64,000 bases of DNA from Eledone cirrhosa (GCA_964016885.1 OZ024740.1:398040001-398104000), one strand, 5' to 3'. Counted from the stretch's first letter, positions 1 through 64,000 are shown. Program-made: numbers and translations. Notes: generated by a model not told the origin, from the letters alone.

Positions 1-139
1 ATCCCTAAGAATGCCGCTGCCGGACATCAAGGTATTCTCTCTACCCGAACACCCAATACAGGGAGCACAAAACAAACACCTTTGTCAGGCAGCGAGGTAA
101 CAAATATACTTGGCTGGCAGAAAACATTCCGTGCGATAC

Positions 140-378
140 TAAAGGCATGTGGTTAAAATGTCTTAGGAAAGAGCTCCTGGACAGATTTTTACGGGAAAAA
201 CCAACAGACAAGAGACCCAGGGATAGATCCTGAGAAAGATGGCTGGATAACATCCACGAGTTTAGCTGGTCAGGTTTGAGGATCAAGAAGAAGAAGAAGA
301 AGAAGAAGAAGAAGAAGAAGAAGAAGAAGAAGAAGAAGAAGAAGAAGAAGAAGAAGAAGAAGAAGAAGAAGAAGAAGA
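140..378 (+). mobile_element. 3' remnant of RTE-type LINE ending in (AAG)n tail
   Basis: Degenerate RT C-terminal coding (..KPT.KRPR.R...RWLDNI..), homologous to 14213-14400, followed by (AAG)n at 285-378. Confidence 0.65.
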
Positions 379-698
379 TATCTGAACATTAAAAAAGAGG
401 TCATTTTGGCGTTATACATTGATGTTAATAAAAAGATGAAATACTAAGTTAGAGAGTGAGAAGAAGAAGGAATATAAAATTTAACATTATATTAAATGAT
501 ATATATTGCATTTATATATTAAATGATATATTGACTCGGTTATCAATCACTGCTAAAACGGCACGTCGCTTCGGCTTTAGGTTTCGCTTCTGAATCAATA
601 TTTTCAAAGGATTAAGAATGTTTGTAACTATTATTAAACTATTCAAGGTGACCTGTACAAGTGTTATAAGTAAAAAAAGATGTAATTTTTACGGCACG

Positions 699-800
699 TA
701 TGTATGATTGAATGTATGTATGTATGTATGTATGTATGTATGTATGTATGTATGTATGTATGTATGTATGTATGTATGTATGTATGTATGTATGTATGTA

Positions 801-862
<62 letters not shown>
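699..862. repeat. (TATG)n-(TG)n compound microsatellite
   Basis: Direct tandem repeats. Confidence 0.95.
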
Positions 863-867
<5 letters not shown>

Positions 868-1003
868 TACTGGGTGAATTGATTTTACTGCTATTATCCG
901 CTGATTCTCAACTGATACATGAAAATGGTCAATGTGAGGAATTGTTCCCTCAATCCATTGACTACATTCATAGCATTCACGGCGATACGACGCACAAGTT
1001 ATA

Positions 1004-1179
1004 CAGGAGCAGTGGAAGCATATGGGGGGGGGGGGGTCAACTTAGTTGTAGTGGTTAGTTTAGCTCTTTACTCTCTGAAATGGTCAGAAAATATACATAG
1101 ATTGTAGCGAACATCCAAATAGTTGAGTGTTTGGGTAGTTTGGAGAGAAAATATGATTATTAGAGTTCCACCGCCCCTG
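1004..1179. mobile_element. MITE with CAGGRRCGGTGGAA-type terminal inverted repeats
   Basis: caggagcagtggaa ... ttccaccgcccctg; the internal sequence recurs at 9908-10010. Confidence 0.55.
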
Positions 1180-1320
1180 TATATATATATATATACCCAG
1201 GGAGTGTAACATGATTCCAGAGTCGGACCAGATCGATACAGATCAAACCTTGAGCTGGTCAACAGAGAAACTCGCGTCACCAATCAATAAACGTAATGAA
1301 AGCTTAACAAATCGCCCTTG

Positions 1321-1373
<53 letters not shown>

Positions 1374-1442
1374 GGTCCCGGGTTGAGTCGGGGATAACCA
1401 CAGTAAGTAAGGTACTCAATACATGGCAGAGTAAAATTTTTT

Positions 1443-1562
1443 TATTTTATAGAAGGAGCTTCTACAGGACTAGTACTGTTTCATTCAGATGAAATCTTCA
1501 GGCAGCTTCCTGAAGATTTCATCTGAATGAAACAGTACTAGTCCTGTAGAAGCTCCTTCTAT

Positions 1563-1568
<6 letters not shown>
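1443..1568. mobile_element. Penelope-like terminal remnant as a perfect palindrome in (TA)n
   Basis: ~60-bp perfect arms around cagctt, flanked by (TA)n; contains a hammerhead core. Confidence 0.75.
1504..1554 (+). ncRNA. Type I hammerhead ribozyme
   Basis: agcttc-CUGAAGA-u uuc aucu gaa u-GAA-ACAG uacuaguc CUGU-A-gaagct: stems I, II and III plus the core are visible. Confidence 0.7.
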
Positions 1569-1597
<29 letters not shown>

Positions 1598-1665
1598 GAA
1601 AGGTATAGAAATTGTTTTAGCGAGAAGCTAACAGTATTTCATAACATATATATATATATATATTT

Positions 1666-1696
<31 letters not shown>

Positions 1697-1857
1697 GCCT
1701 TTATTTTTAAATTTATCTCATTCCTTGTATTTTGATCATGCTTTATTTTTATTTTTATCTTTATTTTTTATTTTTTCATTCGCACCGTTTCCTTTCGCTA
1801 TATGTCTCTCCACCACTCCCCTACACACCCTTTGAACTCTGTTCCAACACACTTCCC

Positions 1858-1889
1858 ACCTGAGGAAGGGCTTATGCCCGAAACGTCGT
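1858..1889 (+). ncRNA. Minimal hammerhead-like motif (Penelope-type)
   Basis: CUGAGGA a GGGC uuau GCCC GAAACGUC with palindromic ACGU stem III; stem I is weak. Followed by AATAAA and (TA)n. Confidence 0.55.
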
Positions 1890-2057
1890 CCCCCACCAAC
1901 ACCCCACTCTCCAGAGCGTGAAATTAATAAACATTTGTTGTACTGCCTCTCTGTTTTGTCCCTGTTCAAATTTTTCCATTATATATATATATATATATAC
2001 ATACATACATTAATTTATTATGGCTATTGGTGATCTTTGTTACAGGATCACCAGTCC

Positions 2058-2102
2058 TGTCTGATGATCCTGTAAGTACACAGGTGAAACTCCAGAGTAA
2101 CA
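2058..2102 (+). ncRNA. Type I hammerhead ribozyme in a Penelope-like remnant
   Basis: ugu-CUGAUGA-u CCUGU aaguac ACAGG u-GAA-ACU ccag AGU-A-aca; partial inverted copies at 2013-2050. Confidence 0.7.
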
Positions 2103-2198
2103 AGTCTCATCACTTAGCCATAATAAATGAATATTTAAACTCTACTTCGATATAAAATATTCATTCTTATCTTCGTCAATAATTCATGTACTCGCAGA

Positions 2199-2480
2199 CT
2201 CTCAGATCTTGAATAATTGCCCCCCTCCCCATCATTTTTATTCCCCTCCCCCGCTTATTGAATTTTGCTAATCTATCTCCGGCAAAATTTCAAGTGATTC
2301 ATATTGATACAGCGGCTGGAGAATCTAACAATAATTTTATTTTACATTAAAAAACCCCATTATATATGAAAAAAAACAACATTACAAGAAATCGCATAAT
2401 TACGAACGTTCACTATACAATGACCAATTTCCCAGGCCCCCCTTATTCTAATCCTTCCTATTATTTGGGACCCAAGAGCA
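2199..2480. mobile_element. Tc1/pogo-like MITE, copy 1
   Basis: Ends actctcagatcttgaataa ... ttatttgggacccaagag; internal sequence similar to 9581-9895. Confidence 0.6.
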
Positions 2481-3752
2481 CCACCAAACTCTCCTCCTCT
2501 CTATGTCTATCATACACACCTCTCTTTTAATCTCACTCTTTATATCTACTACCACCAAACTCTCCCCTCTCTATATCTACTACGACCCCGCCTCTCTATA
2601 TCTAACACTATTATACTCTCCCCCTCTCTATAAATATCTATACTTATCTTTCCCAATCCCCCTCTCTATATCAATCATCCCTAAACTCTCCTCCTCCCTA
2701 TATCTACTACACGGCATTCGCCCATTATCCCACTCTCTATATCTACAACCACCAAATTCTCCCCCTCTCTATATCTAACATACAAAACACCCTCCTCCCA
2801 ATCCCTCTTTATATCAATCATCCCCAAACTCTTCCCCATCTCTATAACGCGGCATTCTCTCATTATCCCCCTTACTCACCAGCAACCCCCTCTCTATACC
2901 CAATATACAACACTTTATGATAATCCCCCTCTCTATATCTATTATACAACACTTTCTCGTAATCGTTCTCTCTCTATCCACCACCAAACTCCCACCTCTA
3001 TATCTTTTACGAAACTGTCTCTCCCAATACCCCTCTCTATATTTAGCAATATTTATCTCTCCCAACCCCTCACTATATCTACTATATCTACCATCGAAAT
3101 CTATCCCTCTCTATATCTACTACACGACACTCTTTCCCAATCCACCTCTCTATATCGACTACAAACTCTCCCCCCATCTACATCAACCATCCAACAATCT
3201 CTCCCAATGCCTCTCTCTATATAAATTAGCACCAAACTTTCCTCCTCTATATACTACACAAAACTCTCTTCCAACCTCACTCTCTATATCAAGTAACACC
3301 AAACTCTCTCCCCCTCTCTATATCGACTACACGGAACTCTTTTCCAATACCCCTCTCTATATCAATTAGCACCAAACTCTCCCCCTCTCTATATCGACTA
3401 GATGGAACTCTCTTCCAATACCCCTCTCTATATCAACTAACACCAAACTCCCCCTCTCTCTATCTACTACACGGAACTCTCTTCCAATCCCTCTCTCTAC
3501 ATCAATAAACATCAATCTCTCCCTCTTTCTATATCTACCATACGGCACCCTCTTTCAATCCATATCACTCTATAAATCACCAATCAACTCTCCTCCTCTC
3601 TATATCTACCACGACACAGACTCTTTCATCCCCCTCTCTATATCTATCTACATTTATATCTCCTAATCCCCCTCTCTATACCAATAACCACTAAATCTCC
3701 CCCTCTCTTCGTCAATTAACACTAAACTGCCCCCTCTCTATATCAATTACCA
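2481..3752. repeat. Degenerate CT-rich minisatellite (alternating ~30/~35-bp units with a ccctctctatatc core)
   Basis: Dozens of accaaactctcccctctctatatc-like units; continues at 9398-9580 beyond Tx1 copy A. Confidence 0.85.
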
Positions 3753-3945
3753 CATATAGACGTGTATTACTTCGCTCCGGATTTTTACGGATTATTGTTA
3801 AAAAAACTGTGAGTTCATTGTTCAATTTGTTAGCATTGTTTAGTTTAGCCCCTTGTCTGGGCCTTCAGACGTTGAGTCAACTAATTTTCGCCCCTTTTTG
3901 GGGCGAAATTTTCATCTCAAAACTGTGTAGACTTGGTAGTCAATA

Positions 3946-5741
3946 ATGGATGCCATTTCAACCTCGCACACTGTCGTGAGTACCACGTTCACTAAAAAAG
4001 TGGTGAAGGGAAGGTAGGAGTACAAATATTGCAGCCTTCCCCCCTCGCATTATCGAAAAACGTTGAAAATATTGAAACCGCGGAACCAAACCCGGTAAAT
4101 AATACCAGCACCAACAACAAGAACAATGACAATAACACCACAACCAACAACTGCAACAATAACAACACAAAGGAAAACATGAACAATATCAACAACAGTG
4201 ACAACAACAACAGCAACAAAAAAGACAACAACACAAAAACAAAGTTCGCACAGACTGTAAAAAAAACGAACTATACACGCCAATTGACATAACAAATGCT
4301 AAACAACTACTACAAGACGCAAAACAATACGTGACTTTTGGCGAAAACGGTGCTTTTAGCATCAATTCTCCATAGGTATTACGTAGAGAGGCTGTCCTGA
4401 AAACCACAGTTTTCAGGACAATATCTAACGAAACAGGAAAACCAGCTCAATTATCACAAAATGAAATTGAGATGGTTCTAAAAGATGCAATGAAGGACAT
4501 AACCTTCATCCAAAAAGGAAAACTGTTTGGTAGCATTTCGGTGCTAATGAATAACCAGCCAACAGCACAAAAATACTCTGTATCACCCATTGTATCCCCC
4601 CCGCTTCACCTTTTCCCCACATACAGGGGAAAAAGGACACAAAGAATAAAAATAATGAGTATCACACCAAATGTAAATATTTGGTGGATACTATGTGGAT
4701 TCATTGACTTTGATGAAGACAGGATAATTTCAGTAGGAAAGTCCTCCGTAGAAGTTCTGGTGCAAATGAGACCAGAACGAATAGCGAATATCCTACAACG
4801 CGTGCCTCTGGACGGGCTAACTTATATAAACATTTCAGTGGAGGGAAGGCGGCCGTCATGTTACCACTGCTTAAGCAGGGGTCACGTGAGGGCTGCCTGT
4901 CCTCAATTAACGAGTAAAAAAAAAAGGCTCTTCTGCCAACCCCGAACACAACAACACATATACCACCACCACCACCACCACCACCACCACCACCACCACA
5001 ACAACAACAACAACCACAACAACACGGAAAAATAACAACACAAGACACTGTTCCACCCAACCCCCTCCCCACCTAAAACAAATACAAAAGCAACCACAAC
5101 AAAACCCCAAAATATACCCCTCCCCAACAACACGGAGGAGGACTCCGTATCAACGTCACCAAGTGACGACGAGGGAGAACCCTTTCAACAGGTGAAAAGG
5201 AAAAAAAAAGGCACCACATTAACAAAAATGCAGCAAACACACAACTACCAGCACAAACATCACAAACATCCCAAACAAAAAAACCCACCCCTCCCGAAAA
5301 CATAACACATACTACAAAACGCAAACACGCACAAGAACAACAAACACAACACAACAAAAACACTATACATACATTAACAAGAACAATACAACTTTGATGA
5401 AAGCAATAGACGACAACCCTTCGGTGGAAACCGAAGGGATCACTTTCACCTACGCAGCGGACAAACCGCACCTAATGATGATTAGGGTCGCAACGGAAAC
5501 CTATGTAACTCTGAAAAAGAACCATCCAATGCATGTGGTGACCACCTGCACCAAACCACTTAACCGCGTCCTATTGAGATGTTTCCCCACCACCACACCA
5601 GACACCCACACCCCACCAAACACCCCAATCCCACCACACACTGATGTCCTCACCCCACCACAAACCACCACCCCACCAAACAACCCTTCCAACACCCCCA
5701 TGGAAATTGTGCAGCCTGGTCCCCAGGAGACGAAGAGGTAA
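3946..5741 (+). pseudogene. Tx1 copy A ORF1 (gag-like, frameshifted)
   Basis: Fragments 4029-4292, 4472-5035 (CYHCLSRGHVRAAC) and 5394-5741 are homologous to the 622-aa ORF1 of copy E. Confidence 0.85.
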
Positions 5742-5782
5742 GTAATTTCCTTTCCTCTTCCTTTTAACTCTTCAGCACCAAC

Positions 5783-8700
5783 ATGGCCAATATAAGAGTT
5801 GGATGTGTGAATGCACGCGGCCTTGGGATGTCCTGGAAACAGGGTAAACTCTTAAATGACCTCAGGTCGCACAGAGTGGATGTAATGGTTATTTGCGAGT
5901 CCAGGATCAGCAGCGAGCGCCAACTGGCCCCCATCTTCGACGACTATGAGATCTACGCATCTCTCTGTCAGCCGAGGTGTGGGGGTGGGGTTGTCGTTCT
6001 GCTGCGAAAACACCTGGGTCTTGCCACACAGAAGGTACACCTGGACCCGGAGGGTCGACTGGTGGTTTTAGACATCGGCAGTAGTGAAGGTGGAGCTTTC
6101 AGGCTGGTGGCAGCGTATGCCCCATCTGGGACACCGCGACCGGACTTCTTCCGACGCCTGGAGAATTTCCTGGGAACGTCTCGCTCCTTGCTTTTAGTGG
6201 GGGACTGGAATGGTATCTTGAATGCACGTTGGGACTATGTAGGGGCATGTCCCGATAGAGGGCGGTGTAACAGCCTCAAACGATTAATCGGCCGATTTGA
6301 TCTGGCCGATAGATATCGACTAGATTTTCCGACTGTGCCACTGTGGACGTGGAGTAATCGCAGCGGAACATCTAGGTCGTACCTAGATAGGTTCCTAGTA
6401 AGAAATAAGGATAGGGACATATTAAGTTGTCCACGAATGTTCATGGTTGACTATTCGGATCACAAGTTGTTGACCGGAGTGGTCAACCTTGATAGAACTC
6501 ATAGACAGGGACGCGGTTACTGGAAGCTAAACTTGTCTTTACCGACAAACAAAGCTTACAGTAAGCTTACTAGTTAAGCAGCGTTTGACAGGGGCAATTG
6601 TCAACAGCAGGTGGTGGGTCTGTCTCAAGAGAGAAATTAAAATAGAATCGATAGGTTTTAGTCGGGAATTAGCATCAGATAGGAATAGAACTGAAAGGGA
6701 ATTAACAAATAGAGTTGAAGAGGCGATTAGGAGTGGCAACGTGGCCGGCGTGCTGACGTCAAGAACGGCCCTAGACCAGTTCTTTGATGCGAAGCACGAG
6801 GGCTGCGTTGTCAGGAGTAAAATACGTGCTCTGGGTAACGAGGGAACCAAAGCTGTTAGCTGGGCCCGAGTGACAGAGGAAAAAAGTGGAAACAAGTCAA
6901 CGATTCGGTCCTTGAAGGACCAGGATGGACGCGTGATCCTTGAACCTGAGCGGATGAGCGCGGCCTTTCAACGGCGCTTTGCACGACTGTTCGGGAGGGG
7001 CGGCGGGCCGGGTGGGGCCATGGATTTCGGTCCATACCTCGACGGTCTGGCGCGGCTCTCGGACGGGGAGGCGAAGTCCTGCGAGAGGCCGATTTCAGCC
7101 GCTGAAATAGGGGAAGCGCTGAGCCAATGCGGCAAACGCAAATCTCCGGGTCTCGATGGTCTACCATACGAACTTTATGTAGCGATGCCGGGCTTGTTTT
7201 CCGGTCTCCTCGAGGCGGTCTACTGCAACTGGAGAATTCCCAGTTCTGTGACCAAGGGCGTAGTCACGCTGGTGAGGAAGGACGAGAACAAAGGGGATGA
7301 CATAGATAACTTCAGGCCCATAACTCTGCTAAACACAGAGTTAAAGATTTTGGCCAAGGTGTTAGCGAAGAGGTTGGCGCTTGTCGTCGGGAACCTGGTG
7401 GGAGAAGCGCAGACATGCGCAATCCCGTCCAGGTCCATACACGACAACCTCCACCTCATGCGATACATCGTAGAGAGGGTAGGGAACGAACCCGGCTTTG
7501 GTGGGGCCCTGATCAACTTGGATCAATGTAAGGCGTTCGATAGGGTTGACCATCGGTACCTGGATGCGGTGCTCGCGGCGGCAGGCTTCGGACCCGTTCT
7601 CAGGGGCTGGATTGCTGCAATGCACAGCAGCAACACCTGCTCGAGGGACAAGGTGAACGGCTACCTCTCGGAGCCGTTCGAAATCACGCTATCCATTCGA
7701 CAGGGATGCTCTCTCTCCTCCCTCCTGTATGTGCTGGCTCTCGAGCCACTATTGCGGAAGCTGGAGCTGTTGCAGGGCATCCCCTTGGAACCGGGATTGC
7801 GGAAAGCGGTGTCGGCCTACGCCGATGACGTGACAGTAATGGTGTCGTGCGCCTCGGAAATCGGGCAGATCGGCACCTTACTGGAGGAATATGAAAGGTT
7901 CACAGGAACCAAGCTGAACCGGGACAAGTCCGTCGGTTTGCAATTCGGGACGTGGAGGGGCAAAACGATGCCCTCCGACGGCATCGCCGGACGCTGGACG
8001 GAGGGACCGGTGAAGCTGCTCGGGGTCTGGTTCGGACCGGACCTCCAGGTGGAGAAAAACTGGGACGAGATAACGGGCAAGGTCTTTGCACTCGCCCAGA
8101 AGTGGGCCGAGTGCAAACTAACCCTGAAAGGTCGAGCGGAGGTGGCGAACGCTTATATAGCGTCCGTCATCTACTACCGCTTGACCGTCGTGCCTTGCCC
8201 AGAGAAAACACTCGCCAAAATGGAGCGCGCGCTCTTCCGATTTCTTTGGAGAAGCGGGCTCCTTTGGTGAGAAGATACACCACGTAGACACGCATTAAGG
8301 TTACGGCACCTCCAGGTATTCCTCACCGGTCAGCCGGTGTGGGTCCTGTTTGTGAGGCGAGCCTTTCCGAGACTTGTCTCACTCACCGAGCTGCAATCCT
8401 GGGTCAAGCAAAGACCGAGAAAAGTGGGCGACTGTCACATTGAATGTGCCCAGGCGCTCACGGCCCTCTGGCAAGCGGATCCGGCAATCAGTACAGACTC
8501 AACCTCAACATTCTATAGAGGGTTGGTGCGCAGTAAGTGCGACGACGCTCTCGGAGAGGCTCTGGGCATGGAGGAAGACGAGCTGGCCAGTCTGTTCGGT
8601 AGGACGTTTGGCCTGGGATCGATGGACAACTTCCAAAAGTCCCTGGCTTGGCAATGTTACCGAGGAGCTCAACCCGTTCGGGACAAGCTCTACAGACACG

Positions 8701-9149
8701 GGCGCCCGGGTAGGGACCCCTAGAAGAAGATCTGTTCAAGATGCGTGCGTGACGAGGAAACCGTCGCACACGCATTCGTACATTGCCCGGGCGTTGCTGA
8801 CCTGTGGGGCTATGTAGAACGACTACTGTCGCGGGTGGGACCAATCCGGTTGACCACCGAGAACATTGTCACGATCAAACCGCCTCCCCCTTTCAAAAAC
8901 GAAGGAGAGGCGGTTTTTCTCTGTGAGATAGCCATGGCGAAAGAAGTTGTATGGTGGACAAGGTTTAAAGGGCTGAAGTCAGACACCTATCTCTCCGGCC
9001 AACAACTGGTATTTTTTTTCAAGTACCACTTTAGAAGAAGGATCAGAATGGAGAGAGAGGTGCTCTACCCCAGCAAGTTTTATGAAAGATGAGTGAAAGT
9101 AGCGAGAATGGCCCGAGTGAATGGGCCTTCTCTCTATATCAGCCTGTAG
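5783..9149 (+). pseudogene. Tx1 copy A ORF2 (APE endonuclease + RT, disrupted)
   Basis: NARG/YAP/GDWN/YLDRF/SDH endonuclease motifs; QGCSLS and YADD RT motifs; frameshifts, deletions and stops at ~8270, ~8721 and ~9090. Confidence 0.92.
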
Positions 9150-9580
9150 GTGAGAGAGGAGAAGAATGAGAAGAGTAAGGAAGCACCCGCTCTTTGTGCT
9201 CCTGAAGAGGAGGGTTGCACCATTTTTCGGGGGTGTGTGCGACCCATGTCAACGCCCCTCCCTATTGAGGACATCGATTGTTAAATTTAATTTGTTATAT
9301 GTTTTTTACACGTCTTTTTAAATGTATGTAAACTCCCCACCTTTGTATTTGTCCCAATCTTTGATGCCCTGGTGGCAAATAAATAGAAATATATATCTAA
9401 CATACAACACTCTCTTTCAATACCCCTCTCTATATCAATTACCACTATACTCTCCCTCTCTCTATATCTACCACGACACTGTCTCTCTCAATACCCCTCT
9501 CTATACTAATTACCACTACACTCTCCCTCTCTATATATCTACCATACAACAGTCTCTCCCAATCCCCTCTCTCTATCAAT

Positions 9581-9895
9581 TACTCTCTGGTCATGAATAC
9601 CCACTCCCTATTAATTTTTCCGATTTTTTAACCCTTCCCCGCTTTCATTCTACCCCCCCCCCCCTTATTAACATTTTCTAATCTACCTCCGACGAAATTT
9701 TATTGTGATTCATATCGATACAGCAGCTGGAAAATCTAATAATAATTTTATTTTATATTAAAAATACATTATATATGATAAAAATAGAACATAACCAGAA
9801 ATTGCATATTTACGAAAGTGCACTATACAAGTCCCTCCGCTTATACGAATTTAAGAAAATGTCAACCCACCCCTATTATTTGGGACCCGAGAGTA
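9581..9895. mobile_element. Tc1/pogo-like MITE, copy 2
   Basis: TA-ctctctggtcatgaata ... tatttgggacccgagag-TA terminal inverted repeats. Confidence 0.65.
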
Positions 9896-9907
9896 TATAT
9901 ATATAAA

Positions 9908-10321
9908 CAGGGACGGTGGAAGTATTTCTGAATAGAGGGGGGGGGGGGATTTGGTCAATTTAGTTGTGATTATTTTAGCTCTTTGCACTCTAAAATGATC
10001 AGAAACTGCAATTTGAGTCCAAGCAGGTAATATTACATGTACAGCTTTCAAAAGATATGAAGTTATTATAGCAAAATGAGCTATGGAATCTGTCTCTGAA
10101 TATACATACTAGTGTGGAGAAAAAGTTATGACATGACAAATAAACTTACTATAAAGGTTAACAATATATTATCAAATATCAACGAAGATATAAAAATACT
10201 TCGATATGCGATAAATATAACATGTACATAAATTATAGCACATATACAAATAGATGTGGGTTTTGGTAGTTTGGGGAGAAATTATTGGTATGCCCTCCCA
10301 CTCCCTGTTCGACTGCCCATG
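9908..10321. mobile_element. MITE related to 1004-1179
   Basis: Starts cagggacggtggaag; degenerate right end gttcgactgcccatg. Confidence 0.4.
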
Positions 10322-10759
10322 CGTCATGGTTCCATAACTCATGAAGGGATCGTAGAGGCGTTGTATCGAAATACGGCGCCTCTAGGGCATTTTAAAACCT
10401 GGCGTAGCCCGATCTTCTCCAAGTTTGAATACAGAAGATTTCTCCAAGAGAAGGATATAGAATGGGATAATGGAAGTGAAAAAGAGATATAGAGGAAGAC
10501 ACGACTCCAGTACTTGACTGGTACGTTTTTATGGACCCCGAATGGATCAAAGGCAAAATTGAGCCGAAACGAATACCGCAAAGTATTCTACCCGTCGCTC
10601 TAATACCTATTTACATATATATATTCTTTTATTTGACTGTGCTGAGGTACCACCATGAATTACTCAATCGTTGCGAGCGCCCCCTATCCCCACCCCCTGT
10701 GCTTATTATTATACTACCTATCTCTTTTTAGTCGAACCGCTAAGTTACGGAAAGACAAA

Positions 10760-10849
<90 letters not shown>

Positions 10850-12025
10850 CTAGCTAAACTACCCGTCCTTTGGACGGTTCAAGTAGCTTTCGATATAGCT
10901 CATTAAACTAAACAAAGTAAGTTTGAATACATAGAAGAAAAACGTACTTTATGTAAACATGAAAACCTTAGGCACTATTCCAGCAAAATAATTAATATGT
11001 GAGCTCGGTGTCATCCGTTATACCATGTAACAACAGAAATCCAGTCTAGGTATATATTTTTTTGACAACAGTAAAAGCGCATCATGAAATAGAGAAGTGA
11101 AGTGAATAATAGACACTATTATGTACAAAGTATATTGTAAAATTTATGACATCACTTAATGTATGAACATCAAGCTTGAAACGATAAATTATACAATGTC
11201 AAATCTATAACTTAACTTAGTAATCTGTTAGAAATTGCTGGTTGTGAAATATACAAAATGATATTGTTAGTCTCAAGGAAGCGTACCTTTTGTTTCAAGT
11301 ACAAAGAGTAAATTAAAATCCGAATGAGCCGAATTACGAAAGATAACTTTTGTTTTAAAAAAATCACGAAAATTCACACAAATAACCGAAATTTTTTAAG
11401 GCCCCAATATCGATTTTTGAAAGCTTTTGTAGATCATGTACAGGTTTTGTGCAAGGAGAAGCTCTGTAAAAAATTTCAAAGAAATCGCATTAATGGTTTA
11501 GAATATATGAGCCCTTTTAGCAGAGAAGTGTATTTAGAGAGTTGGTAAGGTTGCCACGAGGAACCAGGTTTGGTAGAAAGATATGATAGGAATATCGACA
11601 ACGACTTTAGCTTGTTTTTACATTATTTATTAACAAAGGTTAAGAAGTGAATTAAACTGGCATGCCAAGAATAATGAAATAATTCAATTAAGATTACAAG
11701 AGAAAATACGGTCGACTGGTTGAGGCTTTGGCCAGGTCCGTAGTAAAATTGTTGTGTCGTTACATATTGTTTGTGCTTACGGAGCAAAAGAACAAGCAGT
11801 GTTTACCTTAGCATGGTCAAGCTGCGAGTCTGAGATTCCTCAAATCTTCGCGGGCTATTTCTCCCTCAGAACGCGTAGGGATATATCGTCTACTCCTGGC
11901 GCTGATTGGCTGAGCTGAGCCAAATCACGCACAGAGAATGTATGTGAGCCCGCGGAATGTAGGTCACTACACCCTCATTAAAAATTGTCCACACACACAT
12001 ACACACACATACAGAAAACTTCGTC

Positions 12026-12030
<5 letters not shown>
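10850..12030 (-). mobile_element. Non-autonomous Helitron
   Basis: On the minus strand the 3' end reads ccgtcc-aaa-ggacgg hairpin, ~9 nt, then CTAG|T; the 5' part (taaagacgaag...tgtgtgtg) is Helitron-like. Confidence 0.65.
11544..11971 (-). mobile_element. Candidate solo LTR nested in the Helitron
   Basis: Minus strand begins TGTAGTGACC and contains a CCAAT box, a TATA-like motif and AATAAA, ending ggcaaccttacc; no TSD seen. Confidence 0.4.
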
Positions 12031-12121
<91 letters not shown>

Positions 12122-12378
12122 CTTTTCCTGGGTCCTGTATTTTCGTTGCTCTAGTGATGATGCGGCTGGACTGCCGATCGCTATATTTGATTTGCTAAGC
12201 TGTCTAAACGTATTGTTATTACTCTGGGGTACTTTTCCCCATCCGAGTGCTAAAGCTACAGACCGAATTTGCATTCGTTAGCTTGGCCGCAACTAAGGCT
12301 TCGTTAATGCTGTACTAAAATTTATATATATATATATATATATATATTAGTTTTACACATGATTTAGTAGGAAAAGCG

Positions 12379-12414
12379 TCTTAACGTTTCGGACACTAGT
12401 CCTTCATCAGAAGA
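12379..12414 (-). ncRNA. Minimal type I hammerhead ribozyme
   Basis: Reverse strand: ucuu-CUGAUGA a GGAC uagu GUCC GAAACGUU-aaga; lies in a (TA)n-flanked segment whose continuation (12425-12480) recurs at 427-482. Confidence 0.75.
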
Positions 12415-12669
12415 TTTAATGAGAAATAAAAAGATGAAATAGAAAATTAGAGAGTGAGAAGAAGAAGGAATACAATTTAAAAAAAAAATAAAAAACACGT
12501 GTGTATTCAGTCAGTCATCTATACGACAGGTTTCTGCATTTTCCGTTTACCAAACTTGACTCACAAGGCATAGTAAAAGACAGTTGCAGAGTGTTCCATG
12601 CAACAGAACTGAGCCCAGAACAACGTAGTTTGGTAGTGAATTTCTTAACCTCACAGCCCTGAATATGCC

Positions 12670-12755
<86 letters not shown>

Positions 12756-12767
12756 TGTGTGTGTGTA

Positions 12768-12813
<46 letters not shown>

Positions 12814-13170
12814 CGTGCGTGTGCATGGGTGTGTGTGTGTCCATTAGTGTGAGCGTGCGTGTGTGAGTGTGTCTGTGTGTGCATGCGTGTGTATGCCAAT
12901 GTGCTTTTATATGTATATGTCAGGATGTTACGGTGGAGCAAACAATTAAAACGTAAACGTTAGAAAAAGATAAACAAAAGGTGAAAAGAATTGTGAAAAA
13001 AAGAAGAAACATGGTGGATAAAATAAAAGCAATGGGTGTACTGTAGAAATATTTAGACCGAATAGAAAATATAGAATGCTGAAACTCCTTTTCATAGTAG
13101 AGTAAGACAATTCATCTGGAAGTCGGACTCAGCCAAGGGTGCATGCTGCCATCTCTCCTGTTCATTATTT

Positions 13171-13381
13171 CGGCAGTATCGATAGGGGGTCGGGCACCAT
13201 ACTTTGCATCATAGAGTTATGGCCCTTTACGATCTGTGTTCAAATCCCGCTAAGGTTAACTTTACCTTTCATCCTTACGTGGTCGATAAAATAAAGTACC
13301 AGTCACGCACTGGTGTCGATTTAATCGACTTTTTCTTCCCCCGAAATTGCTGGCCTTGTGCCTATACTAGAAACCATTATT
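13171..13381 (+). mobile_element. tRNA-derived SINE (family ending ggccttgtgcc..agaaac.attatt)
   Basis: B-box gttcaaatcc; body tttcatccttac.gggtcgataaaataaagtaccag; at least 9 copies in the window. Confidence 0.85.
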
Positions 13382-13399
13382 TTCATGAACAGGATTTTC

Positions 13400-13578
13400 A
13401 TTGGCGGTAAAGCGACAGACACCATGCTTTATAGCATAGAGTTTTGGCCCTTTGCGTTCTGAGTTAAAATCCCACCGAGATTAACTTTGTCTTTCATCCT
13501 TACGGGGTCGGTAAAATAAAGCACCAGTAATGCACTGGGATAATTGCTAGCCTTGTGCCAAGAGTAGAAACAATTATT
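13400..13578 (+). mobile_element. tRNA-derived SINE, same family
   Basis: Same body; flanked by a duplicated ttattttcatgaacaggatt. Confidence 0.85.
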
Positions 13579-14562
13579 TTCATGAACAGGATTGACATAC
13601 GTAGCTGGGTTGGAAGTGGTATCACGACTGGCAGGTGTAAGATCAGTCGGCTGGAATTTACAGACGATATGGCATTACTTAAGTTGACAGAAGGTGATCG
13701 ACTTGCATTTGATAGGTTTGATGCCGAGTGCTGCATGGCTGGAATAAAAATCAGTGCTGCGAAACTGAGAAACTCGTCCTCTCAAGAAAGCCTGCGCAGT
13801 GCACTTTACATGTGAATAGAGTTCCACTGAAGCATATGGAGAAATTCAAGTATCTCGGGGCCTTGTTCACGACTGATGGAAGGCTGGAGGCTGAATTAAG
13901 TGCAAGAATTGCAGGAGCTGGTACAGTAATGAGCCAGATTCAGCATTCAGTAATCAGAAGAAGGGAGGTAGGTTTAAAAGCCAAACTCACTATCTTCAAT
14001 TCGGTATTCGTGCCGGGCCCTATCTATGGTTATCAATCTTGGTAATGACCGAAAGAATACGATCGCGAATACAAGCGGCCGAAATGGAGTTCTTTCGAAA
14101 GATCTTTGGAGTAACGTTACTCGATCGATAGAGTGCGTAGCTCGGAGATCAGGGAGTTACTCCAGGTAGAGTCTCTACTTCTCCAAATTTGGAGATCACA
14201 GCTCCGATAATGTGGGCATGTGGTTAGAATGTGTCAGGAAAGAATCGCTGGACAGATTTTACGGGCAAAACCAACTGTTAAACCCCGAGCAAGATGGTTG
14301 GATAACATCCAAAAGCTTGGCTGATCTCGCTTGGGGATCCGGCTGAATAAGCTGCTTCTGACAAGACCAACGGGAAGGAGTGTTTGAGGACTAAGTGGGC
14401 AAAGAAGAAGAAGAAGAAGAAGAAGAAGAAGAAGAAGAAGAAGAAGAAAGAAAGAAAGAAAGAAGTAAAAAGAAAACGCCAATATGTTTAGAATGGTTAC
14501 ATCCTGTGGTACACATACACGCGCCCACACACACACATGGGATATATATCCGTGTTTGTATG

Positions 14563-14634
<72 letters not shown>

Positions 14635-14819
14635 TATATATATATATACATACACACCAATGCTTTCCATAATACTTATCATGTTGTGGTTGGTGTTCTG
14701 GCGGTACACATTTGTGGATTTGCGCCTTTTTCAGTGTCTCGTTGGGTTATAAGTGTAAGGTGTATTTTCTTTAGACATTTATGGTTCCCACTATGAGCAG
14801 GGATTGAACAAAAAGATAG

Positions 14820-14822
14820 GAG

Positions 14823-14900
<78 letters not shown>
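14820..14900. repeat. (GA)n microsatellite
   Basis: Direct tandem repeat. Confidence 0.95.
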
Positions 14901-14903
<3 letters not shown>

Positions 14904-15329
14904 AGAGGCGGTAGATAGGGAAAAGGAGCTATCGGGGATAGCCGAGAAATAATGGGAGAACATTGAGAAAATTGGAAGGAGAGACGTGCAAATAAAAATA
15001 TAACATCATCATCTAAATAGAGAGAGAAGGAATAACATTAATAAGAGAAAGAGTGTGAATGGACGACGTCAGGAAAGATAGTATATATGTAGTGAGATAG
15101 TAGGAGGAGATGGGCGGAGTTAAACAAGAGGCGGTTTGAAAGGAGTTGCTAAATCATGAGAGCGAATGGGAACGGCTTACTAATGTGTAGTTATCATGTG
15201 TGAGAGAGAGGTGGTAGGGAAAGAGAGAAAGAGTGACGTAGAGTAATAAACGTACGTGGGAGGAGCTTAATAAGCAAGGAAAAAGGTAGAGAGAATCACA
15301 CACACACACACGTATATATATATGTAGAG

Positions 15330-16195
<866 letters not shown>

Positions 16196-16262
16196 TTATG
16201 CATGATTCTCTATAATGAACTATATCACTTTATATGTATATCTCTCTCTCTCTATATATATA

Positions 16263-16447
16263 TAGGAACGAGTAGGACCCCATTTTTTTTCTTTCTCTTT
16301 CTTATCTCTTTTAGCGGTTGAGCTCAAGCCGTTTCGACGGCTAAATCTGGTCCTACTCGTTCCTATTACCCACTCTACTACCCTAACCCTAAGTATTGAG
16401 TACTTTGGTGCGTTATGGTCCACCTGGTTCCTTACCACATTTCCTTC
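16263..16447 (-). mobile_element. (TA)n-embedded Penelope-like terminal repeat family
   Basis: tgtggtaaggaaccaggtggaccataacgcacc..agtactcaatacttagggt recurs at 18493-18595 (+) and 49661-49735 (+); includes an inverted partial copy aggaacgagtaggacc. Confidence 0.55.
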
Positions 16448-16450
16448 GTT

Positions 16451-16524
<74 letters not shown>

Positions 16525-16685
16525 TAAATCACTCCGATTTGACGAAAGTCGATCGACTGTCGATATATATATATATATATATATATATAATAGTTAAAAC
16601 AGAAAACAAAAAGACAAAAACAAAGCGAAGAGGCAGTATAAAGTGTTAATATTAGGTTCACGCTTGAGAGTGGGGGTGGGTTGGC

Positions 16686-16737
<52 letters not shown>

Positions 16738-16811
16738 CAGTCGATCGACTTTCGTCAAATCAAACCGAGGAAACAATGTTTCCATTGGTCTTTCCAATTG
16801 CTAATACTATC

Positions 16812-16938
16812 TGTCGGTCGCGACTCCAGGTAGAAGGACAAACGTGAAATAAAGGACATAACGCATCACCCGGTCCAGGAATCGAACTCACAACCTCACG
16901 ATTGCGGTTCTAATTCGCTACCCATTCAGTCGTGCACC
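16812..16938 (-). mobile_element. tRNA-derived SINE head
   Basis: Minus strand A-box-like tgaatgggtag and B-box gagttcgattcc. Confidence 0.65.
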
Positions 16939-16975
<37 letters not shown>

Positions 16976-17009
16976 GTGTGTGTGTGTATGTATGTATGTA
17001 TGTATTTAT

Positions 17010-17630
17010 GTCAGGTCACCCGTTGGTGCTACTGGTAACATGTATTCCAGTACAACCTGTCCCATGGTCGGGTCGTTGGCGACTAAACTGGCAACCCCAC
17101 CAAGGTTTCTTGGTGAGGAGGGTGACTTTGGACATCCTGCAGGACTAAAAACAAAACCTGTAAAAGGGCAAAGGAGCTCTTAAGAGTCAATGGCCATCCA
17201 AAATCACCGGGAGAGATGACCCCTTAGCCTTTGTCAAGGCAGAATTCTAGGAGAAGGAAAACTCTGATATAACACCTGCAACCCTGATGGTATCCAATGA
17301 TGTTGACTTGTTCTTCTTTTTGATAAATATCATCTTGATTAAGAGAGTGGGACTGGCTCTGTGCAGTGCCTTTGCTCACTATAAAAGCTTCACGGCACAG
17401 GCATTGCTTTATATCTGGAGATCTCTCTGCACTTGTCGTCACATGGTACCATGGGCCCAGCACTATGTGTCAATAATTGTCACAAGTGTAGTGTTTGTAC
17501 CAGAGTTTTCAAGTCGCTGGCTGGACTAAAATGTCACACTCGTTCAGCGCATCGGTAGGGGTTCTCCTACATGGATATAAAGTAGTGGCCGTACTCGAAA
17601 ACGAGTTGGCAGCCACCATCTATGTATGTA
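17010..17630 (+). mobile_element. Non-autonomous RTE derivative (5'UTR fused to 3' end) in (TATG)n
   Basis: Nearly identical to 54762-55329; 3' stem-loop tactcg-aaaa-cgagt then cagccaccat(TATG)n, like the end of the RTE at 43810-43845. Confidence 0.85.
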
Positions 17631-17784
17631 TATATATATGTTTTTGTGCAAGACACTACTTTCAAATGAGGACTCAATATGTATGAATTTGCAGAAAATT
17701 AAATAAAAAAAAATATATTTACGTCTCAATCCACAATACACACACACACAAACACACACTCACTCACTCACTCACTCACTATCT

Positions 17785-17894
<110 letters not shown>

Positions 17895-18093
17895 CACATA
17901 TAAACTCGCATATCTGATGAAATGTCGAGGAAGAGTCGGGCCCCGGAATCGCTGCTTTCACCCTTAACGGGATCTTCTGAAACTAATATTTATTTTATTT
18001 TAATAAATATTTGCTCTACGGTTCTTATATATTTGATATATATTTATCCTTATCGAGCCCTCTTTGGATTTCAGTCTTCCAATTTATTATTAT

Positions 18094-18160
<67 letters not shown>

Positions 18161-18245
18161 CTAAATGAAACAAACAAAACACAGGAGGCAATTTTACACA
18201 ATTATATTAGGTTCACGGTTGGAGGAATATACATACATACACACA

Positions 18246-18347
<102 letters not shown>

Positions 18348-18492
18348 GAGAGAGACATGATATGCATACGTATATGTTCATGTATAAGTATACATAAGTC
18401 TCGCTATGAATCTTTTAGGCTATGATCACTTACACGTCGATTATGAATCACGCTATGTTAGTGTTACTGTTATATATATATAACAAAAAACA

Positions 18493-18597
18493 GTGTGGTA
18501 AGATACCAGGTGGACCATAACGCACAAGAGTACTCAATACTTAGGGTAGTATAGAGGGTCGAAACGGCCGGAGCTCAGCCGTCGGGGTGCTGACTCT
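18493..18597 (+). mobile_element. Penelope-like terminal remnant (family of 16263-16447)
   Basis: Shared ~60-nt motif plus gtcgaaacggc.gagctca.ccg; (TA)n on both sides. Confidence 0.5.
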
Positions 18598-19275
18598 TTA
18601 TATATATATATATTGATATCACTAATGAGATAATGAGATATCAACTATTTTTGTTATTTTTAGCTCTAGGCTACCCTTAATCCAATAGATATAATACTAA
18701 AGGCATTTCCATCTATTTCATCATTTTGATGTTGTTGTCTCATTGGATGGTAGACAGTAGGGTGAGCTTCGACGTAGATTGTCTGTTATTTTCAGCTGGG
18801 CGAGCAACAACATAGCAGCTTGCTTGTTGGCTAGATTTTATTGTTAGAAAGAAAGGGCGGGAATTGTGGGCTAGTTTAAGGGAGTGTTGTTATATCCTGA
18901 TTGGCAGGCGTTTGGAGTGAATATACTGTAGGCGTGGTTATGTCATGAAGAGTGACATCTGTAGGGCTGTATCAAGGCATTTGGTTTCTTTTTACAAATT
19001 GGTTATTTCTATAACTTGAATGCATAAGAAAACGATGAATTTAATGTTGGTATAAACTACCGTTTATAAATCTTCCCGAGAAAACAACTAACTTTAAAAC
19101 ATTCTGTTGATTTCTTCGTATACAGAAGAAAACAACACAAGAAATTGCTTTGTATTATATTGAATGTTAAGAATCAGATAAAATCCTTTTCGGTATGTGC
19201 CCCGATTCTCTGCCCTTGAAGTTCAAATACCGTGTAGCTCAATTTTACCTCACACTCTTCAAGTACAGAGTTCAA

Positions 19276-19401
<126 letters not shown>

Positions 19402-19557
19402 CCATTCGAAAAGGGAAGAAATGGAGAAGCGTTGAGCGAGGGTCTAAAAACTTCCTCGAATAGTAAAACCGGTGTGTTTGTGGAACTGTTCCAATATGGT
19501 CTGATGTGTAGTAGGATACGGACCTGAAATAAGAAGATATATACTAACATTTAATAT

Positions 19558-19685
<128 letters not shown>

Positions 19686-20329
19686 GTATATATATGTGTA
19701 TGTATATATATATATATATCCCTCAAGCTCTGATGGCGATTAGCGCTAAATATTGATGTTGATTTGGTTATCAATATTAATATTATTGGGCACCCACTGA
19801 AGATTTATAAGAGCCCACTTGAATAAGTATCCGTTGATTATACAAGCTTCTACATAATTTGGTATAATTTCACCCAAATTGTAGAAATCTTATAATGAAA
19901 CGAGTCGTCTGGGAAGTGATATATTTGATATATCTCATATGAAATGATACAGCCAATTTTCCACACAATACAATTAGTTAGCACCCCGAACGTTTAATTA
20001 GGAATATACTCAGGTATTTCCTAATGTTTGTTGAGTGAGTTGGTATTTGGCCGGAGTATCGCTATTAGCTTTCTCCGATTATGTATTTATATATTTACTC
20101 TTGGAGCAACAGATATGAACTTTCCCGATATAAAGTATGACTCTCTTTGTTTATTCTTTATATGAATATTGATTGTTTGTTCTTGTATCTCATTCTGTTA
20201 TTTTGCCTGAGAAAATATCTATGTGTCATCAAGCGATGCGTACATATGGTTATTTTTTTCATATCCAATTGAGTTCTAGCACGTGGCTTGAATTCTTTTC
20301 AGAATTCATTGACCTGGGCATGTATTGTT

Positions 20330-22345
20330 TTTTGGCGGTAGTCTCCTTCCTCCTATTTTCGAGACAGTGTGAGATTGTCTTTAGAACTGCTGGACTAACA
20401 ACCTAGTACAGACGGTACAGGATGATACAGTCTTTCGTCCTGGCCACCAGACAGATAAAAACTGCCTCTCTTCCTCATCTAAAGGAAGACGGTGGGGCGA
20501 TCTTCACAATGGACTCAGTTGATATTCGGATCCGTACGTGACAGCAGGTGCTCGACATAAACCCACAGGTCAGCAATACTCGGACACTCTATGATGCAGG
20601 GCGGTTTCATTGCCCTGTGCGCACCTCGGGCAAATCCGACTGATGGCACTTCCATGCCTGTAGAGTTTATAACGAACTGGTAAAATTCCTCGGTAGCACT
20701 ACCAGGCCAGAGATTTCTGAAAGTTGTCCATGGGCCCTGGACCGAAAGTCCTCTGGAAAGAGCGGCTAGTTGATTTTCGTCAACGTCCAGAGTCTCCCCA
20801 AGGACGTCGTCGTTCTTACCTTCCACTAACATCTAAAGAATGCTAAGGTGGAGTTTCCACCGATCGTACTGTCCAATTGGCTGAGAGCTGTGAACGCTTG
20901 AAGACATTCCAGTCTCCAAGCGCTCCATCTCGGTCTTCGCTTGACCCAAGATTGCAGCTCTGTTAAGGAGAAAAAGGTGTCTAGCGAACGGCGACTAAAC
21001 CTGTTCACCATCAAGAAAGGTTGGAGATGTTGTAGCCTGAGCGCCTGACGACGCTGTTGGACGGCATGGACATGCCTCTCCAGGTGCCGAGCTGCAGGCC
21101 CACTGACATTTCCTGGTTAGGTTTTGCTCCTGTTACCGCCTAGTACTCCCTGAGAGTGGTACCAATCATCTGAATGTGTTTGGTGTCTGACATCACTACG
21201 GTGACGTCGTCGGCATATGCACATCTCCCACATCCTAGTTCGCGCTGGATGCTCCTCAACATCTCCAATTTGTGTAGTAATGGCTGAAGCGTCAATACAT
21301 ACAAAAGGGGCGAGAGGGGACAACTTTGGTGGGCCAAGCACATGATGTTGAATGGTTCCGAAAGGTAACCGTTCATTCTAACCATAGAGCAGATGTCGCT
21401 GTGCATTGCAGTGATTCAGCCCCTGAAAACGAGTTCGAAGCAGGCTGCGTTGAGGACGGCTGCGAGGTAGCGGTCGACTCTATCGAAAGCCTTTGATTGA
21501 TATACATTGAACAGAGCACCACTCGTTCCAGGTTCCTTAACCACCCTCTCTATGATGTATCGCATGAGGTGGAGGTTGTCGTTGATGGATCTGTTCCGAA
21601 TGGCGCATATTTGTGCCACCCTTTACTAGACCACCGACGACAAGCGCCACTCTCGTTGCTAACACCTTGGCAAAAATTTTAAACTGTGTTTAGCAGAGTT
21701 ATGGACCTGGAATTGTCTATATGGTCCGCCTTGTTTGGGTCCTTTCTCAGCAGCGCTTCCGCCCCTCGACTCACAGAACTGTGAATTCTCCCGTTCTGGT
21801 GCTAGTTGGCGTAGACGTCCGCTAAGATGTCGCCAAACAAGTCTGGCATGTTTGTGTAAAGCTCGTACGGCAGATCATCTAAGCCAGGGAATTTGCCCCT
21901 CGTGCAGCTAGCCATTGCGTCCCATATTTCTTCGGCTGTTATCAGTTTTTCGCAACACTCCACCTCCCTCGCCGAGAGCCGTGGTAGGCTCTGAAATCGA
22001 TCGCTCGATCCGATCTGCCACCGCTCCAGAACATTTGAGCGAAGTGTCGCTGAAAACCCTCACACATTTGCTTGGGATCAAGTACCATGCGCCCGTTGTG
22101 GTCCTCCAAAGATCGGATTATGACGTTGTTGCCACGCCTTACGTCTGCCACTCGAGCCCATTGAACAGCTTCCGTACTCTCGTGTCTAAGATCATGCGCC
22201 TTAGCTCTGACAACGCAGCCTTCGTGCTTAGCATTGAAGAATTAGTTCAGGACCAATCTCACCACGAGAACGTTGGCTGTGATGACTTTAGTAAGTACTT
22301 CTAGGTACTTAGATCTCCCTCTACTCTAGTTTTCTTTATCGTTAC
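20330..22345 (-). mobile_element. Old degenerate Tx1-clade LINE fragment (RT region)
   Basis: Minus-strand peptides RSINDNLHLMRYIIERV, SKAFDRVD, CPLSPLLYVLTL and AYADDVTV with many stops. Confidence 0.9.
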
Positions 22346-22376
22346 AGCCTTACTAAACCTTTTTAGGGCGAACCAA

Positions 22377-22459
22377 ATAATAATTGTTTCTATTTTAGGC
22401 ACAAGGCCAGCAATTAACCAGTACATTACTGGTACTTTATTTTATCGACCCCATAAGGA

Positions 22460-22462
<3 letters not shown>
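22377..22462 (-). mobile_element. SINE 3' half, duplicated at 23087-23172
   Basis: Same SINE family as 13171. Confidence 0.75.
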
Positions 22463-22493
<31 letters not shown>

Positions 22494-23054
22494 CAGAACA
22501 AGCAAAATTCAACCAATTTTTTAAAATAAATTAAAAAATATAATATAAATATTTACCTCTTCTAATGGCCCTTACTGATCAGTTTCGCTTAGTAAAACCC
22601 CAGAAATCCGATGGATATCTGATGGAAGACCAAAGCTTATCAGAGAAGCATTTTCCTTTCCTAGGGCTAAAAGACCCAGGAACGATAAAATATATGACCT
22701 CCTGCCAGCTAACACAGGTCTGAAAGGTCGTAAAAGTGACCCGTATGTAAACCGGTCTGAAGTAAAAGCGGGAAACCACAGACTTTCTGTCTATAATTAC
22801 TACTAAAAAAAAATAGCAGCTAAATAGAACAACAGATTTGTTCTCTACATAACGGAGAATAATGAATGAAGTTAATATGTCAAAGGATACTAAGTACCCC
22901 TAGAAATACATAGGTTGTCTATGATTCAAGGTTGTTCAATGGTATTAATTTGATATACCAGAACTTTAATACTAAGATAAGCAGAACAAGCAAAATTCAA
23001 CCAATTTTTTAAAATAAATTAAAAAATATAAAATAAATATATATATATATATAT
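22463..23054 (-). mobile_element. Penelope-like pseudo-LTR insertion with ~60-bp terminal direct repeat
   Basis: aagcagaacaagcaaaattcaacc... at 22491 and 22979; (TA)n at both ends; hammerhead-like core on the minus strand at 22569-22647. Confidence 0.65.
22569..22647 (-). ncRNA. Hammerhead-like motif with extended stem II (G8A variant)
   Basis: uucu-CUGAUAA-GCUU..~40 nt..AAGC-GAA-ACUGAUCAGU-A-aggg with palindromic stem III. Confidence 0.5.
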
Positions 23055-23169
23055 TAGCCTTACTAAACCTTTTTAGGGCGAACCAAATAATAATTGTTTC
23101 TATTTTAGGCACAAGGCCAGCAATTACCCAGTACATTACTGGTACTTTATTTTATCAACCCCGTAAGGA

Positions 23170-23220
<51 letters not shown>

Positions 23221-24424
23221 TGAAAAGATTTAAATTCAACCGTGCAAGCTCTAAGCAGATATAACTTAGTGAACAACTTCATTTATGTTATTGCTTATGT
23301 TGTTATTGTTGTTTAATCTTAGGTCGCCCTCAGTGAGCTTACCGATGATTACCCCATTCTTTTCATGGGCATTCCATATCTAGGAGTACACAGTCTAATG
23401 TGTTCCTCCACTAAGTAAATGGATAGAAATGATAACTAGAACTGTTTAGGAAATAACTCAGAAAATAAAATCAACAAAAGAAAACAACAGCTATGTTAGT
23501 ATCTAATAATTTTGACTTTATCTATCGATGTGTATTATTCACAGATTTCCATCGATTGATCACGGCTGATCAGAGTTAGGATTGTTAGGGTTACGGTTGG
23601 TCACATTAAACTGTACAACATGGCAAAGAATGAAATATTGAAACTGCGTTTTCCCACGATGTATATCAGGTGACAACACATGCAGGCCTGTAAAATTCTA
23701 TGCCTGAAATGAAGATTATTAACTGGATAAACTCATTACATCCTGATCTCACAAAACGCCAGTACAATCGGAACAAAAAAGTTTTTTGTTTTTATTATTC
23801 CAGTTAACAGCTGTGCATAAACACCTACCTAATAGGGTGTGGTCTTGAGGAGTGCTTGCGCTATCACACTTAGCATTGACTATTGGATGCACACTGTACG
23901 TTACACACAGCTGTGTTTGACGCACATGACATCAATTTTTAACCAGTTGCCCTGGCTGCAATTCTTTATATATTTGTTTACTCTAACAGAAAAGGTAAAT
24001 AAATAAAATATTTCTTTTACTTTGATTAACATATTAAGTATATCAACAGCTGTTGTACCATCTCTTGCTAATGCTGTTTCAATCTAATCTAACTCGATAT
24101 CACTTTTGTAGTCACTGTATACGAACACAACAAAAGGTTAATAGAGTTTCCTGAGAAATTGATTTTACATGGATTATACTAACATGTTCGTCTATGGGCG
24201 AAGAGTTAAGAAGTTAAATGATAGTTAATGCTAGATATGACAATGTATTCATGGACAAGGCACTCGAATCTACAAGCCTCTATCCACATTACTGAAGTCC
24301 ATTTTATAGTAAGTGCGAGTTGATTCAGGAGCTTCTTGGTGTTGTTATTGGTTAGATGCAGGTCAATTCTTTTTTTAGGGATGGTTTGGATGCAACTTTT
24401 AGCAAATCAAGCGATCCTGTAGAG

Positions 24425-24777
24425 CAGGGGTTCCCAACCATTTTTGCATCATCACCCACTTACATATGGAAACATTTTTCACTGCCCACCTGCAATAGTA
24501 AATATTCAAAAGCATATAAAAAATGTTTGGTAAACATTTGTTACTAGTTCGTTATTCCCATTTAATCTCCTGTTTTGTATACAACTTCTTTGAATATCTC
24601 CTGTGAATATATTTTTTTCAGGGTAACATACGTTGAAATACCTTCTTAATACTCAAAATGCTATATCGTCCACCAAAATGTTCAATCACCCTCCATTTTC
24701 TGTTCAATTGCTCATCATCCACCCAACGGTTGAAATCGTCCACCGGTAGGTGATATCGCCCAGGTTTGACAACTCTG
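24425..24777. mobile_element. hAT-type MITE
   Basis: TIRs caggggttcccaacc / ggtttgacaactctg with a near 8-bp TSD ctgtagag/gtgtagag. Confidence 0.7.
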
Positions 24778-24879
24778 GTGTAGAGGCTCATCTCAGTATT
24801 CATTCTTGCATTAGCACACGGTAAAGAATGCTAGACGGCGGTACGATTGACTAATTCAATTTTAGTATACCGTATTATT

Positions 24880-25032
24880 AATACTTATTGTTAGTACTTA
24901 TTTTATTGACACCCTCTCCCTGAAAGAATAAAAAGCAAAGTTGAAATCGATGGAATTTGAACTCAAAACGCATCACCTGGTACCACAAGAATTTTGTTAG
25001 CATTTCTAGCAATTCTGCCAATCCACTGCCAT
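24880..25032 (-). mobile_element. Degenerate tRNA-derived SINE
   Basis: aaaagcaaagttg...ggaatttgaactca...ttctgccaatcc motif. Confidence 0.6.
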
Positions 25033-25124
25033 TGTTATTCTTAATGTTGCTGTAATAATATTGTTACATTTATTGAAAAAAAAAATCAAACAGAAACAAA
25101 AACAACACAAAAATTCCGGCATCA

Positions 25125-25372
25125 TCTATAATAATATTCTGTGTATCACGTCATGTATGTGTGTGTTAAAATCGAAAAAAATTATTGAAATATTTTGTAT
25201 CGTGAAATATTTTTGCGCATTACGCTTAAAACCATCTTAACAATGGAACCAAATCAAAGATATGATTGTAATACTGAACGTGAAATAGAAACGTTATGAA
25301 AATCTTTAAATATAAGAATAAATTTAGAAATAAGAATATTTATAAAATTTGCAATTTCTTCGATGTCGCTAG
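25125..25372 (+). mobile_element. Possible small Helitron remnant
   Basis: A|TC-tataataat start and CTAG|T end; no clear subterminal hairpin. Confidence 0.35.
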
Positions 25373-25639
25373 TATGATATAAGTCTACAAAGTACTAGGG
25401 ATTTAAAATAAATTGCAAAATTTAGTAGCGGCAGCTAAGGTGAAATGGAATAAAGTCTATCTTGTGAGTCAGAAAATGTATGTATCTATGGTGGTTTCTA
25501 ATGGCGTTTTGAAATGATGAATAATAGAGGCTTAAAACAAAGCAAGTGGATTTCAATAGGAGATGAGGATGTAAAAGCTTTGCAAATCAACTCAGATATT
25601 TCCAAAGGTACCAACAGGGTTTCCAATATGTGCCATTGT

Positions 25640-26525
25640 GGACCTGGTCAAACTGCATAGGGTCATCCAGGTCGTATCTAGATTGGGTATATTGTAGAGA
25701 AATAGATAGGGATAGTGTAGACTGTCCACAATTTAAAGCGATCATAAATTCGGGATCTGTACAGTCGACTTAGATAGGTTCCATAGACAGGAGCCAAGTT
25801 ACTGGAAGCTGGACGCGCAAAGATTACAGAGACCGGATCAGTGAATTAATTAAATGGGCATTGACAGGGAATGTCGTCAACAACAGACGACGGGGGCCCT
25901 GAAAAGGGTCACTAGAGTAAAATCCACAAGGTTTAGAAACGTACTAGAGATAGAAAAAATAGTGTAGTGACAATTATAAATCTAGAAGAGGCATTTAGGA
26001 AATGCATTGTGACTGATGAAAAGTTCAATGAGCCTAAGTGGTGGCCGCACACCGTGGAAACAAACCCAGGTATTTGGCTGACAACAACGAACCTGTGCTA
26101 CTCATTCCGAGCAGATGTGTTCGGGACGAGCGGCGAGTTGGATTGCCGGATAGACTTCGAGCCTACCTCGACTACCTGCTGCGACTCTCGGCAACAGAGA
26201 CAGTAGTGCGAAAGACCAATGACAGGTCATGAAATATGGGAGCCAATAGTTGGCTGCACAAGGGACAAATTGCTTGGTTTAGAGGGAGGGTCTGACCTAC
26301 AAGTTTTGCGTTTACATGCCAGACTTGTTCAGCAACAACGTAGCAGACATCTTTCCCAACTGGCAGAAAAATGGGAGTATTCCCAGTTCCGTGAACCAAG
26401 AAGTGGTGGCTCTGCTGAGAAAGGACCCAAACAAGAGTGGATCACAAAGATTACTTCGGACCCATAACTCTGTTAAATGCAGTGTTCAAGATTTTGGCCA
26501 TGGTGCTAGCAATGACGTTGTCGCA
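25640..26525 (+). mobile_element. Old degenerate Tx1-clade LINE fragment
   Basis: SYLD, YWKLD and MPDLFSNNVADIFPNWQKNGSIPSSV..VVALLRKDPNK are homologous to Tx1 ORF2. Confidence 0.85.
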
Positions 26526-27234
26526 GGATGCTAGCTGGGGGATACTTTTGATACAAGCGATCAATTTTGATTTCCGCACTTAATTTTTGTATGCATGGAT
26601 TGTAAGACTGGTGGTTCAAGAGGAAAGATGTTTTATTTGTAGGGATGAAAGCGACTTGTAAGCTTTCTACCTTCAAATACAGCAACAACTAAAATAGAAC
26701 AAAAGCAGCAACAACAACGACTAAAACAAAGCAAACCACGTGGTCACTTTATTTGATAGAAATAGCAATTCAATTTTCATACCATTTTAAAACGAAAATG
26801 CCACATTAAATAATCTAGTCATGAATACAATGATTGAAAATATGATGAGCTGGGAGCTACCATAAGGATAGAAAAAAGAACAGTTTGAACACAGAACTCC
26901 AACAGTGTGGTTATCGTATTACGGTGTATGTACGGTAAATGAAATTTGGTTCCAAATAGTAGGCGCAAGAATGAAAAGTAATATAAGGAAAATGAGCTGC
27001 AGGGGTCGCAATCTAAGAACGTCGGTGATTCTAGTGGTGGTAAAACAGTAAACATATAAGACGAAATAGTGATGCGTCTTCCTCGGATATCGAGTATTCA
27101 ATTGTTCAGTCAACTAGATTCCTAATCGAGAAATTAACGGGTAAACAGCTGAATATTCCGCAGAATTAGCATGACAGAATGCGACAAGGCTGGAGCTTCG
27201 AATTACAGGTACAACATAGAAAAGAAAACGACAG

Positions 27235-27392
27235 AATCGACCCTAGTATTGCACTGGTACTTTATCAATCGAATTTTAAAGTATGAAAAGCAAAGTTGAC
27301 CTTAGCGGGATTTGAACTCAGAGTGCAGAAAGCGGGAACGAAAAACGTAAGCCATTTTACCTAAAACTCAAACAATTCTGTCAGTTCTCCGC
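27235..27392 (-). mobile_element. tRNA-derived SINE
   Basis: actggtactttat...gcaaagttgaccttagcgggatttgaactcag. Confidence 0.7.
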
Positions 27393-28087
27393 TATATACG
27401 GCAAAATAACAGTTCTTTGGTTCATCTGTCCTCGCAGATGTTCAAAAGAGTTGCATAAGGCTGTAGGATGAGCTCGCAAAAAAGGAACAAATAAAAATGT
27501 AAAAGTAAGTGTTGGAAATTAAGAGACTGACTTACTGGTTAAGTTGAGACCAGATATGAAGGAAACTCTCATTATCACTTCAACTGTTATGAATAGTAGC
27601 CAAATATTTTCCTTAATCAAACCCATCGCGAACCAATGAGGCAATTTGCTCGATCACTTAACTTGATAGAAATAATACTCACAGTTTTCCCAGATCAAAC
27701 CACACCTTAGCCAATAAAGTGTTTTCATGTACTCATTGCACCTGCTAAAAATAGAAGTAAAATCTTCCTCAAAATTAAAACCGCTATCTTAAACAAAGGA
27801 AGGAGACGTCCTAGGCATACTAAAAATGATAGGGTGTACCTGGCTGAAATCCCTTTCGTCGTAGATCATCTCAATCAAGGTTGACCCAAAGTTAACCAAG
27901 AAAAACGTATATGGAGAAGGAGTTGAATATTCGAAAATTCATCTTGAAGACAAATTCATAACCTTGACAAATCAAAGCTGTTGTCTTCCTTCTCACAACT
28001 TCAACGATACACATCGGATGGCTGGTTGCGTTGAAGGGTTTCGTAAACAGGGGAACTTGCTAAATTGCTTCATGCTTTAACGGAATC

Positions 28088-28620
28088 GGTGAACATTAAT
28101 TACTCCACATGGAAAATCACTTCCTAGTGACTATTATTCCATGGTGAACATTTCTCCATGGTTAATATTACTCCGTGGGAAGGAAACATTACTCCATTAC
28201 TTCATGGTGAACACTACTCCACGATGGGCATTGCTTCGTGTTGAGCATTTCGCCATATTGAATATTGTTTCTTTGGGAGCAATACTCCACGGTGAACATT
28301 ATTCTATAGCGAACATTAATTCACAGTGAACATTATTCCACGAATGACATTGATCCACGGTGAATATTATTCCATGGTGGACGTTACTCTATTGTGAATA
28401 TTATGGTGAACATTACTCCATGGTGAACATTGTTCCATTGTGAACATTACTCCATGGTGGACATTGCGCTATAGTGGATATTGTTCTATAGTGAGGATTA
28501 CACCTTTGTGAACATTACTTCATGGTGGATATTTTTCTTTGGTGAGGATTACATCTTTGTGAACATTACTCCATGGGGAATATTGCCTTATATCAAACCT
28601 TATTTCACGGTGAACATGGC
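28088..28620. repeat. 17-bp degenerate minisatellite (consensus ggtgaacattactccat)
   Basis: About 30 tandem units with 17-bp periodicity. Confidence 0.9.
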
Positions 28621-29288
28621 ATCAGCAATAATCTTTTCAAAAAACATCATTGGGTGGGGTTGAAGATAAATAAAATGAAATAGTTTCATTTAGGAATCGA
28701 AACCGTTTCGAAGACTTCCCTCATCGAGTATTTTCCTCAATCATTGCGGTTCTTGCTATTTTTCTTTTCAAATAACACCAATCTTATACACTTTATTTAA
28801 CAGAGTAATTTGCTAATATTATAAGGATGGAGCAGAGTCGACGCAGTTTAACAACCATTTTATATACAGAAGAGATCGTAAATAGCTATTACTCATTTGT
28901 TAGAAATTTTCTATGATTCAAAGAAAAACAGAAGAGAGTAGACAGATGCTTAAAGCGCCATTATTAGAAGCATGAACTGACAACATGGAATAATTTTCTA
29001 TGATCTAAGACACGAAACATTTTATCTCTGCAATGACTTTAACATAAGCTCTATTAAATAAGGAAGATGGAAAAAAATAAAGTGAAAACGAAGATATTTA
29101 ATAAATAAATGGCAAGTGGAAATGCAAAATTGACCGATTACTTGGTCAAACATAATTTTAAATAGTTATTTTGCAATGTATATAAACACAGTGACATTCA
29201 ATAAATGTACGTACTCAAACACATAGGCACAAACACAAATATGTCTAAATCCATTGACATAGAAACACGTGACATATTCACAGAAAAA

Positions 29289-29290
<2 letters not shown>

Positions 29291-29384
<94 letters not shown>

Positions 29385-29397
29385 CCTGTCTATCTAT
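29291..29397. repeat. (TATC)n microsatellite upstream of Tx1 copy B
   Basis: Direct tandem repeat. Confidence 0.95.
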
Positions 29398-29399
29398 CA

Positions 29400-30268
29400 C
29401 TTCAGAAACTCTAGGCATCGAGGAGAACGAACTGACTAGTCTGTTCCGGAGGACTTTCCGTCTAGGGCCTATGGATAACTTCCAGAGGTTCTGGCCTGGC
29501 AGTGCTACCAAGGAGCTCTACCAGTTAGAGACAAAATCTACAGGCACGGACGCCCTGGCAGAGATCCTGCCTAAAGGACCTGTCCAAGATGCGAGCAGGA
29601 CATCGAAACCGTTCTGCACGCAATTGTTCAGTGCCCAGGGGTGACCGACCTGTGGAATTATGGCGAACAGCTACTGTCACGTGTGGGACACATCCAGTTG
29701 TCAGCCGAGTCCATCGGGAGGATCACCCCGTCGCCTTCATTTAAGAACGAAGGAGAGGCCGTTTTCCTCTGTCTGGTGGCTATGGCGAAAGAGGTAATAT
29801 GGTGGACGAGGTTAAAAGGACTGAGGGCAAACACCTTTCTCTCCGTACAACAACTTATCCCCTTCTTTAAGTACCACTTCAGAAGGAAGGTGAGAGTAGA
29901 GAGAGCGGTGCTACAACCCAGTAAATTCGCTGAAAGGTGGGTGAATGTGGCGAAAATGGCCCGAGTGAATGGGCCTTCTCTGTATATAAACCTGTAGCTT
30001 GAGGAAAACAAACAAAAGGAAGACGGGAACACCTAGAAAACGTGCTCCTGGTGTTGAAGGTTGTTCTATCTACGGGGTGTAAAACAACCCCGCAGTAACG
30101 TTCCCTCCTATTGGGATTTCGATTGTTTTATTTTATATATAGTTTATTGTTATATATAGTTTATTGTTATTGTAAGATTTTATGTAAAACCCCCGCCGTC
30201 ACGTCTTGTAGTGTCCCATTTTTGTACGCCCTTGTGGCAAATAAACATATCTATCTATCTATCTATCT
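29400..30268 (+). mobile_element. Tx1 copy B (5'-truncated; closest to copy E)
   Basis: ORF2 C-terminus ...RVNGPSLYINL*, 3'UTR resembling E, AATAAA, (TATC)n. Confidence 0.92.
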
Positions 30269-32505
30269 TAGTCAGGAAGGACGAAAATAAGGGGGATGAC
30301 AGATAACTTCAGGCCCATAACTCTGCTAAACACAGAGTTACAGATTTTGGCCAAGGTGTTGGCAAAGAGGCAGGCGCTTGTCGCCGAGAACCTGGTGGGA
30401 GAAGCGCAGACATGCGCAATCCCGACCAGGTCCATACACGACAAACTCCACCTCATGAGATACATCATAGAGAGGGTAGGGTGTGAACCCGGCTTCGGTG
30501 GGGCCCTGATCAACTTGGATCAGTCTAAGGCTTTCGATAGGGTTGACCATCGTTACCTGGATGCGGTGCTCGAGACGGCAGGCTTCGGACCCGTGTTCAG
30601 GGGCTGGATTGCTACAATGCACAGCAGCAACATCTGCTCAAGGGTCAAGGTGAACGGCTACCTCTCGGAGCCGTTCCATATTACGCGATCCATTCGACAG
30701 GGATGCCCTCTCTCCTCCCTTCTGTACGTACTGACTCTCGAGCCACTACTGCGGAAGTTGGAGCTATTGCAGGGCATCCCTCTGGAACCGGGACTGCGTA
30801 AAGCAACCTCGGCCTACGCCGAGGACGTGACAGTAATGGTGTCGAGCGCCTTGCAAATCGAGGAAGTCGGCACCTTACTGAAGGAATACGAAAGTTTCAC
30901 AGGAGCGAAGCTGAACCGGGACAAATCCATCGGTTTGCAACTCGGATCGTGCAGAGGAAAACCGATGCCTTCCGATGGCGTCTTCGGACGCTGGACGGAA
31001 GGACCGGTAAAGCTGCTCGGGGTCTGGTTTGGTCCGGACCTCCAGGTGGAGAAGAACTGGAACGAGGTGACGGCCAAGGTGTTTTCACTCACCCAGAAGT
31101 GGGCCGAGTGCAAACTATCCTTAAAAGGTCGAGCGGAGGTGGCGAACACTTTTATAGCGTCCGCCATCTACTACCGCTTGACCGTCGTGCCTTGTCCAGC
31201 CAAAACGCTCACCAAAATGGAGCGCGCGCTCTTCCAATTCCTTTGGAAGAGGCGGGCTCCTTTGGTGAGGAGATCCATCTGCTGCCAACACCCTTCCAAC
31301 GGAGGGCTGGGAATACCGTGGCTGACGATGCGCAAACACGCGCTCAGGCTGCGGTATCTCTACGTATTCCTCACCGGACAACCGGTGTGGGCCTCGTTCA
31401 TGAGGCGAGCCTTCCCACGACTCGTCTCGCTGACCGAGCTGTAGTTCTGGGTCAAGCAAAGACCGAGGAAAATGGGCGACTGGCACATCGAATGTGCTCA
31501 GGCGCTCACAGCCCTCTTGCAGGCGGACCCGGTGATCAGTGGAGACTCCACTTCGTCATTCTATAGAGGGTTGATCCGCAGCAAGTGCGACGACGCGCTC
31601 GGTGAAACTCTAGGCGTAGAGGAAGATGAACTGGCCAGTCTGTTCGGTAGGACCTTCCGTCCGGGACCGATGGACAACTGCCAAAAGTCCCTGGCCTGGC
31701 AGTGCTACCGAGGAGCTCTACCAGCTCGAGACAAGCTCTACAGAAATGGGCTCCCGGGCAGGGACCCTGCAAAAAAGATCTGTCCGAGGTGCGTGCGAGA
31801 CGAAGAAACCGTCGCGCACGCATTCATACACTGCCCCGGCGTCACCGACCTGCGGAGCTATGTAGAACGACTATTGTCGCGGGTAGGACAATCATGTTGA
31901 CCACCGAGTCCATTGTCATGATCAAACCGCCACCCCCCTTCAAAAACGAAGGAGAGGCGGTTTTCCTTTGTGTGATAGGTATGGCAAAAGAGGTTGTATG
32001 GTGGACAAGGTTGAAAGGGCTGAGGTCAGACACCTTTCTCTCCGGCCAACAACTGATTTTTTTTTTTTCAAATACCACTTTAGAAGAAGAATCAGGATGG
32101 AGAGAGAGGTGCTGTACCCCAGCAAGTTTTATGAAAGGTGGGTGAAAGTGGCGAGAATGGCCCGAGTGAATGGGCCTTCTCTCTATATCAGCCTGTAGGT
32201 CGAGGAAAAAGAGGAAGAGAGGAAAGGAGTACAAACTCTTCGTACTCCTGGAGATGAGGGTTGCACATTTTTTCGGGGGTATGTGTTACCCATATGAACT
32301 ATCTCCCCCTATTGGGGAAAATCGACTAATTTTTAAATTGCATTTGTGATAATATTTTACACGTTTTTATTGTATGGAAACTTCCCTCTTTGTATTTGTC
32401 CCCTTCTTTTGTGCCCCCGTGGCTAATAAAGAAACATATCTATCTATCTATCTGTCTATCTGTCCGTATATATATATATCTGTCTATCTATCTATCTATC
32501 TATCT
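30269..32505 (+). mobile_element. Tx1 copy C (5'-truncated, RT to 3' end)
   Basis: NFRPITLLN, QGCPLS, YAED (mutated YADD), CCHC, stop at 32198, AATAAA, (TATC)n. Confidence 0.93.
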
Positions 32506-32719
32506 GGACACATGTGCTGAGCTCGCTCGGTAAGTTTTTGTTTAAATTCATACGGAAATTGTAAACTGTAAACTTTCATTTTTGTACCATTTTGTAGAGG
32601 GACTGCCAGGTCAAATTTTGATCTGGTCGGTCTCTCAAAATATTCTGCGCCTTTGGGCGAAATAGTATTGTGAACATTTTATCTTTCGAAAAACTTCGAA
32701 AAACCCTATTTTGAGAAAA

Positions 32720-34572
32720 ATGGCTGAACCATCTTCACCATCAATCAAAGAAGGAAAGGGGAAGTCATACTCACAGCTTCCCCCTGCCACTGTCACAGCA
32801 GCAGATGCCAAAGGCAGAGGTCAGAGAGAGGAAGAATTGTCTTCACCTGTTGACCGACCACTAGATGTAGCCACAACTACACAAGAATTTGAAAACAACA
32901 ACAACAACAACGACAACAATAAAGACAACAAAAACAACAACAACACAAACGTCACAAGTATCCACACACGAAACGAGAAAGACAACAACAACAACAAAGA
33001 TGAAAACAACTCAAACGACGAGAAACAAAACAATACTAATATCCAAAACGAAAACAAAATATCTTTTGCACAAACGGCTAAATTATCAGTCGCTTATGTG
33101 CTGGAAGATATTTCAAAAGCAAAAGAAATGCTGGAAAAAGCCAAGAAATATGTGTCTTTTGGCGAAAACGGTTCGTTTTCTATACATTCACCTCCGGAGC
33201 TAAAAAGACAGACGGAATTACGAACTGTCGTATTCCGAACAATTTTAAATAAAACAAAGAAACCAGCGCAACCATCTCAAGCGGAAATTCAGTTAGTCTT
33301 GAAAGACACGATGAGAGACATCACTTTTATACAAAAGGATAAACTCTATGGGAGTTTATCCATATTGATGAAAGACGAATTGGCGGCAAAAAAATACTCT
33401 GTGTCGCCAATTCGGTCCACACACTACACCTTCTTCCCCACCTACATGGGTAAAAAAACCCAGAGGATATGGATAACCACCATCACCCCAAACATAAACT
33501 ACTGGTGGTTACTAACCGGTTTCCTCAATTTAGACGAGGACAACCTCATTTCAATAGGGAAGGCATCCGGCGACGCGTTCAGTGGAACGAGCCTCGAAGT
33601 TCTGACCCAAATAAGGCCAGAACGCATCGCCCAAATCCCTGAGCGCGTCATGCTGGATGACCGTACCCACCTCAACATTATTGTGGAGGGTAGGCGTCCC
33701 TCCTGTTACCTCTGTGGCAATAGAGGTCACCTGAGGGCTGCCTGTCCCCAGCTCACACAGAAAAAAACACTGCTACCAACACCAACACCACAACAAAAAC
33801 AACCACAACAACAACAAAAACCAACAACCCCACCACCACCACCACAACAACAACAACAACAAACACGTGAAAAAATAACACAGAATACTGTCCCACCCAA
33901 TCCCTCCCCACCCAAAACAAATACAAAAACACGCACACCGCAAACACTACCAGAAAACATACCCTCCCACCCAACAAGGAAGACGAACCTCTTTCGTCGC
34001 AAGACGAAAAAGATCCCTTCCAACAAGTAAAAAGAAAGAAGAGGAGACGCACCACAGACACACATGTTAACTTTAACCCCCCCCCCACAAGAGAACACAA
34101 ACTACACACAAACCACCCCTCCCTGTCACACAACACTAACTGCTACACAAAAAAAGACCTTACAATACACATACATGAACACAGACAACAAAGAATTACG
34201 GAAAACAATTTCAGCAAACCCTTCGGTCCAAACTGAAGGGCCAAACTTTATAACTGCTGTGGGACTACCTCATTTGAAAATGATAAAAGCCCCAATGCAC
34301 TTGTACAAAACACTGAAAATAAATTTCACGGAGGACGTGGCCCCCCCCCCCCCCCCTGCGACAAACCAATCAACCGCGTCCTCCTAAAAAAATTCACCCC
34401 CCCCCCCCACGCCCCCACCCCACCCCACCCAGACACCCACTCAACGACAAACACCCCAACCCCACAACACACCGATGCCCCTTCACTTCCACAAACCACC
34501 ACCCCACCCAACAACCCATCCCCAACCAGCATGGAAATTGAGCGGCCCGTTTCCCGGGACGCAGAGAGGTAA
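32720..34572 (+). pseudogene. Tx1 copy D ORF1 (CCHC gag-like; frameshifts in the distal low-complexity part)
   Basis: ATG at 32720, CYLCGNRGHLRAAC; pieces 32720-34030 and 34064-34387, and a C-terminal MEIERPVSRDAER*. Confidence 0.85.
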
Positions 34573-34596
34573 GTGCCTTTTCTCTTTACCACCAAC

Positions 34597-37500
34597 ATGG
34601 CTGTGCTAAGAGTAGGGTGTCTAAATGCGCGTGGCCTGGGCTCGTCTTGGAAGCAAGCAATGCTTCTAAATGACCTCAGGTCACAATCTATAAATGTGAT
34701 GGTTATCTGCGAGGCCCGGATCAGCAGCATGCGACAGCTAGCCCCCACCTTTGACGACTTTGAGATGCACGCATCTCTCTGTCAGCCCGGAGGTGGGGGT
34801 GGGGTTGTCGTTCTGCTGCAAAAACATATGGGCCTTGCAACACAGATAGTTCACTTGGACCCAGGGGGTCGACTGGTGGTGCTGGACCTTGGCAGTGGTG
34901 AAGGTAGAGCCTTTAGGCTGATAGCCGCATATGCCCCTTTTGGGACAGAGCGGCCCGACTTTTTCCAGCGTCTGGAGTCTTTTCTAGGGACGTCCCGTTC
35001 CCTGCTTTTAGTGGGGGATTGGAATGGTATCCTGGATGCACGTTGGGACTATGCAGGGGCATGTCCCGATAGAGAGGGGTGCAACAGCCTCAAGGGGTTA
35101 CTCGGCCGATTTGACCTGGCCGATAGATTTCGACTAGATTTTCCGACGGTGCCAACCTGGTCTTGGTCAAATCGCAGCGGATCATCTAGATCGTACCTAG
35201 ATAGATTTTTAGTTAGAAATAAGGACAGGGACTTTTTAAGCTGTCCAGAAATGCTCATAGTTGGCTATTCAGACCACAAGTTGGTGACCTGCATGGTCAA
35301 CCTTGATAGAACGCATAGACAGGGCCCCGGTTACTGGAAGCTCAACTTGTCCTTGCCGGCAAGTAGAGCCTACAGGAATCGGATTAGTACGTTAGTTAAG
35401 GAACGGTTGACTGGAGTGATCGTCAACAGCAGGTGGTGGGTATCTCTAAAGAGAGAGATTAGAGTAGTCTCGATTGAATTTAGTAAGATTCTAGCTGCGG
35501 ATAGGAATAGGAAGGAAAGGGAGCTAATAGATAGAGTAGAAGAGGCAATTAGAAGCGGCGACGTGGCCAGAGTGCTAGCGTCGAGAACGGCTTTGAGCCA
35601 GTTTTTCGACGCGAAGCACGAAGGTTGCGTTGTCCGAAGTAAAATACGTGCTCTAGGGAACGAGGGGACCAAAGCTGTTGGCTGGGCCCGCGTGACAGAG
35701 GCCAACAGTGGAACTAAATCCACCATCCGGTCTTTGCGAGACCTGGATGGACGGGCGATTCTTGAGCCTAAGCAGATGTGTGAGGCCTTTCAAAGGCACT
35801 TTGCCCGACTGTTCGGGAGGGGCGGGGAGCCGGTTGGGAACGTGGACTTCGGTCCATACCTCGACGGCCTGCCGCGCCTCTCGGACAGGGAGGCGAAGTC
35901 CTGCGAGGAGCCGATTTCGGCCGCTGAGATAGAGGACGTGCTGAGCCAATGCGGCAAACGCAAATCCCCGGGTCTCGATGGTCTTCCTTACGAATTATAT
36001 CTAGCTATGCCGGACTTGTTCCCCGATCTCCTCGAGGCGGTCTACTGCAACTGGCAACAGAACGGGAGAATTCCCTGTACTGTGACCAAGGGCGTAGTCA
36101 CGCTAGTGAGGAAGGACGAGAACAAGGGGGACGAAATAAGTAACTTCAGGCCCATAACTCTGCTAAATACAAAGTTACAGATTTTGGCCAAGGTGCTAGC
36201 AAAGAGGTTGGCGCTTGTCGTGGGCAACCTGGTGGGAGATGCGCAGACATGCGCTATCCCGTCCAGGTCCATCCATGACAACCTCCACCTCATGCGATAC
36301 ATCATAGAGAGGGTTGGGAACGAACCCGGCTTTGGTGGGGCTCTGATCAACTTGGATCAATCTAAGGCGTTCGATAGGGTCGACCATGGTTACCTGGATG
36401 CGGTGCTAGCGGCGGCAGGCTTCAGACCCGTTTTCAGGGGCTGGATCACTGCTATGCACAGCAGCCGCATCTGCTCTAGGGTCAAGGTGAACGGCTACCT
36501 CTCGGAGCCGTTCAAAATCGCGCGGTCCATCCGACAAGGGTGCCCTCTCTCCTCCCTTCTGTATGTGTTGACTCTCGAGCCACTACTGCGGAAGTTGGGG
36601 TTGTTGCAGGGCATCCCTTTGGAACCGGGATTGCGGAAAGCGGTGTCAGCCTACGCCGATGATGTGACAGTAATGGTGTCGACGGCCTCCGAAATCGAGG
36701 CGGTCGGCACCTTACTGGAGGAGTACGAAAAGTTCACAGGGGCTAAGCTGAACCGGGACAAGTCGATCGGTTTGCAACTCGGCACGTGGAGGGGCAGACC
36801 GATGCCCTCCGATGGCGTCGTCGGACGCTGGACGGAGGGCCCGGTGAAGTTGCTCGGGGTCTGGTTCGGACCGGACCTCCAGGTGGAGAAAAACTGGGCG
36901 GAGGTTACGAACAGGGTGTTTGCACTGACCCAGAAGTGGGCCAGTTGCAAACTATCCCTGAAAGGTCGGGCGGAGGTAGCGAACACTTATATAGCGTCCG
37001 TCATCTACTACCGCCTGACCGTAGTGCCCTGCCCAAGGGAAACCCTCACCAAGATGGAGCGCGCGCTCTTCCAATTCCTTTGGAAGAGGCGGGCTCCTAT
37101 GGTGAGGAGATCCATCTGCTGTCAACACCCTTCGAAAGGAGGGCTGGGGATGCCGTGGCTAATGATGCGTAAACACGCATTAAGGCTACGGCACCTCTAC
37201 GTATTCCTCACCGGACAACCGGTGTGGGCCTCGTTTGTGAGACGAACCTTTCCCAGACTCGTCTCACTCACCGAGCTGCAATCCTGGGTCAAGCAAAGAC
37301 CGAGAAAACTGGGCGCCTGGCACACTGAGTGTGCCCAGGCGCTCACCGCCCTCTGGCAGGCGGATCCGGTTATCAGTGGAGACTCCACCGCAACATTCTA
37401 TAGAGGGCTGGTACGCAGCAGGTGCGACGACGCCCTCGGAAAAGCCCTAGACATGGAGGAGGACGAACTGGCCAGCCTGTTCGGTAGGACATTCAGCCCG

Positions 37501-38034
37501 GGACCTATGGACAACTTCCAGAAGTCCCTGGCCTGGCAGTGCTACCGAGGGGCTTTACCCGTTCGAGAAAGGCTCTACAGACACGGGCGCCCGGGTAGGG
37601 ACCCCGCCAAAAAGATCTGTCCCAGATGCGTGTGCGACGAGGAAACCGTTGCACACGCATTGGTACACTGCTCGGGCGTAGCCGATCTGTGGGGCTATGT
37701 CGAACAACTGCTGTCAAGGATGGGACCGATCCGGTTGACCACCGAGTCTATTGTAATGATCAAGCCGCCTCCCCCCTTCAAAGATGAAGCAGAGGCGGTG
37801 TTTCTGTGCGTAATAGCCATGGCGAAAGAGGTTGTATGGTGGACGCGTCTGAAAGGACTGAGGTCAGGCACCTTTCTCTCTGGCCAACAACTGGTCCGTT
37901 TCTTCCGATATCATTTCGGAAGAAGGATCAGGATGGAGAGAGAGGTGCTGCACCCCAGTCGTTTTTATGAAAGGTGGGTGAAAGTGGCGAGAATGGCCCG
38001 TGTGAATGGGCCTTCTCTTTACATAAGCCTGTAG
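34597..38034 (+). CDS. Tx1-clade ORF2 polyprotein: APE endonuclease, reverse transcriptase, C-terminal CCHC (1145 aa)
   Basis: Kozak-like caccaacATGg; GCLNARG, YAP, GDWN, YLDRF, YSDH; SPGLDG, NFRPITLLN, KAFDRV, RQGCPLS, YADD, LLGV; CPRCVCDEETVAHALVHC. Confidence 0.95.
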   Translation: MAVLRVGCLNARGLGSSWKQAMLLNDLRSQSINVMVICEARISSMRQLAPTFDDFEMHASLCQPGGGGGVVVLLQKHMGLATQIVHLDPGGRLVVLDLGSGEGRAFRLIAAYAPFGTERPDFFQRLESFLGTSRSLLLVGDWNGILDARWDYAGACPDREGCNSLKGLLGRFDLADRFRLDFPTVPTWSWSNRSGSSRSYLDRFLVRNKDRDFLSCPEMLIVGYSDHKLVTCMVNLDRTHRQGPGYWKLNLSLPASRAYRNRISTLVKERLTGVIVNSRWWVSLKREIRVVSIEFSKILAADRNRKERELIDRVEEAIRSGDVARVLASRTALSQFFDAKHEGCVVRSKIRALGNEGTKAVGWARVTEANSGTKSTIRSLRDLDGRAILEPKQMCEAFQRHFARLFGRGGEPVGNVDFGPYLDGLPRLSDREAKSCEEPISAAEIEDVLSQCGKRKSPGLDGLPYELYLAMPDLFPDLLEAVYCNWQQNGRIPCTVTKGVVTLVRKDENKGDEISNFRPITLLNTKLQILAKVLAKRLALVVGNLVGDAQTCAIPSRSIHDNLHLMRYIIERVGNEPGFGGALINLDQSKAFDRVDHGYLDAVLAAAGFRPVFRGWITAMHSSRICSRVKVNGYLSEPFKIARSIRQGCPLSSLLYVLTLEPLLRKLGLLQGIPLEPGLRKAVSAYADDVTVMVSTASEIEAVGTLLEEYEKFTGAKLNRDKSIGLQLGTWRGRPMPSDGVVGRWTEGPVKLLGVWFGPDLQVEKNWAEVTNRVFALTQKWASCKLSLKGRAEVANTYIASVIYYRLTVVPCPRETLTKMERALFQFLWKRRAPMVRRSICCQHPSKGGLGMPWLMMRKHALRLRHLYVFLTGQPVWASFVRRTFPRLVSLTELQSWVKQRPRKLGAWHTECAQALTALWQADPVISGDSTATFYRGLVRSRCDDALGKALDMEEDELASLFGRTFSPGPMDNFQKSLAWQCYRGALPVRERLYRHGRPGRDPAKKICPRCVCDEETVAHALVHCSGVADLWGYVEQLLSRMGPIRLTTESIVMIKPPPPFKDEAEAVFLCVIAMAKEVVWWTRLKGLRSGTFLSGQQLVRFFRYHFGRRIRMEREVLHPSRFYERWVKVARMARVNGPSLYISL

Positions 38035-38436
38035 GTGGAAAAGAGGAAGGAACGAGGGAGCACCCCCTCTCTGTGCTCCTGAGGAAAAGGGTTGCACACT
38101 TTTTTCGGGGGTGTGTGCGACCCCCCAAGGCGCCTCCTCTCTATTGAGGATTTTGTTAAAAATTTTATTTTTTGTTATATCTTATTTTATTTTTATATTT
38201 TGTTATTGCCTCCTCCTTATTGAGGACGCCTTTTTGTGTAAACTCCCCCCTTTGTACTTGTCCCACTTTTGATGCCCTAGTGGCAAATAAAAGAAACATA
38301 TCTATTTATCTATCGAACTACCTAACTTAGTAAACTTACCTGCTTGTTTATGCACACAAACGTGCATAGAAAGATACACAACATATTTATATATGGGATC
38401 ACAGATGGCCGAGTGTGTGTATGTATGTATGTATAT

Positions 38437-38992
38437 GTCAGGTGGCTCTCGAGTGCTACTGGTAGCATGTAACACAGTACAACCTGTCTCATAGTCGGGT
38501 CGTCGGCGACTAAATCGTCAACCCCACCAAGCTTGCTTGGTGAGGAGGGCGGTATTTGGACACCCTGCGGGATGAAATACAAGATCCGGCGAAGGGCGGA
38601 GGAACTCAGCAGAGTCAACGGCCATCCAAATAGCAATTCTTTTTGGGGGGGAGGGAGGGGGGGGGGGGCACCTAGGAGTGAAAGTCCCCCAGTTGTTGTC
38701 ACAACACCTTTCTAAGAGAGGGAAACTGAAAAAAACTGCGGCTTTGGAAGCATCTGATGATGTTGACCAGTTCTCTTTTTCGAGCGGTGTTTTCGATGCT
38801 CAGAAAGTGGGATTGGTCGAGTGCAAGGCTTTTCCCTACTTAAAAAACCTTCAAAGCACAGGCATGGCTTGTTCAATTTATGTTACAGGTTCGTGTGGCG
38901 GGCCGTAGCCTAAAAGTGCACCAAACTCTATATTCGGACAAGCGATTGCAATACTCTTAGCAGAGTTTGCAGCCATTATGTATGTATGTATA
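38437..38992 (+). mobile_element. Non-autonomous RTE derivative in (TATG)n
   Basis: 5' part homologous to 17010; 3' end gacaagcgattgcaatactcttagcagagtt matches the RTE fragment end at 55720-55765. Confidence 0.8.
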
Positions 38993-39068
38993 CGAACGGC
39001 TTCAACTATACGAACTCTTGAAAGTCAATAGTTGACATAATCTTGTAACCTTGTATCAGTAATGACGG

Positions 39069-39101
<33 letters not shown>

Positions 39102-39112
<11 letters not shown>

Positions 39113-39373
39113 TACATGAATCAAAGTTCAGTTTAAATCATTTATTTGCTTACAATTGTTTCCTCCAAACCAAGGTTTGGATTCTTCGGAGCAACTATTT
39201 AGTGATTTTTTTACATACTTGACCTCCTTTTCAACACAAGAGACATATAAAAACATATGTATATATTGACCCACAACTAGTTGCTCCGAAGAATCCAAAC
39301 CTCGGTTTGGAGGAAACAATTGTAAGCAAATAAATGATTTAAACTGAACTTTGATTCATGTAATTTCTATATA
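39102..39373. mobile_element. Penelope-like inverted terminal structure (~95-bp arms) after (TA)n
   Basis: 39102-39197 is inverted at 39278-39373; a hammerhead core lies in each arm. Confidence 0.75.
39281..39329 (+). ncRNA. Hammerhead ribozyme (U4C core variant); antisense copy at 39146-39194
   Basis: uugcu-CCGAAGA-a UCCAAAC cucg GUUUGGA g-GAA-ACAAUUGU-A-agcaa. Confidence 0.65.
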
Positions 39374-39531
39374 ACTACTCTGTAAAACAACTGATGTTAT
39401 TACATTGAGCTATTTATCTTACTGGTAATAAGATAGTAATGAATTACTGTCTTTCACTATTTAGAGTTTAAAATATATATAACCATAAAAGGTTTTATTA
39501 TATACATAACCATAAATAGTATCCTTAATAC

Positions 39532-39580
<49 letters not shown>

Positions 39581-39641
39581 GTGAGTAGCGTGTGTGGTGT
39601 TTGTCTGTATGTATGAGTGTTGCTGTGTGCGCGCGTATGTA

Positions 39642-39673
<32 letters not shown>

Positions 39674-39727
39674 TCGTACGTATAAGTGTCAATAAGTGAT
39701 TTTTTATTTTATTTTTTTTTTTTTGCG

Positions 39728-42700
39728 CAGAGACAGAAATAATCGGGCTGGATGCCCGATCGCGCAGTTAAACCACTGGGAGTGAAGAACCCCTAGCCCT
39801 TGTCAGGGCATTCTTCTAGGAGAAGGCATCTCAGGAAACTGGGTTAACTCCGACATAAAACCTGCGGCTCAGTAGTTACCGATGATGTTGATCTTTTCTT
39901 CTTTTCGGGTTATAGCTACTGTCGCTGCTCAGAGAGTGGGATTGGCTCAGTGCACAGTCTTTCCTCACTTTAAAAATATTCGTCACGCACAGGCATTGCA
40001 GGATCGCATTAATTAATAATTATTAATAGTGTATTATTATTATTATTATTATAATTATTATTGTTACTATTATTATTACTTTTTTTTTTTTTTTTTCAAA
40101 ATTCAATGATGTTCCAGAACAATATAAAAGTGATAATTGGCAATTTAGGTTCTGGAACAAAAAAGATAATTGGCAATAAGGGCAGGGCCCCCAGGTTATC
40201 ACACCCTGGGTCCGCGCGTCATCGTGCCATTGTAATAGAGCCAAACAAGGCATTTAGTCTTGGCTGCTGGAACGTACGGACGCTGCTTGACAGAGATTCC
40301 TTGGAGCGTCCTGAACGAAGGAATGCTCTTGTTGCAAAGGAGCTTCTACGTTACGATCTTGACATCGTGGCTTTATCTGAGACGAGGTTAGCTGGAGATA
40401 GTCATCTTACAGAATTTTGTGGAGAATATACATTCTTCTGGAAAGGAAGCGATGAAGGAACCAGAAGAGAGGCTGGGGTAGGATTTGCTGTTAAGACTGT
40501 TCTTGTGAATAAATTAGAAGAATTCCCAGTAGTGATTAGTGAGCGTCTTATGTCCATGAGAATTCCGCTGGACAAAGGAAGATATGCGACCCTGGTGAGT
40601 GTGTATGCTCCAACTATGAATTCTGTCGATGAAGAAAAAGTGTCCTTTTACCATGCCTTGAAAGGTGTTTTAAGAAATATCCCTCAGGCAGACAAAGTCA
40701 TCGTGCTTGGTGACTTTAATGCTAGAGTGGGTAGGGATTTTAACACATGGAATGTAATCGGAAGTCATGGGGTGGGAAAGTGTAACAGCAATGGTATGCT
40801 TCTGCTGCAGATGTGTGAGGTTGGATCTGTGTGTTACCAACACCATGTTCCAACAAAAGAACAAATTCAAGACCACATGGATGCATCCTGCATCTAAGGA
40901 ATGGCATCTTTTGGACTACGTCCTAGTCAGGATGCGTGACAGACAGGATGTGCAGTGTGTTCGTGCTCTTCGTGGAGCTGAGTGCTGGACGGACCACCGC
41001 ATGGTGCGCGCAAAAGTGAAACTAATCACTAAACGTAAAATCTGGGCTTCTGGTGTTGCCCTGCTCAAAAGATTGAATGCTGCTCGTCTTAAGGATAAAA
41101 ATGTGAAGAGGACATTGGAAGAAGAGATGCAGGCTGCAGATTTTGGTTGAGATTGGCCTACCCTTAAAAAGTCGGTTTATGATGTAGGCAGGCGTGTTCT
41201 GGGATTGGTGCAGAGAAAACATCAGGACTGGTTTAATGAGAATGATGTACATATAGAAGACTTGTTGGCTGATAGGAGGCGTGCTCTGTCACGCTACTTG
41301 ACGGCAAAACCACGTTGCATGAGGAACTCAGGGATGTAAAATCACGTGTTAGGCGGAGTCTTTCTCAAATGAAGGATCAGTGGTGGAGTGAGAAGGCTGG
41401 TGAGATACAAACTGCGTCAGATTCCAATAACACAAAGCTGTTGTACAGTCTCTTGCGTGAGGTTTATGGACCGTCTTCTCTGGTGACACCGCTTCGCAGC
41501 AAGGATGGCAAAGAACTTCTTCGTGACTCACAAGGAATTCTACGAAGGTGGCGAGAGCACTTTGATGATCTTTTGAATCAGCCGTCAGTCGTCAGTGAAG
41601 ATTTCCTCAATCTCATTCCAGAAAGTCCTGTGAAAGTAGCTCTCGCAGAACCTCCGACGCTTGTGGAGGTTGCAGTGGCAATCTCGAAGCTGAACAGTGG
41701 AAGGTCTCCAGGTATGGATGGCATACATGCTGAGCTCCTACAATATGGTGGTGAGAGACTCCTGCAACATCTTCACTCTTTGTTTGGCAGGATATGGGCA
41801 AATGAATCCGTACCTGAGGACTGGAGAGATGCAGTAATGGTGGTCTTGTACAAGGGAAAGGGTAACAGGAATGATTGTGGGAACTACAGAGGTATAACAT
41901 TGCCTTCTGTCGTAGGGAAAGTTTTATGTAGGGTGCTTCTGGACCGTCTGCTGACACACATTGCAGATTGTGTTCTTCCTGAAAGTCAATATGGTTTTCG
42001 TGCTGGACGCGGCACTACTGATATGATCTTCTCAGCTAGACAGCTCCAGGAGAAGTGCATAGAAAAAGGTTTGGATCTGTATCAGGTTTTTGTCGATCTG
42101 ACAAAAGCTTTCGATACTGTTAACAGAAATGCATTATGGAAGGTTCTCCAGAAACTTGGTTGACCTGATAAGTTCCTTGCTTTAGTTAGGTCTTTCCATG
42201 ACAACATGAAGGCTTGGGTTAATGTCGGAGGTAACATGTCGGAGCCTATCTCAGTAAAAAAAAATGGAGTGAAACAGGGGGGATATTCCAGCACCGACCC
42301 TGTTTGTCATATACTTTGCAATGGTTTTCTGTATTGCATTCAGGAATTGCGAGCATGGTGTTTACATCCGATATCGAACCTCAGGCAGCATATTTAACAT
42401 CAGGCGCTTTGCTGCAAAGACAAAAGTATTTACATCAATCATAAGAGACCTCTTATATGCAGATGATTGCGATCTTGTAGCGCACACAGAGAGTGATATG
42501 CAGCACATTTTGAATGCATTTTCTGACGCTTGCACTGCCCTAGGATTGACTGTCAGTCTCAAGAAAACCGTCGTCAGGTACCAACCTGCCTCTGGTAAGC
42601 AGTGCAGAAACCAAATATCTATGTGTATGGTAAACGACTTGGAATGGGTGATCAGTTTGTCTACCTGGGAAGCACTGTCAATCGATACAGCAACCTTGAT

Positions 42701-43845
42701 AGTGAAATCTCACTTAGGATTAGGAAAGCAAGTGATACTTTCGGAAAGCTAGAAAGGCGACTCTGGGGTCGGCGAGACATATGCAAGAAGACAAAGGTAA
42801 AGGTGTACAAGGCATGCGTACTCTCTTCTCTTCTTTATGCCTGCGAGACCTGGGTCACATATCGACACCACCTTAAGCAATTGGAGCGTCTCCATCAGAT
42901 GTGTCTCAGACGGATCCATGGCGTTCACTGGAGGGACCACATCAGTGATATCGAGATTTTGGAAAGCTCTATGTGTGACAGTATAGAAGCTCTTGTGCTT
43001 AAGCAACGACTCCGTTGGAGTGGTCACCTTGCCAGGATGAAGGATTCTAGAATACCAAAACAACTCTTTTATGGAGAGTTAGTTAAAGGAAAACGACCGC
43101 CACATAAACCAAAAAAAGAGGTATAAGGATTCCTTGAAAGCCTCTTTGAAAGACACAAACATCTCTGCTGATACACGAGAAAATATTGCTGATGATCGTA
43201 ATAAATGGAGAAAGACTGTATATGAGGGAAAAGTTGCCTTTGAGGCATCTCGAATCGCATACGAGAAAGTAAAGCGGGGTGTGAGGAAGGGCATTGCTGT
43301 TGCACTTCCAGACGGCGAGGGTCCTCCCATGGTGCTGACATGCAGCGTCTGTGCGAGACTCTGCCTAAGCAAAGCTGGACTCGAAAGTCATCTTCGCAGT
43401 CATAAAGTAAGACCAGTGGTTGACTACCAGGCTGCTGTTGGAGATGCTACTCATCATGCTTGCCAAACATGTGGTAGAGAATGTAAATCAGCAGGAGGGC
43501 TCAAGCGACATGCATAGGTACATGAACTCTAACCACAGCCGGCTATTCCCAGTGAATGTTTTGGTTGCCGACTCTGTGCAAGACATTTTAGATCATTGGC
43601 TGGGCTAAAAAGCCACATTCGATCGCAGCGCTGTTAGTTGCTATCGTGTGTGTGTGTGTAGGTGTGTTTGTGTGTGTGCGTGTGTGTATATATATATGTA
43701 TATGTATATTATTATTGTTGTTGTTGTCGTTATTATTATTATTAATATTATTATTATTATTATTATTGTTAATATATATGTATATATAAATTTTTTTTTT
43801 CGTGCAATGGCCATACTCGATAACGAGAGGGCAGCCATCATGTAT
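39728..43845 (+). mobile_element. Full-length RTE (BovB-like) LINE, decayed, with (TATG)n tail
   Basis: 5'UTR, a single APE-RT ORF, C2H2 fingers, 3' stem-loop actcgataacgag, (TATG)n at 43840-43921. Confidence 0.92.
40107..43637 (+). pseudogene. RTE ORF (APE + RT + three C2H2 fingers), frameshifted
   Basis: WNVRTL, LSETR, VYAPT, GDFNARVG, WTDH; SPGMDG, NYRGITL, ESQYGFR, KAFDTV, GVKQG, YADD, YLGS; CSVCARLCLSKAGLESHLRSH, CQTC..H, CRLC..H. Confidence 0.92.
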
Positions 43846-43938
43846 GTATGTATGTATGTATGTATGTATGTATGTATGTATGTATGTATGTATGTATGTA
43901 TGTATGTATGTATGTATGTATGGATGGATGTATGTTAT

Positions 43939-44113
43939 GTCAAGTCACTCTTGAGAGCTACTGGTAACATGTAACTCAATACAACCTGTCGCATGGTTGG
44001 GTCGTCGGGGACTAAACCGGCAACCCCACCAAGTTTACTTGGTGAGGAGGGTGATTTTGGACACTCTGCAGGATAAAAAATAAGAACTCTTAAAAGTCAA
44101 CGGCCATCCAAAA
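43939..44113 (+). mobile_element. 5' fragment of the RTE-derivative family
   Basis: Homologous to 17010-17200; begins right after (TATG)n. Confidence 0.75.
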
Positions 44114-44255
44114 GTGTGTAATATATATATATATATATATATATAAAGAATTAGTATATCTACCAACATATGTATACAGATGCATATCTATGCTAGCAAA
44201 TATATATGTTTTGTCTTAGTAACTTTGCGGTTCTATGCAAGGGGATGCAGAACAA

Positions 44256-44356
44256 TTATATGAAAGACGTAAATAAGAAAGTTATGAAAATTGACTTACT
44301 TACTAAAATTTTAGTAAGTAAATTTTCATAACTTTCTTATTTACGTCTTTCATATA
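44256..44356. repeat. ~45-bp-arm palindrome next to (TA)n
   Basis: tatatgaaagacgtaaataagaaagttatgaaaatt ... aattttcataactttcttatttacgtctttcatata. Confidence 0.85.
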
Positions 44357-44370
44357 TATATATATATTTA

Positions 44371-44562
44371 TAGAAATGGTTACACAACAGTTAGTTCACC
44401 ATACCGAGAACAATTGTTTCACCTTAGCGGATCCTCAGCTGGTAATGGACATGGTTATACGGAATATGTTCCGTATAACCATGTCCATTACGAGCTGAGG
44501 ATCCGTTAAGGTGAAACAATTGTTCTCGGCATGGTGAACTAACTGTTGTGTAACTACTTCTA
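44371..44562. mobile_element. Penelope-like palindrome (~95-bp arms) with a hammerhead in each arm
   Basis: Near-perfect inversion centred at ~44467. Confidence 0.75.
44491..44528 (+). ncRNA. Hammerhead ribozyme; antisense copy at 44405-44442
   Basis: cgag-CUGAGGA-u CC guuaa GG u-GAA-ACAAUUGU-U-cucg. Confidence 0.7.
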
Positions 44563-44772
44563 CCTAACTCGTCCCATGGACTGAGTGCTCTACCACTACG
44601 GATATTACCTTCCTGTGTTCTACCACTATATATATTTATATATATATATATATATATTTATATATACATATATACATACACATACATGTATGTATGTGTA
44701 TGTATGTATGTATGTATATATATATCTATATCTATATATGTATATACATGTATGCATGTGTATGTATATGCA

Positions 44773-45100
44773 CGGGAACATAGAAATAATCGGGCTGGAT
44801 ACCCGATCGCGCGGTTAAACCACTGTGAGTGAAGGATTACTAGCTTCTGTCAGAGCATTCTTCTAGGAGAAGGCAACTCAGGAAACTGAGATAACTCAGA
44901 CATAAAACCTGCGATGATGTTGATCTTTTCCTCTTTCGGGTCATAGCTACTGTCGTACAGAGAGATTGGCTCAGTGCAGTCTTTCTTCACTTAAAAAAAA
45001 ATCTTCACGCACAGGCATTGCACGATAGCATTAATTGATAATTATTAATAATGTTATATCGTTCAATTCTCGATAACGAGAGGGCAACCATCATCATGTA
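44773..45100 (+). mobile_element. Short RTE derivative (5'UTR of the 39728 element joined to its 3' end)
   Basis: Matches 39730-40030 and then ctcgataacgagagggcaaccatcatcatgtatg. Confidence 0.85.
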
Positions 45101-45160
45101 TGTGTGTTGTATGTTTGTATGTGCGTTGAGAATGCCAGATAGTTATTTTTGGATTTGTAT

Positions 45161-45367
45161 CCGTCATCAGTGACATTTACTCACTTGCGACTGAGATTAG
45201 ATAAGCTAAAGCCTATATGTTTTTTTAGTATGATAACTTCGGCTGGAGATACATTACATTCCAATGAGCATCTCTAGCTGAAGTTATCAAACGCAAAAAA
45301 AACAACACCATATAGGTTTTAGCCTATTTTATCTCAGTAGCAAGTGAGTAAATGTCTCTGATGACGG
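45161..45367. repeat. Imperfect long palindrome ending in a truncated hammerhead-like CUGAUGA-cggu..accg
   Basis: ccgtcatcag..acatttactcacttgc ... gcaagtgagtaaatgt..ctgatgacgg. Confidence 0.6.
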
Positions 45368-46216
45368 TTGGTATGCTCACCGCTACTGAGATAGAAGTGA
45401 CATGATCGCTTCTTCTATTTTTAAAATTCATAGCGAGACTCTCGTATCTTTATTATACATAAATGTATCTTATATGCTTTTCATGCTCACCGTTATGATG
45501 AAAGAAAAACGCTATGTTAGTGCCACTTCTAATTAATTACCCCCATATATATTTATGTGTGTGTGTGTGTGTGTGTGTGTTGTATATAAATATATTCTTT
45601 AAAAAACAAAACAACAAAACGGCCATTTTACAATTGTCGTCATAATTCTTTTAACATTTTTTCCCAAACAAAGAAAGTGAAACATAAAAATCTCAGATTG
45701 ACTTTTCACTCTGAAGTTTATTCTTTCTAGTCAATTCAATGATTAACAAGATAACAGCTTGTAAGTTATAGACATTTCCAACAACTATTCCATATGAATA
45801 CATGAAACAGCTTAACGGTATAAAATCGTTGGGTGTAACACCTAACAGATTGAACATTCAGTTTTCTACGTAAAGTCAATGAATGCGTGTTGTTATTTAA
45901 TATGTACTGCTATAGATTGTAAACAGAAACAGCCGGAGAAGAACAATCAAATCTATACAAATAACCCTGTTTATCGGTATAAACATTTCACTCTCAGTCC
46001 TTTCATCCACTTGACAATGTAGTTTAAACAAACAAAAAACAAAAAGCAAAAAAAAAAAAGAACACATTTTAAAATTCAATAAGATCTGATAGAATAGCTA
46101 ATTATCGATTTAACGTTAATGCAATCAAAACAGGTTTAATGTCATGTTTGTAAGATTTCTTGTTCAAGAACTTTCTGGAAGTCTCAAATAGTTTCCAATT
46201 AGAGTAATCCTAAATT

Positions 46217-46402
46217 ATAATTGTTTCTACTTTAGGCACAAGGCCAGCAATTACTCAGTACATTACTGGTACTTTATTTTATCGACCCCGTAAGGATGAA
46301 AGGCAAAGTTAACCTCGACGGGATTTGAACTCAGACCGTAAAGGGAGTAACTATGCTAGAAATCATGGCGTCCAACCCTCCACCGATACTGCCAATCCAC
46401 GG
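46217..46402 (-). mobile_element. tRNA-derived SINE
   Basis: Full family sequence on the minus strand. Confidence 0.85.
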
Positions 46403-47185
46403 CCTGATGTGTAATTAGCTGAAACAGTAACGACAAAATTATCTATGATAGATGCAGAGTTTTTTTTTATTTTGTTTTTAATGTAGTTGCACTTAACCTG
46501 ATAAGTAAGGAAAAATTCACTTTGATAATTCAGTATTATTTACATATGGTATAATGTTTATAATTTAAAGTCGTTTATACATTTTCTTAGTGTCGAGATT
46601 GATTTCTAGCATTTATTTATCCATTTATGTGAGTTAAATGTCATTTATCTATTTAGTTAGTTGCTACAAAAAAGATTTCTATGACACTCGGGTTAGAACA
46701 TGTGATTAAATTCTCTCAATGGTTTTTGTGTGGGTTCAGTGAGATTGCATCATATCACTGCTAATCCATAGCTAGCATCTTGTTAGAATCTTTACTGATA
46801 TGTTTACGGGCGTTATGGGACTTAAATCTTCTATTACATTTGCTTCACCATGTTATTTTTCAATACTATCAACAATTTCCGACTCAGCAACAAGCAAGGT
46901 TTTTTGTCAGTAATCAATTGGGATAAATATTGATGAAAACGGGCGCAAACATTTCTGGCGTATACGAATAAAATTCGTAAAGTAGATTCTCTAGTCTAAC
47001 AACTCACATCTAGAGCAGTTATCCGTGATTTCAAGATCAGATCTAGATCAGAAACTGGATGCGTCTCTTATCTTTAGTGAAAGCACCGAATTTATTAATT
47101 GCATATGTTTAACCCGAAACTGTGGATATCCAGAAACAACACGTGAATGTCCAACGGAGGGGAAAATCAGTATAATCCTTAAGAG

Positions 47186-47361
47186 CAGGCATGTCGAACT
47201 GAGGGGCCCCCGAGGGCGACATGGGTCACTTATGTGTTGCCTGAGGGCCACATACGACAACTAATTGCGCACATTACAAATCATTTTTCTTATTTTTACA
47301 AAGATAAAACATACCCGCGCTATAAAAATCTTTGTGTGGGCTGCAGGTGTGCTAATTCCTG
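47186..47361. mobile_element. Possible hAT-type MITE
   Basis: caggcatgtcgaac ... gtgtgctaattcctg; TSD not evident. Confidence 0.35.
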
Positions 47362-48012
47362 ATCAAACCAACCTAAAACTAGAACCTGTACAAGACGAAA
47401 GAAAGGCATGGATATGGCATGTATTGATTACTAGAATGCTTTTAATACTTTTCTACACCTGCAGAGTCTGTAAATATTAGCCACGAATTACCAAGTAATA
47501 CATAATGCATGTCATGACTAAATGGAGACAATTCTGCAAGAACAATTATAAGTGGAAATTATAAAAACGAAACACAGTCCTGCCAGTAAATGTAGATTCC
47601 AAGGGGACTCTTCTTTTCAATTCTATTTCTGCTTAATGTTAACACTTTTAAAACCAACATTCTCAAACAGACTGGACTCAGATACAAATGTTATGGGAAG
47701 ACAATTGGCCATCATTTCTATATAGATGACCCATGCTGTATTCTGTAGATGACAAACAACCGGAAACATTGTTACAAACAATAAATGATTCAGTAGGGGA
47801 AATAACATAAAGTACGCTTTACAAAAATACCCCAAGACAAATTCAAAGAAAATTAATTTAAAAAAAAACAAAAACAAAAACAAAAAAAAATACTAACACC
47901 TTGTTATATAAAGAAACGGCGATATAGACAAAACAGACTTAGGAATTTATGAAACAGAGTAAAACACACACCAAGGAAAGAATATGTTAAGGAGAAATAG
48001 TCGCAATAAATT

Positions 48013-48200
48013 AATAATTGTTTCTACTTTTAGCACAAGGCCAGCAATTACCCAGTACATTACTGGTACTTTATTTTATCGACCCCCGTAAGGATGAAAA
48101 GCAAAGTTAACCTTGGCGGAATTTGAACTCAGACCATAAAGGGCTGTAACTCTTTGCTGCAAACCATGGCGTCCGACCCTCTATCGATACTGCCAATCCA
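48013..48200 (-). mobile_element. tRNA-derived SINE
   Basis: Same family as 46217. Confidence 0.85.
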
Positions 48201-48372
48201 ATAATACAGTTAACCTCCAAAAATAGGTAATAGATATCAATACTCTAGTTGTTGCAGTAAAAAAATTAGTTATAATATTCTCAATTAGAAGCTAAGGTAA
48301 TTAATAAGATGAGACAGAAAAAGAACATATAATGATTATATTTAGAATACGTCACCTAAATGTCGAAATAGA

Positions 48373-48585
48373 ATTGGCAGTATCGGTAGAGCGTCAGACG
48401 CCATACTTTGCAGCAATGAGTTACGGCTCTTTATGATCTGAGTTCAATCCCTCCGAGATTAACTTTGCCTTTCATCCTTACGGGGTCGATAAAATAAAGT
48501 ACCAGCCAGCGCACAGGGGTCGATTTAATCGACTTTCCCCCTCCCCCAAATTGCTGGCCTTGTGCCTAAATAAGAAACCATTATT
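48373..48585 (+). mobile_element. tRNA-derived SINE
   Basis: A-box tggcagtatcgg, B-box gagttcaatccc, family body. Confidence 0.85.
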
Positions 48586-49035
48586 TTTCCACTATTACAG
48601 GAATTAGAAATCTACAATTATAAAATTATTATCAAATATCTATTGTAGGACCACAAAAATGTCTAGTAAAGAATAAAGAAAATTACAATACAAATACATA
48701 GAAAAATATGTACAGAACATACCACTGTTTTCAGTGCAGCATTCAAAGAACCAAGCAAATATAACACAGAAACTGCAATTACAGACAGCCGTGGAAAGAA
48801 GCAACAACAGAAACTATACAAATTTAAAAGCTAAACTGAACATGGGATTACAAAATAACATTTTAAGATGTTGGCAAGAAAATTCCCTACATGTAAAATA
48901 TTTAACATCACTGAACAAAGCAAAATCAATAAAGAAAAAATATCAATACTGGTTGTAAAGCAAAAGACTCAAAGCTTAGACCGGAAGGATTTTGATCTTA
49001 GTACAAGACAAAGCCTTCTCATCAGAATATGTCAA

Positions 49036-49133
<98 letters not shown>

Positions 49134-49537
49134 AAGGAGTTATTTGTTTTGTTGATTATTCAACAAAGTTAATTTATAACAGATTAGAAGCACTCAACAG
49201 TATACTTTTCTGGAGTATAATTAATATCAATAATATTAATAAATGGAAAATATCATTAAAATGTTTCATTAAAATTTCATTAAAATATTTCTATAAATAT
49301 TCCGAAAGTAATTTTAAATATTTTTTCTTCAATTTTAATAGCAAACCTCTTTTAAAAAACAATTTAGATAATTATTTAAAATATATCTAGCGTCTAAACT
49401 TAAAGGTCCTTTTCAGTTTTAACATTATCCTCATTAGTATATTTATCCTGAGTTTTGAATATTTATTTACTATCCACAATGAACTCATAACATTAAGTTT
49501 ATATGAAGATATGTCATTATCTTTAAACCAAATATTG

Positions 49538-49598
49538 TATTTTATCTGACGAAAGCGTACCAAAATATTGGTACCCTTGAAATATGTATAATAAAATA
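49538..49598 (+). ncRNA. Hammerhead ribozyme in a (TA)n-flanked Penelope-like remnant (49130-49650)
   Basis: uauuuuau-CUGACGA-AAG c GUACCAA aaua UUGGUAC c CUU-GAAAU augu AU-A-auaaaaua; related to the 51.4-51.9 kb element. Confidence 0.75.
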
Positions 49599-49751
49599 AA
49601 TATGGTTTTATAATGATATTTTCCATTTATTAATATTATTGATATATATATAACGAAGGAGTTGTGGTAAGGAACTAGATGGACCATAACGCACCAGAGT
49701 ACTCAATACTTAGGGTAGTAGAGTGGGTAATAGGAAAAACCATGACTTTTT

Positions 49752-49838
<87 letters not shown>

Positions 49839-50291
49839 GTGCTGAGACCGAGGAGACCACTAATCATGTGAGCACACGATACATGGGGAGATGTAGAGTG
49901 GGTATAGAGATATGTAAAATCCCGACTGCGGCGTCAAATGGTTTCGGCTTGTTTGTTCAGCAAGCTTTTCAAATGGTGTAGTAACATTTGTACGGTATGA
50001 AAAAATAGGTAACGTCTTCGTATTGCTGTATTCACCCCACATGTTTATATAGATAGGGAGTTAATCTTCTTTGCAATTCACTAGTGTTAATTCAGTACCT
50101 AACGAGGAAGTTAGGGAGCCTCAATGAAGTCGCTCTTCTTGCTATATATCAACTAAATCTCCCACAAATTAGAATAAATGACACGCTGGATAATGTAGGC
50201 CAAGATAAGTAGGAACAGCTTCTGTCATGTCGGCTGAATGATAGCTGTCAATAAAGTTAAGAATTAGTTTAACTCCTGCATTTCAAATGTG

Positions 50292-50570
50292 AAGGCGCGT
50301 GGTTGAGTGGTTAGGGTGTTCAGCTAACAAATATAAGATCATGAGTTCGATTGCCAGACCGCCAACACGCAATACTCAGTCCACTCAGCTGGCAAAAATG
50401 TGTTGTATTTGTTATTTAATGGGCGAGCCTTGTCACACACTGTGTCATGCAGAATCTCTCTGTAAACTACGTTATGGTTATATAGGTGTCTATGCCAGGT
50501 ACACATTAATAGCAAGCTGTTATGTTGATTGAAACATCTCGAACATTCGTCGTCGGTAACGGTGGAAGTT
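50292..50570 (+). mobile_element. tRNA-derived SINE (second family)
   Basis: A-box tggttgagtgg, B-box gagttcgattgcc, body cagtccactcagctggcaaaaatg. Confidence 0.7.
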
Positions 50571-50888
50571 TAACAACATCAACACATGAGCTGATTGAAC
50601 AAATTCAGTCATCCTGAATAAAATGTTTGATGCACTGTATGTAACATTCGATTCTTTCAAGATTTTACAATCCACTGAACTGTTTTGTTTTCTATCTAAT
50701 AGAAGATGGAGATGACCAACGCTCAAACTCTCACTTGACAAAAGGGTGCGCACAGCTGAGACTCATCCGCCTTCTCCACTATGTTGACTGACATGTCATC
50801 TCACTCAGCCAGCTGTGTCATGCTTTTATTTTCATTATGCCTGCTAAACAGATGGGTGCATTTACGCACACATAAACACATTCGCACG

Positions 50889-50975
<87 letters not shown>

Positions 50976-51330
50976 TCTCTCTGTCTGTCTGTCTCTCACA
51001 CACACATGCAGAAACACATTTTTCCCCATTGCCTTTCTTTGCAGCGGCCTTCTGTTATGGACAATTTCGGTAGGTATCTTGTCTTGTCTCGTTTAGTCGA
51101 AAGACTCGTCCTTAAAAAATTCGTTTCTTGTTTTCTCTACTTGCTAATAGCTATAGCCTTATAAACTACCGATGCAGCTGTAGGTCTGGTTACACTGTAT
51201 GCATTGAAACCGGGTTGTTTCGTTACTTAGCGTATTGTTGTTATGTAACCTACAATAAGTGGCTTAAGAAGCATGCTTTGTTTTCCGTTTGTCCGAGTCT
51301 CTCACGGGCTTGTTCTCGTTGTGGTCATTT

Positions 51331-51395
<65 letters not shown>

Positions 51396-51399
<4 letters not shown>

Positions 51400-51896
51400 A
51401 AAGTGTTAAACAATATTCAATGAGTATGTCAAAGAATGAGTTTTACAGTAGATTGGAAGCACTCAACGCAAAAATAATTTTCTGGAGTTATTAATATTAA
51501 AATATAAGTATTAATAAAATAGATGTTCTTTTGATCAATTACATTTTATTATACATATTTCGGATGTACAACAGTACGTCCTCATCAGACAAAATATAAT
51601 GATACATGACATACCCTGAGATGTTAAATGGGTAAGATTTAATCAAGGTACCTTGATTAAATCTTAACCAGTTAACATCTCAGGGTATGTCATGTATCAT
51701 TATATTTTGTCTGATGAGGACGTACTGTTGTACATCCGAAATATGTATAATAAAATGTAATTGATCAAAAGAACATCTATTTTATTAATACTTATATTTT
51801 AATATTAACTCCAGAAAATTATTTTTGCGTTGAGTGCTTCCAATCTACTGTAAAACTCATTCTTTGACATACTCATTGAATATTGTTTAACACTTT

Positions 51897-51900
<4 letters not shown>
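51396..51900. mobile_element. Giant palindrome (~255-bp arms, no spacer) of Penelope-like ends between (TA)n tracts
   Basis: Centre ggtacc at 51647-51652; arms almost identical. Confidence 0.85.
51704..51756 (+). ncRNA. Hammerhead ribozyme; antisense copy at ~51543-51596
   Basis: auuuugu-CUGAUGA-GGA c GUAC uguu GUAC a UCC-GAAAU augu AU-A-auaaaau. Confidence 0.8.
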
Positions 51901-51947
<47 letters not shown>

Positions 51948-51952
<5 letters not shown>

Positions 51953-52123
51953 AAAAAAGGAAAAGAATGACTTCATTTGTAGTGTTAAAAAATCTTATGA
52001 TTTAATGTTATATTATTATATATTATACCATTAAATCATAAAAAGTTTTAACACTACAAGTGAAGTCATTCTTTTCCTTCTTTTTCCAAATGTACCTAAC
52101 TGTACCAAGGATCTCACACATTT

Positions 52124-52130
<7 letters not shown>
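51948..52130. repeat. Second palindrome (~60-bp arms) plus a Penelope-like tail between (TA)n tracts
   Basis: aaggaaaagaatgacttca.ttgtagtgttaaaa ... ttttaacactacaa.tgaagtcattcttttcctt. Confidence 0.75.
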
Positions 52131-52166
<36 letters not shown>

Positions 52167-52248
52167 TATACAGAATTGGTCAGTTGTTTGAAGACACCTC
52201 TTTTAATAGCTCTAACATTTTTCTAACTTGTTCTGATTACCATTTCAG

Positions 52249-52629
52249 ATAAATGAAGGAAGACATGAAACTAACACAGCAAATGTAAAAGCTAAATCTC
52301 CATCAATCTCTAAATCTCTATGGCCTGCCTTAAAGGCAGAGCATAGAGATTTAGAGATTGATCGCTTCCTGAAAGTTGCACAGTCGTTTGTTGTCAGTGT
52401 TCGCAATGAGTTGGAAGCTGAAGCTAAATGTAAAATGCCTGCTAAAGGCCCTAATACTATCAGAACATCCAAAGTTTTACGAAATGTGAGAAAATTATCG
52501 ACAAGAACTCCAGAAAGTCAATCAGCATCATTGCTAACGACATCTAATAAGATCGAATCATCTCTGTTGTTCTCCTTAGTTGGATACCGGGCACGTTCTA
52601 CTTCCTATAACATTGTCTTTCTTAGCTAA
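52249..52629 (+). CDS. Candidate terminal coding exon of an unknown gene (126 codons)
   Basis: Preceded by ctaac, a pyrimidine tract and tttcag; open frame INEGRHET...YNIVFLS*; non-repetitive, but the product is not recognised. Confidence 0.3.
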   Translation: MNEGRHETNTANVKAKSPSISKSLWPALKAEHRDLEIDRFLKVAQSFVVSVRNELEAEAKCKMPAKGPNTIRTSKVLRNVRKLSTRTPESQSASLLTTSNKIESSLLFSLVGYRARSTSYNIVFLS

Positions 52630-52876
52630 AATTCAATATTTTTGGAGTTATCTCCTTTACTTGCTGTTTCTAGACTCCTTTACTTATTATTAAAGTCTAA
52701 ACGTAGAGGTGTTCGTTAGATAACACACCAAACAAGACATTTTTCAATGCTAATGAAATTATCGTTGATATTCATTGCCACTAGATGCGTGTAAAATTCC
52801 GTTGGTCTTATTTGTTTATGTCCACTAGTTCATAGATGAAATAAACTAGAGTTAAGCTGCCGTGAGGAGTGAAGAA

Positions 52877-52910
52877 TCCAACGTTTCAGACTCTTCTCCT
52901 TCTTCGGAGA
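52877..52910 (-). ncRNA. Minimal hammerhead-like motif (CCGAAGA variant)
   Basis: Minus strand: ucu-CCGAAGA a GGA gaagag UCU GAAACGUU-gga. Confidence 0.45.
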
Positions 52911-53775
52911 GAAAAGAAATTGAGGCCATATTTGTTATAAAAATTGGATAGTTAGCTTTTCTGAGTTCAATGCTTTCTATCGACCTTCAGAAATTATTTT
53001 AGAACTCAGAAGTTTCTAATCGAGTTTATCCATCCTTGATTCGGACTGCGAGCGATATTTAATGTCTAACAGTATATGTCTAACAGTATATTAAAATCAT
53101 GACAGGCAGTCGTCTGAAACGAGTAATAGCACCCATGATAAATGTGTCATCTTGCACATCAATTACATAATCTATCATAAAAATGCTAAATTATGTGCGT
53201 AGTCCGCATGACATTTGTTCCAGCAAAGTATTGTTGTACATAAGTATTAGAGTAAATAAACTACAAAATCAAATATGTCGCTTCAATTTCGTATCGTTCG
53301 CTCACCACGAAAGAAATTTTTAAGCGATTTTATAAGCGATTTTCTACATTGCATGCTTTTAGAAAATGGGCTATGGAGTATCTGAAAGTCGATACAAAAA
53401 CACTGTTTTATTCGAAAATCGGTGCGGATTCAAAGCTATATCGAAGATGTGGGCTGGGATGTTTCAATGATGTCTTTACTTATTACTGGTTCATATACTA
53501 TCTTTGTTTAATTTTTTTTTTTGGGGGGGGGGGGGGGGGCTGAGGCGCGTAGAAAATAAACGTCGTTTTATTACATTAAATAAATAGCAAAATGAAATAT
53601 GGTGTGAATTCGAATCATTTGCATGTCAAAAATATAACTTTAAATTATCATACATTTGTATATATTGATAGATACATTATAACACACATACTTATACTCG
53701 CAGAAGGCCTCCAGCTGGACGGTATTTCTACTAGTTTTTTTGTTTTGTTTTTTGTCTTAAAGACCGTTTAATTTT

Positions 53776-53850
53776 CTGCTCTAGGTGTAGACAGTTTTTT
53801 ACACAGCGAAACGGTATATTGGAGGTGTGGGTTCGAGTCCCACTGGCAGG
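53776..53850 (+). other. tRNA-like remnant (SINE head or tRNA pseudogene)
   Basis: T-arm gtggg-TTCGAGT-cccac and acceptor-like ctgc/gcag; D and anticodon arms are non-canonical. Confidence 0.4.
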
Positions 53851-54180
53851 CCTGTACACATTTCTTCCAGCTATAGAGTTTATATATCCGACTTACACTA
53901 TTTTTCATAGTAAAAAAAACCTCCAAAACGTTGATGCTTCTAACTTACAAATTCAAACTTCTTATAACTCAACGGTTCCAAAGTAAATTGTTTATATGCT
54001 ATACATTTATTTGGGTGATACCTGTTTCATTTCATTTGATGCTGTTTTAATTTATTTGATACAGTTTTAATATATTCGCTACAGTTTTGTTTATATTTAT
54101 TCGTATATACTTTCCGTGCTAATAGTCTTTTTCTACTAATTTAGACACGTTCAAAATTAGCGTGAAATCGAATAATATAT

Positions 54181-54236
54181 TATGTATGTATGTATGTATG
54201 TATGTATGTATGTATGTATGTATGTATGTATGTATG

Positions 54237-54267
<31 letters not shown>

Positions 54268-54761
54268 GCGGGACTCAAGTACAATGCCTGCAAAATTCCA
54301 GCAGGAATTGAGATGCAATGTATGTAGCCTATTTCTTATAACAAGATCTGGATTTGTCACCCATCAGAAATCACACTAGCCAGGGAGAAATCGAGCCACC
54401 TGTGAGATGGGTTCTACTGCCATACACTCCACGGTACATTTGCAGTGAGTGTGACTTAATTTGTAAGTCAGCGGGTGGACTGGCATGGTAAAATGCATGA
54501 AGACACACCCCAGCCGGTATTGCCAGGAGACAGACAGTTAAAGTGTCACATCTGTGAACGTATCTGCAAAACAAAAGCGGGTCTGAAAAGTCACTTACGT
54601 GCACATGACCGTGCAATGTTCAATGAAGCGAAGGCACTCTTCTGGCAAAAAGTAGCAATCAACATGTATGTATGTATGTATGTATGTATGTATGTATGTA
54701 TGTATGTATGTATGTATGTATGTATGTATGTATGTATGTATGTATGTATGTATGTATGTAT
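54181..54761 (+). mobile_element. 3' fragment of a C2H2-bearing RTE between (TATG)n tracts
   Basis: CNVC..HQKSH, CSECDLICKSAGGLAWHGKMH, CHICERICKTKAGLKSHLRAH at 54268-54662. Confidence 0.75.
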
Positions 54762-55372
54762 GTCAGGTCACCAGTTGGTGCTACTGGTAACATGTATCCC
54801 AGTACAAGCTGTATCATGGTCGGGTCGTTGGCAACCCCACCAAGGTTTCTTGGTGAGGAGGGTGACTTTGGACATCCTGCAGGACTAAAAACAAAACCTG
54901 TCAAAGGGCAAAATCACCGGGAGAGATGACCCCTTAGCCTTTGTCAAGGCAGAATTCTAGGAGAAAGAAAACTCTGATATAACACCTGCAACCCTGATGG
55001 TATCCAATGATGTTGACTTGTTCTTCTTTTTGGTAAATATCATCTTGGTTAAGAGAGTGGGACTGGCTTTGTGCAGTGCCTTTGCTCACTATAAAAGCTT
55101 CACGGCACAGGCATTGCTTTATATCTGGAGATCTCTCTACACTTGTCGTCACATGGTACCATGGGCCCAGCACTATGTGTCAATAATTGTCACAAGTGTA
55201 GTGTTTGTACCAGAGTTTTCAAGTCACTGGCTGGACTAAAAAGTCACACTCGTTCAGCGCATCAGTAGGGGTTCTCCTACATAGATATAAAGTAGTGGCC
55301 GTACTCGAAAACGAGTTGGCAGCCACCATGTATGTGTGTATGTATGTATGTATGTATGTATGTATGTATGTA
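54762..55372 (+). mobile_element. Non-autonomous RTE derivative (twin of 17010-17630)
   Basis: Near-identical sequence with (TATG)n on both sides. Confidence 0.85.
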
Positions 55373-55770
55373 TAAAACTGGTTTGATGATGGCTGACTGG
55401 GAGATAGAAGCTCTTGAAAGAGAAACTTGGTGTGGAATGGTGAATGATGGGGTCCATATTTTTTAGGACAGACGCATAGAGCACGAGAAGATCAAACGGG
55501 ATGTGCGTAAGCAATGCCCTGGTGTATCTCTCGAAACGATCGGTGTCTCCATTGAATTGAAGTGCCTGAGTGTGGAAAAATTTGTTTGAGCAAATCTGGT
55601 CTCAGGAGCCATGCCGCAGCCATGTTCAAAGAGAACCAGTGAACTATGATCTCCACGGTATTGTGAGGGTTCTCTAGCAGGCTTGAAAACCCATATCCGA
55701 GCGTCATTCATCTGAATCTGACAAGCGATTGCAATACTCTTAGCAGAGTTTTCAGCCATCATGTATGTAT
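55373..55770 (+). mobile_element. 3' fragment of an RTE LINE
   Basis: DWE.EALER.TW, CPECGKIC.SKSGLRSH-like fingers, and a 3' end shared with 38937-38980. Confidence 0.65.
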
Positions 55771-55784
55771 TGATGGGTGAATGG

Positions 55785-55988
<204 letters not shown>

Positions 55989-56207
55989 CTCTTTCTGTCT
56001 AACGTGTGGAATATCGCCGGTAAGTTTTTTGTTAATTTCTATGCAAAAAACCGATCTAATTGTTTGAAAAAAATACAACACTTTGTAGATTAACCCCCAA
56101 GCTGAATTGTCAGCCGGGTGGTAATCCCATTTTTCGCCCCTGTAGGGGCGAAAATTTTATTTAAAAGTTTGTTTTAAAATATCAAATTTTACAAAGTAAA
56201 AAAAAAC

Positions 56208-58076
56208 TTGAGCAACACTAGAACGCTGGAGAACGTTAATAGAGAAAAGAGAGAGAAAGAGGCAGATATTAACGTTATATCTGCTTCTGCTGCTATGGAC
56301 GTTGCCATAGATACTGTCACAAAAGAAAAAAATATATCAACATTTGAAAATGTTACAATTTCTACCGCCGAAGCGGAGAAAAATGACAATAACACACGGG
56401 AAAACACGGCAAAAAAAAAACCCATTGACATACATACACATGAAAAAGACATCAACAACTCTACAGATACATCTACACATAAAATTTCCAACAACGATAA
56501 CATCATTATTAACAACAACATCACACAAAAAAAGAAAATGTCTTTTGCTGACACAGTCAACAAGAAACAAGGTTTTATAAATCTTGATATCTCCAACGCA
56601 AGAGATATGCTCCAGCAAGGGAGAAAATTTGTAACTTTCGAAGAAAGAGGTGGGTTTAGAATTAACTCACCCCTTGAAATAAAGGAAGACACAAACCGCC
56701 GATCAGTCACTTTTAGGACTGTGTCAAATTCGTCAAGAAAACCGACATTTGTTAATCAGTCAGATATAGAAGATTCTTTCAAGGAGATTCTAGGAAATGT
56801 CGATTTTCTCCAGCGAGGAAAACAGTACGGAAGTGTTTCCGTACTGTTTAAAAGCGAGGCACTGGCCCCAAAAAACTCTGTGACACCAATAGTGTCAAAA
56901 GCATACACCTTTTTCCCTACATACATGGGGAAAAGGACACAAAAAATAAAAATAAAAAACATACCTCCAAGCATTAACATCTGGTGGATCTTGGCTGGCT
57001 TCGTAGAGCCAGAAACATACATAATACTTTCGATACGAAAATCCATTCGACAAAGGTGGGCGGGCACCGATTTGGAGATTCTGTTGCAAATGAAACCGGA
57101 GAGAATCTCCAAAATACCCGAAAGAGTCGTTATTGATAATAACAACAAAATAAACATTTCGGTAGAAGGAAGAAAATTTCACTGCTTTCGCTGTGGTAGC
57201 ACATCTCACCTAAAAGCCTCTTGTCCACAAACACACAACAGCAACATCATAAAAAAAACGCTATTACCAACACCAACACCAAAACAACCACCACCACCAC
57301 CACAAGTACAACGACAGACGAAACGAGCAACCACACCAAAACAAACAGACACTCAACCAACAACAACAGAAAAAACAGAGACAACACCTCTGAAGAACAC
57401 ATCCCCACTCCATCCCACTCCATCAAACACTACCACAAACACACATACCGAAACACCACCACCACCACACAACATACCCTTACCCCACACACCTGACGAT
57501 GATTATTCATCGACGGATGAAGCTGCTTCTCCTTCTTTAAGTGAAGAAGAGGGAGAACCGCGGAAATCCAAAAAACAAAAAAAGAGACACCACAAAACCC
57601 CCAAAACTCCAATCACCAACACCAACACACAACCACAGACACAAACAACACCACAGTCAAACATCCCCCTATCAGCAAAACCAGCACCAACACCACCCCA
57701 AACACAAGCACCCACCATAAAAAGAAAACTCCCGGATGAACAACAAACTAAAACAATACAACAAAAACACAAACAACAATACGCATACATCAACACAAAC
57801 AACAAGAGTTTGATGGAGGTCATCTCCCAAAACCCCAAGGTGGAGACGGAGGGCAAAACTTTCGTCAAGGCAGAATCGTCTCCACACCTTAAACTTATAA
57901 GGGTTTCTATGGAAACCTATAAAGACCTGAAAATTAAATTTTCACAGGACGTGGGCAACCCCTGCCACAAACCCATCAACCGCGTCCTGTTGAAAGGTTT
58001 CCCCACCCCACCCAACACCCCATCCAGCACCCAAATGGAGATTGAACAACCCGATCTCCAGGAAACGAAAAGGTAA
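56208..58076 (+). CDS. Tx1 ORF1 gag-like nucleic-acid-binding protein (first ATG at ~56295)
   Basis: Open frame of 622 codons; CFRCGSTSHLKASC knuckle; P/T/Q-rich linker; conserved C-terminus. Confidence 0.85.
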   Translation: MSNTRTLENVNREKREKEADINVISASAAMDVAIDTVTKEKNISTFENVTISTAEAEKNDNNTRENTAKKKPIDIHTHEKDINNSTDTSTHKISNNDNIIINNNITQKKKMSFADTVNKKQGFINLDISNARDMLQQGRKFVTFEERGGFRINSPLEIKEDTNRRSVTFRTVSNSSRKPTFVNQSDIEDSFKEILGNVDFLQRGKQYGSVSVLFKSEALAPKNSVTPIVSKAYTFFPTYMGKRTQKIKIKNIPPSINIWWILAGFVEPETYIILSIRKSIRQRWAGTDLEILLQMKPERISKIPERVVIDNNNKINISVEGRKFHCFRCGSTSHLKASCPQTHNSNIIKKTLLPTPTPKQPPPPPQVQRQTKRATTPKQTDTQPTTTEKTETTPLKNTSPLHPTPSNTTTNTHTETPPPPHNIPLPHTPDDDYSSTDEAASPSLSEEEGEPRKSKKQKKRHHKTPKTPITNTNTQPQTQTTPQSNIPLSAKPAPTPPQTQAPTIKRKLPDEQQTKTIQQKHKQQYAYINTNNKSLMEVISQNPKVETEGKTFVKAESSPHLKLIRVSMETYKDLKIKFSQDVGNPCHKPINRVLLKGFPTPPNTPSSTQMEIEQPDLQETKR

Positions 58077-58117
58077 GTGCACCTTTCGTCCTTTTTCTCC
58101 AACTTTTCTTCACCAAC

Positions 58118-61100
58118 ATGGCTGGTTTACGAGTTGGAACCGTGAATGTGCGTGGCCTAGGGATGCCCTGGAAACAGGGCCAACTTTTAAACGACCTTAG
58201 GTCACACAGTATGGATGTGATAGCCATCACCGAGTCCAGAATCCACAACAGGCAGCAACTAACCCCCATCTTCGACGACTTTGAGATCTACGCATCTCTC
58301 TGTCAGCCAGGAGGTGGAGTGGCTGTTATGTTTCGTAAGAACCTGGACGTCGGAGTACAGCAAGTACACTTGGACCCGGAGGGTAGACTGGTAGTCCTAG
58401 ACGTGAACAGTATCGGAGGTGGAGCCTTCAGACTGGTGGCCGTTTATGCCCCGACCGGGCAATCGCAATCACGGCCAGACTTCTTTAAGCGTCTAGAGTC
58501 TTTTCTGGGAACGTCTCGCTCCTTACTTTTAGTGGGGGACTGGAATGGTATCCTAGATGCACGATGGGACTATGTGGGAGCATGTCCCAGTAGAGCGGGG
58601 TGCAACAGCCTCAAAACTTTAATCGGCCAATTCCAACTGGCCGATAGGTATCGACTGGATTTCCCGACTGCACCACAGTGGACGTGGGTAAACCGCAGTG
58701 GGACATCTAGATCGTATTTAGATAGGTTCTTCATTAGAGAAAGGGACAAGGATATGTTAAGCTGTCCACGAATGCACATGGTTGCCTATTCAGATCACAA
58801 GTTAGTCGTCTGCTTAGTCAACCGTGATAGAATACATAGACAGGGTCCCGGATACTGGAAGCTGAACGTGTCGTTGCCGGCACGTAAAGCTTACAGTGAA
58901 CGGATAAGTAAACTAGTCAAGCAACAGTTAACGGGAGCCATCGTCAACAATAGATGGTGGTACTCTCTCAAGAAAGCAATTAGAATAGAATCGATAGGGT
59001 ATAGCAGAGAGTTAGCCTTAGAGAAAAACAGAATAGAAAGAGAACTAGTAGCCAAGGTAGAGGAGGCACTTAGAAGTGGCAACGCGGCTAGAGTGTTAGC
59101 GTCGAGAACGGCACTGGACCAGTTCTTCGATGCGAAACACGAAGGCTGCGTGGTCAGAAGCAAAACACGTGCTCTAGGAAACGAAGGAGCGAAAGCTGTC
59201 AGCTGGGCCCGAGTGGCGGAGGCAAAAAGTGGCAACAAGTCCACGATTCGGTCTTTGAAAGACCAAAACGGACGCGTGCTACTTGACCCCAAGCAAATGT
59301 GCGCGGCCTTTCAGCGGCACTTTGCGCGACTGTTTGAGCACAACGACGGTGAGCCGAACGGGGCAATGGACTTTAGTTCATACCTCGACGGCCTGCCGCG
59401 TCTCTCGAACACGGACGCCGAGTTCTGCGAAAGACCGATCACGGACACTGAGATACGGGACGCTCTGGGCCGCTGCGGGAAACGCAAGTCACCCGGTCTA
59501 GATGGTCTACCCTACGAATTTTACATAGGCATGCCGGACTTGTTCTCTGGCGTCCTCGAAGCCGTCTACTGCAATTGGCAGCAGAACGGGAGAATTCCCA
59601 GTTCTGCAGGCAAGGGCGTAGTAACGCTGATCAGGAAAGACGAGAACAAGGGGGACGAAATTAACAACTTCAGGCCCATAACTCTGCTCAACACAGAGTT
59701 AAAGATTTTGGCCAAGGTGCTAGCGACGAGGTTGGCGCTTGTCGTCGAGAACCTGGTAGGGAAAGCGCAAACGTGTGCAATCCCGACCAGGTCCATACAC
59801 GACAACCTCCACCTCATGCGATACATCATAGAGAGGGTGGATTGTAAGCCCGGCTTCGGTGGGGGCTCTGATCAACTTGGATCAGTCTAAGGCATTCGAT
59901 AGGGTCGACCATCGATACTTGGAAGCGGTTCTCAAGGCGGCCGGTTTCGGTCCCGTGTTCAGAGGATGGATCGAGGCGATGCACACCAGCATCTACTCGA
60001 GGGTCAAGGTGAACGGCTACCTATCGGAGCCGTTCGCAATCACGCGTTCCATTCGACAGGGATGCCCTCTCTCCTCCATTCTGTATGTATTGACTCTAGA
60101 GCCACTACTGCGGAAATTGGAGCTGTTGCAGGGCATCCCCCTAGAACCGGGACTGCGCAAAGCGGCGTCGGCTTATGCCGACGACGTGACAGTAATGGTG
60201 TCGAGCACCTCGGAAATCGGGGTGATCGGCAACATACTGAAAGAATACGAAACGCTGACGGGAGCAAAACTAAACCCAGACAAGTCTGTCGGTTTGCAAC
60301 TCGGTACGTGGAGAGGCAAACCGATGACATCCGACAGCGTCGTTGGACGCTGGACGGACGGACCGGTGAAATTGCTCGGGGTCTGGTTCGGTCCAGACCT
60401 CCAGGTGGAGAAAAACAGGAACGAGGTCACCGCCAAGGTGTTTGCACTCACTCAGAAGTGGGCAGAGTGCAAACTGTCCTTGAAAGGTCGAGCGGAGGTG
60501 GCGAACACTTTCATAGCGTCCGTCATCTACTACCGCTTGACTGTCGTGCCTTGTCCCCGTGAACACCTCGCCAAGATGGAACGCATGCTCTTCCAGTTTC
60601 TGTGGAAGAAGCAGGCTCCGCTGGTGAGGAGATCCGTCTGCTGTCAGCACCCTTCCAACGGAGGGCTGGGAATGCCGTGGCTGATGATGCGCAAACATGC
60701 GCTGAGGCTGCGGCATCTCCAGGTATTCCTCACCGACCCCCAACCGGTGTGGGCACCGTTTGTGAGACAGGCTTTCCCACAGCTCGTCTCGCTAACGGAG
60801 CTGCAGTCCTGGGTGAAGAAAAGACCGAAAACGATGGGCGCCTGGCACATTGAATGCGCTCAGGCGCTCACAGTCCTCTGGCAAGCGGGCGCAGCAATCA
60901 GTGGAGACTCCACTTCGACATTCTATAGAGGGATTGTACGTTACAAGAGCGACGACGTGCTCGGAGAGACTCTGGGCGTCGAAGACGATGAGCTCACCAG
61001 TATGTTTGGTAGGACTTTCCGCCCAGAACCTATGGACAACTTCCAGAGGTCCCTGGCCTGGCAGTGCTACCGAGGAGCTCTACCGGTTCGTGACAAGATC

Positions 61101-61559
61101 TACAGGCACGGACGCCCTGGCAGGGATCCTTCCAAGAGGACGTGTCCAAGATGTGCGCAGGACATTGAAACAGTTCTGCACGCAATTGTACACTGCCCGG
61201 GCGAAAGCGACCTGTGGAACTATGCAGAACAACTGCTGTCGCGTATGGGACAAATACAGTTGACTGCCGAGTCCATAGTAAGGATCAAACCGCCAGACTC
61301 TTTCAAAAACGAAAGAGAGGCGGTTTTCCTCTGTACGGTGGCTATGGTGAAAGAAGTTATATGGTGGACGAGGTTGAGAGGACTGAGGACAGATGCCTTT
61401 CTCTCCGGACAACAATTGATTCCCTTCTTTAAGTATCACTTTAGAAGGAGAATCAGGGTGGAGAGAGAGGCACTGCACCCCAGTAAATTTACTGAAAGGT
61501 GGGTGAATGAAGCGAAAATGGCCCGAGTGATTGGGCCTTCTCTGTTTATAAGCCTGTAG
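58118..61559 (+). pseudogene. Tx1 copy E ORF2, split by a single +1 G at ~59862
   Basis: ORFs 58118-59890 and 59859-61559 join to a full APE-RT-CCHC protein; ggtgggggct here versus ggtggggct in D. Confidence 0.92.
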
Positions 61560-61807
61560 GTTGAGGAAGAGAGCAAAAGGAAGAAAGGAGCACTTGCACA
61601 GCACGCTCCTTGAGTTGAGGGTTGTTCTATCGACGGGGTATTAAACAACCCATTTGTGGTGCCTCCCCCCTATTGGGGATTTCGATTGTTGAAATTGTTT
61701 GTTTTTATATTTTTTACACGACTGTATGTAAAATCCCCGGCATGTCTTTGTATTGTCCCCTTTCTTGTTGCGCCCTTGTGGCTAATAAAGAAATCTATCT
61801 ATCTACC

Positions 61808-62128
61808 ATACATGATGACTGCGTTTCGATTTCGAGAATTACCATCACTTGATCTATTTCTCATACTTGGGTGGAACAAACCTGACTTTTTGGCACCGCC
61901 AAGGACTGAAATTCCTTTCTACATATGCTGCAACGGAAAAAGGTCTTCGGCTATAATCAGCCATTTTCATGCAACACACGCGAAGGAGGTTTAGATCAAA
62001 TGATATCTATGCTTGAAACTTTTTTTTAAGTGAAGAAAGGCCTTGCACTGGACCAATCCCACTTCTTGAACAATGGTATCCAAAAAGAACAGATGAACAT
62101 CATTGGCTGCCATCGAGTCGCAGATTTT
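61808..62128 (-). mobile_element. RTE-derived short element
   Basis: Minus strand contains the shared atgatgtt..gtgggattgg.c.agtgca motif and ends ctcgaaatcgaaacgcagtcatcatgtatg. Confidence 0.6.
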
Positions 62129-62140
62129 ACATACATACAT

Positions 62141-62467
62141 ACATGATGGCCATTACATGATATAACATTATTAATAACTATCAATTAATTCTATCGTGCA
62201 ATGCCTGTGCGTGAAGATTTTTTAAAAAGTGAGGAAAGACTGTGCATGAGCCAATCCCACTGTCTGAACCACAGTAGCTATAACCCGAAAAGAAGAAAAG
62301 ATCAACATCATCGGTAACTACTGAGCCGCAGGTTTTATGTCAGAGTTATCCCAGTTTCCCGAGTTGCCTTCTCCTAGAAGAATACCCCGACAAAGGCTAG
62401 GGGTCCTTCACTCCCAGTGGTTTAACCGCGCCATCGGGTATCCAGCCCCATTATTTCTATGTCCCCG
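62141..62467 (-). mobile_element. Short RTE derivative (like 44773-45100)
   Basis: Reverse complement of the 39730-40030 5'UTR with a (TATG)n tail. Confidence 0.8.
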
Positions 62468-62470
62468 CAC

Positions 62471-62972
<502 letters not shown>

Positions 62973-63329
62973 TATATATATATATATAATACAAATAGTG
63001 AAAACAATGAAATTAAACAAAATACGGGTAATTCATAGTAAAACTCATTATTTTACGATCGTTTCTGGGGGGGGGGGTAGTTCTCCGTATGTTCATTCTA
63101 TTAGTGGTCTATGTAAAATATATTACAAATTATCAAAGTAAGAAAATATACATACATCTTCCCTTCAGAATTAATGAGTTTTTTTTATTGTGTGTATGTA
63201 TGTATATACACACACACACACACACACGTATATATATATATTAGAAAGTGAGGTTTTTTTACAAAATGAAAAATAACCGGTGTCCTACACGAGTGAAAGT
63301 ATAAAGAAAAAAAGATGAAATCGAAAATG

Positions 63330-63387
<58 letters not shown>

Positions 63388-63434
63388 AAAAAAAGATGAA
63401 ATCGAAAATGCAACTGGAGTCTTATTAAAAAATA

Positions 63435-64000
63435 TATATATATATTTATTTAGTTCCTTTAACGGTTTCGCAGTTCTTCTGCTTTTCAAAAGTAGAGTTG
63501 AGATGGAGGGTCTGTGGTTTTTCTCACATCAGATGTGAGAAAAACTACAGACCCTCCATTGAATCTCAATACAGAAACGATTAAACCGTTCCATAAACTA
63601 AATGAGAACCTTAAACATGTAAATACGAGTTCTAACCATCCACTCTCTATAATTAAATCCATCCCTAGAAATGTTTCTCTTAGAATCTCCCGCCTGTCGT
63701 CCAACCAACAAACCTTCAAAGAACATGCCGAATATTATGATGATGCACTTAGGAAAGCCGGACACCTAGATAATATAGAGTATATAGTCGAAGATCACCA
63801 AAACACCCAAAATAAATGAGTAGAAATAGCACAGAATCACCACCATACATACACTACCGCAATAGACACAATAATAGTCGCACACCACCAAACAGAAGGC
63901 GATGTAAAGAGTATATTTGGTACAACCTGGTCTATAACAACTCTATTAAAACCAATCTACCCTCACAATTCTTTCGATTAGTTAAAAAAACACTTTCCAG
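63435..64000 (+). mobile_element. Penelope-like element RT C-terminal region with 5' inverted segments (runs off the window)
   Basis: LNLNTETIKPFHKLNENLKHVNTSSNHPLSIIKSIP..RISRLSS..YYDDALRKAGH and ..IWYN...KTN...FFRLVKKHF; palindrome 63497-63567; antisense hammerhead-like motif at 63455-63492. Confidence 0.8.

Follow-up and report, generated by a model that had tools for sequence, protein, structure and literature searches.

The window, a stretch of 64,000 nucleotides from Eledone cirrhosa, carries five related LINE copies on the plus strand (A, B, C, D, and E) together with two decayed fragments, and it returned no matches in Rfam. An earlier note on this DNA had labelled the copies Tx1 and proposed that ORF2 is bracketed like an intron, with a donor at the ORF1 stop and an acceptor at the ORF2 stop, so that splicing would leave an mRNA for ORF1 alone. 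The features of copy D and of its relatives are collected in Table 1.

Table 1. Features of the LINE copies, in window coordinates.
Feature	Position	Strand	Remark
Copy D, full-length, very young Tx1-like LINE of the L1 superclade	32503..38314	+	Sits between (TATC)n tracts
(TATC)n tract that forms the tail of copy C and served as insertion target for copy D	32437..32505	.
Intron-like leader segment of 68 nt with donor, U-rich run, and YAG	32530..32597	+	Retained in all genomic copies examined
ORF1 of copy D, CCHC knuckle	32720..34572	+	Frameshift near 33962-33965
ORF1-end 5' splice donor consensus AG/GTAAGT	34567..34574	+	Candidate intron start 34569; likely U1 site
Inter-ORF spacer of copy D, pyrimidine-rich, without AG	34575..34596	+
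ORF2 of copy D, intact, 1145 aa (APE endonuclease, RT, zf-RVT)	34597..38034	+
Possible acceptor inside ORF2 (nt 414; codon 138 is a fixed TTA)	34993..35011	+	Putative
Conserved hairpin	37989..38017	+	3' arm is the pyrimidine tract of the earlier note
Two possible acceptor AGs	38026..38034	+	38026-38027 (in frame with a phase-2 donor); stop AG 38033-38034
3'UTR of copy D	38035..38300	+	AATAAA at 38286, then TATC-type tail
Copy A ORF1-end donor	5736..5743	+	Copy A 5'UTR donor 3809, acceptor 3868
Copy E ORF1-end donor	58071..58078	+	Copy E 5'UTR donor 56020, acceptor 56088
5'-truncated copies B (29404-30261) and C (30269-32446)	29404..32446	+	Head to tail, ahead of copy D

Element families and their targets

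Copy D belongs to a very young family, in which 40 of 40 scored junction matches are 100% identical over 191 nt; the end of its ORF1 is matched exactly at 242 loci in the genome. The ORF1 of copy D is frameshifted, the frame being open in two of the four sister loci checked. The ORF2 of copy D matches PF03372, PF00078, and, below the cut-off of that model, PF13966, and its best PDB match is the human L1 ORF2p (E 1e-47; R2 2e-18). A separate, open ORF1 with a CX2CX4HX4C knuckle was found at loci L034, L040, L042, L107, L112, L113, and L121 and in copy E, the Pfam zf-CCHC match in the ORF1 of D reaching only E 0.0025. The element is an ordinary microsatellite-targeting LINE of the L1 superclade. 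The Tx1 label is provisional; anatomy and target preference agree with it, the near homologues carrying no names and the tree holding no named Tx1 row. Target preference is common in the Tx1 clade and is not defining for all of its members.

A genome search anchored on the ORF2 start alone returned 983 junctions, 100 of them listed, and a second search used an outside protein that was 40% identical (150 scored, 30 loci). Sixty longer loci, picked by hand, were fetched, and the family representatives (n = 16) have ORF2s 63-89% identical to that of D, or 52-86% at four-fold sites. In a quick tree these 16 form two clades, one of (TATC)n and one of (ATT)n: (TATC)n flanks occur in the clade of D, (ATT)n in families H, I, J, and K, and minisatellites of about 70 bp at F1 and A, the F1 copies being preceded by theirs. 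Family J is the largest, with at least 7,544 3' ends.

Within the window, (TATC)n tracts adjoin copies B to E, and copy A was inserted in a 71-bp minisatellite rich in CTCTATATC (2480-3750 and 9390-9583) and not in plain (TATC)n, which suggests a target shift within the clade. Elsewhere, full-length F1 and J copies stand in head-to-tail arrays with a spacing of 5.7-6.9 kb (G000:C1:4238250-4255748, locus L034; C1:423365113-423418069; C1:55427394-55453334). Loci L052 and L053 share the same ORF1 end and have different 3'UTR types, and the ORF1 end of L064 is chimeric; recombination between families is therefore indicated. At 40055-43630 there is an unrelated LINE, broken and presumably RTE-like, which encodes endonuclease and RT and is 25% identical to the ORF2 of D, and older decayed fragments of the same LINE group lie at 20409-22254 (minus strand) and 25561-26524.

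Splice-like sites along the element

The consensus AG/GTAAGT reported in the earlier note at 5736, 34567, and 58071 is present at each of these positions, which are the sole three on the plus strand of the window, and in copies A, D, and E the ORF1 stop does fall within the donor. By eye, GTARGT stands in about 85 of the 100 ORF2-start junctions listed out of the 983 in total, the remaining ones comprising three truncated inside the spacer and others that look like single-copy mutants; a separate junction set has the donor in 40 of 42. AG/GTARGT marks the ORF1 end in 16/16 representatives (with CG instead of AG in J1), and G/GTARGT lies 25-47 nt upstream of the ORF2 ATG in all 16. Over the 5.5 kb of sense strand scanned, there is no second AG/GTARGT in 12 of the 16, and three have one more. 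Variation between families is confined to A/G at +4, and A/G changes at +3 and +4 of a donor are tolerated by U1. The site lies in phase 2 in most families (13 representatives), in phase 1 in H, Ia, and K, and in phase 0 in Ib, where ORF1 continues for nine codons beyond it. Being found in all three phases of ORF1, the donor is therefore no by-product of the stop codon. It is a genuine, conserved signal, and this half of the proposed intron has held up in every one of the 16 families and in both clades.

Pairing of the donor with the spacer has a mean of 0.73 against 0.66 when shuffled and is not family-specific (own -9.5, cross -9.4 kcal/mol); a specific hairpin masking the donor was rejected, the pairing being compositional. 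A role for the spacer as acceptor of an mRNA with ORF2 alone was likewise rejected as a general feature, an AG before the ATG having been seen in family I and copy A only. Ahead of the ORF1 stop by 13-16 codons, most families conserve a Met-Glu/Asp motif (34531-34572 in the window; absent in J), possibly a short upstream ORF for ORF2 reinitiation. Two further donor-like sequences were noted. AG/GTGGGT occurs in the R-W-V codons near the ORF2 end (37973-37981) in 10 of 16 families and is lost where the arginine is AGA, and a perfect consensus on the minus strand just past the 3' end of D (38334-38341) is probably due to chance or derived from the host.

A second donor, missed in the earlier note, lies near the 5' ends of the elements and opens an intron-like segment of 59-70 nt. 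The combination of donor, U-rich run, and AG 59-70 nt on was matched in 15 of 18 leader types, where shuffled sequences would give 2.9, or in 13 of 18 without one alternative that was added to the regular expression after the data had been seen. The three misses are F1 (a misplaced start; F1 does have the donor), one divergent H leader, and K. Many of these segments contain a branch-like site, the donor varies between families by A/G at +3/+4, and the young family F1 has CAA in three of three copies at the acceptor position where related leaders have AG. The leader has a fold z of -3.1, and strong hairpins lie between the leader acceptor and the ORF1 ATG (32596-32660; 56130-56155; 3890-3910). 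One D copy (L127, G000:C2:131603100) has a 44-nt deletion inside the segment, GT and AG both being kept. Within about 25 nt of the 5' end, at 32506-32515 and in other leaders from many families, there is a short GAC(A/G)(C/T)GTG-like motif, which we take to resemble the downstream promoter element of insect LINEs.

At the ORF2 end, the pyrimidine run and TAG-ending terminus described earlier at 9149, 29997, 32198, 38034, and 61559 are present in all five copies. The "branch-like" site placed ahead of them shows no match to the branch consensus yUnAy, and all five copies fall in a single clade. Within the other, H and I have a decayed tract, and the ORF2 of J stops in TAA and lacks an AG at that point, apart from an AAG 7 nt further on. 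When the roughly 250 AGs are ranked by pyrimidine content, the stop AG takes a place between 1 and 32 in 13 of 15 families. D and E have a further AG 7 nt ahead of it, and in 10 of 15 representatives such an AG is in frame with phase-2 donors. The pyrimidine tract, real as it is in the five copies, is nevertheless explained by Pro-Ser/Thr-Leu coding and by the 3' arm of a hairpin with z -3.4 (0/200 shuffles). The fold z is negative in 15/15 families (-0.9 to -4.8), and the hairpin is invariant, without compensatory changes, and weak in E, H, Ib, and J2. By four-fold identity, the last 20 codons of ORF2 rank 40th of 226 windows. Normalised by amino acid, codons 1124-1138 are the fifth most synonymously conserved of the non-overlapping windows and codons 1131-1145 come 75th of 1131, and the synonymous excess therefore centres on the hairpin; high four-fold conservation at codons 156-220 largely vanished under the same normalisation.

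Judged from sequence, the ORF2-end acceptor is weak, and it consists mostly of coding sequence and an RNA hairpin, likely a 3' RNA element. In the larger family set, conservation beyond coding constraint was found for the donor and not for the branch site, tract, or AG of an ORF2-spanning intron. With the acceptor absent in J and weak in H and I, the claim of ORF2 as an exact intron is not conserved, and it is unproven. One point speaks for the model of the earlier note, against its own remark that the ORF1 extension after splicing differs between copies. In 7 of 16 families (F1, A, F4, F2, H, Ib, and K), reading on in the phase of the donor meets a stop within two codons of the ORF2-end AG, against 3/32 off-phase and a background of 6.7%; the families are not independent, and on the tree the seven represent no more than three or four independent events. 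At the stop AG, D, F3, E, F7, F8, and F12 would instead gain 27-78 codons, and in J 113 or at least 150 codons would follow the nearest AG.

Spliced copies and readings of the donors

Retrotransposed copies lacking exactly ORF2, to which the earlier note had looked for a trace of splicing, were searched for in the genome, and none was found. At the ORF1-end donor of D, two pattern searches, whose junction patterns leave out far sides beginning AT, CT, or TT, gave 0 spliced against 242 unspliced; two acceptor variants proved to be point mutants that keep ORF2. Family-wide gap patterns for ORF2-less copies gave one match (equal to the control), none, and none. In J, with patterns ending in the letter D that see about three quarters of matches, no spliced form was found among 49 and 36 variants against 4,290 unspliced; the variants were mutations, small deletions, or chance matches, and three odd matches were no J junctions. 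The same kind of pattern gave 0 spliced at the ORF1-end donor of F1 (F1 without a copy count of its own) and, at the J1 leader donor, 0/23 and 0/71 variants spliced against 2,391. For the leader donor otherwise, 0/9 variants were spliced, all of them keeping donor and AG, against at least 806 unspliced, and the D-type leader gave one variant, which was unspliced. The test of the A/F4-type leader returned 18 matches against 14 in the control; three are point mutants, the others among the matches listed look like another repeat, L137 and L138 only provisionally so. SpIRE-like loss of the leader intron was not found in the copies searched.

Contigs of coded runs of unrecorded kind had no GT..AG joint among the 15 joints listed (four runs; 220 more), nor had run X4 among all seven joints at 90% likeness; contigs drop rare variants, and absent joints were not counted as evidence. 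X4 has greater depth over the 3'UTR and also, when set against X1, over ORF1, contig depth being unable to rank the parts. As for the genomic copies, LINE proteins prefer their own RNA in cis, and spliced copies make up about 1.8% in human L1, according to the accessible text of PMC5860796. The absence of ORF2-less copies is weak evidence because cis preference would hide ORF2-less RNA, and the absence of leader-spliced copies is strong evidence because such RNA keeps both ORFs.

At both places the donor is conserved, the acceptor can be dispensed with, and the template is unspliced. U1 loading on a template RNA whose splicing is not completed is the simplest account. The reading we tentatively prefer, and would place just short of probable, is that the conserved donors are U1-binding sites on an RNA that retrotransposes unspliced. 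The donors of the leader and of the ORF1 end would load U1 snRNP on the RNA that is copied into the genome without splicing. By analogy with the copia element EVD, bound U1 would support full-length transcription by promoter-proximal stimulation and by keeping 3' ends from forming early, before ORF1 and before ORF2, and such RNA as is spliced would form a minor pool or would not serve as template. For EVD, the available portion of the source describes a U1 role without splicing on unspliced RNA, with U1 also blocking early termination (PMC5580714). The U1 reading is favoured by donors conserved across families independently of the ORF1 frame and by labile acceptors, such as the TAA of J at the ORF2 end and the CAA of F1 in the leader. 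It is also favoured by the absence of spliced copies at the leader donors, where cis preference offers no explanation, and by the negative fold z of the ORF2-end hairpin in all 15 families. Against it, the full intron anatomy of the leader in most families would be superfluous for a pure U1 site, and the in-phase stops past the ORF2-end AG in seven families speak the same way, as does the hairpin, invariant without compensatory changes and weak in the families named above. Protection from early polyadenylation is, moreover, poorly motivated for the second donor because ORF2 contains few canonical poly(A) hexamers, and in 7 of 15 families it contains none.

In an extended form of the model of the earlier note, a separate RNA pool would lose both introns and become an mRNA for ORF1 alone with the 3'UTR still attached. 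Unspliced RNA would make ORF2p and be the sole template, and the ORF1 stop would be rebuilt from beyond the junction. We regard this as possible, if somewhat unlikely. It draws on the perfect donor just upstream of the ORF1 stop, the high pyrimidine rank of the stop AG in 13 of 15 families, the upstream AG in frame with phase-2 donors in 10 of 15, the rank of codons 1124-1138 in synonymous conservation, the seven families in which a stop lies within two codons in phase, and the LTR precedents EVD and BARE, and cis preference would conceal ORF2-less RNAs from the genome. However, the largest family, J, has the donor and no AG at the stop, six families would acquire 27-78 extra codons, the tract is coding and paired in the hairpin, no ORF2-less genomic copy was found, and it must also be assumed that RNA spliced in the 5'UTR alone never arises.

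A motif that is merely donor-like, serving as a DNA- or RNA-protein site or as a signal for ORF2 termination-reinitiation, appears doubtful to us. Zero spliced copies would suit it, as would a site that precedes a short spacer and a strong ATG context and that can pair with the spacer. In the accessible parts of the sources, the human L1 donor lies in a RUNX3 site (PMC5860796) and reinitiation is described in SART1 and L1 (PMC5972666). Yet the identical consensus is found again in the 5'UTR, a place where reinitiation has no bearing, the stop of Ib lies nine codons beyond the donor, and the donor-spacer pairing is not family-specific. Less likely again, and in our view improbable, is splicing of the ORF1-end donor to an acceptor inside ORF2 (nt 414, window 35011) with early termination, resembling the short intron of copia shGAG. 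This AG is found in 14/14 families, and has the top pyrimidine content of 90 conserved AGs, and codon 138 is the sole fixed TTA among 60 Leu-invariant columns. It was chosen after the fact, though, and depends on a single synonymous column, which codes for part of a hydrophobic catalytic strand; the windows around it, at rank 307-570 of 1131, are without synonymous excess, a conserved poly(A) hexamer is lacking downstream, and no matching genomic copy was found.

Significance and comparison with known elements

LINE RNA is both mRNA and template, and one would on that account expect selection to purge splice sites, or else dead spliced copies to accumulate. In these elements, two donors are kept across divergent and very successful families, with zero spliced copies among thousands. 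Either U1 acts in LINE expression independently of splicing, as in the U1-loading account preferred above, or the RNA splits into translated and template pools, which, if true, would address how ORF1p comes to exceed ORF2p. That excess is a standing question. Were the ORF1-only mRNA real, a LINE would be using the spliceosome like retroviruses and copia, and two introns would be carried without loss through thousands of retrotransposition events. The literature searched holds no ORF1-only spliced RNA or conserved donors in Tx1 elements, Repbase, subscription papers, the HAL1 paper, and supplements being sources that may bear on novelty; the two conserved, never-lost donor sites are a real feature, apparently undescribed.

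Penelope-like elements keep a 5' intron through retrotransposition; they are of another order and have other enzymes than the present LINE. Among Tx1-clade microsatellite LINEs, the accessible text on Kibi, Koshi, and crocodilian Tx1 describes the same two ORFs, APE-RT ORF2, and microsatellite insertion (PMC4494074); the present targets, (TATC)n and (ATT)n, differ from theirs, and that text makes no mention of splice signals. Human L1, also of the L1 superclade, is alike in having a conserved, mostly unused 5'UTR donor, the origin of SpIREs, and differs in its about 1.8% of spliced copies against 0 in more than 3,000 here; in the portion of the paper available, its donor is attributed to the RUNX3 site and no conserved ORF1-end donor is reported (PMC5860796). 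The ORF1-only L1 derivatives HAL1 match the predicted product of ORF1 plus 3'UTR, as far as the available part of PMC5753468 describes them, and HAL1-like copies were not found here. Alike in arrangement of the donor are EVD shGAG of Arabidopsis (PMC5580714) and barley BARE1 (PMC3735527), which, in the sections of these papers that could be consulted, have a conserved U1-type donor at the end of a gag-like gene and an intron retained in full-length RNA. These LTR elements have a single ORF and a short intron, and their spliced RNA has been demonstrated, whereas the present element is a two-ORF LINE with a labile acceptor, known here from genomic sequence.
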